From positions 1 to 25,543 of the IMG/VR virus record IMGVR_UViG_3300012943_000056: a stretch of 25,543 nucleotides of DNA; one strand, written 5' to 3'. The translations under genes were made by a program, and so were the position numbers. The notes beneath the pieces were generated by a model. That model saw nothing but the letters and a program-made list of their open reading frames with translations, had not been told where the DNA came from and made no database searches. This stretch comes from a virus (taxonomy: Duplodnaviria; Caudoviricetes). Positions 1-25,543 of the stretch are shown here, in pieces (within the stretch, counting starts at the first letter, position 1; the number at the start of each line of letters is the position of its first letter).

Positions 1-1
1 G

Positions 2-121
2 GTGACGATCAATCCGGATGTGGTGTCCGACGAGGACAAGACGGAGCTGCGCGCCCTCGGCTTCTTCCCTGATGATGAATACTGCGAGACATTCAAGTCG
101 TACCGGTTCGGCAGTGCATAA
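2..121 (+). CDS. 3' end of hypothetical phage protein (truncated by window)
   Basis: Open frame VTINPDVVSDEDKTELRALGFFPDDEYCETFKSYRFGSA ending TAA at 119-121; GC3-rich codons like neighbouring genes. Confidence 0.7.
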   Translation: MTINPDVVSDEDKTELRALGFFPDDEYCETFKSYRFGSA

Positions 122-130
122 GGAATTTCA

Positions 131-436
131 ATGATCAATCTCAAGCCACACATCGACATGCTGGGCCACAAGGTCCGCTGCCGCGTCACCGGATTCACCG
201 GCGTCGTCACCTCCATCTCGTTCGACCTGTACGGCTGCATCCAGGCAACCGTGCATCCTGGCCTCGGTGACGATGGCAAGTTCGGCGAGGTCCATTGGTT
301 CGACGTCTCGCGCCTCGAGTTCGTCAAGGGCAAGGCATCGAAGCCCGTGATGGATCCGCCTGAGTTCGACTGGACTCCTGAGATCGTGGTCGCTGGCCGC
401 AAGGGCCCAGCTGAGAAGCCAGCCGGCAAGGTCTGA
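131..436 (+). CDS. hypothetical phage protein (101 aa)
   Basis: SD AAGGA upstream; typical codon usage; TGA overlaps the next ATG. Confidence 0.8.
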   Translation: MINLKPHIDMLGHKVRCRVTGFTGVVTSISFDLYGCIQATVHPGLGDDGKFGEVHWFDVSRLEFVKGKASKPVMDPPEFDWTPEIVVAGRKGPAEKPAGKV

Positions 437-687
437 TGAGGCTCTCCGCCACATCGAAGGCTCTCGTCGATCGTCTCGCGAATGCGGACGACGAGGCGCA
501 GCGCCAGCTCGCCAAGACGAAGCTTACGAGGCACATCGCCGCGTTGGAGTCCAGCTTGGCAACCACGGACACAGCGTACCAGGCTGCCGCCGCGAGGCTC
601 CGCAAGGTGGCCCGCGTCGGGCGTCGCGACCGCATCCAGAACGACCAGCAGCTGACATCGCTGCGCCGCCGCGTGGCGTCAACGTAA
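436..687 (+). CDS. hypothetical coiled-coil protein (83 aa)
   Basis: TGATG coupling with upstream gene; helical Ala/Arg/Leu-rich sequence. Confidence 0.65.
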   Translation: MRLSATSKALVDRLANADDEAQRQLAKTKLTRHIAALESSLATTDTAYQAAAARLRKVARVGRRDRIQNDQQLTSLRRRVAST

Positions 688-703
688 TCACGAGGGTTTC
701 AAT

Positions 704-1198
704 ATGAAGGGTTTACTTTTCGTCGGCAGTCTGATCAGCCTGCTCATCTGTTCGATCATCATGATTGTCCTCAGTGTTCGCATGAACCAGGACATGGGCG
801 GCTACCTGGCGCGAGCATCGCACGCCAACACCATCGAGATGGCCGTGTCAAACCTGGAGCCGGCGATTGCGTACATCGAGCAGCACCGGCTTACCGACGG
901 CTACACCTCGGTGCTCTGGCGCACTCCGGACGAGGACATTGGCTACTGGTACCAGAACCTCAAGGCGTCAATCACCGAATTGCAGGGCATTTCTCCGGAT
1001 TCCAGCCTGCTGGAGCGCACGAACGTGCTCATGAAGCTCCGCGAGACCCTGACCAGGGACAGTGGCGAGAGCGGCACGAGCATCGTGGTCCCGGACGGAC
1101 TGTCCAGGTACCCGAGCAACACGCTCTTCGGGTTCTGGTTCTGGCTGTCGTTCCTGCTATTCGCTGGCACCGGGATCGCGTTCCTCGTCGAGTATTGA
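704..1198 (+). CDS. two-TM membrane protein (164 aa)
   Basis: N- and C-terminal hydrophobic segments; SD GAGGG. Confidence 0.8.
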   Translation: MKGLLFVGSLISLLICSIIMIVLSVRMNQDMGGYLARASHANTIEMAVSNLEPAIAYIEQHRLTDGYTSVLWRTPDEDIGYWYQNLKASITELQGISPDSSLLERTNVLMKLRETLTRDSGESGTSIVVPDGLSRYPSNTLFGFWFWLSFLLFAGTGIAFLVEY

Positions 1199-1227
1199 TA
1201 TACATCGGCGACCGGGCCGTGTATAAT
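1199..1227 (+). promoter_or_regulatory. sigma70-like promoter
   Basis: TATACA-17 nt-TATAAT upstream of the 1260 gene. Confidence 0.6.
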
Positions 1228-1259
1228 GGCCCTGATGAGCGGATCTCCAGAGGATAGAC

Positions 1260-3833
1260 ATGGCCCTTATTGACCAGGATCGTTTCAAGTACCTTCTGGA
1301 CTTCGAGAAGTACGCTCGATTCATCGCCGGCACCTTCAAGATCGAGGTCATCTTCGATTCCGTTGAGGCCAAGACCGACGGCAACGTCATCTACCTCCCG
1401 AACATCGCGACCATGTCGGCCCGTGAGGTCGACATGCTGTACGCCATCCTCCTCCACGAGGTTGGACACATCAAGTACTCCACCTTCGACCGTGAGTACT
1501 TCGAGCAGCTCAAGACCCAGGCGCACGCCTTCCTCGCCAACGCCATCGAGGACGCCCGCATCGAGAACCTGCTGATCGGCGAGTTCGACGGCGCGCGCGA
1601 CATGTTCGACAAGCTGTACTGCGACTTCACCAACGACAAGGCGTTGATGAAGAAGGTGTTCAAGCACGACGACAAGAAGCCCAGCCTGTTCACGGCCCTC
1701 GGCTTCTACGTGCACAACGTTCTCGTCGACTGCGATACTCCGGAGCTCGAGGTGATCGTCGGCCCGCGCAACGCCGGGCAGATCATGAACTTCTGGAACG
1801 ACTACAACGTCGACGACGTGCTGCGCCGCCACCGCCTCGCCACGCCGAACGACGTGCTGAAGATCACCAACGAGATCTACGACCTCTTCACCAAGATGGT
1901 CGAGGACAAGTCCGACAAGCTCAGCTACAAGAAGGTCGAGGATCAGAAGGACGCGACCAACGACATCCTCGACATGCTTGCCAAGGAGGCCGAGAAGGCC
2001 GAGGCGCAGATCGCCAAGCTCCGCGAAAAGGTCCGCGACCTCGACGCGCAAATCGCCGACTACGACGCCAAGCACCCGGAGCTCGAGGAGCTCGAGCGCA
2101 CCGAGGCCGAGTACAAGGAGAAGGCGGAGGACGCACGCACCAAGTTCAAGAGCGCCCGCAAGGCTGACAAGGCCGGCTACCAGGCCGATCGCAACATCCA
2201 GCGCGCCGAGAGCCTGAACAAGCGACTCGACGCCCTCCAGGCCGAGCTGCAGGGTCTGCAGGAGACGCTCGACCGTGGCACCAGCGAGAAGACCGGCAAG
2301 CCGCTCTCGCAGCAGCGGCTCGAGGCGCTGCAGGCCAGGATCGACAAGAAGAACGACTCGATCAAGAATACCAACGACCGCATCGCCGTGCTGGACGCAG
2401 AGGCGCAGGACCTCGTGCAGGAGCGCGAGCAGCTGCAGGGTGCCATCGGCGCGGCGACGACCGACGATCTCAACAAGCTCGTGGACGAGGTCTACGGGAA
2501 GCTGAACGACGTCCACGGTCAGCTCACCAAGATCAACTCCGGCAAGTCGAACCTCATCGCCGACCGACAGAAGATCAAGAATCAGATGAGTGGCATTCGC
2601 GACGGCATCTCCAAGCAGGTGTCCAAGATGGTGCTCGACGCCGTCAAGGCCGGCCTCCTGCCCGAAGGCACCCTGCCGGACTTGAACTACGTCGAGGACT
2701 GGCCGGAGGCCGCAGCAGCGCAGGAGCAGTTCGACGAGTTCGCCTCCGATCGGCTCGGCGGCCTCGTGCGCAACGGCATGGGCGCCGGTCTGTTCGGCAC
2801 CAACATCCGCGACATCGTGATCTACATCGATGCCACCAAGGCGGACGTCGACGCCATCGACGTGTCCAAGCTCTTCAAGGAGAAGCTGCAGGTCTCGAGG
2901 TTCGACGACCTCAACGACTTCGAGCGCGACTTCAACGATCGCGAGGACACCGGCGAGGTCGGCAACATCCGAATCGGGCGCGAGCTCATCCCGGTCACGA
3001 CCCAGTACGACTCGGTTCGTCGCGAGACGTCGTCGACGGCGATGCCAGAGGTTGCTAAGCTGCTCGCCAAGAATGGCAGCTTCTACCGCGACCTCGAGCG
3101 CATCTTCCAGAAGAAGTTCAAGTTCGCCAAGAAGGACTACTGGCGCGGCGGCAAGGAGGAGGGAGACCTCGACGCCCGCAGCCTGTGGAAGATTCCGACC
3201 GGGCAGGGCGACGACTTCTATGAGAGGAACGAGCGCAAGCCGATCAACAAGACGATCGCCTCGATTCTCGTCGACATCTCCGGCTCGCAGAACAAGGAGG
3301 ACACGGACTACGGCAAGCGCATCCAGGAGCTCGTCCTCGGCCTCTCCACCGCCCTGGACAAGGTCTACATCAAGCACGAGATCCTCGGCTACCACGCGCC
3401 GGTCTGCTCCGCGATGAGCGACATGAAGGCCGCGGCGTCCTACGGCCGCAAGAGCAACCGGCTCGAGACGGTCGTGTACAAGGAGATGTCCCAGAAGGAC
3501 AAGTCCGGCATCATGAACATCCTGCCGCAGCTGACCGACAACTCGGACGGCGAGTCCATGCGAGTCGCGCTCAAGCGCCTCAAGAAGGAGAACGCGAAGT
3601 CCAGGATCATGTTCGTCATCAGCGACGGCAAGCCGATGCTGAGCAACGTCGACATGGACCTGCTGGACAGTGACTTCGCCTCGGCCATCGATCAGGCGAG
3701 GCGCGACAAGGTTCAGGTGGTCGGCCTGGGCTACTTCGACCAGCTGCGCTATTTCCTCGGGGAAAGATTCTGCAATGCGGGCAACGAACGTGGCATAATC
3801 GAGTTCTTCGATCGGACGAACTTCGGAGTTTAG
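1260..3833 (+). CDS. CobT-like protein: N-terminal HEXXH metallopeptidase-like domain, central coiled coil, C-terminal vWA/MIDAS domain
   Basis: LLHEVGH and NAIEDARIE motifs; long heptad region; MIDAS ILVDISGSQ, NSDGES and FVISDG. Confidence 0.85.
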   Translation: MALIDQDRFKYLLDFEKYARFIAGTFKIEVIFDSVEAKTDGNVIYLPNIATMSAREVDMLYAILLHEVGHIKYSTFDREYFEQLKTQAHAFLANAIEDARIENLLIGEFDGARDMFDKLYCDFTNDKALMKKVFKHDDKKPSLFTALGFYVHNVLVDCDTPELEVIVGPRNAGQIMNFWNDYNVDDVLRRHRLATPNDVLKITNEIYDLFTKMVEDKSDKLSYKKVEDQKDATNDILDMLAKEAEKAEAQIAKLREKVRDLDAQIADYDAKHPELEELERTEAEYKEKAEDARTKFKSARKADKAGYQADRNIQRAESLNKRLDALQAELQGLQETLDRGTSEKTGKPLSQQRLEALQARIDKKNDSIKNTNDRIAVLDAEAQDLVQEREQLQGAIGAATTDDLNKLVDEVYGKLNDVHGQLTKINSGKSNLIADRQKIKNQMSGIRDGISKQVSKMVLDAVKAGLLPEGTLPDLNYVEDWPEAAAAQEQFDEFASDRLGGLVRNGMGAGLFGTNIRDIVIYIDATKADVDAIDVSKLFKEKLQVSRFDDLNDFERDFNDREDTGEVGNIRIGRELIPVTTQYDSVRRETSSTAMPEVAKLLAKNGSFYRDLERIFQKKFKFAKKDYWRGGKEEGDLDARSLWKIPTGQGDDFYERNERKPINKTIASILVDISGSQNKEDTDYGKRIQELVLGLSTALDKVYIKHEILGYHAPVCSAMSDMKAAASYGRKSNRLETVVYKEMSQKDKSGIMNILPQLTDNSDGESMRVALKRLKKENAKSRIMFVISDGKPMLSNVDMDLLDSDFASAIDQARRDKVQVVGLGYFDQLRYFLGERFCNAGNERGIIEFFDRTNFGV

Positions 3834-3834
3834 A

Positions 3835-4035
3835 ATGACAGCAATCTGGTTCCTCATCATCGTCGCGACCAGCCCGTACGAGGGTGGCACCTCCATTGAG
3901 AAGGTGAAGATGGTCAGCCGCGAGCAGTGCGTCGAGCAGGCCAAGTTCATCAACAGCGGCCCGCTCAGCCTCCAGTCGAAGGGACCTGTGCCATTCCTCC
4001 TGACCAAGGCCGCCTGCGTCCAGGGTGCCGGCTGA
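3835..4035 (+). CDS. small exported hypothetical protein (66 aa)
   Basis: Hydrophobic N-terminus, two Cys, tightly coupled to neighbours. Confidence 0.65.
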   Translation: MTAIWFLIIVATSPYEGGTSIEKVKMVSREQCVEQAKFINSGPLSLQSKGPVPFLLTKAACVQGAG

Positions 4036-5177
4036 TGGTCAACATCACGCTGCTGTGGTACCTGCTGGTGCCACTGTTCCTGTCTGCACTGACCATCATC
4101 TTAGTCAGGAAGTGGCAGCCGAACATCGAGCTCGGCCAGATCATCGGCCTAACCGCTGGCGGTCTGGTCATCAGTTGTCTCATCATGACCGGCGCGTTCT
4201 ACGCGGGCAAGGGGTCGAAGACCGGTGACACAGAGATTCTCAACGGCGAGGTGATTCGCAAGGACCGTGTGCACGACTCGTATGTCCGATCGTACCAGTG
4301 CAACTGCTACACGACTACGGACTCCGAAGGCCACTCGACAGAGCACTGCTCAACATGCTACGAGGATCATTACACTGTTGATTGGACGTGCTCCACGAAC
4401 ATCGGCAAGTACACCATCAAGGCGCTCGACGAGACGTCGAAGCGGGTCTACAACTCGCCGGATCCGCAGCGCTGGGTCATCATCAAGCCTGGCGATCCCG
4501 TGTCGGGCAGCCACAACTACACCAACTACATCAAGGCCGTGCCTGAGACCCTGTTCCGCCCGGCATCGGAGAGCATCAAGGCAAAGTACGTCGGGCAGTT
4601 GCCGGCATATCCTGGCAGCGTGTATGACTTCTACCATGTTGACAGGGTCCTGCCGGTCGGCGTGCGCGTGCCAGATCTCAGGGCTTGGAATGACAAGTTG
4701 TCAGAGGCGCTCAAGAAGCTCGGCCCGCAGAAGCAGGCCAACGCCGTGATAGTGCTGACCAAGTACGACAGCGACGACTACTTCTTCGCACTTCAGGACG
4801 AGTGGAAGAATGGCAAGAAGAACGACATCGTGGTCGTGGTCGGTGCGCCGAATTTCCCAGCCAAGGCCTCCTGGGTGAGGATCATGGCCCTGACGCGGGA
4901 CGAGATCTTCCAGGTCAAGCTGCGTGACAGGATCCAGGCCATGGAGACGCTCACCGCCGACGGCGTGGTCGAGGCGATCCGCGACGAGGGCTTCGCCACG
5001 TTCAAGCGCAAGTCGATGAAGGATTTCCAGTACCTGGACGCCGAGATCGACCCGCCGGACTGGCTGATGAATTTGATGTCCACGCTCATCACGATCGCGT
5101 ATGCCGGGTTTCTCATTTACATATATCGGCAGGGTAGACTGAACAGTTACGGCATGCCGAGATATCGGCGGTATTGA
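4035..5177 (+). CDS. membrane protein with Cys-rich segment and TPM-like extracytoplasmic domain
   Basis: ATG overlaps upstream TGA (better start than 3927); two N-terminal TMs and one C-terminal TM; YQCNC..CSTC; WKNGKKNDIVVVVG resembles TPM domains; adjacent to LemA-like gene. Confidence 0.7.
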   Translation: MVNITLLWYLLVPLFLSALTIILVRKWQPNIELGQIIGLTAGGLVISCLIMTGAFYAGKGSKTGDTEILNGEVIRKDRVHDSYVRSYQCNCYTTTDSEGHSTEHCSTCYEDHYTVDWTCSTNIGKYTIKALDETSKRVYNSPDPQRWVIIKPGDPVSGSHNYTNYIKAVPETLFRPASESIKAKYVGQLPAYPGSVYDFYHVDRVLPVGVRVPDLRAWNDKLSEALKKLGPQKQANAVIVLTKYDSDDYFFALQDEWKNGKKNDIVVVVGAPNFPAKASWVRIMALTRDEIFQVKLRDRIQAMETLTADGVVEAIRDEGFATFKRKSMKDFQYLDAEIDPPDWLMNLMSTLITIAYAGFLIYIYRQGRLNSYGMPRYRRY

Positions 5178-5178
5178 T

Positions 5179-5200
5179 TAGTTTCAACATAGTTTCAACA
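5179..5200 (+). repeat. 11-bp tandem direct repeat TAGTTTCAACA x2
   Basis: Exact duplication immediately before the SD of the 5206 gene. Confidence 0.8.
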
Positions 5201-5205
5201 GGAGA

Positions 5206-5787
5206 ATGAAGATGAAGTCGATGCAACGTGGAAGCGGCCTGGTGGCCGTACTTGTGGTGCTTGGATTGCTGGTGGTTGTGGGCCTGACGATCTTCGGATC
5301 GTACGTGTCCGCCAACAACTACGGCGTCACGATGGAAGAGCAGCTGAAGGCCGCTCAGACCGATGCCAAGAACGTGTACGCTCAGTACGGCCAGAAGGTC
5401 GCTGAGGTGGCGCAGGTGCCGGCGATGTACCGCGATGACCTGACCAAGGTTGTCACCGCCGCGATCGAGGGTCGCTACGGCGAGGGTGGCTCGAAGGCCG
5501 TGTTCCAGATGATCCAGGAGCAGAACCCGTCGCTCGATCCTTCGCTCTACGTGAAGATTCAGCAGGTCATCGAGGCCGGCCGCAGCAACTTCGAGAACGC
5601 GCAGCGCCGTCAGATCGACCTGACCCGGCAGTACAAGACGAAGCTCGGCTTCTTCTGGAGCGGCTTCTGGCTGAAGACCGCCGGCTATCCGAAGATCAAC
5701 TTCGATGATTTCAAGATCATCACGACCAACAAGGCCGAGGCGGTCTTCGAGGCCGGCAAGGAAGAAGGCCCGATCCAGCTGCGCTGA
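5206..5787 (+). CDS. LemA-like membrane-anchored helical protein
   Basis: N-terminal TM followed by SYVSANN, helical bundle, QIQEQNPSL, IEAGRSNFENAQ and a C-terminal F..GF. Confidence 0.7.
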   Translation: MKMKSMQRGSGLVAVLVVLGLLVVVGLTIFGSYVSANNYGVTMEEQLKAAQTDAKNVYAQYGQKVAEVAQVPAMYRDDLTKVVTAAIEGRYGEGGSKAVFQMIQEQNPSLDPSLYVKIQQVIEAGRSNFENAQRRQIDLTRQYKTKLGFFWSGFWLKTAGYPKINFDDFKIITTNKAEAVFEAGKEEGPIQLR

Positions 5788-5790
5788 TCG

Positions 5791-5819
5791 TGTAATCCCA
5801 GGTCGGCATGCGCTATAAT
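5791..5819 (+). promoter_or_regulatory. sigma70-like promoter
   Basis: TGTAAT-17 nt-TATAAT in the intergenic gap. Confidence 0.55.
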
Positions 5820-5842
5820 GATCGCATGCTGACTCAGGGGCG

Positions 5843-6349
5843 ATGATGACGAAGACAGTAGATCAAGACGCACGCGCCTTCCTGACCAAGATTCAGAAGG
5901 GCAAGGATCTCAACAAGCTCAAGGCGGGGCTGCTCCCACCGGGGCTCGAGGATCGCAAGAACGTGCTCGACCTGAACATCGCCATCGGGCTCGACGTGTC
6001 CGGTAGCATCTCGCGGCAGGACTTCAACAAGTTCATGGCCCAGCTCGACGCCATCAAGGGCCTGAGTCGGGTGAAGGTGATCGAGGTCGACACCCAGGTC
6101 GTCGCCATGTACGACTACTACAAGTCCGGCAGCGGTGCCAAGATTGCCAGACTCGGCGGTGGCGGTGGCACAGTGTTCGCTCCGGCATTCGCAAAGTTCA
6201 AGCAGCTCAAGCCGGACGCCATCCTGTTCATGACGGACGGCGACGTGGCTGGAGAGTGCGCAGCTCCCGGCATTCCGACCGGGTGGATCATGACCAACGA
6301 TCGACCGCCGCCCTACGGGTTCGGCGAGGTCGTCGTGAGACTGAGGTAA
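5843..6349 (+). CDS. stand-alone vWA (MIDAS) domain protein
   Basis: IGLDVSGSI, GGGGT and FMTDG motifs. Confidence 0.85.
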   Translation: MMTKTVDQDARAFLTKIQKGKDLNKLKAGLLPPGLEDRKNVLDLNIAIGLDVSGSISRQDFNKFMAQLDAIKGLSRVKVIEVDTQVVAMYDYYKSGSGAKIARLGGGGGTVFAPAFAKFKQLKPDAILFMTDGDVAGECAAPGIPTGWIMTNDRPPPYGFGEVVVRLR

Positions 6350-6351
6350 CC

Positions 6352-6732
6352 ATGCAACTGACCGACAAGACCACGATCCTCTCTGCGGCGGAGCTGACCC
6401 GCCTGGGCTACCGTCGCGTGAGCAACGCGTACCAGCACGTCTCCAGGATCGATCGTGAGGACTGGATCCTCAAGCTCGCCGCACACCTCGACCGCGCGCC
6501 GGCCGACCTGTTCATCGTGCACGAGCATCGCGAGGGACCCGGCGTTCACTACCGCGTCGGCAAGCGTGTGTCCGGCGGATGGTGCGACTACTACCGCCGC
6601 TGCCTGTCGAAGGACACCCTGACCATCTCTGACCTCGCCACGTTCCGTGCCATCCCAGGCAGCGGCCACGACGACTGTGGCTACGTGGATCCAGAAACGA
6701 AGATCGAGGCGCTGCACCGAACAGGCCTGTGA
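6352..6732 (+). CDS. hypothetical protein (126 aa)
   Basis: SD GAGGT with ATG at 6352, rather than the overlapping 6256 start. Confidence 0.7.
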   Translation: MQLTDKTTILSAAELTRLGYRRVSNAYQHVSRIDREDWILKLAAHLDRAPADLFIVHEHREGPGVHYRVGKRVSGGWCDYYRRCLSKDTLTISDLATFRAIPGSGHDDCGYVDPETKIEALHRTGL

Positions 6733-7157
6733 TGGATCTCGACGGCGACGCACCCAAGGACGGGGTGCTATTCCAGGAGTACCTCAGGGACCCGTTCTGG
6801 ATGATCGTGGCGTGCTCCCTGGTCAACCTGACCAACTGGAGCAAGGCCAAGTACGCCCACGCCGAACTCGTGGAGCGATACCACGACCCCTATGGATTGG
6901 CCACCGCGCCAGAGGACGAGCTGCAGGAGATACTGCGACCGCTCGGCCTGTGGCGCAGGCGGACCAAGTCTCTGTACGCGCTTGCTGGAAGGTGGCTCAA
7001 GGACGGCCCACCGAGGTCGGCGAGGGACGTGTTGGATCTGCCTGGGTGCGGCCAGTATGCCGCCGATAGCTGGGCCATCTTCGTGGATGGCAGTCTCGAC
7101 GTCTATCCGTCGGACGGGAAGCTGAGGTGGTACCTCAGCCGTTTAAGAACTCGTTGA
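6732..7157 (+). CDS. HhH-GPD DNA glycosylase, MBD4-like
   Basis: DPFWMIVACSLVNLT, LRPLGL, HhH LPGCGQYAADSWAIF and catalytic Asp in DGKL parallel the MBD4 glycosylase domain. Confidence 0.8.
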   Translation: MDLDGDAPKDGVLFQEYLRDPFWMIVACSLVNLTNWSKAKYAHAELVERYHDPYGLATAPEDELQEILRPLGLWRRRTKSLYALAGRWLKDGPPRSARDVLDLPGCGQYAADSWAIFVDGSLDVYPSDGKLRWYLSRLRTR

Positions 7158-7392
7158 GGACGTTGATCTTGGCCTCGAGCTCGACCTTCTTGGCCTGAAG
7201 GATCGCCAGGGCGCTGTCCACCGCGCCGACGCCGTTGTCGTTCACGTACATCCGGATGTGCTTGCCGCTGCTGAGTTCGGTGATTGTGGCCCGCGTGAAC
7301 TTGTGCTCGTCTTGCAGGTTCTTCAGGTACTCCGGCGAGAACGTTTCCATTGCTTTCTTCCTCTGGCGCGATTGTTGTAGCCATTTTATCAT
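7135..7392 (-). CDS. hypothetical coiled-coil protein (85 aa)
   Basis: Only plausible ORF in the gap; phage-like codon usage on the minus strand. Confidence 0.65.
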   Translation of the reverse strand: MIKWLQQSRQRKKAMETFSPEYLKNLQDEHKFTRATITELSSGKHIRMYVNDNGVGAVDSALAILQAKKVELEAKINVLNEFLNG

Positions 7393-7428
7393 GATCTATT
7401 TATTTGTCGAATCCAATAGGATTTCTGG

Positions 7429-7436
7429 GATAAATA
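7429..7436 (+). promoter_or_regulatory. T4-like late promoter (GATAAATA)
   Basis: ATAAATA core just upstream of the structural block; recurs before other genes. Confidence 0.65.
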
Positions 7437-7458
7437 TCCTATTGGACGAGGATATCAA

Positions 7459-9369
7459 ATGAATAGCACCGAATTGATTCTGGATGGCCGCGGAATGACC
7501 GTCTCGATGGTCAAGAACGGCACAGTTGGGACGATCACCTGGACCCTGCCGCCCCAGAAGGTGGCGTATGCTGGTGCCGTGGTGTTGCTCTCGCCCCAGA
7601 AGCTCACGATGGCCGAGCAGCCGATCGATGGCACCAGGTACATGGCCTCCACGGTGTATGGCACCCCAAACCCGACGGACGGCATGATCGGCGGCGCCCA
7701 GGTCGTCGCAGCCTTCTACGGCTACTTTGGCGATGACATCGACCAGCTCACGGTGGACGTCACCGGCCTCGACGCCAACACGATCTACTATGCCTCGGTC
7801 CACGCCGCCTCGGGCATTCTCCAGTACTACAAGAAGGGTGTACAGTCGTACGTAGTCGAGACGACGAAGAACAATATCTACACCGGCTCGATCGAGCGAC
7901 ACGATCAGGCATGGCGCGACGACCCAGCCAACCAGATCCCGGGCAAGGTATACTACGACGTCAACGACGGCGCGGTCTACGTCTGGATAGAGGACGCCAG
8001 CTCCGAGGGCGGCGGATGGAGCAAGGCCGGCGATAACATCATGACCAGCAATGGTCAGCCGAGCATCGACATCGCTTCTATCTTCAATATCCGCGGCCTC
8101 GAGGACCTGTGGTTCTTCAACGGCGTGGAGTGGGAGGCGGCCGACGGCAGCAACATGCGCACCAGGATGCGCGATGGTGCGTGGCAGCCGTTCCAGGGAA
8201 TCATTCCGGTCGGATCGTATCCGGCCGACGGCCTGCCTGGCCAATTCGTCTGCATCGACATGAAGGCGAGCGTCGCCGCGCCGACGACCTCCTACATCAA
8301 GTACTGCGACGACGTCTACATCGCCGGCGAGCAGCCGAAGTACGCGAACCCATCACCAACAAATGTTCAGGTGTGGATCAATGGGCAGTGGGTGGCTATC
8401 AAGCCGTTCTCGTACAACAGCCACATCGGCCAATCCGAACTGCCGACCATCCCTGAAGTCGGCGACTTCTTCTACAACAAGACGACCCGGAAGCTGCTCA
8501 CGTGGGTGGGTTCGACCTGGGTTGAGGCCAACACCAGCCAGGAGGGCGACCCGTCGACCATCAAGTTGGACGTCGGCACGGATGGCACCGATGAGGCCTT
8601 CAAGAACCTGCTGAAGGACGTGAAGACCAAGCTCGGCTACCCGAAGGTCTGCGTCGAGCTCGACGAGGATCACTTCATCCTGGCTGGCAGGAACGCGATT
8701 GCCAAGTTCAGGCAGCGCGCTGACAATGCCTATCAGCAGGCATTCGTCCCGTTCACGATCATCGGCGGCTTCACCGAGGGCCAGGACACGTACTACCTCA
8801 ACGACCCGCGCGACGGCACCGACCGCATCATCAACATACTGAAGATCCACCGCATCAACCAGCTCGGCATCTCGTCGCTATCGGCGGAGACCGGACTGTA
8901 CGCGCAGGCGTTCTACAACCAGCTCTATCAGGGCCCGAACATCGACGTCACGAGCATCTGGCTCGTGAGCCAGCTCTCCGAGCTGTACGAGAAGATCTTC
9001 GCCGGCAACCTGATGTTCACGTGGAACGAGGCGCGCCGTGAGCTGCGACTCATCCGCCGCTCGAACCTGAAGAGCGAGCGCGTTGTGCTCGAGGCCGTGC
9101 TCGAGAAGACGGCGCAGGAGCTGATCAAGGATCGCTATGCCTTCAACTGGCTGCAGGATTGGGCATACGCCGAGGCCATGGAAATGCTCGGCCAGATCCG
9201 CTCCAAGTACACCTCCGGCCTCGCGTCTGCGTCCGGCAGCCTCGGCCTCAACGGCGACCTGCTGCTCACTCGCTCGACTGAGCTGAAGACCGAGCTGCTG
9301 CGCCAACTGAACGACTACGAGGTTGGCAACGGTGGCGCCGAGTGGGGCGCAGCGTTCTTGATAGGGTGA
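7459..9369 (+). CDS. neck/head-tail adaptor (T4 gp13-like) with long N-terminal extension
   Basis: C-terminal KLGYPKVCVELDEDH, WLQDWAYA..GQIRSKY and LNGD motifs of the gp13 family; synteny with gp14/gp15/gp18. Confidence 0.8.
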   Translation: MNSTELILDGRGMTVSMVKNGTVGTITWTLPPQKVAYAGAVVLLSPQKLTMAEQPIDGTRYMASTVYGTPNPTDGMIGGAQVVAAFYGYFGDDIDQLTVDVTGLDANTIYYASVHAASGILQYYKKGVQSYVVETTKNNIYTGSIERHDQAWRDDPANQIPGKVYYDVNDGAVYVWIEDASSEGGGWSKAGDNIMTSNGQPSIDIASIFNIRGLEDLWFFNGVEWEAADGSNMRTRMRDGAWQPFQGIIPVGSYPADGLPGQFVCIDMKASVAAPTTSYIKYCDDVYIAGEQPKYANPSPTNVQVWINGQWVAIKPFSYNSHIGQSELPTIPEVGDFFYNKTTRKLLTWVGSTWVEANTSQEGDPSTIKLDVGTDGTDEAFKNLLKDVKTKLGYPKVCVELDEDHFILAGRNAIAKFRQRADNAYQQAFVPFTIIGGFTEGQDTYYLNDPRDGTDRIINILKIHRINQLGISSLSAETGLYAQAFYNQLYQGPNIDVTSIWLVSQLSELYEKIFAGNLMFTWNEARRELRLIRRSNLKSERVVLEAVLEKTAQELIKDRYAFNWLQDWAYAEAMEMLGQIRSKYTSGLASASGSLGLNGDLLLTRSTELKTELLRQLNDYEVGNGGAEWGAAFLIG

Positions 9370-9372
9370 TGC

Positions 9373-11289
9373 ATGGCAGATAACACTTGCCCACCTACTG
9401 GCACGGTCCCAGCCAACTACGATACCACACCGCCGGTGCACAAGCTGTGCGTCGGCACGATGGACTTCTCATCGTCTGACAGGGATCGCTGCGCGCAGAA
9501 TGAGGTCATTCTCCAGGAGAGCTACATCGCCGAGACGATCAACATCTCTGGCGCTGAGGTCAACGTCTACAAGCTCATGGGCGTGCACCAGCAGGACTCT
9601 TCGTCCGTGCTGCCGAGTGGCGAGATCTTCGTGTCTCCATCGCCCGGCAATCCAGCTACTAACATCAACGTCCTGCCGTGGCAGGGATATGAGGTCGGCG
9701 CTGCGGCGGTCAACAACACATACGTGGGTGTGGACTTCGGCTTCAGGTCTGGCTACGGCCCGAAGAAGGCGAAGCTCATCGACGTCGGTGCTGCGATCAT
9801 CACCCAGTCTGCGACGCCTGGACAGTATGCCACCGCGCTGAAGGTGGAGATCGCCGACGGCACGTGCGTCATCAAGAGCATCCTCGGCACCGGCAACGTC
9901 GGCAACGGCTCGCTGATCGATGTCTCGGTCGGCGTCAATGCCATCCCGACGATCGTCTACGCGACCGCGTTGAGCGCGACGCAGTTCGAGGTCACGATCG
10001 ACGTGCCCGGCGCATCTGAGCCTGTCGTGCTCGGCACAGCCACCGTTAGCGAGATAGATTCCAACTCCGGTCCGTCCATCATGTTCCGCTCGGAGCTGAT
10101 CAACTTCGCCATCGCGCAGGGCTCGATGCCGTTCGTCGTCGGCGACCTGTTCATGATAGAAGTCGTGTATGTGTGGAAGCGGGCCGGCGTGTTCAAGGTC
10201 AAGCAGTCGCCGCAGCAGCAGGTGCTCAACCTCAACAGGACGCTGAAGGCCAAGGCCATCCGCGTGACGCCAGCTGAGATGCCGGCCGGATCCGTGTGGG
10301 TTGTCAACAAGTTCGACGCGCTGGCTTCGCCGGCGCCCGACATCTCTGGCATCCAGGATCTGTTCTACGGTGAGAACCGGGACAGGGACTACTCCATCGT
10401 GCCGGTCAAGATGAAGGTGCAGTACACGGCCGGCGGTGGCAGCACCGACCTCGGCAAGTTCGGCCTTGCGATGCTAGACCAGTACACGTTCCAGCTCAGC
10501 TTCTCCGACATGGTGCAGAAGCTCAGCCGTCCGATAGTGATCGGCGACATCATCGAGGTCATCCCGGAATTGCAGTGGGATCAGAACCTCAGGCCGGTGC
10601 GCAAGTTCCTCGAGGTGACCGACCACGGCTGGCACGAGGCCGGCTTCACGCCGAGCAACGTCCCGACCGTGTACAGGGTCAACGCTCAGATCGCCCTGCC
10701 GTCGCAGGAGACGAAGGACATCTTCGGCACGATCGACACCGAGAAGTACATGACGCCGGACAGGATCCTGACGACCGAGCTTGGTGACCAGATCAACACC
10801 GTCCCGCTCACCGTCACCGAGGAGATCATCAAGCTCGCCGCTGACATGGTCCCTGAGGTCGGCAGCGACGACGAGATCGCCGTCCAGGCCGTGCCGTACA
10901 AGCAGCCGGCCCCGCCGGTCAACGCCAAGGGCCAGGTCACAGCGCCGCCTAACAACCCGCCGCCGGTCGCACCGGTGCTGTGGGCTGATACGCCGCAGAC
11001 GCCGGCGAAGCCGAGCATGTTCATCGAGGATGGTCTGCCACCGAACGACGAGCCGTACACCGAGGGCTACCAGCTGCCGGAGGCCACAGCGGCCACCGAC
11101 GGCGACTACTTCAGGCTCAACTACCCGCCGCAGTACGGAATCGGCGCGCGGCTCTACAGGTTCTCGGCCCTCAAGGGTCGCTGGATCTTCCAGCAGCAGG
11201 ATCGCCGCCCGTCGCAGAGTTCACTGAAGCCATCGGTCCGCGCGATCATGGCCTCCGCGGACAAGCAGACAATCACGAAGAAGCTGTAA
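9373..11289 (+). CDS. head closure/neck protein (T4 gp14-like) with inserted domains
   Basis: ETINISGAEVNVY, LFYGENRDRDY, DLGKFGL and RPIVIGDII motifs; synteny. Confidence 0.75.
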   Translation: MADNTCPPTGTVPANYDTTPPVHKLCVGTMDFSSSDRDRCAQNEVILQESYIAETINISGAEVNVYKLMGVHQQDSSSVLPSGEIFVSPSPGNPATNINVLPWQGYEVGAAAVNNTYVGVDFGFRSGYGPKKAKLIDVGAAIITQSATPGQYATALKVEIADGTCVIKSILGTGNVGNGSLIDVSVGVNAIPTIVYATALSATQFEVTIDVPGASEPVVLGTATVSEIDSNSGPSIMFRSELINFAIAQGSMPFVVGDLFMIEVVYVWKRAGVFKVKQSPQQQVLNLNRTLKAKAIRVTPAEMPAGSVWVVNKFDALASPAPDISGIQDLFYGENRDRDYSIVPVKMKVQYTAGGGSTDLGKFGLAMLDQYTFQLSFSDMVQKLSRPIVIGDIIEVIPELQWDQNLRPVRKFLEVTDHGWHEAGFTPSNVPTVYRVNAQIALPSQETKDIFGTIDTEKYMTPDRILTTELGDQINTVPLTVTEEIIKLAADMVPEVGSDDEIAVQAVPYKQPAPPVNAKGQVTAPPNNPPPVAPVLWADTPQTPAKPSMFIEDGLPPNDEPYTEGYQLPEATAATDGDYFRLNYPPQYGIGARLYRFSALKGRWIFQQQDRRPSQSSLKPSVRAIMASADKQTITKKL

Positions 11290-11292
11290 ATA
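11286..11292 (+). promoter_or_regulatory. possible late promoter (GTAAATA)
   Basis: TAAATA core in the AT-rich gap before the 11320 gene. Confidence 0.4.
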
Positions 11293-11319
11293 CTCTGAGT
11301 GTAATACGTAAAGAAGCCC

Positions 11320-11958
11320 ATGAAAGTCAAGGAATTGCTGGAACAACAGGAGATGGACGAGGGTCTGAAGCACGCTGCGGCTGCTGCAGTCGCCGCCGCG
11401 TCTCTGCTTGGCCCAGCCAAGACCGCGCCGGCCGCTCTGCCGGCCGCTCCGGTGTCACGCATCGCCGCACCTGTGGCAGTCGCGGACAAGCCAGTCGTGT
11501 CGCCCCAGGCCGTGAAGACGGCCTACGTCCAGCCGGTCGTGAACAAGATCGCCAAGGAGTACAGCGTCGACAAGGACTTCGTGAAGGAGGTCGTCGCGCT
11601 CGCCCACAAGTATGCCCGCCCGACGTTCCCGACCGCGAAGGACATCCTGGCCGTCATTGCCGCCGAGAGCTCGTTCGATCCGAATGCGATCTCCCAGCTG
11701 AAGGACGATCCGGCCGTCGGCCTGATGCAGGTCCGTCCTGCCGTGTGGGGCAAGGAGCCGCACTCCCTGCTGGATCCTGAGGAGGCCATCAAGACTGGCG
11801 CGGAGATCCTCGCGAAGTATTACAAGAAGCTCGGCGACAAGGACGCGGCGATCGAGGCCTACAACATCGGCATCACCGGCTACCTCAACGGCAGGACGGC
11901 CGTGGCATACCTCGACAAGGTCCAGGACCGGCACGACCTGCTGTTCGGTGCCCTGTGA
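11320..11958 (+). CDS. SLT-family lytic transglycosylase, probably virion-associated
   Basis: AESSFDPNAIS (catalytic Glu), AVGLMQV and AYNIG motifs. Confidence 0.9.
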   Translation: MKVKELLEQQEMDEGLKHAAAAAVAAASLLGPAKTAPAALPAAPVSRIAAPVAVADKPVVSPQAVKTAYVQPVVNKIAKEYSVDKDFVKEVVALAHKYARPTFPTAKDILAVIAAESSFDPNAISQLKDDPAVGLMQVRPAVWGKEPHSLLDPEEAIKTGAEILAKYYKKLGDKDAAIEAYNIGITGYLNGRTAVAYLDKVQDRHDLLFGAL

Positions 11959-12290
11959 GCGCGTATCTCTACTGGTACCTGGTGACGGACACCGGTGACC
12001 TGTTCACGTCGTATCCTGAGCTCGCCTTCTACCGCGGGCACCTCATAGACATCACTAGATTGCCGACGGCGATCCATACCAGCATTGGCATGTACTCACT
12101 CGCATCGTGTCCGATCATGTGGAAGATGATCGGGCCGAAGCGCGACCTCAAGGACCTGGCGACGAGTGGGTGGGCGCAGCAGGCCAACGGCAAGACCCCG
12201 CCTCGCTCGCTGCAGATCAATAATTACAAGCTCATCAAGCCGGAGATAGACCGGTATAGGTTCGAGCGAGTCCACGGTGGCCCACGATGA
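11955..12290 (+). CDS. hypothetical protein (111 aa)
   Basis: GTGA and ATGA overlaps with both neighbours. Confidence 0.65.
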   Translation: MSAYLYWYLVTDTGDLFTSYPELAFYRGHLIDITRLPTAIHTSIGMYSLASCPIMWKMIGPKRDLKDLATSGWAQQANGKTPPRSLQINNYKLIKPEIDRYRFERVHGGPR

Positions 12291-13297
12291 TCAACACGTA
12301 CTGGTTCGACAATCAGCTCCGCGGATACCTGATCCAGTTCTGCAACATCTTCACCGGATTGAGGGTCAAGACCGGCGTCGGCGACGAATGCGACGCGTCG
12401 GATGGCTTCATCACCGTGCCGGTCAGGATCGGATCCAAGGACCGCGTGGTCGCCGCCATCGAGGCCGGCAACACCCAGAACAAGCCATTCTCCCTGCCGT
12501 CGCTGGCCGTCCACATGACCAACCTGGAGATGGCGTCCGTCAGGCACGGCGTCGGCGTCCAGGACAACCGCACGTTCCTGCCGAAGGGTGGCGTGTACCC
12601 GGACGACCTCAAGGTCGCCACCCGCATCATGCCGATACCGTACACGATGACCCTGGAGGTCACGATGTACGTCTCCAGCGCCCAGCAGCGCGACCAGATC
12701 CTCGAGCAGATCCTGATCCTGTTCGACCCGATCCTGCAGATCCAGACGTCCGACGCCGCCCTCGATTGGAGGAAGCTCACGACCGTGGAACTGACGGGAC
12801 TGACGAACGAGGAGAACTACCCGCCGGCCGGTGATCGCCGGATCATCATGTGGACGCTGACCTTCAGCATCCCGATCCACATCACCGCCCCGATCGACGT
12901 CAAGAGGAACGCCGTCAAGGAGATCATCCTCAGGCTGTGGGACAAGGACAACTTCCATCCGGAGGAGATCCAGCCGGACGGCTCGACCGGCCCGTACGTC
13001 CCGGACTTCGGTGGATTCAAGGTCACCGCGGACGGCGTGGTCCCGATGCAGTACTCGCTCGGCACGGTCGCAGTTTCCAGTGGAAGCAACTCCCTCGTCG
13101 GCACCGGCACGTCCTGGATCTCCAAGGTCGAGGCCGGCGACATGCTCCAGATCCAGGGATACGAGAACGTCTACTACGTGGCGTCCGTCCTGTCCGACAC
13201 CGGCCTGACGCTGACCACGAACTACGTCGGGGCCGACGACCCGGCCGCCAGGTACACCGTTACCAAGAACTTCACGCCTATAGCCCCCGCTGGCTAA
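12287..13297 (+). CDS. tail terminator/sheath stabiliser (T4 gp15-like) with C-terminal beta domain
   Basis: YWFDNQLRGYLIQFCNIF, PIPYTM, QILEQILILFDP and WTLTF motifs. Confidence 0.85.
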   Translation: MINTYWFDNQLRGYLIQFCNIFTGLRVKTGVGDECDASDGFITVPVRIGSKDRVVAAIEAGNTQNKPFSLPSLAVHMTNLEMASVRHGVGVQDNRTFLPKGGVYPDDLKVATRIMPIPYTMTLEVTMYVSSAQQRDQILEQILILFDPILQIQTSDAALDWRKLTTVELTGLTNEENYPPAGDRRIIMWTLTFSIPIHITAPIDVKRNAVKEIILRLWDKDNFHPEEIQPDGSTGPYVPDFGGFKVTADGVVPMQYSLGTVAVSSGSNSLVGTGTSWISKVEAGDMLQIQGYENVYYVASVLSDTGLTLTTNYVGADDPAARYTVTKNFTPIAPAG

Positions 13298-13331
13298 GAC
13301 CCCCTTATTTCCGCGGGTAACTCAGTTTTTT

Positions 13332-13339
13332 GATAAATA
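13332..13339 (+). promoter_or_regulatory. T4-like late promoter (GATAAATA)
   Basis: Upstream of the tail sheath gene. Confidence 0.7.
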
Positions 13340-13396
13340 TCTTCATGGTATTGAAGAACTCGCCATAGAGCCCCAGATACAGATAGGAGAGAACCC

Positions 13397-15586
13397 ATGG
13401 CCTCATTAGTTTCAGCAGGAGTTAGCGTCACCGTAATTGACGAGAGCTTCTACATTCCAGCGGCCGCACCGACGGTGCCGCTCATCTTCGTTGCAACGAA
13501 GGCCAACAAGCTCCAGCCAGATGGACAGACGCTCGCAGCCGGCACCGCCGAGCACGGCGTGGTCCGCACGGTCACCTCCATCGGACAGTCTGTGCAGCTC
13601 TTCGGCGTGCCGCACTTCCTCACGGAAGGCGGACAGGCACTTCACGGCTCCGCGCTGAATGAGTATGGCCTCTTCGCGCTCAACCAGTTCCTCGGCATCG
13701 GCAATCTGGCGTACGTGGTTCGCGCCAACATTGACACGAGCTACGAGGCTGAAGAGTTCCTCAGCGTAGTCAAGACGAACGGCGAGTCCTCCGTGGTCGC
13801 GACAGACGTCGACTACACCGGCGTTGTCGCTAGCGACGGCGAGCTCATCGACATCGAGCTGCAGACCGGCCTCGACCTCGACGCAGCATCCGGCACCGAC
13901 GGCATCGCGACGGAGACCATCACCGTCACCTTCACGTCTTCGACCGAGTACACCGTCACTGGCTCAGTGTCCGGTGCGATCGGCAGCGGCAGCGTCGACG
14001 AGGAGTTCGAGTCCAACATCGTCAACTTCGAAGTCGCAGCCGGCACCATCCCGTTCACCGTCAGCGACACGCTCACCTTCGACATCGTGTATGCCCCGAC
14101 CACGTCGCCATCCGGCGCCGGCAAGGGTACCATCACCGACATCGAGATCGGCTCGTCCGCTCTCGTCGGCACGTACACCATCGCCATCGTGGCACCGACG
14201 GCTGGCCCACTCGTTCTCGGCGCCACCGGCCTCGATGACGCGGACCTCCCGGGTCCAGGCACCGGCTACACCAACGGCACGCACACCGACGTTGACCTCG
14301 CTCCGCTCGACTCCGGCTCCCCAGGCGCCGGCGCAAAGGCCACTGTCGTAGTGTCCGGCGGCATCGTGCAGAGCGTCAGCGTAACGGCTGGCGGCAACAA
14401 CTACGCGGTAGGCGAGACCCTCACGGTCGTCGGCCTCGGCGGCACCGGCTTCGAGATCGTGGTCACCTCGATCAACGTCTCCGCGCCGACGAACTTCAGC
14501 GTCATCGGTCCGGGCAGCCCGCTGCCATCTGGCACGATCGGCTCTGACTACACGACCTCCGACGGCTACCTGAGCTTCCTGCTCGAGAGTGGCTCGACGC
14601 AGTACGCTCCTGGCGACACGTTCACCATCGTCATCGCTGAGAAGGTTCGCTACCCGATCGTCGGCGACACCGATGCCCAGCAGCGCGTCACGATCAAGAC
14701 GGCCCTCGCCGCCGCGATCAACAGCAACACTGAGGTTCGCTCCGAGATCTACGAGTACAACCTGATCCTGGCCCCTGGCTTCCCAGAGGTCGTATCTGAG
14801 CTCGTCGCCCTCGCGACAGACGTCAACGAAGAGGCGTTCGTCATCGCTGACACGCCGATGAATCGTGACCCAGAGCAGGTCGCCACGTGGGCGATGACCT
14901 CCGGCAAGACCTCGAACCGCAACGTCGCTTACTACTACCCGCACGGCCTGGCCACGAACCTGGACGGCGCTGAGGTGGTCATCGCGGCCTCCGGCATCGC
15001 GCTCAGGACCTACGCCTACTCTGACAACGTCTCGTACGTGTGGTTCGCTCCGGCGGGCGCGCAGCGCGGCGTGGTCACCGGCGTGTCCTCCGTGGGCTAC
15101 GTCTCCGGCGACCCGATCAACCCGACGACCTACGTCCAGGCCAACCTGAACCAGGGTCAGCGCGACAACCTCTACAACCTGCCGAAGAACATCAACCCGA
15201 TCACCTACTTCCCTGGTCAGGGACTGCTGGTGTGGGGTCAGAAGACTGCGCAGGGTGTGGCGAGTGCTCTCGACCGCGTCAACGTGGTTCGCGAGGTCGG
15301 CTACATCAAGCGTCAGCTGCGCAAGGGTGCCTTCCCGTTCGTCTTCGAGCCGAATGACAAGATCACCCGCGACAACCTGAAGGCTGCGATCGATGGCTTC
15401 CTGAACCAGATCATGGCTCAGCGCGGTCTGTACGACTTCGTCACCCTGTGCGACGAGTCGAACAACACGCCGTTCGTCATCGACAACAACCAGCTCATCG
15501 CGGACGTAGCGCTCAAGCCAGTCAAGGCTGCTGAGTTCATCTACATCCCGATCCGCGTCCTGTCGACCGGCGCGACGATGCCTTGA
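13397..15586 (+). CDS. contractile tail sheath protein (T4 gp18-like)
   Basis: LVSAGVSVTVIDES, WFAPAGAQRG, WGQKT, SALDRVNV, FEPND and KPVKAAEFIYI motifs; SD AGGAG. Confidence 0.95.
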   Translation: MASLVSAGVSVTVIDESFYIPAAAPTVPLIFVATKANKLQPDGQTLAAGTAEHGVVRTVTSIGQSVQLFGVPHFLTEGGQALHGSALNEYGLFALNQFLGIGNLAYVVRANIDTSYEAEEFLSVVKTNGESSVVATDVDYTGVVASDGELIDIELQTGLDLDAASGTDGIATETITVTFTSSTEYTVTGSVSGAIGSGSVDEEFESNIVNFEVAAGTIPFTVSDTLTFDIVYAPTTSPSGAGKGTITDIEIGSSALVGTYTIAIVAPTAGPLVLGATGLDDADLPGPGTGYTNGTHTDVDLAPLDSGSPGAGAKATVVVSGGIVQSVSVTAGGNNYAVGETLTVVGLGGTGFEIVVTSINVSAPTNFSVIGPGSPLPSGTIGSDYTTSDGYLSFLLESGSTQYAPGDTFTIVIAEKVRYPIVGDTDAQQRVTIKTALAAAINSNTEVRSEIYEYNLILAPGFPEVVSELVALATDVNEEAFVIADTPMNRDPEQVATWAMTSGKTSNRNVAYYYPHGLATNLDGAEVVIAASGIALRTYAYSDNVSYVWFAPAGAQRGVVTGVSSVGYVSGDPINPTTYVQANLNQGQRDNLYNLPKNINPITYFPGQGLLVWGQKTAQGVASALDRVNVVREVGYIKRQLRKGAFPFVFEPNDKITRDNLKAAIDGFLNQIMAQRGLYDFVTLCDESNNTPFVIDNNQLIADVALKPVKAAEFIYIPIRVLSTGATMP

Positions 15587-15605
15587 TCCGAGGGGTTCGT
15601 TAAGT

Positions 15606-15633
15606 AAGGGAGTCCAGCGATGGGCTCCCTTTT
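15606..15633 (+). terminator. intrinsic terminator after sheath gene
   Basis: AAGGGAGTCCA-GCGA-TGGGCTCCCTT followed by a T-rich tail. Confidence 0.8.
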
Positions 15634-15672
15634 CATTTGCCGCATAGTATGATGTGTCCTCAGGAGGTATCT

Positions 15673-16359
15673 ATGAAACTTCAACTTGAAATCCGAGCAG
15701 CCGAGGGTGGCGCCGACGCCAAGCTCTTCGTGGCTGACCTGTCTTCCGCGTACTCACGCATGGCCGGCAAATTCGGCTGAAAGTGTAACGTCGCAGAGAG
15801 CAGGCAATCCGATAAAGGCCTGCACCTAGCCGTCCTGGCATTCGAGGGCGACGATCTAAGTTCCTTACATAACGAGGTGGGTGGCCACCGGATCCAGCGC
15901 GTCCCTCCGACGGAGCGCAAGGGCCGAGTGCACACCAGCACCGTCACGGTCGCCGTGGTGGACGCGTCCTCGTCTGACTTCACAATAGCCGATCGCGACC
16001 TCGAGGTACAGTGGTACTCGGGCAGCGGGTCCGGCGGTCAGAACCGGAACAAGACGCAGAACTGCTGCCGCCTCATCCACCGCCCGACCGGCATAGTCCG
16101 GACCGCGCAGATGAGGGACAGGAGCTCGAGCTACACGGCCGCGCTGAAGGCCCTTATGGGCGACCTGAAGTCGGCGCACGAAGGGGCCAGGGCCCAGTCG
16201 ACGAACGACGCCAGGCGTGACCAGATCGGCTCTGGGATGAGGGGCGACAAGGTTCGCACGTACCAATTTCAGCGCGACTCGGTTGGCGACCATCGCTCCG
16301 GGAAGGTTGCGCGCTGCAGGGACGTCATGCGGGGCAATTTCGATCTGCTGTGGTCGTAA
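15673..16359 (+). CDS. class I peptide chain release factor, RF1-type (PxT), lacking domain 1, with in-frame UGA at codon 36
   Basis: SD AGGAGG then ATG 15673: MKLQLEIRAAEGGADAKLF..KFG*KCN.. continues in frame into GHRIQRVPPTERKGRVHTS, GSGGQNRNK and KVRTY; TGA at 15778-15780. Confidence 0.85.
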
Positions 16360-16377
16360 GCGTGTTACAATGCCCGC

Positions 16378-16695
16378 ATGAAAGTTGAGCACGTAAAGAA
16401 AGAGGGCAAGGATTACCTGTTCGGCGATAGCCCGGGCGCGGTAATCCTTTCCCGCATTCTTTATGAGCAGTACCCGCAGGACTTCAGGGCGGTGACGAAG
16501 GGCGTGCAGAACGTCGAGCGCCGCCTCAAGAAGTTGATGGACCTCGACGCCGATGCGCGGCACTGGCTGTACCCGATGGTGCACAAGTACATCGGCGAGC
16601 AGTTCGCTTCGGTGAAGAATCCGCGGGCGGCGAGCTTCGCCAGGAACATCCTCACCGCCTCGGCCCGCGAGTCTCTGCTCTGGGACAAGCTGTAG
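16378..16695 (+). CDS. hypothetical protein (105 aa)
   Basis: ORF with phage-like codon usage, coupled to the next gene. Confidence 0.7.
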   Translation: MKVEHVKKEGKDYLFGDSPGAVILSRILYEQYPQDFRAVTKGVQNVERRLKKLMDLDADARHWLYPMVHKYIGEQFASVKNPRAASFARNILTASARESLLWDKL

Positions 16696-17000
16696 TGCAG
16701 GGTGAGACCTACAGCGTCGGCGACGAGGTCTACGTCATAGCGGACCACAAGGTCATCAAGACACGCGTCACGAAGGTCTCGCCGGTGACGGCTACGTGCC
16801 TCCTGCAGTATGGCGGCCTGATGCCGCACGAGGTCAAGTTCACGAAGGGCGGCGACCGGATCATCCACGCGTCGGTGCCATTCACGGCCGTCATGAGCCA
16901 CAAGGGCAGGGCCTTCTTTGATACGGCCAGCTACCCGCACAAGAATAAGGTGGGCAGCCTGGGCCAGCATGACCTGACGGACTGGGAATACATTCGGTAG
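16695..17000 (+). CDS. hypothetical protein (101 aa)
   Basis: GTG start overlapping the upstream TAG. Confidence 0.65.
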   Translation: MQGETYSVGDEVYVIADHKVIKTRVTKVSPVTATCLLQYGGLMPHEVKFTKGGDRIIHASVPFTAVMSHKGRAFFDTASYPHKNKVGSLGQHDLTDWEYIR

Positions 17001-17010
17001 AAAATATCAG

Positions 17011-17039
17011 TTTACTACCCCACCCGGGTATGGCAAAAT
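17011..17039 (+). promoter_or_regulatory. sigma70-like promoter upstream of the tRNA array
   Basis: TTTACT-17 nt-(TGG)CAAAAT; same -35 as the promoter at 22394. Confidence 0.55.
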
Positions 17040-17073
17040 GCTCACACATTGTTTATTTGCGTCGAGGAAATCG

Positions 17074-17099
17074 CATAAATAAACGAGGCTGGATAAATA
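17074..17099 (+). promoter_or_regulatory. two late-promoter motifs (CATAAATA, GATAAATA)
   Basis: Same core as 7429, 13332 and 20780. Confidence 0.55.
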
Positions 17100-17137
17100 T
17101 CTGGCAGATTAGCAAACAGTTTCGAATTGAGGTTATA

Positions 17138-17242
17138 ATGTCTTCATTGAGTGCAAGAGTGACAACGATTGGTGGTTCAGGGCTCGGATATAGCCTGATA
17201 GCCGTGTCGTCTGCCGCCCTTGTCCCAGGTAGCCAGATGTAA
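17138..17242 (+). CDS. putative 34-aa leader peptide MSSLSARVTTIGGSGLGYSLIAVSSAALVPGSQM
   Basis: SD GAGG at 17129-17132; stop codon abuts attenuator-like hairpins; 25 distinct codons. Confidence 0.55.
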   Translation: MSSLSARVTTIGGSGLGYSLIAVSSAALVPGSQM

Positions 17243-17302
17243 CCCTTGAGTAAGACTCAGATCTTTTCTCAAGGGGCCTCGAAAGGGCCCCTTGAACGTT
17301 TT
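17243..17302 (+). terminator. attenuator-like antiterminator/terminator pair
   Basis: CCCTTGAG (17243-50) pairs with CTCAAGGG (17268-75), mutually exclusive with the 11-bp hairpin TCAAGGGGCCT/GGGCCCCTTGA (17269-17295) followed by ACGTTTT. Confidence 0.6.
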
Positions 17303-17506
17303 CGGACCGCAAGGTCCAAACGCTGATTAGCAGTTCAGCGAGAACAAAAGGCGGACCGTTAAGATACCAGCCGGTGGCGCACCCTGAGGCTGGAGGAATG
17401 CGAGAGTGCGACAGTATTTTTGATGAAATATGGCCCGATCGAAAGGTCGGGCCATCTCATCCGCCCGATCCAGGTGAGGCGGCTGAGTATCGACCTGGAA
17501 GAATTC

Positions 17507-17589
17507 GCCCTTGTGTCTCATGCGAATTGGTACAGCTGCTGGACTTAAAATCCGGGATCTTGTGGGTTCGAGTCCCACCAAGGGCACCA
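17507..17589 (+). tRNA. tRNA-Leu(TAA), short variable loop, extra nt before the D arm
   Basis: Acceptor GCCCTTG/CAAGGGC, loop CT-TAA-AA, TTCGAGT, ACCA. Confidence 0.85.
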
Positions 17590-17611
17590 GACACAAGGAC
17601 ATCGTTTCATC

Positions 17612-17698
17612 GGGAGTGTAGACCGTAATGGTTTCGAGACAGTCTGTAAAACTGTTGCCCATAGGGCCAACTTGGTTCAATTCCAGGCATTCCCACCA
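17612..17698 (+). tRNA. tRNA-Tyr(GTA)
   Basis: ACAGT-CT GTA AA-ACTGT, long V arm, TTCAATT, ACCA. Confidence 0.92.
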
Positions 17699-17721
17699 CT
17701 TTCATCTCATCATTTATCACT

Positions 17722-17800
17722 GGCCCCATACCAGACGAGCCTTCTAATCTCGAGCACTGTAATTGGATCGATGCAGGTTCGAGTCCTGCTGGGGTCGCCA
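17722..17800 (+). tRNA. atypical tRNA-Arg(TCT)-like gene lacking a canonical D arm
   Basis: Acceptor GGCCCCA/TGGGGTC, loop CT-TCT-AA, canonical T arm, GCCA. Confidence 0.65.
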
Positions 17801-17803
17801 AGT

Positions 17804-17890
17804 TTGACTCCTAGTTTAAGGAGAACACACGGGAGTACCCGGCGTCCGACAGGACTTGGTGGTGCGGCGGTCATATCGTCGCGGAGTCAA
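17804..17890 (+). ncRNA. tRNA-like RNA without anticodon loop or CCA
   Basis: Closing stem TTGACTCC/GGAGTCAA; D-like TAGTTTAAGGAGAAC; hairpins CGGG-AGTA-CCCG and GTCC-GACA-GGAC; T-like GCGGC..GTCGC. Confidence 0.5.
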
Positions 17891-18023
17891 TTGAACCTTG
17901 TGGCCCATGAATGCACTTCGCAAGCCACCGCTACGCGTCACGGGTTGATGCGAGGTCTCCGACGCACCAAAGCACGGGGTTCGGGATCTTCCACAAATTC
18001 CTGGCGGAGTGCATCCGCCACCT

Positions 18024-18116
18024 ATGCTGAGGGTCCCACTCACCCGCTCAGAAGAGCTAAGTGGATAAATGCTGAGGGTCCCACTCACCCGCCCAGACAG
18101 GGCTAAGTGGATAAAT
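18024..18116 (+). repeat. tandem 45/46-nt structured repeat (2 copies)
   Basis: ATGCTGAGGGTCCCACTCACCC-GCTC agaa GAGC / GCCC agaca GGGC-TAAGTGGATAA. Confidence 0.9.
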
Positions 18117-18118
18117 TC

Positions 18119-18193
18119 GGGGAATGGGCAGGGCACCCAGGAAATCCTTGCAAGATTTCAGCTTGATCGGTTCGAGTCCGATATTCTCCACCA
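18119..18193 (+). tRNA. tRNA-Ala(TGC), reduced D arm
   Basis: GGGGAAT/ATTCTCC with G3:U70, loop CT-TGC-AA, ACCA. Confidence 0.85.
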
Positions 18194-18202
18194 ACTTGAT
18201 AT

Positions 18203-18280
18203 AGCGGGATCGAACAACGGTAGGTCACTGTCCTCATAAGGCAGACATGGTGTGGTGTTCAATTCCCACTCCCGCTACCA
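18203..18280 (+). tRNA. tRNA with CAT anticodon (Met-type), bulged T stem
   Basis: AGCGGGA/TCCCGCT, CT-CAT-AA, ACCA. Confidence 0.8.
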
Positions 18281-18293
18281 CCTTTTAGTTTAT

Positions 18294-18378
18294 GCCCTCG
18301 TGGTGAAATTGGTAGACACGCCAGCTTGAGGTGCTGGAGCGTAACAGTGTGGAGGTTCGAGTCCTCTCGAGGGCACCA
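18294..18378 (+). tRNA. tRNA-Leu(GAG)
   Basis: CCAGC-TT GAG GT-GCTGG, long V arm, ACCA. Confidence 0.93.
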
Positions 18379-18713
18379 ATTCGAAAGCAAAGGGGTCGTG
18401 ACTCATTGTCCGCAAGGATGAAGAAGCCAGCGATGGTGGAGACACTGAACCCGACGCCCCAACGTTATAAACCTTCGCAGCCGCCGGTGGCCGGGTGCAA
18501 TTGAAGAGACGTTGCGGACGCTACCAAGAACATGACCAGTACGCTGCAGTATAACCTGCTGAAGCCGGGGCTCACTCCGGACGTGGGAATCTGGTCGAAA
18601 GGGTTTACCCGTTCCTATGTGAATACGGGAAGATTACTCCAACGTACGGACCTGCAACATCTTATGATGCCGGCGTTGGGAAGAGAGGAGGTTGCAGTCC
18701 TCTTGAGAGATTC

Positions 18714-18788
18714 GCCCGGTTAGCTCAGCGGTAGAGCGGAATCCTTACACGGTTACGGTCGGGGGTTCGATCCCCTCACTGGGCACCA
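18714..18788 (+). tRNA. tRNA-Val(TAC)
   Basis: Canonical D and T arms, CT-TAC-AC, ACCA. Confidence 0.92.
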
Positions 18789-18791
18789 ATA

Positions 18792-19390
18792 TCTGACTGC
18801 TGTGGTGTACAGCCAAGCTGAAAACCGCCACAGAGGATAAGAGACCCTGCGGGTTGCAAACTGCGCGGTCGACAGTCGGACCAAATAAGAAGCGTCGATC
18901 TTCCTACCCGAAAGGGAGGTGACCCACACAACTCGTGGGTCTGGCAAATGCGGCGCACAATTCGTTTTGCAGTGATGTAGCTTATGGCCGGCGCGTTCTA
19001 AATCGCGTTAAGTGTTGCGTCGGCTCCTTCGATGGAAGATACGCGATTCGCCTGTCACTGCGATTTTAAGCACCATGGCTGTGCTTCGTGGAGTTAGCGG
19101 CCCCATGAAGAAGATGAGGATGGTGCAGCCGCAAGAACCTAACTCAACTCGTACCCGATCAGGGCACCCCATCAGCCGGAAGGCACAACATGTGGCCCGA
19201 GATCAGCCCAGGCATGAATGGGTGGTGCGATAGACGTTGGCTCCGGATGTGGGGTCAGCGCGACGAGAATATAAGCGACACCCCGCCGTGATACCTGCGT
19301 AAGGGATAGCCCGCCCACGGGTGCGAAATAAATGCAAAAGTCGGTAGCTCCGACAGGGACCCTCGCCGTGCGGCGACGAGGATTTCCCGC
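18792..19390 (+). ncRNA. cluster of structured non-coding RNA modules
   Basis: Successive closed domains (18792-18880, 18892-18956, 18969-19061, 19070-19145) separated by A/T-rich linkers; GNRA loops; no credible ORF. Confidence 0.55.
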
Positions 19391-19394
19391 CTTT

Positions 19395-19471
19395 CGGAAT
19401 GTAGCTCAGCCTGGTAGAGCGCTTGCTTCGGGAGCAAGAAGTCGTCGGTTCAATTCCGGCCTTTCCGACCA
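19395..19471 (+). tRNA. tRNA-Pro(CGG)
   Basis: CTTGC-TT CGG GA-GCAAG, ACCA. Confidence 0.93.
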
Positions 19472-19485
19472 AATTCTGTTTCATT

Positions 19486-19562
19486 CGGGGTGTAGCTCAG
19501 CCTGGTAGAGCGCTTGCTTTGGGAGCAAGATGTCGCAAGTTCAATTCCTGTCACCCCGACCA
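19486..19562 (+). tRNA. tRNA-Pro(TGG)
   Basis: CTTGC-TT TGG GA-GCAAG, ACCA. Confidence 0.93.
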
Positions 19563-19736
19563 TTTTGGTTCGCTGCCACCGTAAAAGGCAGCAAAGTTTT
19601 GTTCGGTTGGAGGGTCTGGAAAACTTATCCGACAGAGTAGCAGTCTGATGCAGCCTTACCTTAGTGGGTTCGAGAGATCATCCTAGTTGCATTCCTGATG
19701 GTTAAAAGATGCGCGCTGGCCGAACAGATTCATTTC

Positions 19737-19810
19737 GCGGGTGTAGTTTAATGGTAAAACTCCTGCCTTCCAAGCAGACCTCGAGGGTTCGATTCCCTCT
19801 ACCCGCTCCA
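19737..19810 (+). tRNA. tRNA-Gly(TCC)
   Basis: CT-TCC-AA loop, U73 discriminator, CCA. Confidence 0.93.
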
Positions 19811-19817
19811 ATTTCAT

Positions 19818-19893
19818 GCGGTATTAGTTCAGTTGGTAGAACACAACTTTGCCAAAGTTGAGGTCACCGGTTCGAGCCCGGTATACCGCTCCA
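19818..19893 (+). tRNA. tRNA-Gly(GCC)
   Basis: CAACT-TT GCC AA-AGTTG, TCCA. Confidence 0.93.
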
Positions 19894-20063
19894 TCGCGAC
19901 GTGATTGGCTGGTCACGTAAATCGGCAATTGCCTCCCCTCACCCGGGTACGTATTGCCTTGGCTCCTGGTCGTGCAGGGTTACTGGCACGTGCACCTGGT
20001 ATAGACAGGTTGGGTTAGCGGGATACCCGAGATACAAGCCGCTAGCTATTCAAGAATTGTGGG

Positions 20064-20180
20064 CTCACTCACGCCAGGACAAACGGGCGGTCGTCGTGTT
20101 GTCGTAATAGGGGAACTGGTATACCCATCCTCGCAAGAGGTAGCATGTGCGGGTTCGAGTCCCGTCGACATTGGAGTGAG
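20064..20180 (+). ncRNA. tRNA mimic with a GNRA hairpin replacing the anticodon arm, embedded in a larger stem
   Basis: D-like GGGAACTGGTATACCC; CCTC-GCAA-GAGG; canonical GCGGG-TTCGAGT-CCCGT; TGTCG/CGACA; outer CTCACTC/GAGTGAG; no CCA. Confidence 0.65.
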
Positions 20181-20266
20181 AACGCAGGACGGATGGAAAT
20201 ACGAGCTGTGTCCGCGGTAGCCGGCCACACTGTCCAGCTCTTCCATCCATGCGCTACCGCCTATTC

Positions 20267-20343
20267 GCCCAAGTGATGGAATTGGTATACGTGCCAGCCT
20301 CAAAATCTGGATCCTGTGGGTTCGAGTCCCACCTTGGGCACCA
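20267..20343 (+). tRNA. tRNA-Leu(CAA), short variable loop
   Basis: GCCCAAG/CTTGGGC, CT-CAA-AA, ACCA. Confidence 0.9.
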
Positions 20344-20440
20344 AGACGTTTCGGCAACTGGAAAGGTACGTCGCGCGGAGATGGCGCGGAAGGCACCAGC
20401 CACTCGTGAACCGTTAGCGAGGTCGAGACTGCATTTCATC

Positions 20441-20536
20441 GCTCCTTAGCACGGGTGTGCGGCTGGGCCTTATAGACCCGGGAGAGCTGCCAGATTAGCG
20501 GCAACGGCGAGGGTTCGAGTCCCCGAGGGAGCACCA
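20441..20536 (+). tRNA. atypical tRNA with TAT anticodon (reads AUA), long V arm, tiny D arm
   Basis: GCTCCTT/AGGGAGC, loop CT-TAT-AG, V arm GCTGCC..GGCAAC, bulged T stem, ACCA. Confidence 0.65.
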
Positions 20537-20558
20537 ACAATAACAACAAAGGATACCC

Positions 20559-20768
20559 ATGTCGCCGCAAGACTTCTGCTATTGGCTCCAGGGCGTGCTC
20601 GAGGTTACCAAGCCGGAGCAGCTCGACAAGGAGCAGCTCGCCATGGTTCGCGAGCACCTGGACCTGGTCTTCACCAAGGTCACGTCCGTCCCGAAGGTTG
20701 AACCGGTGATTAGTCGCAGACTCTGCGCCTCCGGCACTGCCTTCGACAGCACCACCAAGATCTGCTGA
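20559..20768 (+). CDS. hypothetical phage protein (69 aa)
   Basis: SD AAGGA; QDFCYWLQG..IREHL-type pattern; strong GC3 codon usage. Confidence 0.85.
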   Translation: MSPQDFCYWLQGVLEVTKPEQLDKEQLAMVREHLDLVFTKVTSVPKVEPVISRRLCASGTAFDSTTKIC

Positions 20769-20779
20769 TCCGACCGGCC

Positions 20780-20787
20780 CATAAATA
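20780..20787 (+). promoter_or_regulatory. late-promoter motif (CATAAATA)
   Basis: Same core, 5 nt before ATG 20793. Confidence 0.5.
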
Positions 20788-20792
20788 CTCTC

Positions 20793-21263
20793 ATGAGGAG
20801 AGTAGTCGGTCTGGTAGCTTCGGTACTTCTCCACCTGATCTTCCTGGTGGCCCTACTCATTCGTCCCGACCTTACCGGCGCCGGCAAGCCAGCGATGGCA
20901 GATCTCGAGGAGAACGTCATCCACATATCCATGATGGGTGACATGATCAAGCCGAAGGAGACTGGCGACGGAGAGTCGACCAATGACGACGAGGACCGCT
21001 GTGCCAATGGCACGAAGAAGTACAACGGCGTCGGGTTCATCTACAGCCGGGAGACCGGCATCATATCCGACGTGCCAGAGACGACGCCGGCCTACAAGGC
21101 CGGCATCCGAGAGTACGACGTCCTCATGAATCCGACCGACGGCGACCTGCCGCCCGGCCCGGCGACGATCGTCATCATGCGCTACGGCGTGTCGATGTCG
21201 TTCGTGATAGAGACGACCAAGATATGCTACGACACCGAGAAGACCGCGGGTCCTAGCGAGTAA
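20793..21263 (+). CDS. membrane-anchored PDZ-domain protein
   Basis: N-terminal TM; YNGVGF..ISDVPETTPAYKAGIREYDVL is a PDZ signature. Confidence 0.75.
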   Translation: MRRVVGLVASVLLHLIFLVALLIRPDLTGAGKPAMADLEENVIHISMMGDMIKPKETGDGESTNDDEDRCANGTKKYNGVGFIYSRETGIISDVPETTPAYKAGIREYDVLMNPTDGDLPPGPATIVIMRYGVSMSFVIETTKICYDTEKTAGPSE

Positions 21264-21418
21264 ATGCGAGGGGTGTTGGACGTTCGTCTACTGATGTAAC
21301 GTGCCTCCGGTTAGTGGCCGAGAGGGCTTCAGCGGCTGCCAACATCTTTGTTCCTGTGGTGGATTCACTATCCTCCGTCGCGCCACATGCATGGAAAATG
21401 CGACACCTATTCCCAAAT

Positions 21419-21501
21419 GCCGGGTTGGCTCAGTGGCGACAGCAGCTGTTTTGTAAGCAGCCATACAAACACCGGGAGTTCGAATCTCTCACTCGGCACC
21501 A
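21419..21501 (+). tRNA. tRNA-Thr(TGT) with 12-nt unpaired variable loop
   Basis: GCTGT-TT TGT AA-GCAGC, ACCA. Confidence 0.88.
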
Positions 21502-21529
21502 GATTTTTTGCAACAGAGAAACATACCAT

Positions 21530-21640
21530 ATGAATATTTTAGTGTACCTTACCTTGGCCATCTTCATTGTCGCACCCGTCCTCATGTTCTACACATGGGG
21601 CAAGCAGGAGCTGCGCACACGGTTCAAGTTGAACATCTGA
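21530..21640 (+). CDS. small single-TM protein (36 aa)
   Basis: MNILVYLTLAIFIVAPVLMFYTWGKQELRTRFKLNI fills the gap between two tRNAs. Confidence 0.55.
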   Translation: MNILVYLTLAIFIVAPVLMFYTWGKQELRTRFKLNI

Positions 21641-21648
21641 TTTTCTTC

Positions 21649-21723
21649 GCGCCCTTAGCTCAGCGGTAGAGCGCTTCCTTGACATGGAATAGGCCGCAGG
21701 TTCGATCCCTGCAGGGCGCACCA
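21649..21723 (+). tRNA. tRNA-Val(GAC)
   Basis: TT-GAC-AT loop, canonical arms, ACCA. Confidence 0.93.
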
Positions 21724-21735
21724 TTTTCGTTTTGT

Positions 21736-21891
21736 GCGGTTGTGGCGCAGTGGATGACGGGCCCGCAATAAGCGGGATGGATCTGCCCGAGAACGGCGTG
21801 AGCCTCGCGATGGTCTGCAGAAACACGCGTGGCGATATCCGACCGGGGTACGGCAGTGTAGGTTGGGTTCGATTCCCAACCGACCGCACCA
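21736..21891 (+). ncRNA. 156-nt tRNA-like RNA with a large structured insert replacing the anticodon arm
   Basis: Acceptor GCGGTTG/CGACCGC plus ACCA; D-like GCGCAGTGGATGACG; T arm GTTGGG-TTCGATT-CCCAAC. Confidence 0.75.
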
Positions 21892-21926
21892 GTTTTGAAG
21901 TGGCGTATAATGGCCACACGATTTGA

Positions 21927-22002
21927 CGCAGAGTAGAGCAGCTGGAAGCTCGTGTGGCTCATAACCACGAGGTCGGGGGTTCAAATCCCTCCTCTGCTAC
22001 CA
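21927..22002 (+). tRNA. tRNA-Met(CAT), probable initiator
   Basis: C1:U72 mismatch, GAGC/GCTC D stem, CT-CAT-AA, ACCA. Confidence 0.88.
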
Positions 22003-22064
22003 TTTTGGCTGTCTAAGAGGGTTCCTTAAAACATTTAACGGCAAATATTACTCTCCGACGCCAT

Positions 22065-22093
22065 TTGACTTCCGACCCCTCGGGTGCTAACGT
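22065..22093 (+). promoter_or_regulatory. possible sigma70-like promoter for tmRNA
   Basis: TTGACT-17 nt-TAACGT. Confidence 0.4.
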
Positions 22094-22099
22094 CCGTTG

Positions 22100-22385
22100 G
22101 GCGGATGATGAGTGTACAATGTTCGACTGAATGAGTTTTGGACGGGGCTCTCAGATGCCCCCACCTCCACCAATTAAGCGCAGTCATTTGCGCGAGTGCG
22201 GGGGTGACAGGATTCGACAGGGCTAGCTAGGAAGAAACGCACTCCGACAGGCGATCGTCGTAAATGAAGCGAAACAAGTAAACGCTGCAAATGACGCAGA
22301 ATTCGAAATGGCCCTCGCGGCCTAATTCGAATGCGGACACCCGGTCCGTATAACCCAACGGTAGGGGGTGGGGCAACCCACCCCT
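22100..22385 (+). ncRNA. ssrA: circularly permuted two-piece tmRNA (outer ends approximate)
   Basis: Acceptor piece GACGGGGC..GCCCC-CACCTCC-A-CCA ends at 22172; coding piece starts GGGGGTGACAGGATTCGAC at 22200 (G3:U70); tag AANDAEFEMALAA* at 22284-22325. Confidence 0.9.
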
Positions 22386-22393
22386 GTCTAAGA

Positions 22394-22422
22394 TTTACTT
22401 GGGTCGGCGCATCGGTTATAAT
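22394..22422 (+). promoter_or_regulatory. sigma70-like promoter
   Basis: TTTACT-17 nt-TATAAT. Confidence 0.7.
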
Positions 22423-22508
22423 GGCACATGGCGCGCGACTTACTCACTGGACGATACTTTAGGCCAGCAGCGAAATCCGGTCATCAGATAACAAAGGACA
22501 ACGACTCA

Positions 22509-23528
22509 ATGTCAATATTCCATGCGGAGACGCGATTCATCCTTCACGATCACGAGGCAGCCGAGTGGCAGCTCAGTCGGAAGAAGGGTTCGTACGTCGC
22601 TCTCTACCTCGAGCTTGAGGACCTCAACAAGTCGTTCGCGTTCCTCTGCGACGCGCTCAAGCTGACGGTGCATGCTGCCCAGGCCGAGTCCAAGTTCAAC
22701 AGCAACGTGTTCGCGTACGACTCCGAGATGATGTTCATCTGCGGCGAGAACAACGTCCTCGAGGGCTGGGTCCACCAGGACCGCGCCGAAGAGGTCAATG
22801 CGATCGTCAGCAAGTTCAAGACGGCCGCGTCGTCTTCCAAGGTCAAGTGGTTCTTCAAGGACCCGTCCGGCCGCATCACGTCGTCCGACCTGAACCTCGA
22901 GGGATCGAACCCGCTCAACGAGTTCTACCCCTGGATGCACCAGGACATCGACTCGTTCGCCAAGGCCTTCCTGAAGTCCAAGGCCAACGTCATGCTGCTG
23001 CTCGGTCCTCCGGGCACCGGCAAGACGAGCTTCATCCGCCGGCTGATCCGCGCGATGAACTTCGAGACCTGGATCACGTACGATCCGGATGTGCAGCAGT
23101 CCGAGTCCTTCTTCATGCGCTTCGCGAAGCCGACGGCGGAAGACCGCTACGGCGACGACAGCGACGACACCAGCCCGCGTCTCCTCGTCATGGAGGACGC
23201 CGACACGATGCTCGAGGCACGCGGCGACGGCAACAAGCTGATGACCCGGATCCTCAACCTGGCGGACGGCCTCGTGTCGCTGCCGGATCGCAAGATCATC
23301 TTCAGCACGAACCTGCCGGGACTGACGAGCATCGACGACGCGCTCCTGCGCCCGGGCCGCTGCTTCGCGGCGATCAGGTTCAGGCACCTGACGAAGGCCG
23401 AGGCGTCCGTAGCCTGCCAGGCGATCGGTCGCGAGTACACCGGCACGTCGGACAAGGTTACGCTGGCCGAGGCCATCAACGGCGACGACCACAATCAATT
23501 AGGGGTGATGAAGATCGGATTCACCTAA
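22509..23528 (+). CDS. AAA+ ATPase (single classic AAA domain)
   Basis: Walker A GPPGTGKT, Walker B LVMEDAD, second region of homology STN..IDDALLRPGR; SD AAGGA favours ATG 22509 over 22428. Confidence 0.9.
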   Translation: MSIFHAETRFILHDHEAAEWQLSRKKGSYVALYLELEDLNKSFAFLCDALKLTVHAAQAESKFNSNVFAYDSEMMFICGENNVLEGWVHQDRAEEVNAIVSKFKTAASSSKVKWFFKDPSGRITSSDLNLEGSNPLNEFYPWMHQDIDSFAKAFLKSKANVMLLLGPPGTGKTSFIRRLIRAMNFETWITYDPDVQQSESFFMRFAKPTAEDRYGDDSDDTSPRLLVMEDADTMLEARGDGNKLMTRILNLADGLVSLPDRKIIFSTNLPGLTSIDDALLRPGRCFAAIRFRHLTKAEASVACQAIGREYTGTSDKVTLAEAINGDDHNQLGVMKIGFT

Positions 23529-23745
23529 GGATGCGACGCGAGTAAAGCCTGGTGCTCCCACGGGAGCTGGCAAGAGATCCAGGACAAGCATGATCCATCT
23601 CGCCGACATGAACAAGTCGTAAATGGTTCCGCGTGGTAGCCGCGTAAGAACTCCCTAATTTTGAATTCCTGTTTGGCCGTGCCTGGATAAAAACTCAAAC
23701 GGCCATGCGTTGACGACGGGCGTACGCCTCGAGACGCATTTACAC

Positions 23746-23820
23746 GGGACCATAGCTCAGTGGTAGAGCAAAGTCTTGATAAGGCTTAGGTCGTAGGTTC
23801 GAGCCCTACTGGTCCCACCA
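23746..23820 (+). tRNA. tRNA-Ile(GAT)
   Basis: AAGTC-TT GAT AA-GGCTT, ACCA. Confidence 0.93.
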
Positions 23821-23956
23821 GATGTGAAGCGCGAAGTACAAGCGCGACGCTAGGCGGCTGTAGTATGACTACGTGAAGGTCGCCGGACGCAGGTAAGGCA
23901 AGTCAACGGAGAATGGGAAGCGTCATCGCTGATACCTCACCGGCCTGCAACTATTC

Positions 23957-24039
23957 GCCCGATTGGTGGAATTGGTAGACACGATGGTTTTAGATGCCAT
24001 TGCGCAAGCGTGAGGGTTCGAGTCCCTCGTCGGGCACCA
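23957..24039 (+). tRNA. tRNA-Leu(TAG)
   Basis: ATGGT-TT TAG AT-GCCAT, V arm, ACCA. Confidence 0.93.
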
Positions 24040-24043
24040 ATGT

Positions 24044-24116
24044 TTTGGCATAGTTTATGAAGGTATAAAACGCGAGGATACCTCGAGAAGTCGGGATCAT
24101 GGTCGCGACTGCCAAA
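24044..24116 (+). ncRNA. tRNA-like RNA with a 3-nt loop in the anticodon position, no CCA
   Basis: TTTGGCA/TGCCAAA; TA-GTTT..AAAC D arm; CGAGG-ATA-CCTCG; GTCG..CGAC T-like arm. Confidence 0.55.
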
Positions 24117-24131
24117 TCAAATTCGATTTTC

Positions 24132-24210
24132 GCCCCTGTGGTCAAACTGGTAAAGGCGCTCGGCTCAGAACTGAGAGATTTTGTGAGTTCGAATCTCACC
24201 TGGGGCACCA
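24132..24210 (+). tRNA. tRNA-Leu(CAG), short variable loop
   Basis: CTCGG-CT CAG AA-CTGAG, ACCA. Confidence 0.9.
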
Positions 24211-24213
24211 AGT

Positions 24214-24379
24214 TTGTGGAAGTAAGCTTAGAAGCAGCTACCTTTAATGAGTGACCCGCTGAAACGGTCTGTCGTGCATGACACTCCAAAGTAGGACGGA
24301 TTGTAGCCACGACGATCGGCGGCGGCCGCCGCGTTCGATCGCACGATGCTAGCGTCTTCGGCGTAACAGCACACCACAA
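24214..24379 (+). ncRNA. 23S rRNA L11-binding domain (H43/H44) mimic with ~107-nt insertion
   Basis: GCTTAGAAGCAGC..TTTAATGAGT and GCGTAACAGCACAC match 23S nt ~1055-1104; closed by TTGTGG/CCACAA. Confidence 0.75.
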
Positions 24380-24389
24380 TTCATTTCAT

Positions 24390-24460
24390 GGCATGGTCCT
24401 GATACCGCTCGTATCCACATGCGGGTTCAGATGGCGCGGATACCGCCTACAGTGCCGCCA
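24390..24460 (+). ncRNA. 71-nt CCA-terminated RNA with complementary (kissing) loops
   Basis: GGCAT/GTGCC stem plus GCCA; loops GTATCC (24411-16) and GGATAC (24438-43). Confidence 0.55.
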
Positions 24461-24464
24461 ATTT

Positions 24465-24556
24465 GGAGACGTGGGAGAGCCTGGTTTAATCCGCAACCCT
24501 GGAAAGGTTGTTGGCCCGCAAGGGCCACGTGAGTTCGAATCTCACCGTCTCCGCCA
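24465..24556 (+). tRNA. tRNA-Ser(GGA)
   Basis: CAACC-CT GGA AA-GGTTG, long V arm, GCCA. Confidence 0.93.
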
Positions 24557-24586
24557 TTTACAAGTCGGGCATCGATGTGATATAAT
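24557..24586 (+). promoter_or_regulatory. sigma70-like promoter
   Basis: TTTACA-18 nt-TATAAT directly after the tRNA CCA. Confidence 0.6.
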
Positions 24587-24610
24587 CTTCTCACTTATTG
24601 GGAGGATGAC

Positions 24611-25207
24611 ATGCACGATACCCCTTTGTTCTGGGCCACTATGGCATTAGTCGGCGCGACCTTGATTCTTGCGGGTGTTGCTGCCTGGGGCCTGATCTAT
24701 ACACCGAAGCAGGCTGAATCTGATCGTCAGAACGAAAGATGGATGCGAGCACTTAGTGTTATCTCCTTCTATAACTTTGGTTTTGGATCAAAGGTTCCAT
24801 TGGAGTGGTCATCAGAGATTCACAACCTAGCCTTGTTACGGGATGTCAACATCAATCAGCTCAAGGATGCACTGCTCAGGCGCATTGCCGAGATGCCAAC
24901 TCAGGGACTTGCTCCTGTCATAGGGGCTCATGAAAATCTAATACGGGCATTGGCTAACAGATTGGCTGTCGATCCGATTCCATTCTTACATGTCTATCAA
25001 CCGCAGCATCTCGCGGATCGTGAAAAGCAAATTGACGCGGCCCTTGCGGCTATACCCTCTATGAGTCTTGGCGCCAGAGCTTCATTGGCTATGCTAGGTC
25101 TTGTGAAGAAGGTGCAGGCCAATGAAGATGGCTTTGGTGAACTGGTTGAGGCTGGGTTAGACGAAGTGAAAAAACTCGATGAATTTATTGCGGCTACGAA
25201 AAAATGA
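24611..25207 (+). CDS. AT-richer membrane-anchored hypothetical protein (198 aa)
   Basis: SD GGAGG; N-terminal TM; many A/T-ending codons. Confidence 0.7.
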   Translation: MHDTPLFWATMALVGATLILAGVAAWGLIYTPKQAESDRQNERWMRALSVISFYNFGFGSKVPLEWSSEIHNLALLRDVNINQLKDALLRRIAEMPTQGLAPVIGAHENLIRALANRLAVDPIPFLHVYQPQHLADREKQIDAALAAIPSMSLGARASLAMLGLVKKVQANEDGFGELVEAGLDEVKKLDEFIAATKK

Positions 25208-25395
25208 CAGAGCCCAGCTACTGCTGCAACACCTGCTACGAGAAGTCTGTAGCGCGTGACATGTTCGCCGACATGTTCGGCCGCCGCATGATCCTGTGCC
25301 CGACGTGCGGCAACAAGCGTTGCCCGAAGGCGACGGACCACGGCAACACCTGCACGAACAGCAACGAGCCAGGACAGGTCGGCTCGAATTACTAA
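25204..25395 (+). CDS. small Cys-rich (Zn-binding) protein (63 aa)
   Basis: CCNTC..CPTCGNKRCPKATDH..C; ATGA overlap with upstream gene. Confidence 0.8.
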   Translation: MTEPSYCCNTCYEKSVARDMFADMFGRRMILCPTCGNKRCPKATDHGNTCTNSNEPGQVGSNY

Positions 25396-25398
25396 TTT

Positions 25399-25488
25399 GG
25401 AGACGTGGGGGAGCGGTTTATCCCAGAACTTTGCTAAAGTTCCGGTCCCGAGAGGGACCCGTGAGTTCGAATCTCACCGTCTCCGCCA
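25399..25488 (+). tRNA. tRNA-Ser(GCT)
   Basis: GAACT-TT GCT AA-AGTTC, long V arm, GCCA. Confidence 0.93.
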
Positions 25489-25493
25489 ACTTT

Positions 25494-25543
25494 GGAAGCG
25501 TGGCAGAGCCCGGTTTATTGCACCTGTCTCGAAAGCAGGAGAC
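25494..25543 (+). tRNA. tRNA-Ser(CGA), truncated by window end
   Basis: GGAAGCG-TG-GCAGAGCCCGGTTTATTGC-A-CCTGT-CT CGA AA-GCAGG. Confidence 0.8.

Follow-up and report, generated by a model that had tools for sequence, protein, structure and literature searches.

Do the translation genes gathered in a tRNA-rich stretch of a phage genome form one integrated device for sensing and relieving translation stress, or are they separate switches with passengers beside them? The sequence-only reading of this locus had proposed the former, placing two candidate ribosome-based sensors (a UGA-gated release factor, RF, and a codon-sampling attenuator) beside replacement parts (tRNAs, tmRNA, release factor) and possible decoys (tRNA and rRNA mimics) that together could counter host defences shutting down translation; the attenuator and both kinds of mimic came without coordinates, and their assignments were made in this analysis (Table 1). 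The window, i.e. the whole stretch analysed, is an entire 25.5-kb record (~8% of the genome by CheckV) and its 3' end falls within the tRNA array, leaving the latter incomplete here. Contigs of one DNA sequencing run match the window, which may stem from that run. We reason, with a probability of roughly 0.6, that it represents a tRNA island of a jumbo myophage from soil, carrying two separate ribosome-read supply-on-demand switches together with independently acquired passengers. The leader would gate the transcription of tRNAs and the stop codon the RF protein, and by these means the phage probably replenishes the parts needed for translation upon host shortage.

Table 1. Features of the window, with positions counted from its first nucleotide
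Feature	Position	Strand	Remarks
-10-like box (15648) and Shine-Dalgarno site of RF gene	15648..15667	+	sequence
RF1-like class-I release factor without domain 1	15673..16359	+	228 codons; PPT recognition loop, GGQ
In-frame TGA gate, codon 36	15778..15780	+	GGC-TGA-A, +4 base A
Two small ORFs (105 and 101 aa)	16378..17000	+	without Pfam or NCBIfam match
Candidate leader promoters	17076..17139	+	TAAATA at 17076 and 17094, TATAAT at 17134; putative function
Putative leader attenuator region	17138-17302	+	34-codon ORF with antiterminator and terminator hairpins, head of tRNA array
Leader ORF, 34 codons	17138..17242	+	residues match downstream tRNA set; GAGG 5 nt upstream
Predicted antiterminator	17243..17275	+	17243-17250 pairs with 17268-17275, -15.4 kcal/mol
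Terminator-like hairpin	17269..17302	+	-21.2 kcal/mol; atypical, interrupted U tail
Conserved non-coding element between terminator and first tRNA	17343..17408	+	80-85% identical in G121 and G122
tRNA array	17507..25543	+	18 ARAGORN calls plus weak or odd genes
Weak Leu(UAA) tRNA	17507-17589	+	
Weak Arg(UCU)-like tRNA gene	17722-17800	+	
tRNA-shaped RNA with UAU loop, long variable arm, CCA end	20440..20536	+	fold
158-nt tRNA-shaped RNA with large insert	21734..21891	+	fold only: acceptor stem, T arm, CCA
Two-piece (permuted) tmRNA	22056..22389	+	Rfam RF04321 105 bits (cut-off 47); RF01850 90 bits
AAA ATPase	22428..23528	+	behind sigma70-like promoter 22394-22422
Conserved structured non-coding element upstream of tRNA-Leu(UAG)	23826..23956	+	87-88% identical in G121 and G122
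Mimic of 23S rRNA GTPase-associated centre (H42 top, H43, H44)	24210..24382	+	split by 108-nt insert 24253-24360

A release-factor gene with an internal stop

The promoter and Shine-Dalgarno (SD) region of the RF gene lies directly after the terminator (15606-15631) of the upstream tail-sheath gene. The product contains the Pfam domains PCRF and RF-1, and its best NCBIfam match is prfA (202 bits, below the cut-off of 400), entered at profile position 107 of 347. It is not a full-length RF1, domain 1 being absent, and in 140 of 141 homologues the upstream frame is open for fewer than 80 codons. The predicted model (pLDDT 88.5) reaches a TM score of 0.92 against ribosome-bound RF1, and the PxT loop (P78-P79-T80), the third-base pocket Gln/Thr (Q75, T88) and the GGQ of RF1 are near-invariant in the family.

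TGA occupies the gate column in 159 of 159 homologous loci (close homologues, all from standard-code phages), encoding proteins with a median identity of 55%; the three distinct PDB RF1 sequences that we aligned have Trp in this column, and every other Trp codon (302 in total) is TGG. The base following the gate is A in 117, G in 16, C in 10 and T in none of 143 cases, whereas 94 of 288 ordinary TGA stops are followed by T. In these phages TGA is an ordinary stop, ending 14 of the 25 correctly delimited ORFs of the window and 271 of 861 long ORFs. A TGA-recoded (code 4) phage was rejected, as the flanking genes use the standard code, in-frame TGA is not widespread and no reliable UCA suppressor tRNA was recovered (one doubtful UCA-anticodon call among 2101 tRNAs in 323 loci). 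We set aside the Trp that 116 of 119 database proteins show at column 36: the family DNA has TGA at this place, so that these entries probably stem from code-4 gene calling. Among the homologues we found neither a conserved start for re-initiation behind the gate nor a SECIS-like or other conserved stimulatory RNA structure, and Hirsh-like tRNA-Trp (U11-A24) did not differ between the vicinity of RF genes (29/41) and that of the mimics described below (7/10 scored).

Such gates extend well past the close homologues, since 245 of 251 RF genes in the family carry one (6 are ungated), in the form of readthrough or of a prfB-like +1 shift, at several codons, with all three stop codons (TGA, TAG or TAA) in use and with double gates in 21 genes. 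The CTT-stop +1 site typical of prfB was found in 63 of the 251, in clades other than that of the window and mostly with an SD-like motif ahead; the window gene, with its in-frame GGC-TGA-A, does not fit this motif. Considering the fixed TGA and the family-wide gating, the UGA-gated release factor passed a strong comparative test as a candidate sensor.

While the conservation of the gate is observed, its operation is a matter of what ribosomes would do there: the whole RF1-like factor would be made only if the UGA at codon 36 were read through, most likely as Trp, and the RF supply would therefore rise as UGA termination weakens. That the gate senses a shortage of host RF2 comes close to even odds; sensing of its own activity, if the factor reads all stops, is a tentative option, and a fixed dose limiter an unlikely one.

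The closest precedent is the +1 frameshift autoregulation of prfB (RF2), where an early stop in a release-factor gene must likewise be passed (PMC12421855). The phage product, unlike RF2, is RF1-like and without domain 1, and the clade of the window would rely on in-frame readthrough with no shift; that source, in its accessible part, detected neither TAG within prfB nor a programmed shift for prfA, whereas the phage gates use TGA, TAG and TAA. Viral release-factor genes that need a stop bypass are known from giant viruses: for the class-I factors R726 of Mimivirus and mg280 of Megavirus, UGA readthrough (with Trp proposed) and a CUU-stop-C frameshift were read as autoregulation (PMC3521657). 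Those factors are, unlike ours, of eukaryotic type and combine both events in one gene, and a link to tRNA arrays is not described in the accessible text of that paper. PrfH, the rescue factor of RtcB2-PrfH, also lacks domain 1 (PMC1586002, in the part available), but the window RF scores 49 bits on TIGR03072 (cut-off 166.65) vs 202 on prfA, and has no adjoining rtcB gene. The TGA-recoded Jade phages encode an RF1 as well; by the portion of the preprint at hand that gene differs from ours in keeping to the standard code and in neighbouring a UCA suppressor tRNA within a recoded genome (bioRxiv 2021.08.26.457843).

A leader matched to its tRNA array

The head of the tRNA array has the layout of an attenuator. 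Among the candidate promoters, the TATAAT at 17134 overlaps the leader start codon, and a transcript from that box would be devoid of it; a TATAAATA box lies upstream of the leaders of the related records G121 and G122. Counterparts of the leader were located by position in G121, G122 and G127 (suffixes A and B denote the array), SD motifs being present in G121A, G122A and G127A; G121B and G131B lack such a motif, and these two leaders were selected by eye. The geometry of ORF, antiterminator and terminator is common to six leaders in five records, although their sequences differ, and in constrained folds the two hairpins were mutually exclusive in 6/6 leaders: a ribosome at the stop favours the terminator, nascent RNA with the ribosome upstream the antiterminator. 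The terminator hairpin is strong but its U tail is interrupted in the window, G121 and G122, whereas G127A and G131B have canonical tails; the window hairpin was not among the matches of a consensus terminator scan.

The window leader is no more diverse in its codons than expected by chance (25 distinct codons out of 34, p 0.75), and of 21 SD-led short ORFs tested likewise none stood out after 21 tests (best p 0.038). This being the wrong question, an array-matched composition test was used in its place. The window leader holds 23 residues served by array A only vs 3 served by array B only (n=33, shuffle p 0.0002), i.e. its codons match the product of the operon, and the same contrast was 22 vs 1 in G121A, 21 vs 1 in G122A (G121 and G122 are near relatives, hence not independent) and 25 vs 1 in G127A. 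It is reversed in the B leaders (5 vs 27 in G121B, p 0.0008; 7 vs 18 in G131B, p 0.056), so that in G121, which has two arrays, the amino-acid sets of the leaders are complementary and each fits its own array (A vs B, Fisher p 1.3e-9). A strict scan placed such leaders ahead of arrays in the neighbourhood of RF genes in 4 of 21 cases, vs 0 of 30 control windows; the SD-filtered scan recovered no leader for G131 array A or for the G081 array. The proposed codon-sampling attenuator is thus borne out as a candidate sensor by array-matched leaders of conserved geometry.

Comparison supports layout and codon match, and from these we infer how the switch may operate. In times of plenty the ribosome would run through the 34 codons to the stop and cover 17243-17250, letting the terminator form and keeping the tRNA genes low. 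Under shortage, slow decoding of Ser, Leu, Ala, Gly, Pro, Tyr, Val, Thr or Ile codons would make the ribosome lag, the antiterminator would form, and the tRNAs serving the slowly decoded amino acids would be transcribed.

Amino-acid operons have attenuators of this kind (trpL, hisL, pheL, thrL and the multivalent ilvGMEDA leader). The phage leader shares with them, in sequence, the short ORF and the match of its codons to the supply of the operon and, presumably in operation, the lagging ribosome that frees the antiterminator and the terminator that forms with the ribosome at the stop. Unlike them it would control tRNA genes, samples about nine amino acids through mixed synonymous codons in place of runs of one, can occur as complementary leaders of two arrays in one genome, and has an atypical U tail.

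Replacement parts and an rRNA look-alike

The replacement parts are present as proposed. Besides the RF1-like gene there are 18 tRNAs called by ARAGORN (Tyr, Ala, Met x2, Leu x4, Val x2, Pro x2, Gly x2, Thr, Ile, Ser x2), a Ser-like tRNA gene truncated by the contig end, and the permuted tmRNA, whose tag frame (22284-22325) ends in ALAA. This tmRNA, an ordinary rescue part, also occurs in G121 and G122; the standard tmRNA model, which misses permuted forms, exceeded its cut-off in at least 8 of 23 near-complete records. A homologue of the AAA ATPase lies in the tRNA region of G081 (L072).

Odd tRNA-shaped RNAs do exist in the array, but a role as tRNA mimics or decoys was not confirmed and is unproven. 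The RNA at 20440, missed by ARAGORN at default settings, has a copy in G121 (84.5% identical), whereas no homologue of the 158-nt RNA was found. Among viral records, the pattern of the element at 17343 matched only in G121 and G122; a 28-nt core of the element at 23826 is present in G131, and the inter-tRNA spacers had no useful blastn match among cultured phages.

The rRNA look-alike was confirmed: it belongs to a family of 73 distinct members in which 14 of 24 pairs show compensatory change and 94% of cells are paired. Its covariation is 0.53 vs 0.16 in shuffles (0/500 as high), with many core positions fixed by the search pattern. The RNA resembles the uL11-binding domain of 23S rRNA (E. 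coli 1051-1108) in keeping the H42-top, H43 and H44 pairs together with U1060 and A1088; it differs in being free-standing, closed by a plain stem and split at 1090/1091 by an insert of 47-338 nt, and A1067 varies in 9/73 members. A group I intron was rejected as the insert, which is too short and varies in its last base. Judging from the kept positions, the mimic would probably bind uL11 off the ribosome. It is a widespread phage RNA, also found in cultured phages, that no Rfam family matches.

Linkage of the parts and what they may serve

In 47 relatives the RF gene lies after the tRNA array in 24 cases, inside it in 22 and before it in 1 (opposite strand, 0); in G121 and in G131 it closes array B. 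In most relatives it could share the attenuated transcript, whereas in the window it lies upstream of the leader, presumably after a move, and possible internal promoters are marked by TATAAT boxes at 21906, 22417 and 24581. Of the integrated locus, the coupling of leader to array stood, as did that of array to RF in relatives, while a single transcription or regulatory unit was not confirmed. The mimic is distributed independently, an outcome that the sequence-only reading had itself listed as speaking against its proposal, and travels on its own, rarely with the RF gene: full-length RF occurs in 0/49 mimic-bearing records (0/22 near-complete) and the mimic in 2/39 RF-bearing ones, one of them weak (1/20 near-complete), each test having sampled 39-49 records.

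These data bear on the original proposal, which we consider unlikely, of a single anti-defence unit under joint selection and regulation, whose two sensors would switch on replacement parts and decoys against translation-shutting host systems. It would account for the shared strand and region of all parts in the window, for the RF genes that in 46 of 47 cases sit inside an array or follow it, and for G081, where RF gene, mimic, tmRNA, AAA ATPase and tRNAs lie within 18 kb; phage tRNAs acting against tRNA-depleting defences are, moreover, already published (PMC10264068, PMC7824862, in their accessible parts). The near-exclusive occurrence of mimic and RF speaks against it, as do the lack of the mimic in the three near-complete closest relatives (G121, G127, G131) and of the RF gene in 5/5 cultured sheath relatives, the ~46 kb between the RF gene of G121 and the array homologous to that of the window, and, in the window, the RF gene preceding the leader and the promoter-like boxes splitting the region. 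Gene order is not conserved. The parts are mostly real, but their integration into one anti-defence locus is supported in part only, and they do not make up a fixed or proven unit.

Rather improbable, in our judgement, are fixed devices for dosage or timing in place of sensors: TGA would cap an RF that is harmful in excess (being without domain 1 and therefore without RF3 recycling), an antitermination factor of phage or host, or else the infection stage, would override the terminator, and the leader composition would be a by-product. A leaky-type context giving a constant leak (UGA is followed by A or C and never by U), double gates suited to strong damping, promoter-like boxes adjoining the leader and the toxicity of excess RF2 in B. 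subtilis (PMC12421855, part available) agree with such devices. A weak ribosome-binding site would nevertheless be the simpler cap, yet 133 of 141 homologues have an SD-like motif ahead; the gate was rebuilt as a prfB-type feedback motif in 63 genes, and complementary leaders within one genome are hard to obtain without decoding. Chance clustering of an RF pseudogene or TGA-recoded gene with a random leader ORF, for which the habit of phage tRNA regions to gather unrelated small genes and the ordinary codon diversity could be cited, is highly improbable and already largely refuted by a TGA fixed among divergent proteins, standard-code flanking genes and the conserved leader layout and composition.

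Any shortage in translation, one due to host defence included, would set off the two supply-on-demand switches; dedication to defence is not indicated by the data, which a general supply role fits equally well. We give low odds to a more elaborate circuit by which jumbo phages would track their own translation capacity and outlast tRNA-cleaving and ribosome-stalling defences: arrays opened on demand by leaders that survey how the host decodes precisely those amino acids that each array serves, an RF that reads all three stops, regulates itself via its internal stop and normally rides the attenuated transcript, and a uL11-binding RNA decoy that weakens host RF1 and the stringent response, while the phage RF, devoid of domain 1, works without uL11.

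Large tRNA sets, tmRNA and RF in a jumbo phage recall the arrays and tmRNAs described as translation support or counter-defence (PMC7162821, PMC7824862, PMC10264068); ribosome-read control of such genes is not described in the accessible parts of these papers, one of which calls the reason why phages carry tRNA genes a 50-year-old question (PMC10264068). The literature searched held no description of the leader, the RF gate family or the GTPase-centre mimic, although subscription journals or supplements could. With an array-matched leader, the idea of replenishment on depletion can be put to a direct test by means of a 170-base reporter, and from the leader composition one can predict which tRNAs the phage monitors. 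The stop-gated RF1-like family, hidden from annotation because of its internal stop, would add to prfB a second case of release-factor feedback of the bacterial type, one that uses readthrough or frameshift at any stop.

Parts of the island and their whereabouts

The window (25.5 kb, a complete virus record) covers approximately 8% of the phage genome, and by tail sheath its nearest relatives are the jumbo myophages RsoM2USA, CM1/RAS14, Xoo-sp13 and XacN1 (48-55% identity), with identities of up to 78% in IMG/VR relatives. The sequence-only reading had treated its 3' part as a single locus, in which candidate translation-stress sensors, replacement parts and possible decoys could together counter host defences. 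As it was a synthesis without coordinates for the parts, each of these was located and tested individually, and their common membership was tested afterwards.

Features located in the window and side observations
Position	Feature	Remarks
1260-3833	CobT-like VWA protein	ahead of tail genes
5843-6349	VWA-like DUF2201 protein	ahead of tail genes
6729-7157	HhH-GPD glycosylase	ahead of tail genes
11320-11958	SLT transglycosylase	ahead of tail genes
15673-16359	RF1-like protein without domain 1 (RF)	codon 36 is TGA
17138-17302	candidate leader attenuator	ORF 17138-17242, antiterminator 17243-17275, terminator hairpin 17269-17302
18024-18115	two tandem 45-nt units (29 nt, 97% identical)	spacer ahead of tRNA-Ala
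18793-18962	two adjacent structured elements behind tRNA-Val	no Rfam match; 18833-18882 90% identical in related record G121; 18880-18962 87% identical in G122, there directly behind tRNA-Val
18969-19062	tRNA-shaped fold	
19068-19392	325-nt structured spacer	SD-led 42-codon ORF at 19105-19233; homologue search without match
20095-20178	tRNA-shaped fold	
20440	tRNA-shaped RNA	homologue found
20793-21263	156-aa predicted membrane protein	no Pfam match; also in eight RF-bearing loci and the first tRNA array of G121
21734	tRNA-shaped RNA	
21906, 22417, 24581	promoter-like boxes	
24210-24382	uL11-binding domain of 23S rRNA rebuilt (mimic)	108-nt insert
24389-24460	tRNA-shaped fold	

A stop codon within the release-factor gene

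With Trp placed at codon 36, the RF protein was predicted with a pLDDT of 88.5 and a TM score of 0.92 against ribosome-bound RF1; the same column is Trp in the aligned PDB RF1 sequences. All 159 homologous loci carry this TGA (158 in column 36, one aligned at 35) as the sole stop of the aligned part, even though the tblastn ranking was biased towards TGG. TGA is also an ordinary stop: of the window's 25 ORFs with correct limits (27 were listed, two of them excluded for wrong coordinates) it closes 14, and of 861 long ORFs of these phages 271. All other Trp codons of the RF gene are TGG (302/302). The +4 base at the gate is A in 117, G in 16, C in 10 and T in none of 143 distinct contexts (A 33, C 5, G 1 among 39 after 70% clustering); at ordinary TGA stops, T follows in 94 of 288 cases. 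An SD motif precedes the gene in 133 of 141 cases, and neither a conserved restart codon nor a conserved RNA structure was found at the gate among the homologues compared.

Distant family members have TGA at different codons, often two per gene, with neighbours in the standard code. We classified 325 RF loci by gate (21 were unclassifiable, the remainder being 251 distinct genes): readthrough-type gates consist of one TGA (161), two TGA (18), TGA plus TAG (2) or TAG (1), +1-shift gates of CTT-TGA (49), CTT-TAG (11) or CTT-TAA (2), while one gene mixes TGA with a CTT-TAG shift and six have no gate. The clade to which the window's gene belongs (55 rows, SH-aLRT 99; quick tree, 127 representatives) is entirely TGA readthrough, and TAG gates are dispersed among TGA ones. 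On the sequences compared, the conserved trait of the family is the early stop, its residue and position being variable. Such interchangeable stops hint either at a phage factor with a wider stop repertoire than that of RF1 or at a gate that senses the overall capacity for termination. CUA anticodons (possible amber suppressors in some relatives) were seen in 14 ARAGORN calls among 2101 tRNAs of RF-bearing loci.

The gate resembles those of prfB and Mimivirus R726, as described in the section consulted of PMC3521657. Within the excerpt used, PMC12421855 detects neither TAG in the prfB motif nor programmed shifting in prfA, and Borges et al. (bioRxiv 2021.08.26.457843), likewise in excerpt, place RF1 in TGA-recoded phages only, RF1 itself being in standard code. 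No published description of the gate family, leader or mimic was found in the portions of literature searched.

Leaders matched to their tRNA arrays

A plain codon-diversity test of the leader was negative, but comparison with the closest relatives pointed the other way. The homologous array (A) of G121, G122 and G127 opens with an SD-led ORF of 31-32 codons followed by a hairpin, the 5' arm of which has the ORF end as an alternative pairing partner; a 66-nt element downstream of the hairpin is common to the window, G121 and G122. G121 and G131 possess a second array (B), with a tRNA set largely complementary to the first and, in each, its own leader of the same switch layout. Using the residue sets of G121 (A-only S, L, A, G, P, Y; B-only M, D, R, Q, K, N, C, W, E, H, F), the A-only to B-only ratio was 23 to 3 in the window leader (base-shuffle p 0.0002), 22 to 1 in G121A (p under 0.0002), 21 to 1 in G122A (p 0.0004) and 25 to 1 in G127A (p under 0.0002), versus 5 to 27 in G121B (p 0.0008) and 7 to 18 in G131B (p 0.056), the B leaders having been chosen by eye and having no SD. 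The two G121 leaders differ in composition with p 1.3e-9, and a single Gln codon is the sole one in the window leader without a matching array tRNA (a weak Arg call counted).

Folding with the ribosome at the leader stop gave the terminator in 6/6 leaders, and the antiterminator formed when nascent RNA was folded with a ribosome placed further upstream, a way of working that would resemble the trp/ilv attenuators. By a strict scan, 4 of 21 arrays close to RF genes had a leader in front of them (one of the four is doubtful), and 0 of 30 control windows contained one. Against an attenuator count the weak U tail of the window terminator (absent from the calls of a consensus terminator scan), a TATAAT box across the start codon, and the failure of the leader scan to find one for G131 array A or G081. 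In loci L010 and L032 the leaders contain all 20 amino acids, near-complete tRNA arrays stand behind them and gated RF genes lie downstream. Two tRNAs, L554:11152-11278 (G121) and L558:4229-4333 (G131), bear anticodon-arm inserts (127 and 105 nt) and are possibly intron-containing or degenerate genes.

The rRNA mimic and the cohesion of the island

The mimic pattern matched 86 viral and 22 genomic stretches, and 73 distinct elements (inserts 47-338 nt) were scored; 17 rows were dropped, five being true members missed by the expression and the others rRNA genes or chance. Compensatory change was found in 14 of 24 pairs when 35 of the 73 elements were compared, Rfam holds no family for the mimic, and the cultured phages CBB, pf16 and XacN1 carry it. 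We infer that it would bind uL11. According to a reviewer's remark in the part consulted of PMC1586002, RF1 does not act on ribosomes that lack L11, and on this ground the mimic is speculatively tied to the domain-1-less factor. In alignment A4 (e.g., L177, L191, L196, L206, L210) many inserts show near their 3' end a second conserved motif, in which a short hairpin tops an internal loop; the window's insert lacks this motif.

The 18 tRNAs and the permuted tmRNA are solid calls of a known kind in phages (PMC7162821, PMC7824862 and PMC10264068, in the parts consulted). The tRNA-shaped RNAs (20440, 21734 and smaller ones) are predicted from folds, with a homologue found only for the first, and would at most be putative decoys. 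Among the three further folds, one has a CUA-containing loop, one combines a T arm with a short tetraloop hairpin at the anticodon position, and one has a CCA end.

RF loci spanning 12 kb or more number 58, and at least five tRNAs accompany 47 of them. RF always shares the strand of the array and lies after it in 24, inside it in 22 and before it in 1; many are near relatives, and the 70% representatives give 4, 12 and 0. RF closes array B of G121 and G131, with the leader upstream, and in G081 no more than 18 kb hold it together with mimic, tmRNA, tRNAs and an AAA ATPase. Counting against integration, the window's RF gene lies upstream of the leader; the promoter-like boxes could supply tmRNA and mimic separately from it. 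Full-length RF was found in 0 of 49 mimic records (49 of 86 mimic loci searched; two partial matches, L277 and L278, are short GGQ, ArfB-like, genes), and the mimic in 0 of 45 RF records by pattern and 2 of 39 by model. The three near-complete closest relatives include two with RF and none with the mimic; the five cultured sheath relatives have no RF.

From these linkage counts and the independent distribution of the mimic, leader and tRNA array together with the gated RF recur as a core, as far as gene content tells, and the rest is a variable shell. The sequence-only reading is partly confirmed as an observation and partly supported in its interpretation. Full integration and an anti-defence purpose are unproven, and the two proposed ribosome-based sensors are both credible by comparison, their operation being predicted from sequence. 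What the tRNA island holds is two credible switches read by the ribosome, and one RNA family of which the literature searched gave no description.

Follow-up and report, generated by a model that had tools for sequence, protein, structure and literature searches.

The question raised by this locus is how a phage might decide when to express a large set of tRNA genes. The window, by which we mean the whole stretch of 25,543 nucleotides, is a 25.5-kb virus record that comparison of the tail-sheath gene (13397-15586) identifies as a fragment of a RsoM2USA-like jumbo phage; among GenBank phages the nearest are Ralstonia phage RsoM2USA and the XacN1 group, and the sheath C-terminal domain shares 62-78% identity with uncultured relatives. 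A tRNA array, which we call type A, occupies positions 17506-25488 (plus strand), where the contig end cuts it, and comprises tRNAs for Leu, Tyr, Ala, Met, Val, Pro, Gly, Thr, Ile and Ser. ARAGORN finds 18 tRNAs by default and 20 at a relaxed threshold, with genes interspersed and a tmRNA inside the array (22056-22389, plus strand). The first tRNA, a low-scoring Leu-TAA at about 17506-17589, is missed by default ARAGORN and recovered at the relaxed threshold (cmscan 24.4 bits, below the cut-off); it lies about 210 nt past a leader hairpin, close to the 200 nt given by the first-pass annotation, which had proposed a codon-sampling attenuator ahead of the array. From the comparison presented here we propose a translation-coupled attenuator that senses tRNA supply and acts by transcription termination, with a probability of about 0.74; that the leader is a ribosome-controlled switch of some kind is very probable.

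Ribosome-rescue functions stand beside the tRNAs, namely an RF-1-domain protein encoded upstream (15877-16359) and the tmRNA. Two tRNA-like genes were also observed within the array, one (17722-17797) without a D arm and with a long extra arm and the anticodon TCT, missed by default ARAGORN and scored at 32.5 bits by cmscan, and the other (20441-20537) with the anticodon TAT, a long variable arm and 85% identity in the relative G001. The conserved non-tRNA stretches 18833-18962 and 23826-23956 show 87-90% identity to G001 or G005 and have no Rfam match; part of the latter is present in other phages too. Two tandem 45-nt repeats right before tRNA-Ala (18024-18115), likewise without an Rfam match, are pseudoknot-like (GGGT/ACCC crossing CCACT/AGTGG); the two copies are distinguished by a compensatory pair in the inner hairpin, and the same two changes appear in a contig from run X4. 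Directly 5' of the first tRNA another pseudoknot is possible (17460-17499; CCGCC/GGCGG crossing CCAGGT/ACCTGG), in which positions 17476 and 17492 are both A instead of G in the X2 contig. Among the contigs compared, the leader is covered by run X1 only, from which the record may itself derive, and the 254-nt X2 contig spans 17322-17575 with four differences. No RNA dataset with this DNA was listed in the public runs. A BLAST search of 17030-17500 against GenBank phages gave chance matches only, and a search with the neighbouring 105-aa protein gave no relatives. A first reading of the region as a large known non-coding RNA, for which we took RNase P, ROOL, GOLLD, SRP and 6S to be the candidates, was abandoned as it found no Rfam support.

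The candidate leader ORF begins with an ATG at 17138 behind the Shine-Dalgarno sequence GAGGT (17129-17133, plus strand), and runs for 34 codons (17138-17242, plus strand) to a TAA at 17240-17242; its translation is predicted. The GAGG, the 34-codon ORF and the segment directly behind its stop, all named in the first-pass annotation, were read at 17129-17132, 17138-17242 and 17243-17250. An ORF of such size, led by a Shine-Dalgarno sequence and ending at such a distance, occurred in 1.3% of 300 shuffles of the window. The frame stays open for 36 codons further upstream (70 codons in all, from an ATG at 17030 without a Shine-Dalgarno sequence and within the promoter), and in this extension 16 of 35 codons match the array vs 31 of 33 in the leader. 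The leader peptide matches no Pfam family.

Segment 2, CCCTTGAG TAAG (17243-17254, plus strand, with CCCTTGAG at 17243-17250), lies right behind the stop codon and would be the 5' strand of an antiterminator. Segment 3 (17263-17279, plus strand), in which CTCAAGGG at 17268-17275 is the complement of segment 2, can pair either with segment 2 through 17263-17275 or with segment 4 through 17269-17279. Segment 4 (17285-17295), together with its weak tail ACGTTTTC (17285-17303 in all, plus strand), would complete the putative terminator 3:4, a hairpin at 17269-17295 of ten Watson-Crick pairs and a closing U-G with an energy of -20.2 kcal/mol. Both reading and folding bear out the earlier claim that the pairing of segment 2 excludes this 11-bp hairpin: the RNA cut before segment 4 adopts the 2:3 fold, and the RNA with segment 4 adopts the 3:4 fold. 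The 2:3 duplex reaches -15.6 kcal/mol against a shuffle mean of -9.8 (p=0.010, 500 shuffles), and the region folds strongly (z -4.9). A second copy of CCCTTG within the ORF (17217-17222, plus strand) can pair with segment 3 too when folding is computed with a ribosome modelled at the stop. Taken from the window only, these statistics are suggestive of an attenuator, short of decisive.

Complete or large relatives were collected through the sheath gene, their tRNAs were located and the DNA ahead of each array was read. Leaders are present in nine records (the window, G001, G002, G003, G005, G006, G007, L160 and RsoM2USA). These phages carry two large tRNA arrays, each with its own leader: type A arrays hold mostly Ser, Leu, Ala, Gly, Pro, Tyr, Val, Thr and Ile tRNAs, and type B arrays His, Glu, Lys, Asn, Gln, Asp, Arg, Cys, Trp and Phe, plus Thr, Val, Ile and Met. 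All 14 large-array heads that were read in these records (the L160 array is cut after its first tRNA, and the G007 A head lies off the contig) carry a 25-45-codon ORF that ends 19-33 nt ahead of a strong hairpin; because hairpins were sought around the stop, this spacing is no independent test. The architecture that the first-pass annotation had advised looking for ahead of related arrays, an ORF with alternative hairpins and covariation, is thus found at every one of these heads, and segments 2 and 3 co-vary. The ORF geometry with its Shine-Dalgarno sequence arises in 0-2.7% of shuffles per leader among 13 leaders; the other leaders have purine-rich sites ahead, those of RsoM2USA being weak or distant. 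Leaders of type A are 43-72% alike at the DNA level, those of type B 47-85%. The cultured phage RsoM2USA has both leaders (112124-112047 and 87361-87248 of its record, minus strand), and directly behind its leader A, before the first tRNA, sits an unannotated 40-aa ArfA homologue (L132 39845-39964, minus strand; record 111844-111963; Pfam E 7.6e-6). In G003 the A leader stands some 920 nt ahead of the first tRNA, promoter-like sites separating the two, and it came to light only in the control scan described below; the interval (L123, reverse strand, about 1770-2400) holds three tandem promoter-like repeats, and also TGCTCTTTAACAA, which we take to be boxA-like.

Seven small tRNA blocks, of which five have CTA anticodons and two belong to RsoM2USA, showed no matching leader, nor did XacN1, Xoo-sp13, RAS14, G008 and G009; the 2:3 energy was computed for part of these. 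Separate tRNA pairs with the anticodon CTA (amber suppressors), again without a matching leader, occur in L118, L120, L124, L386-L387, L390 and L133. The motif WQ..CQR..VRFE is kept in type B peptides (type A peptides share little sequence), and a pattern for type B peptides retrieved five loci, all known or identical to G006; tblastn with one type B leader gave only matches of E=6. The hairpin sequence was discarded as a relative-finder after 26 matches to unrelated terminators. A distal conserved RNA pattern led to G008-G010 and two fragments, the array heads of G008 and G009 being without a leader.

A sigma70-like promoter TTTACT-N17-CAAAAT lies at 17011-17039 (plus strand), and the leader transcript likely starts near 17046. 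A TTTAC-N17 promoter-like site is found upstream of 11 of the 13 leaders, 66-158 nt before the start codon, and the motif occurs twice more within the window. Two ATAAATA boxes, at 17075 and 17093 (17075-17099, plus strand), presumably resemble T4-type late promoters, and ATAAAT(A) recurs 30-102 nt before the start codon, also in 11 of the 13; these two kinds of site place transcription upstream of the ORF. The first-pass annotation had cautioned that a TATAAT overlaps the ATG, and it does, at 17134-17139, in the window only; conserved in none of the other leaders, it was rejected as the main promoter. A long hairpin just after the predicted start site (17051-17084) buries the first ATAAATA box, and similar hairpins exist in some relatives. 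Inside the array, promoter-like sites at 20781, 22394 and 24557 may free the distal tRNAs from leader control and limit its reach to the first part of the array.

The alternative helices are maintained across the leaders. In 13 leaders the best 2:3 duplex overlaps the 5' arm of the hairpin, with energies between -10.7 and -20.9 kcal/mol. Eleven of these duplexes are better than shuffles at p<=0.03, G002 A (p=0.11) and RsoM2USA A (p=0.14) falling short of significance; as the phages are related, such p-values overstate independence. An anchored covariation matrix favours the own pair by construction and was replaced by an unanchored version. With the latter, segment 3 compared with the upstream regions of all leaders pairs best with its own in 11 of 13, and the true assignment of segments 2 to segments 3 is the best of 720 permutations for type A and of 5040 for type B. 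As a control we took 150 hairpins with T-rich tails from 709 kb of fetched phage DNA, partly overlapping, nine of which were known leaders. Among the other 141, nine have a leader-like ORF, and none of these nine reaches a 2:3 energy of -10.5 within the interval scored, at a threshold chosen after the leaders had been seen; one of them is the true G003 A leader, with a deeper segment 3 (-19.7). The control is a modest one, because about 1.5 cases were expected from the two separate rates. Its detector recovered nine of the 13 leaders then known, missing those of the window, G006 A, RsoM2USA A and L160.

The codons of the leaders follow the content of the arrays. In the window 31 of the 33 codons after Met specify array amino acids, compared with 62% in the proteins of the window (P about 4e-5), and all ten array amino acids occur, scattered over the 33 codons. 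Only Gln and Arg fall outside; Arg is encoded by AGA, which may be compared with the TCT anticodon of the tRNA-like gene at 17722-17797. In five two-array genomes, amino acids served by a single array are more frequent in their own leader in 76 of 79 cells, with two ties and one cell trailing, and, counting codons before segment 2, same-array codons outnumber the others by 199 to 13. In RsoM2USA the tRNAs for His, Trp, Cys and Glu lie in array A and those for Ala and Gly in array B, and its leaders follow: before segment 2, leader A has seven codons for the first four amino acids and none for Ala or Gly, and leader B none and seven. In G003 the sole departure from the common layout is a tRNA-Cys in array A, and the Cys codon is in leader A only. 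Composition bias is excluded because these two rearrangements moved leader codons together with tRNAs. The swaps need at least two events on any tree; the sheath tree leaves the placement of RsoM2USA, and with it the direction of the swaps, open. RsoM2USA leader B has no Thr or Pro codons although its array has such tRNAs.

The match extends to isoacceptors for threonine. Type A arrays have Thr-TGT and their leaders use ACA in 10 of 14 Thr codons, and type B arrays have Thr-GGT/CGT and their leaders use ACA in 2 of 24 (p=1e-4 with kinship ignored and RsoM2USA left out), without a general bias for A at the third position. The corresponding tests for Val (p=0.62) and Ile (p=0.07) were not significant. 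Over-dispersed use of synonymous codons was not supported: the window leader has 25 distinct codons of 33 (p=0.44), and diversity exceeds unbiased choice in only two of the 13 leaders, not in the other 11. The term codon-sampling in the first-pass annotation is therefore apt for amino acids (ten of ten) and for Thr isoacceptors, and not for synonymous diversity.

How ribosome position would set the fold was explored with a footprint model. The free, untranslated RNA forms 2:3 in all 13 leaders (P 0.77-1.0), as does RNA whose ribosome stands within the first two thirds of the leader; once the footprint extends to segment 2 the helix is lost. Since a 1:2 helix is absent, read-through is expected of untranslated RNA. 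The mutually exclusive 2:3 and 3:4 helices, for which the first-pass annotation had invoked trp/his attenuators, hold and covary; the 1:2 helix of that class is lacking. For six of the seven type B leaders the end of segment 2 falls inside the ORF, 12-23 nt short of the stop, and in the model a ribosome at the stop does not prevent 2:3 (P 0.6-1.0); in type B a block of 2:3 would need a ribosome crossing segment 2, or sterics outside the model. For the window this model, which ignores sterics and timing, gives P(2:3)=0.56 at the stop owing to the second CCCTTG. The switch must be kinetic, since 3:4 wins at equilibrium even with a stalled ribosome.

By a terminator tail score, seven of 13 leaders are positive and six negative, including the window (-15), and hairpin 17269-17295 is absent from the list produced by a terminator scan of the window. 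The weak U-tract noted as a caveat in the first-pass annotation is real, the window tail being among the weakest of the leaders. Good U-tracts exist at the homologous place in RsoM2USA B, G002 A, G002 B and G003 B, and in the weak tails (Y)GTTT is conserved some 5 nt after the CCC of the stem.

Behind the hairpin, in 10 of the 14 leaders, lies a conserved RNA element of the form AACAAA..GGACCG..stem..GARYGCGA (17343-17403 in the window, plus strand). Its 5-bp stem shows changes on both sides at all five pairs, and a 3-bp helix accompanies it; the four leaders without the element keep the switch. A model of the element matched nine times in 54 records, each time at an array head and within a training sequence; the element has no Rfam family and no match in the genome-contig collection. 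Two relaxed patterns gave mostly chance matches: a tRNA lies within 600 nt in 13 of the 242 motif matches listed, and among these there is one new true locus (L160), the rest being self, duplicates or chance. In minimum-free-energy folds the tail of the window hairpin can pair with GAGAAC, closing two small hairpins (17298-17345, plus strand), as could happen after read-through; a similar pairing is found in about half of ten relatives and is absent from the consensus fold of the alignment.

We propose the following mechanism. Host RNA polymerase would start near 17046, with a ribosome following through the 34-codon leader, which calls for every array amino acid and almost no other. The genome paper of RsoM2USA reports no annotated RNA polymerase, and this makes the host enzyme with coupled translation plausible. 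With fast decoding, the ribosome arriving at the stop would cover segment 2, 3:4 would pair and transcription would stop or be damped near 17300. With a ribosome lagging at any leader codon, or with none loaded, 2:3 would form before segment 4 is made and polymerase would enter the tRNA block. Without a 1:2 helix a delay anywhere in the leader would count, and a single leader could poll about ten tRNA families. Thus the leader switch probably makes tRNAs mainly when ribosomes read the matching codons slowly. Depletion of tRNA would be the likelier signal, because extra tRNA cures a loss of tRNA and not amino-acid starvation. The ORF, the alternative helices, their covariation and the match of codons to arrays are supported by comparison, from which we infer translation of the ORF, termination at 3:4, its timing and tRNA shortage as the natural signal.

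Other explanations share part of this evidence. It is unlikely that the same 2:3/3:4 switch has another output, such as a Nus- or Rho-assisted stop or pause, folding of the downstream RNA, or processing or stability of the precursor. The weak tails with their conserved (Y)GTTT, the possible pairing between the tail and the AACAA side of the following element, and the presence of that covarying element in 10 of 14 leaders would suit such an output; they are offset by the four good U-tracts, by the persistence of the switch where the element is missing and by the absence of the tail pairing from the consensus fold. We regard it as improbable that the leader gauges failing translation in general, be it from ribosome damage, antibiotics, host shut-off or uncoupling, with the codon match as a by-product. 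The formation of 2:3 in untranslated RNA that has no 1:2 helix (P 0.77-1.0), the tmRNA in the array and the ArfA behind one leader would fit it, but a by-product cannot account for codons that follow tRNAs between arrays, nor for the Thr isoacceptor split. General translation failure may act as a second input beside the codon signal.

Very improbable, in our judgement, is a peptide that is itself the product, or a chance frame in a structured non-coding leader with a constitutive hairpin. The conserved type B peptide motif, the strong regional fold (z -4.9) and the extension of the window frame to 70 codons can be cited in its favour. However, type A peptides have little sequence in common, the composition of the RsoM2USA peptides changed along with the arrays, segments 2 and 3 co-vary, the ORF geometry is rare in shuffles of each leader (0-2.7%), and no Pfam family is matched. 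The attenuator sensing tRNA supply is thus the reading we retain. A broader and somewhat doubtful version of it is a two-channel monitor of the whole genetic code, in which the leader of each operon would sample its own codons down to isoacceptors, the phage would refill only that half of the tRNA pool which the host had cut or allowed to decay, and the separate RNA behind the hairpin would make polymerase processive through the long non-coding array.

The leaders trpL, hisL and thrL and the multivalent leader of ilvGMEDA are leader-peptide attenuators of amino-acid operons, and E. coli pheL/pheA is described as a leader-peptide transcription attenuator in the accessible text of PMC3082878. 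The phage leaders resemble this class in their short ORF, the exclusive 2:3 and 3:4 helices, the position of the ribosome as a switch and codons matched to a supply. In contrast to the pheL/trpL type, which gates genes for amino-acid synthesis or synthetases and reads runs of one to three amino acids, they would gate tRNAs, tmRNA, ArfA and unknown genes and poll about 10-14 amino acids once to several times; furthermore, they lack the 1:2 pause or protector helix of the trp/his/phe type, have a weak U-tract and share the genetic code between two leaders. They are set apart from that class as a variant because control-codon runs, 1:2 helix and biosynthetic targets are all missing. In E. coli the pheM leader of pheST is an attenuator set by the level of charged tRNA; as the phage leader would, it controls part of the translation machinery, and it differs in serving one amino acid and a synthetase operon on the chromosome. 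T-box riboswitches bind tRNA directly, with no ORF and one specifier codon, and share with the proposed phage switch a terminator/antiterminator choice set by tRNA status. The T-box model gave no Rfam match in the window at gathering or E<=10, nor in four relatives at E<=0.05, and the phage leader is not a T-box.

A spare tRNA array switched on under translational stress is known from the trn operon of Anabaena, according to the accessible text of PMC8421152, in which the strings 'leader', 'terminator' and 'attenuat' do not occur; by its title, PMC10272220 identifies TrcR as the repressor of that operon. The Anabaena operon is thus under repressor control, and the phage arrays have a leader with alternative helices. 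The put RNA of HK022 comprises two stems and binds the beta' zinc domain, as given in the accessible part of PMC9378689. It resembles the element at 17343-17403 in being a small conserved structured RNA early in a far-running phage transcript, and differs in having two stems where the element has one covarying stem and a 3-bp helix, the two being compared by description only; our guess, by analogy, is that the element antiterminates as put does.

No paper on attenuators of tRNA arrays was found in open PMC and bioRxiv text, and the genome paper of RsoM2USA covers ORFs above 50 aa only and leaves the leaders unmentioned. The tests of codon swaps between arrays, the cultured example RsoM2USA and the conserved RNA behind the hairpin are new here. 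Why phages carry tRNAs has long been an open question, with a supplement to codon usage on one side and the replacement of host tRNAs destroyed in infection on the other. A switch opening only on slow reading of specific codons favours the replacement of tRNAs on demand. If true, ribosome-mediated attenuation extends from amino-acid synthesis to tRNA genes, and a design that has no 1:2 helix and reads ten or more amino acids might be used to sense tRNA depletion. The question of the role of phage tRNAs thereby becomes testable with a 250-nt reporter.

Follow-up and report, generated by a model that had tools for sequence, protein, structure and literature searches.

A leader open reading frame matched in amino-acid content to a phage tRNA array: a candidate multivalent transcription attenuator

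Why is a phage tRNA array preceded by a short open reading frame (ORF) whose peptide contains almost exclusively the amino acids served by that array? The question is raised by a DNA of 25,543 nt (hereafter the window), which is an entire virus record and represents a jumbo-phage fragment related to Ralstonia phage RsoM2USA. The tail-sheath protein encoded in the window has its nearest cultured match in this phage (54.7%), followed among cultured phages by Stenotrophomonas CM1 and RAS14 and by Xanthomonas Xoo-sp13 and XacN1, and uncultured relatives reach 73% in the best segment. The single listed sequencing run containing the record is a soil metagenome, with no RNA data set listed, and the type of tmRNA located within the array points to a betaproteobacterial host. 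A Logan contig showed 0 differences to positions 16841-18331; since this contig may come from the source sample, the agreement argues only against an assembly slip.

The leader ORF (17138-17242, plus strand) consists of ATG, 33 further codons and TAA, and encodes the peptide MSSLSARVTTIGGSGLGYSLIAVSSAALVPGSQM. Reading of the ORF agreed with the initial annotation in that 25 distinct codons are used and that codons for Lys, Glu, Asp, Asn, Phe, His, Cys and Trp are absent. A Shine-Dalgarno-like GAGG (17129-17132, plus strand) lies 5 nt before the ATG, and purine-rich motifs of this kind also precede the leaders found in related phages. At 17074-17081 on the same strand, 64 nt before the start codon, there is a variant of the box YATAAATA, which we take to resemble the T4 gp55 late promoter box and which may function as a promoter; a YATA(A/T)ATA box was present 31-103 nt upstream in 10 of the 13 leaders examined.

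The end of the leader lies 270 nt upstream of an array of 22 tRNA genes for 11 amino acids (A, G, I, L, M, P, R, S, T, V and Y), all on the plus strand. Eighteen of them were called by ARAGORN with default settings, two by Rfam or relaxed ARAGORN (Arg-TCT at 17722-17797, 32.5 Rfam bits; Leu-TAA, 24.4 Rfam bits, which is below the cut-off, and found by ARAGORN only at -ps), and two were read by eye (Ile-TAT at about 20441-20536, with a long variable arm, and Ser-CGA from 25494, truncated by the contig end). The proximal part (17507-22002) comprises 16 anticodon entries with small ORFs interspersed, in the order Leu-TAA, Tyr-GTA, Arg-TCT, Ala-TGC, CAT, Leu-GAG, Val-TAC, Pro-CGG, Pro-TGG, Gly-TCC, Gly-GCC, Leu-CAA, Ile-TAT, Thr-TGT, Val-GAC and CAT. 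It is followed by a permuted tmRNA of the betaproteobacterial type (22056-22389, plus strand; RF01850, 90.4 bits at a cut-off of 84; RF04321, 105.1 bits) and by the distal genes Ile-GAT, Leu-TAG, Leu-CAG, Ser-GGA, Ser-GCT and Ser-CGA (23746-25543). Sigma70-like promoters are located within the array at 22394-22422 and 24557-24586, and the distal tRNAs may therefore be transcribed separately, outside the control of the leader. As the contig ends inside the last tRNA, the array is known only up to this point. Ser-TGA, which is absent from the window, probably lies past the contig end, because it was called in all four complete arrays of the same type in the clade; Ala-GGC may lie there as well.

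After the start codon, 32 of the 33 leader codons specify amino acids of the array, and all 11 array amino acids are present. The match is complete (30/30) in codons 2-31, here called the sensing zone and defined as the codons whose A site sits at least 13 nt before the antiterminator arm described below (segment 2); the sole miss is the Gln in the tail Ser-Gln-Met. Under uniform codons, with Gln counted as a miss, the probability of at least 32 matches among 33 is 2.9e-4. This level was reached by 10 of 20,000 open base shuffles, by 5 of 4,883 protein windows and by 1 of the 126 other ORFs of 25-45 codons in the window; the additional demand that all 10 non-Met array amino acids occur left 297 of 2,000,000. 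Since the array amino acids own 44 of the 61 codons, the composition match of this leader taken alone is modest. The initial annotation had also relied on codons rare in this genome. Their use is real when compared with the phage genes (GC3 16/33 versus 0.87), but it equals uniform synonymous choice (p 0.47), and the number of distinct codons, 25, is no higher than expected under that null (p 0.44). Rare codons thus lend the match no further support.

The initial annotation had recognized the matching of leader and array, but its finding text did not include the pair of alternative RNA structures that follows the ORF. Segment 2, the 5' arm of the antiterminator (17242-17250, plus strand), begins on the last base of the stop codon and pairs with the 5' arm of a terminator-like hairpin (17269-17303, with the hairpin proper at 17269-17295, plus strand; -20.2 kcal/mol), the two helices being mutually exclusive. 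The U-tract of the window hairpin is weak and offset (3 T among the 8 nt following the core stem), and the hairpin was called neither by a consensus terminator scan nor by the strict scan of short ORFs described below. The same logic, built of different sequences, was found in all 14 leaders folded: the hairpin starts 12-28 nt after the stop codon, and its 5' arm can instead pair with the end of the ORF. At 10 of 13 loci the hairpin is followed by 5-7 T in the first 8 nt, and 3 T of 8, as in the window, were found also in the A-array leaders of the relative G020 and of RsoM2USA. The mean duplex energy of the two arms was -15.8 kcal/mol within a locus, -10.0 across loci and -6.7 with the first 50 nt of the leader, and the own arm was the single best partner in just 5 of 13 cross-tests. 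When 201 short ORFs with a Shine-Dalgarno motif near tRNAs were scanned without regard to composition, the 8 matches comprised 7 leaders and 1 false match; 6 of 13 leaders were missed, the window leader among them. A ribosome footprint moved along 8 leaders, which as an equilibrium model is a proxy for a kinetic process, caused the sequestration of the terminator arm to fall near segment 2, sharply in most of them and mildly in the window, where modelled sequestration is shallow (6-9 tenths in the sensing zone and 3-5 at the end).

Between the putative attenuator and the first tRNA lies a conserved structured RNA (17353-17411, plus strand) that belongs to no Rfam family. Among the 13 leader loci, 8 have this RNA, located 106-121 nt after the stop codon; it is also present in G005, and compensatory changes were found in 4 of 11 pairs among six copies of the B type. 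As a guess, it could be an antitermination or processing element. Three loci without this RNA carry words resembling the boxA consensus. A copy of the RNA also precedes a mixed tRNA array without a leader (L102:9001-9046).

The evidence that carries the argument comes from related phages. The near-complete relatives G001-G003 have 49-55 tRNAs, placed in two main arrays 40-150 kb apart. Array A serves mainly Val, Tyr, Gly, Leu, Ser, Pro, Thr and Ala, as in the window, and array B serves His, Glu, Lys, Asn, Trp, Asp, Phe, Gln, Arg, Ile, Thr, Val and often Cys. Each main array in these three genomes is preceded by a short ORF of matching composition. Both arrays of G020 and the B arrays of L120-L122 were found with a DNA pattern derived from the conserved RNA downstream of the leader, and together with RsoM2USA this gives five genomes with two arrays and a leader before each. 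The leaders were located by position and not by sequence similarity, and they were picked by eye once the array content was known. In this sample 12 of 15 leader loci were counted; left out were G005 A, whose array is truncated at the end of its contig, L121, which is also truncated, and L122, which has the same leader as L120. Searches by similarity gave little: blastn of window positions 16900-21000 against cultured phages found tRNA matches only, and blastn of 17000-17520 in five related records found nothing except chance matches of 14-20 nt. No usable match was obtained by blastn of one B leader region or tblastn of one B peptide, and neither the release-factor-like protein nor the CobT-like protein, used as queries for related loci, recovered a relative. 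Patterns for the A-type downstream motif and for the odd tRNA-Ala of the window matched G001 and G005 only, with no match in genome contigs; of the 10 matches to a loose B pattern, 5 fell in coding DNA by chance, and 19 of 22 further records examined had no tRNA.

In the sensing zones of the five paired genomes, 189 of 199 array-exclusive residues belong to the leader's own array. Fisher p per genome ranged from 6e-11 to 3e-7, values that overstate independence because the clade genomes share ancestry; the independent events are few, namely two partition types and about five swaps. Misses are distributed unevenly along the leaders. With strict tRNA calls they amounted to 23 of 313 residues in the zone and 42 of 112 in the tail, with relaxed calls to 13 of 313 and 41 of 112, and the contrast was stable for offsets of 6-19 nt. 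The misses thus cluster where the ribosome would already cover segment 2, and the Gln of the window leader is such a tail miss. The initial annotation had noted that Lys, Glu or Asp tRNAs on the same transcript would speak against its reading; in the relatives, the tRNAs for Lys, Glu, Asp, Asn, Phe, His, Gln and Trp were found in the separate array B, which is preceded by a leader of opposite composition. Beyond the present contig there is presumably such a second array, its leader complementary to that of the window.

The leaders also follow their arrays when the tRNA genes are distributed differently. In RsoM2USA the first array (Pro, Cys, Glu, Tyr, Leu, Trp, Ser, His, Val) is preceded by the ORF MTSHWHSYSLPVSSLELYCLEVEMT and the second (Met, Ile, Asn, Gln, Lys, Arg, Phe, Ala, Val, Pro, Asp, Thr, Gly) by the ORF MFNAFNNNQRQNQAAMFDVRAIAFNAKNDIKGVALVE, a split different from that in the clade of the window. 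Both ORFs (MG752970.1, 112124-112047 and 87361-87248, minus strand) are unannotated; ORFs over 50 amino acids were called in that genome, according to the available text of PMC8504454. These leaders score 18 and 16 of 19 with their own arrays and 3 with each other's, and with the ten other arrays at most 13 and 15. Within the clade, G003 alone has Cys in its A array, and its A leader alone has it too; neither array nor leader has Val in G020 A, or Ile in G002 A and in G020 B; and in the window Arg occurs in the array as well as in the leader. The expectation that leaders of other arrays track their own tRNA content was thus borne out in RsoM2USA and in the swaps of the clade. When arrays were permuted among leaders of the same type, p was 0.008 for A (the floor for five leaders), 0.10 for B and 0.002 for both types, and the own array was the best or tied for 9 of 12 leaders. 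The non-canonical Phe-AAA call in G001 A was left out, which does not affect the within-type p because no A leader has Phe. The agreement is incomplete: leader codons are lacking for the Arg and Trp tRNAs of G002 A, the Ile tRNA of G003 A and the Pro and Thr tRNAs of RsoM2USA B, and Asn is present in two A leaders.

The matching holds strongly at the level of amino acids, but the one-to-one mirroring of anticodons by codons proposed in the initial annotation is at chance. In the window an exact Watson-Crick codon is present in the leader for 12 of the 20 non-Met anticodon types (11.0 expected under uniform synonymous choice, p 0.38), and with wobble 19 of 20 types are matched (15.0 expected, p 0.017), Pro-CGG being the exception. 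CAG and TCA indeed have no visible tRNA, as had been stated, but the list was incomplete, since Ala GCC, used three times, also lacks a cognate anticodon in the window. Over 12 leaders, exact Watson-Crick matches (166 versus 164.5 expected) are at the level of chance, while wobble-decoded codons (272 versus 259.9, p 0.005) and matched anticodon types (168 versus 159.2, p 0.03) exceed it slightly. The only Thr anticodon in A arrays is TGT, and B arrays have only GGT and CGT; the two leader types have 12 Thr codons each, of which ACA accounts for 9 in the A leaders and for 1 in the B leaders (p 0.003). Wobble-level matching and this tuning to Thr isoacceptors constitute the weaker, codon-level signal.

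The ORF, its Shine-Dalgarno motif, the two exclusive pairings, the composition match and its covariation with array content were all established by computation, and taken together they most probably represent a multivalent, ribosome-mediated (leader-peptide) transcription attenuator gating a phage tRNA operon. Translation of the leader, its coupling to transcription, termination, the direction of control, the trigger and the extent of the controlled transcript are what we infer from these features. The RNA polymerase transcribing the leader, with a ribosome following, would likely be that of the host, because the available text of the RsoM2USA paper annotates no RNA polymerase (PMC8504454). 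If codons 2-31 were decoded at normal speed, the ribosome would reach the end of the ORF and cover segment 2, the terminator hairpin would form and transcription would stop before the tRNAs. Scarcity of any tRNA family borne by the array, whether cut, degraded, outcompeted or uncharged, would cause the ribosome to lag in the sensing zone; segment 2 would then pair with the 5' arm of the terminator, and transcription would enter the array. The array tRNAs would relieve the lag, which amounts to negative feedback, and the amino acids missing from one leader would be served by the second array with its complementary leader. By the logic of the attenuators treated in the available text of PMC1183508, one codon per tRNA would make a weak sensor.

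Among the other explanations, the one that survives best, although unlikely, retains the same sensor with another output, the position of the ribosome setting Rho-dependent termination, pausing or RNase processing of the long stem formed by segments 2 and 3. Such an output fits the long, near-continuous helices that these stems form, the conserved RNA located after the hairpin, and the weak U-tracts of the window, G020 A and RsoM2USA A, but the T-rich stretch found at 10 of 13 loci is the usual form of an intrinsic terminator. It is quite improbable that the leader is a general sensor of translation speed or coupling, with a composition following the array through shared history only. The chance level of exact codon matches and the B-type permutation result are in its favour, but complementary alphabets, agreement with the different split of RsoM2USA and with the swaps of Cys, Val and Ile, and misses confined to the tail are not required of such a sensor. 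A small functional, e.g. membrane, protein, in which the lack of charged residues would be structural, is very improbable: the window peptide is indeed uncharged but for one Arg, with a maximum 19-residue hydropathy of 1.48, but Met1 is the only invariant residue among six A leaders, the peptide has no Pfam match, and the B leaders of the same pairs, which occupy the corresponding position, encode hydrophilic peptides (-0.4 to -1.2). Equally improbable, and already largely refuted by the paired arrays, is a chance ORF in a structured non-coding leader, for which speak the cheap match, equalled by one other short ORF of the window (low-complexity, off-frame, 7 kinds of residue), and the uniform codon use, but against which stand equivalent ORFs with a Shine-Dalgarno motif, an open frame and the same switch before 13 other arrays, and the use of amino acids disfavoured by chance in the B and RsoM2USA leaders. 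The attenuator design may be less than universal: in XacN1, Xoo-sp13, RAS14 and PA5oct no leader was found by eye or among 56 ORFs scanned, and either it does not occur there or it was missed by the scan, which recovers just 7 of 13 known leaders.

The preferred reading, a leader-peptide attenuator, has relatives among known systems, and its segments are named after segments 1-4 of classical attenuators. Leader-peptide attenuators control amino-acid operons of enterobacteria, such as trp, his, leu and pheA and the multivalent thr and ilvGMEDA (available text of PMC1183508). Common to them and the phage loci are a short translated ORF (here predicted), an antiterminator overlapping its end, a competing terminator (likewise predicted, and with a weak U-tract in the window), and control codons placed where stalling leaves segment 2 free, in the phage at the level of amino acids. 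The phage loci differ in that tRNA genes of a lytic phage, and not biosynthetic enzymes, would be controlled. The classical runs of codons for one to three amino acids are absent, the window leader having 23 distinct codons for 10 amino acids in the 30 zone positions; phage leaders cover 9-15 amino acids, mostly with single codons, and, unlike enterobacterial attenuators, they form complementary pairs within a genome. In E. coli, attenuation at the pheM leader of pheST controls phenylalanyl-tRNA synthetase, and there too it feeds back on a component of translation via the supply of charged tRNA, but for one amino acid, with a protein product and in a cellular genome. T-box riboswitches, named in the available text of PMC2965389, also set the choice between terminator and antiterminator by tRNA status, but they bind the tRNA directly and need no ORF; positions 16900-25543 gave no Rfam T-box match at E up to 1. 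The trn operon of Anabaena PCC 7120 with its repressor TrcR is likewise a long tRNA array switched on under translational stress (available text of PMC8421152 and PMC10272220). It differs in being controlled by a repressor protein, and the words 'leader' and 'attenuat' do not occur in the main text of PMC8421152.

The reason for phage tRNA genes has been open for over 50 years, and phage tRNA arrays have been considered a counter-defence against anticodon nucleases (PMC10264068, PMC7824862, as far as their available text goes). This is likely the purpose of the present array as well; the available text of both papers describes no sensing or regulation, and that of PMC7824862 contains neither 'leader' nor 'attenuat'. 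In a literature search to which most subscription journals did not belong, leader-peptide attenuation of phage or cellular tRNA genes was not found. The window and its relatives contribute the paired arrays in five genomes, the re-partitioned arrays of a cultured phage and the confinement of misses to the part that cannot be sensed. A leader listing the amino acids of its array would show what the phage monitors, implying supply on demand instead of constant codon compensation, and would extend attenuation from amino-acid synthesis to the tRNA genes themselves. More tentatively, and somewhat short of probable, the paired leaders could be a phage sensor of tRNA-targeting host immunity, together polling most of the genetic code: if an anticodon nuclease or RNA decay late in infection removed any tRNA family, exactly the array holding the replacement would be opened. 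The arrays would thus be an inducible, self-tuning counter-defence, rewritten when a tRNA gene changes array. The question of purpose becomes testable by depleting one tRNA and watching one array, and RsoM2USA, a cultured phage, carries two copies of the leader. A compact sensor for at least 10 tRNA families could also report anticodon-nuclease defences.

Several further features were observed in and around the arrays. The coding part of all six B-side leaders (L088, L092, L096, L124, L120 and L125) forms a long hairpin, with z between -2.9 and -4.2 relative to codon-shuffled sequences; within the window ORF such a hairpin is not significant (z 0.5), nor is it in any A leader. Upstream of the window leader lies a gene resembling class I release factors (15673-16359, plus strand; Pfam RF-1 and PCRF) with an in-frame TGA at codon 36 (15778). 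The Gly-stop is conserved in position in G001, G003 and L120, in which the gene directly follows array B, and the in-frame TGA suggests programmed readthrough or feedback on release-factor supply. Within the window array, the tRNA-Ala(TGC) at 18119-18193 is of unusual shape, with a G3:U70 pair and without an Rfam match, and has a similar copy in G001; directly before it, two tandem copies of a structured repeat of about 46 nt occupy 18026-18117 (plus strand). About 1 kb of non-coding, apparently structured DNA without an Rfam match extends over 18400-19390. Three tRNA-like elements on the plus strand (20097-20174, about 21715-21890 and about 24390-24460), one with a large insertion, have an acceptor stem and T-arm-like ends without a canonical anticodon loop. 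Between the tRNAs of L088, L090, L092, L094, L096, L098 and L120 there recurs an element of AACCG, then GGTTATC, then a tRNA-like T-arm, on which ARAGORN made no call. Amber (CTA) suppressor tRNAs, often paired, are located outside the two main arrays in most relatives (L089, L093, L099, L123, L081, L126, L128 and L130), and an amber suppressor tRNA of RsoM2USA is described in the available text of PMC8504454.
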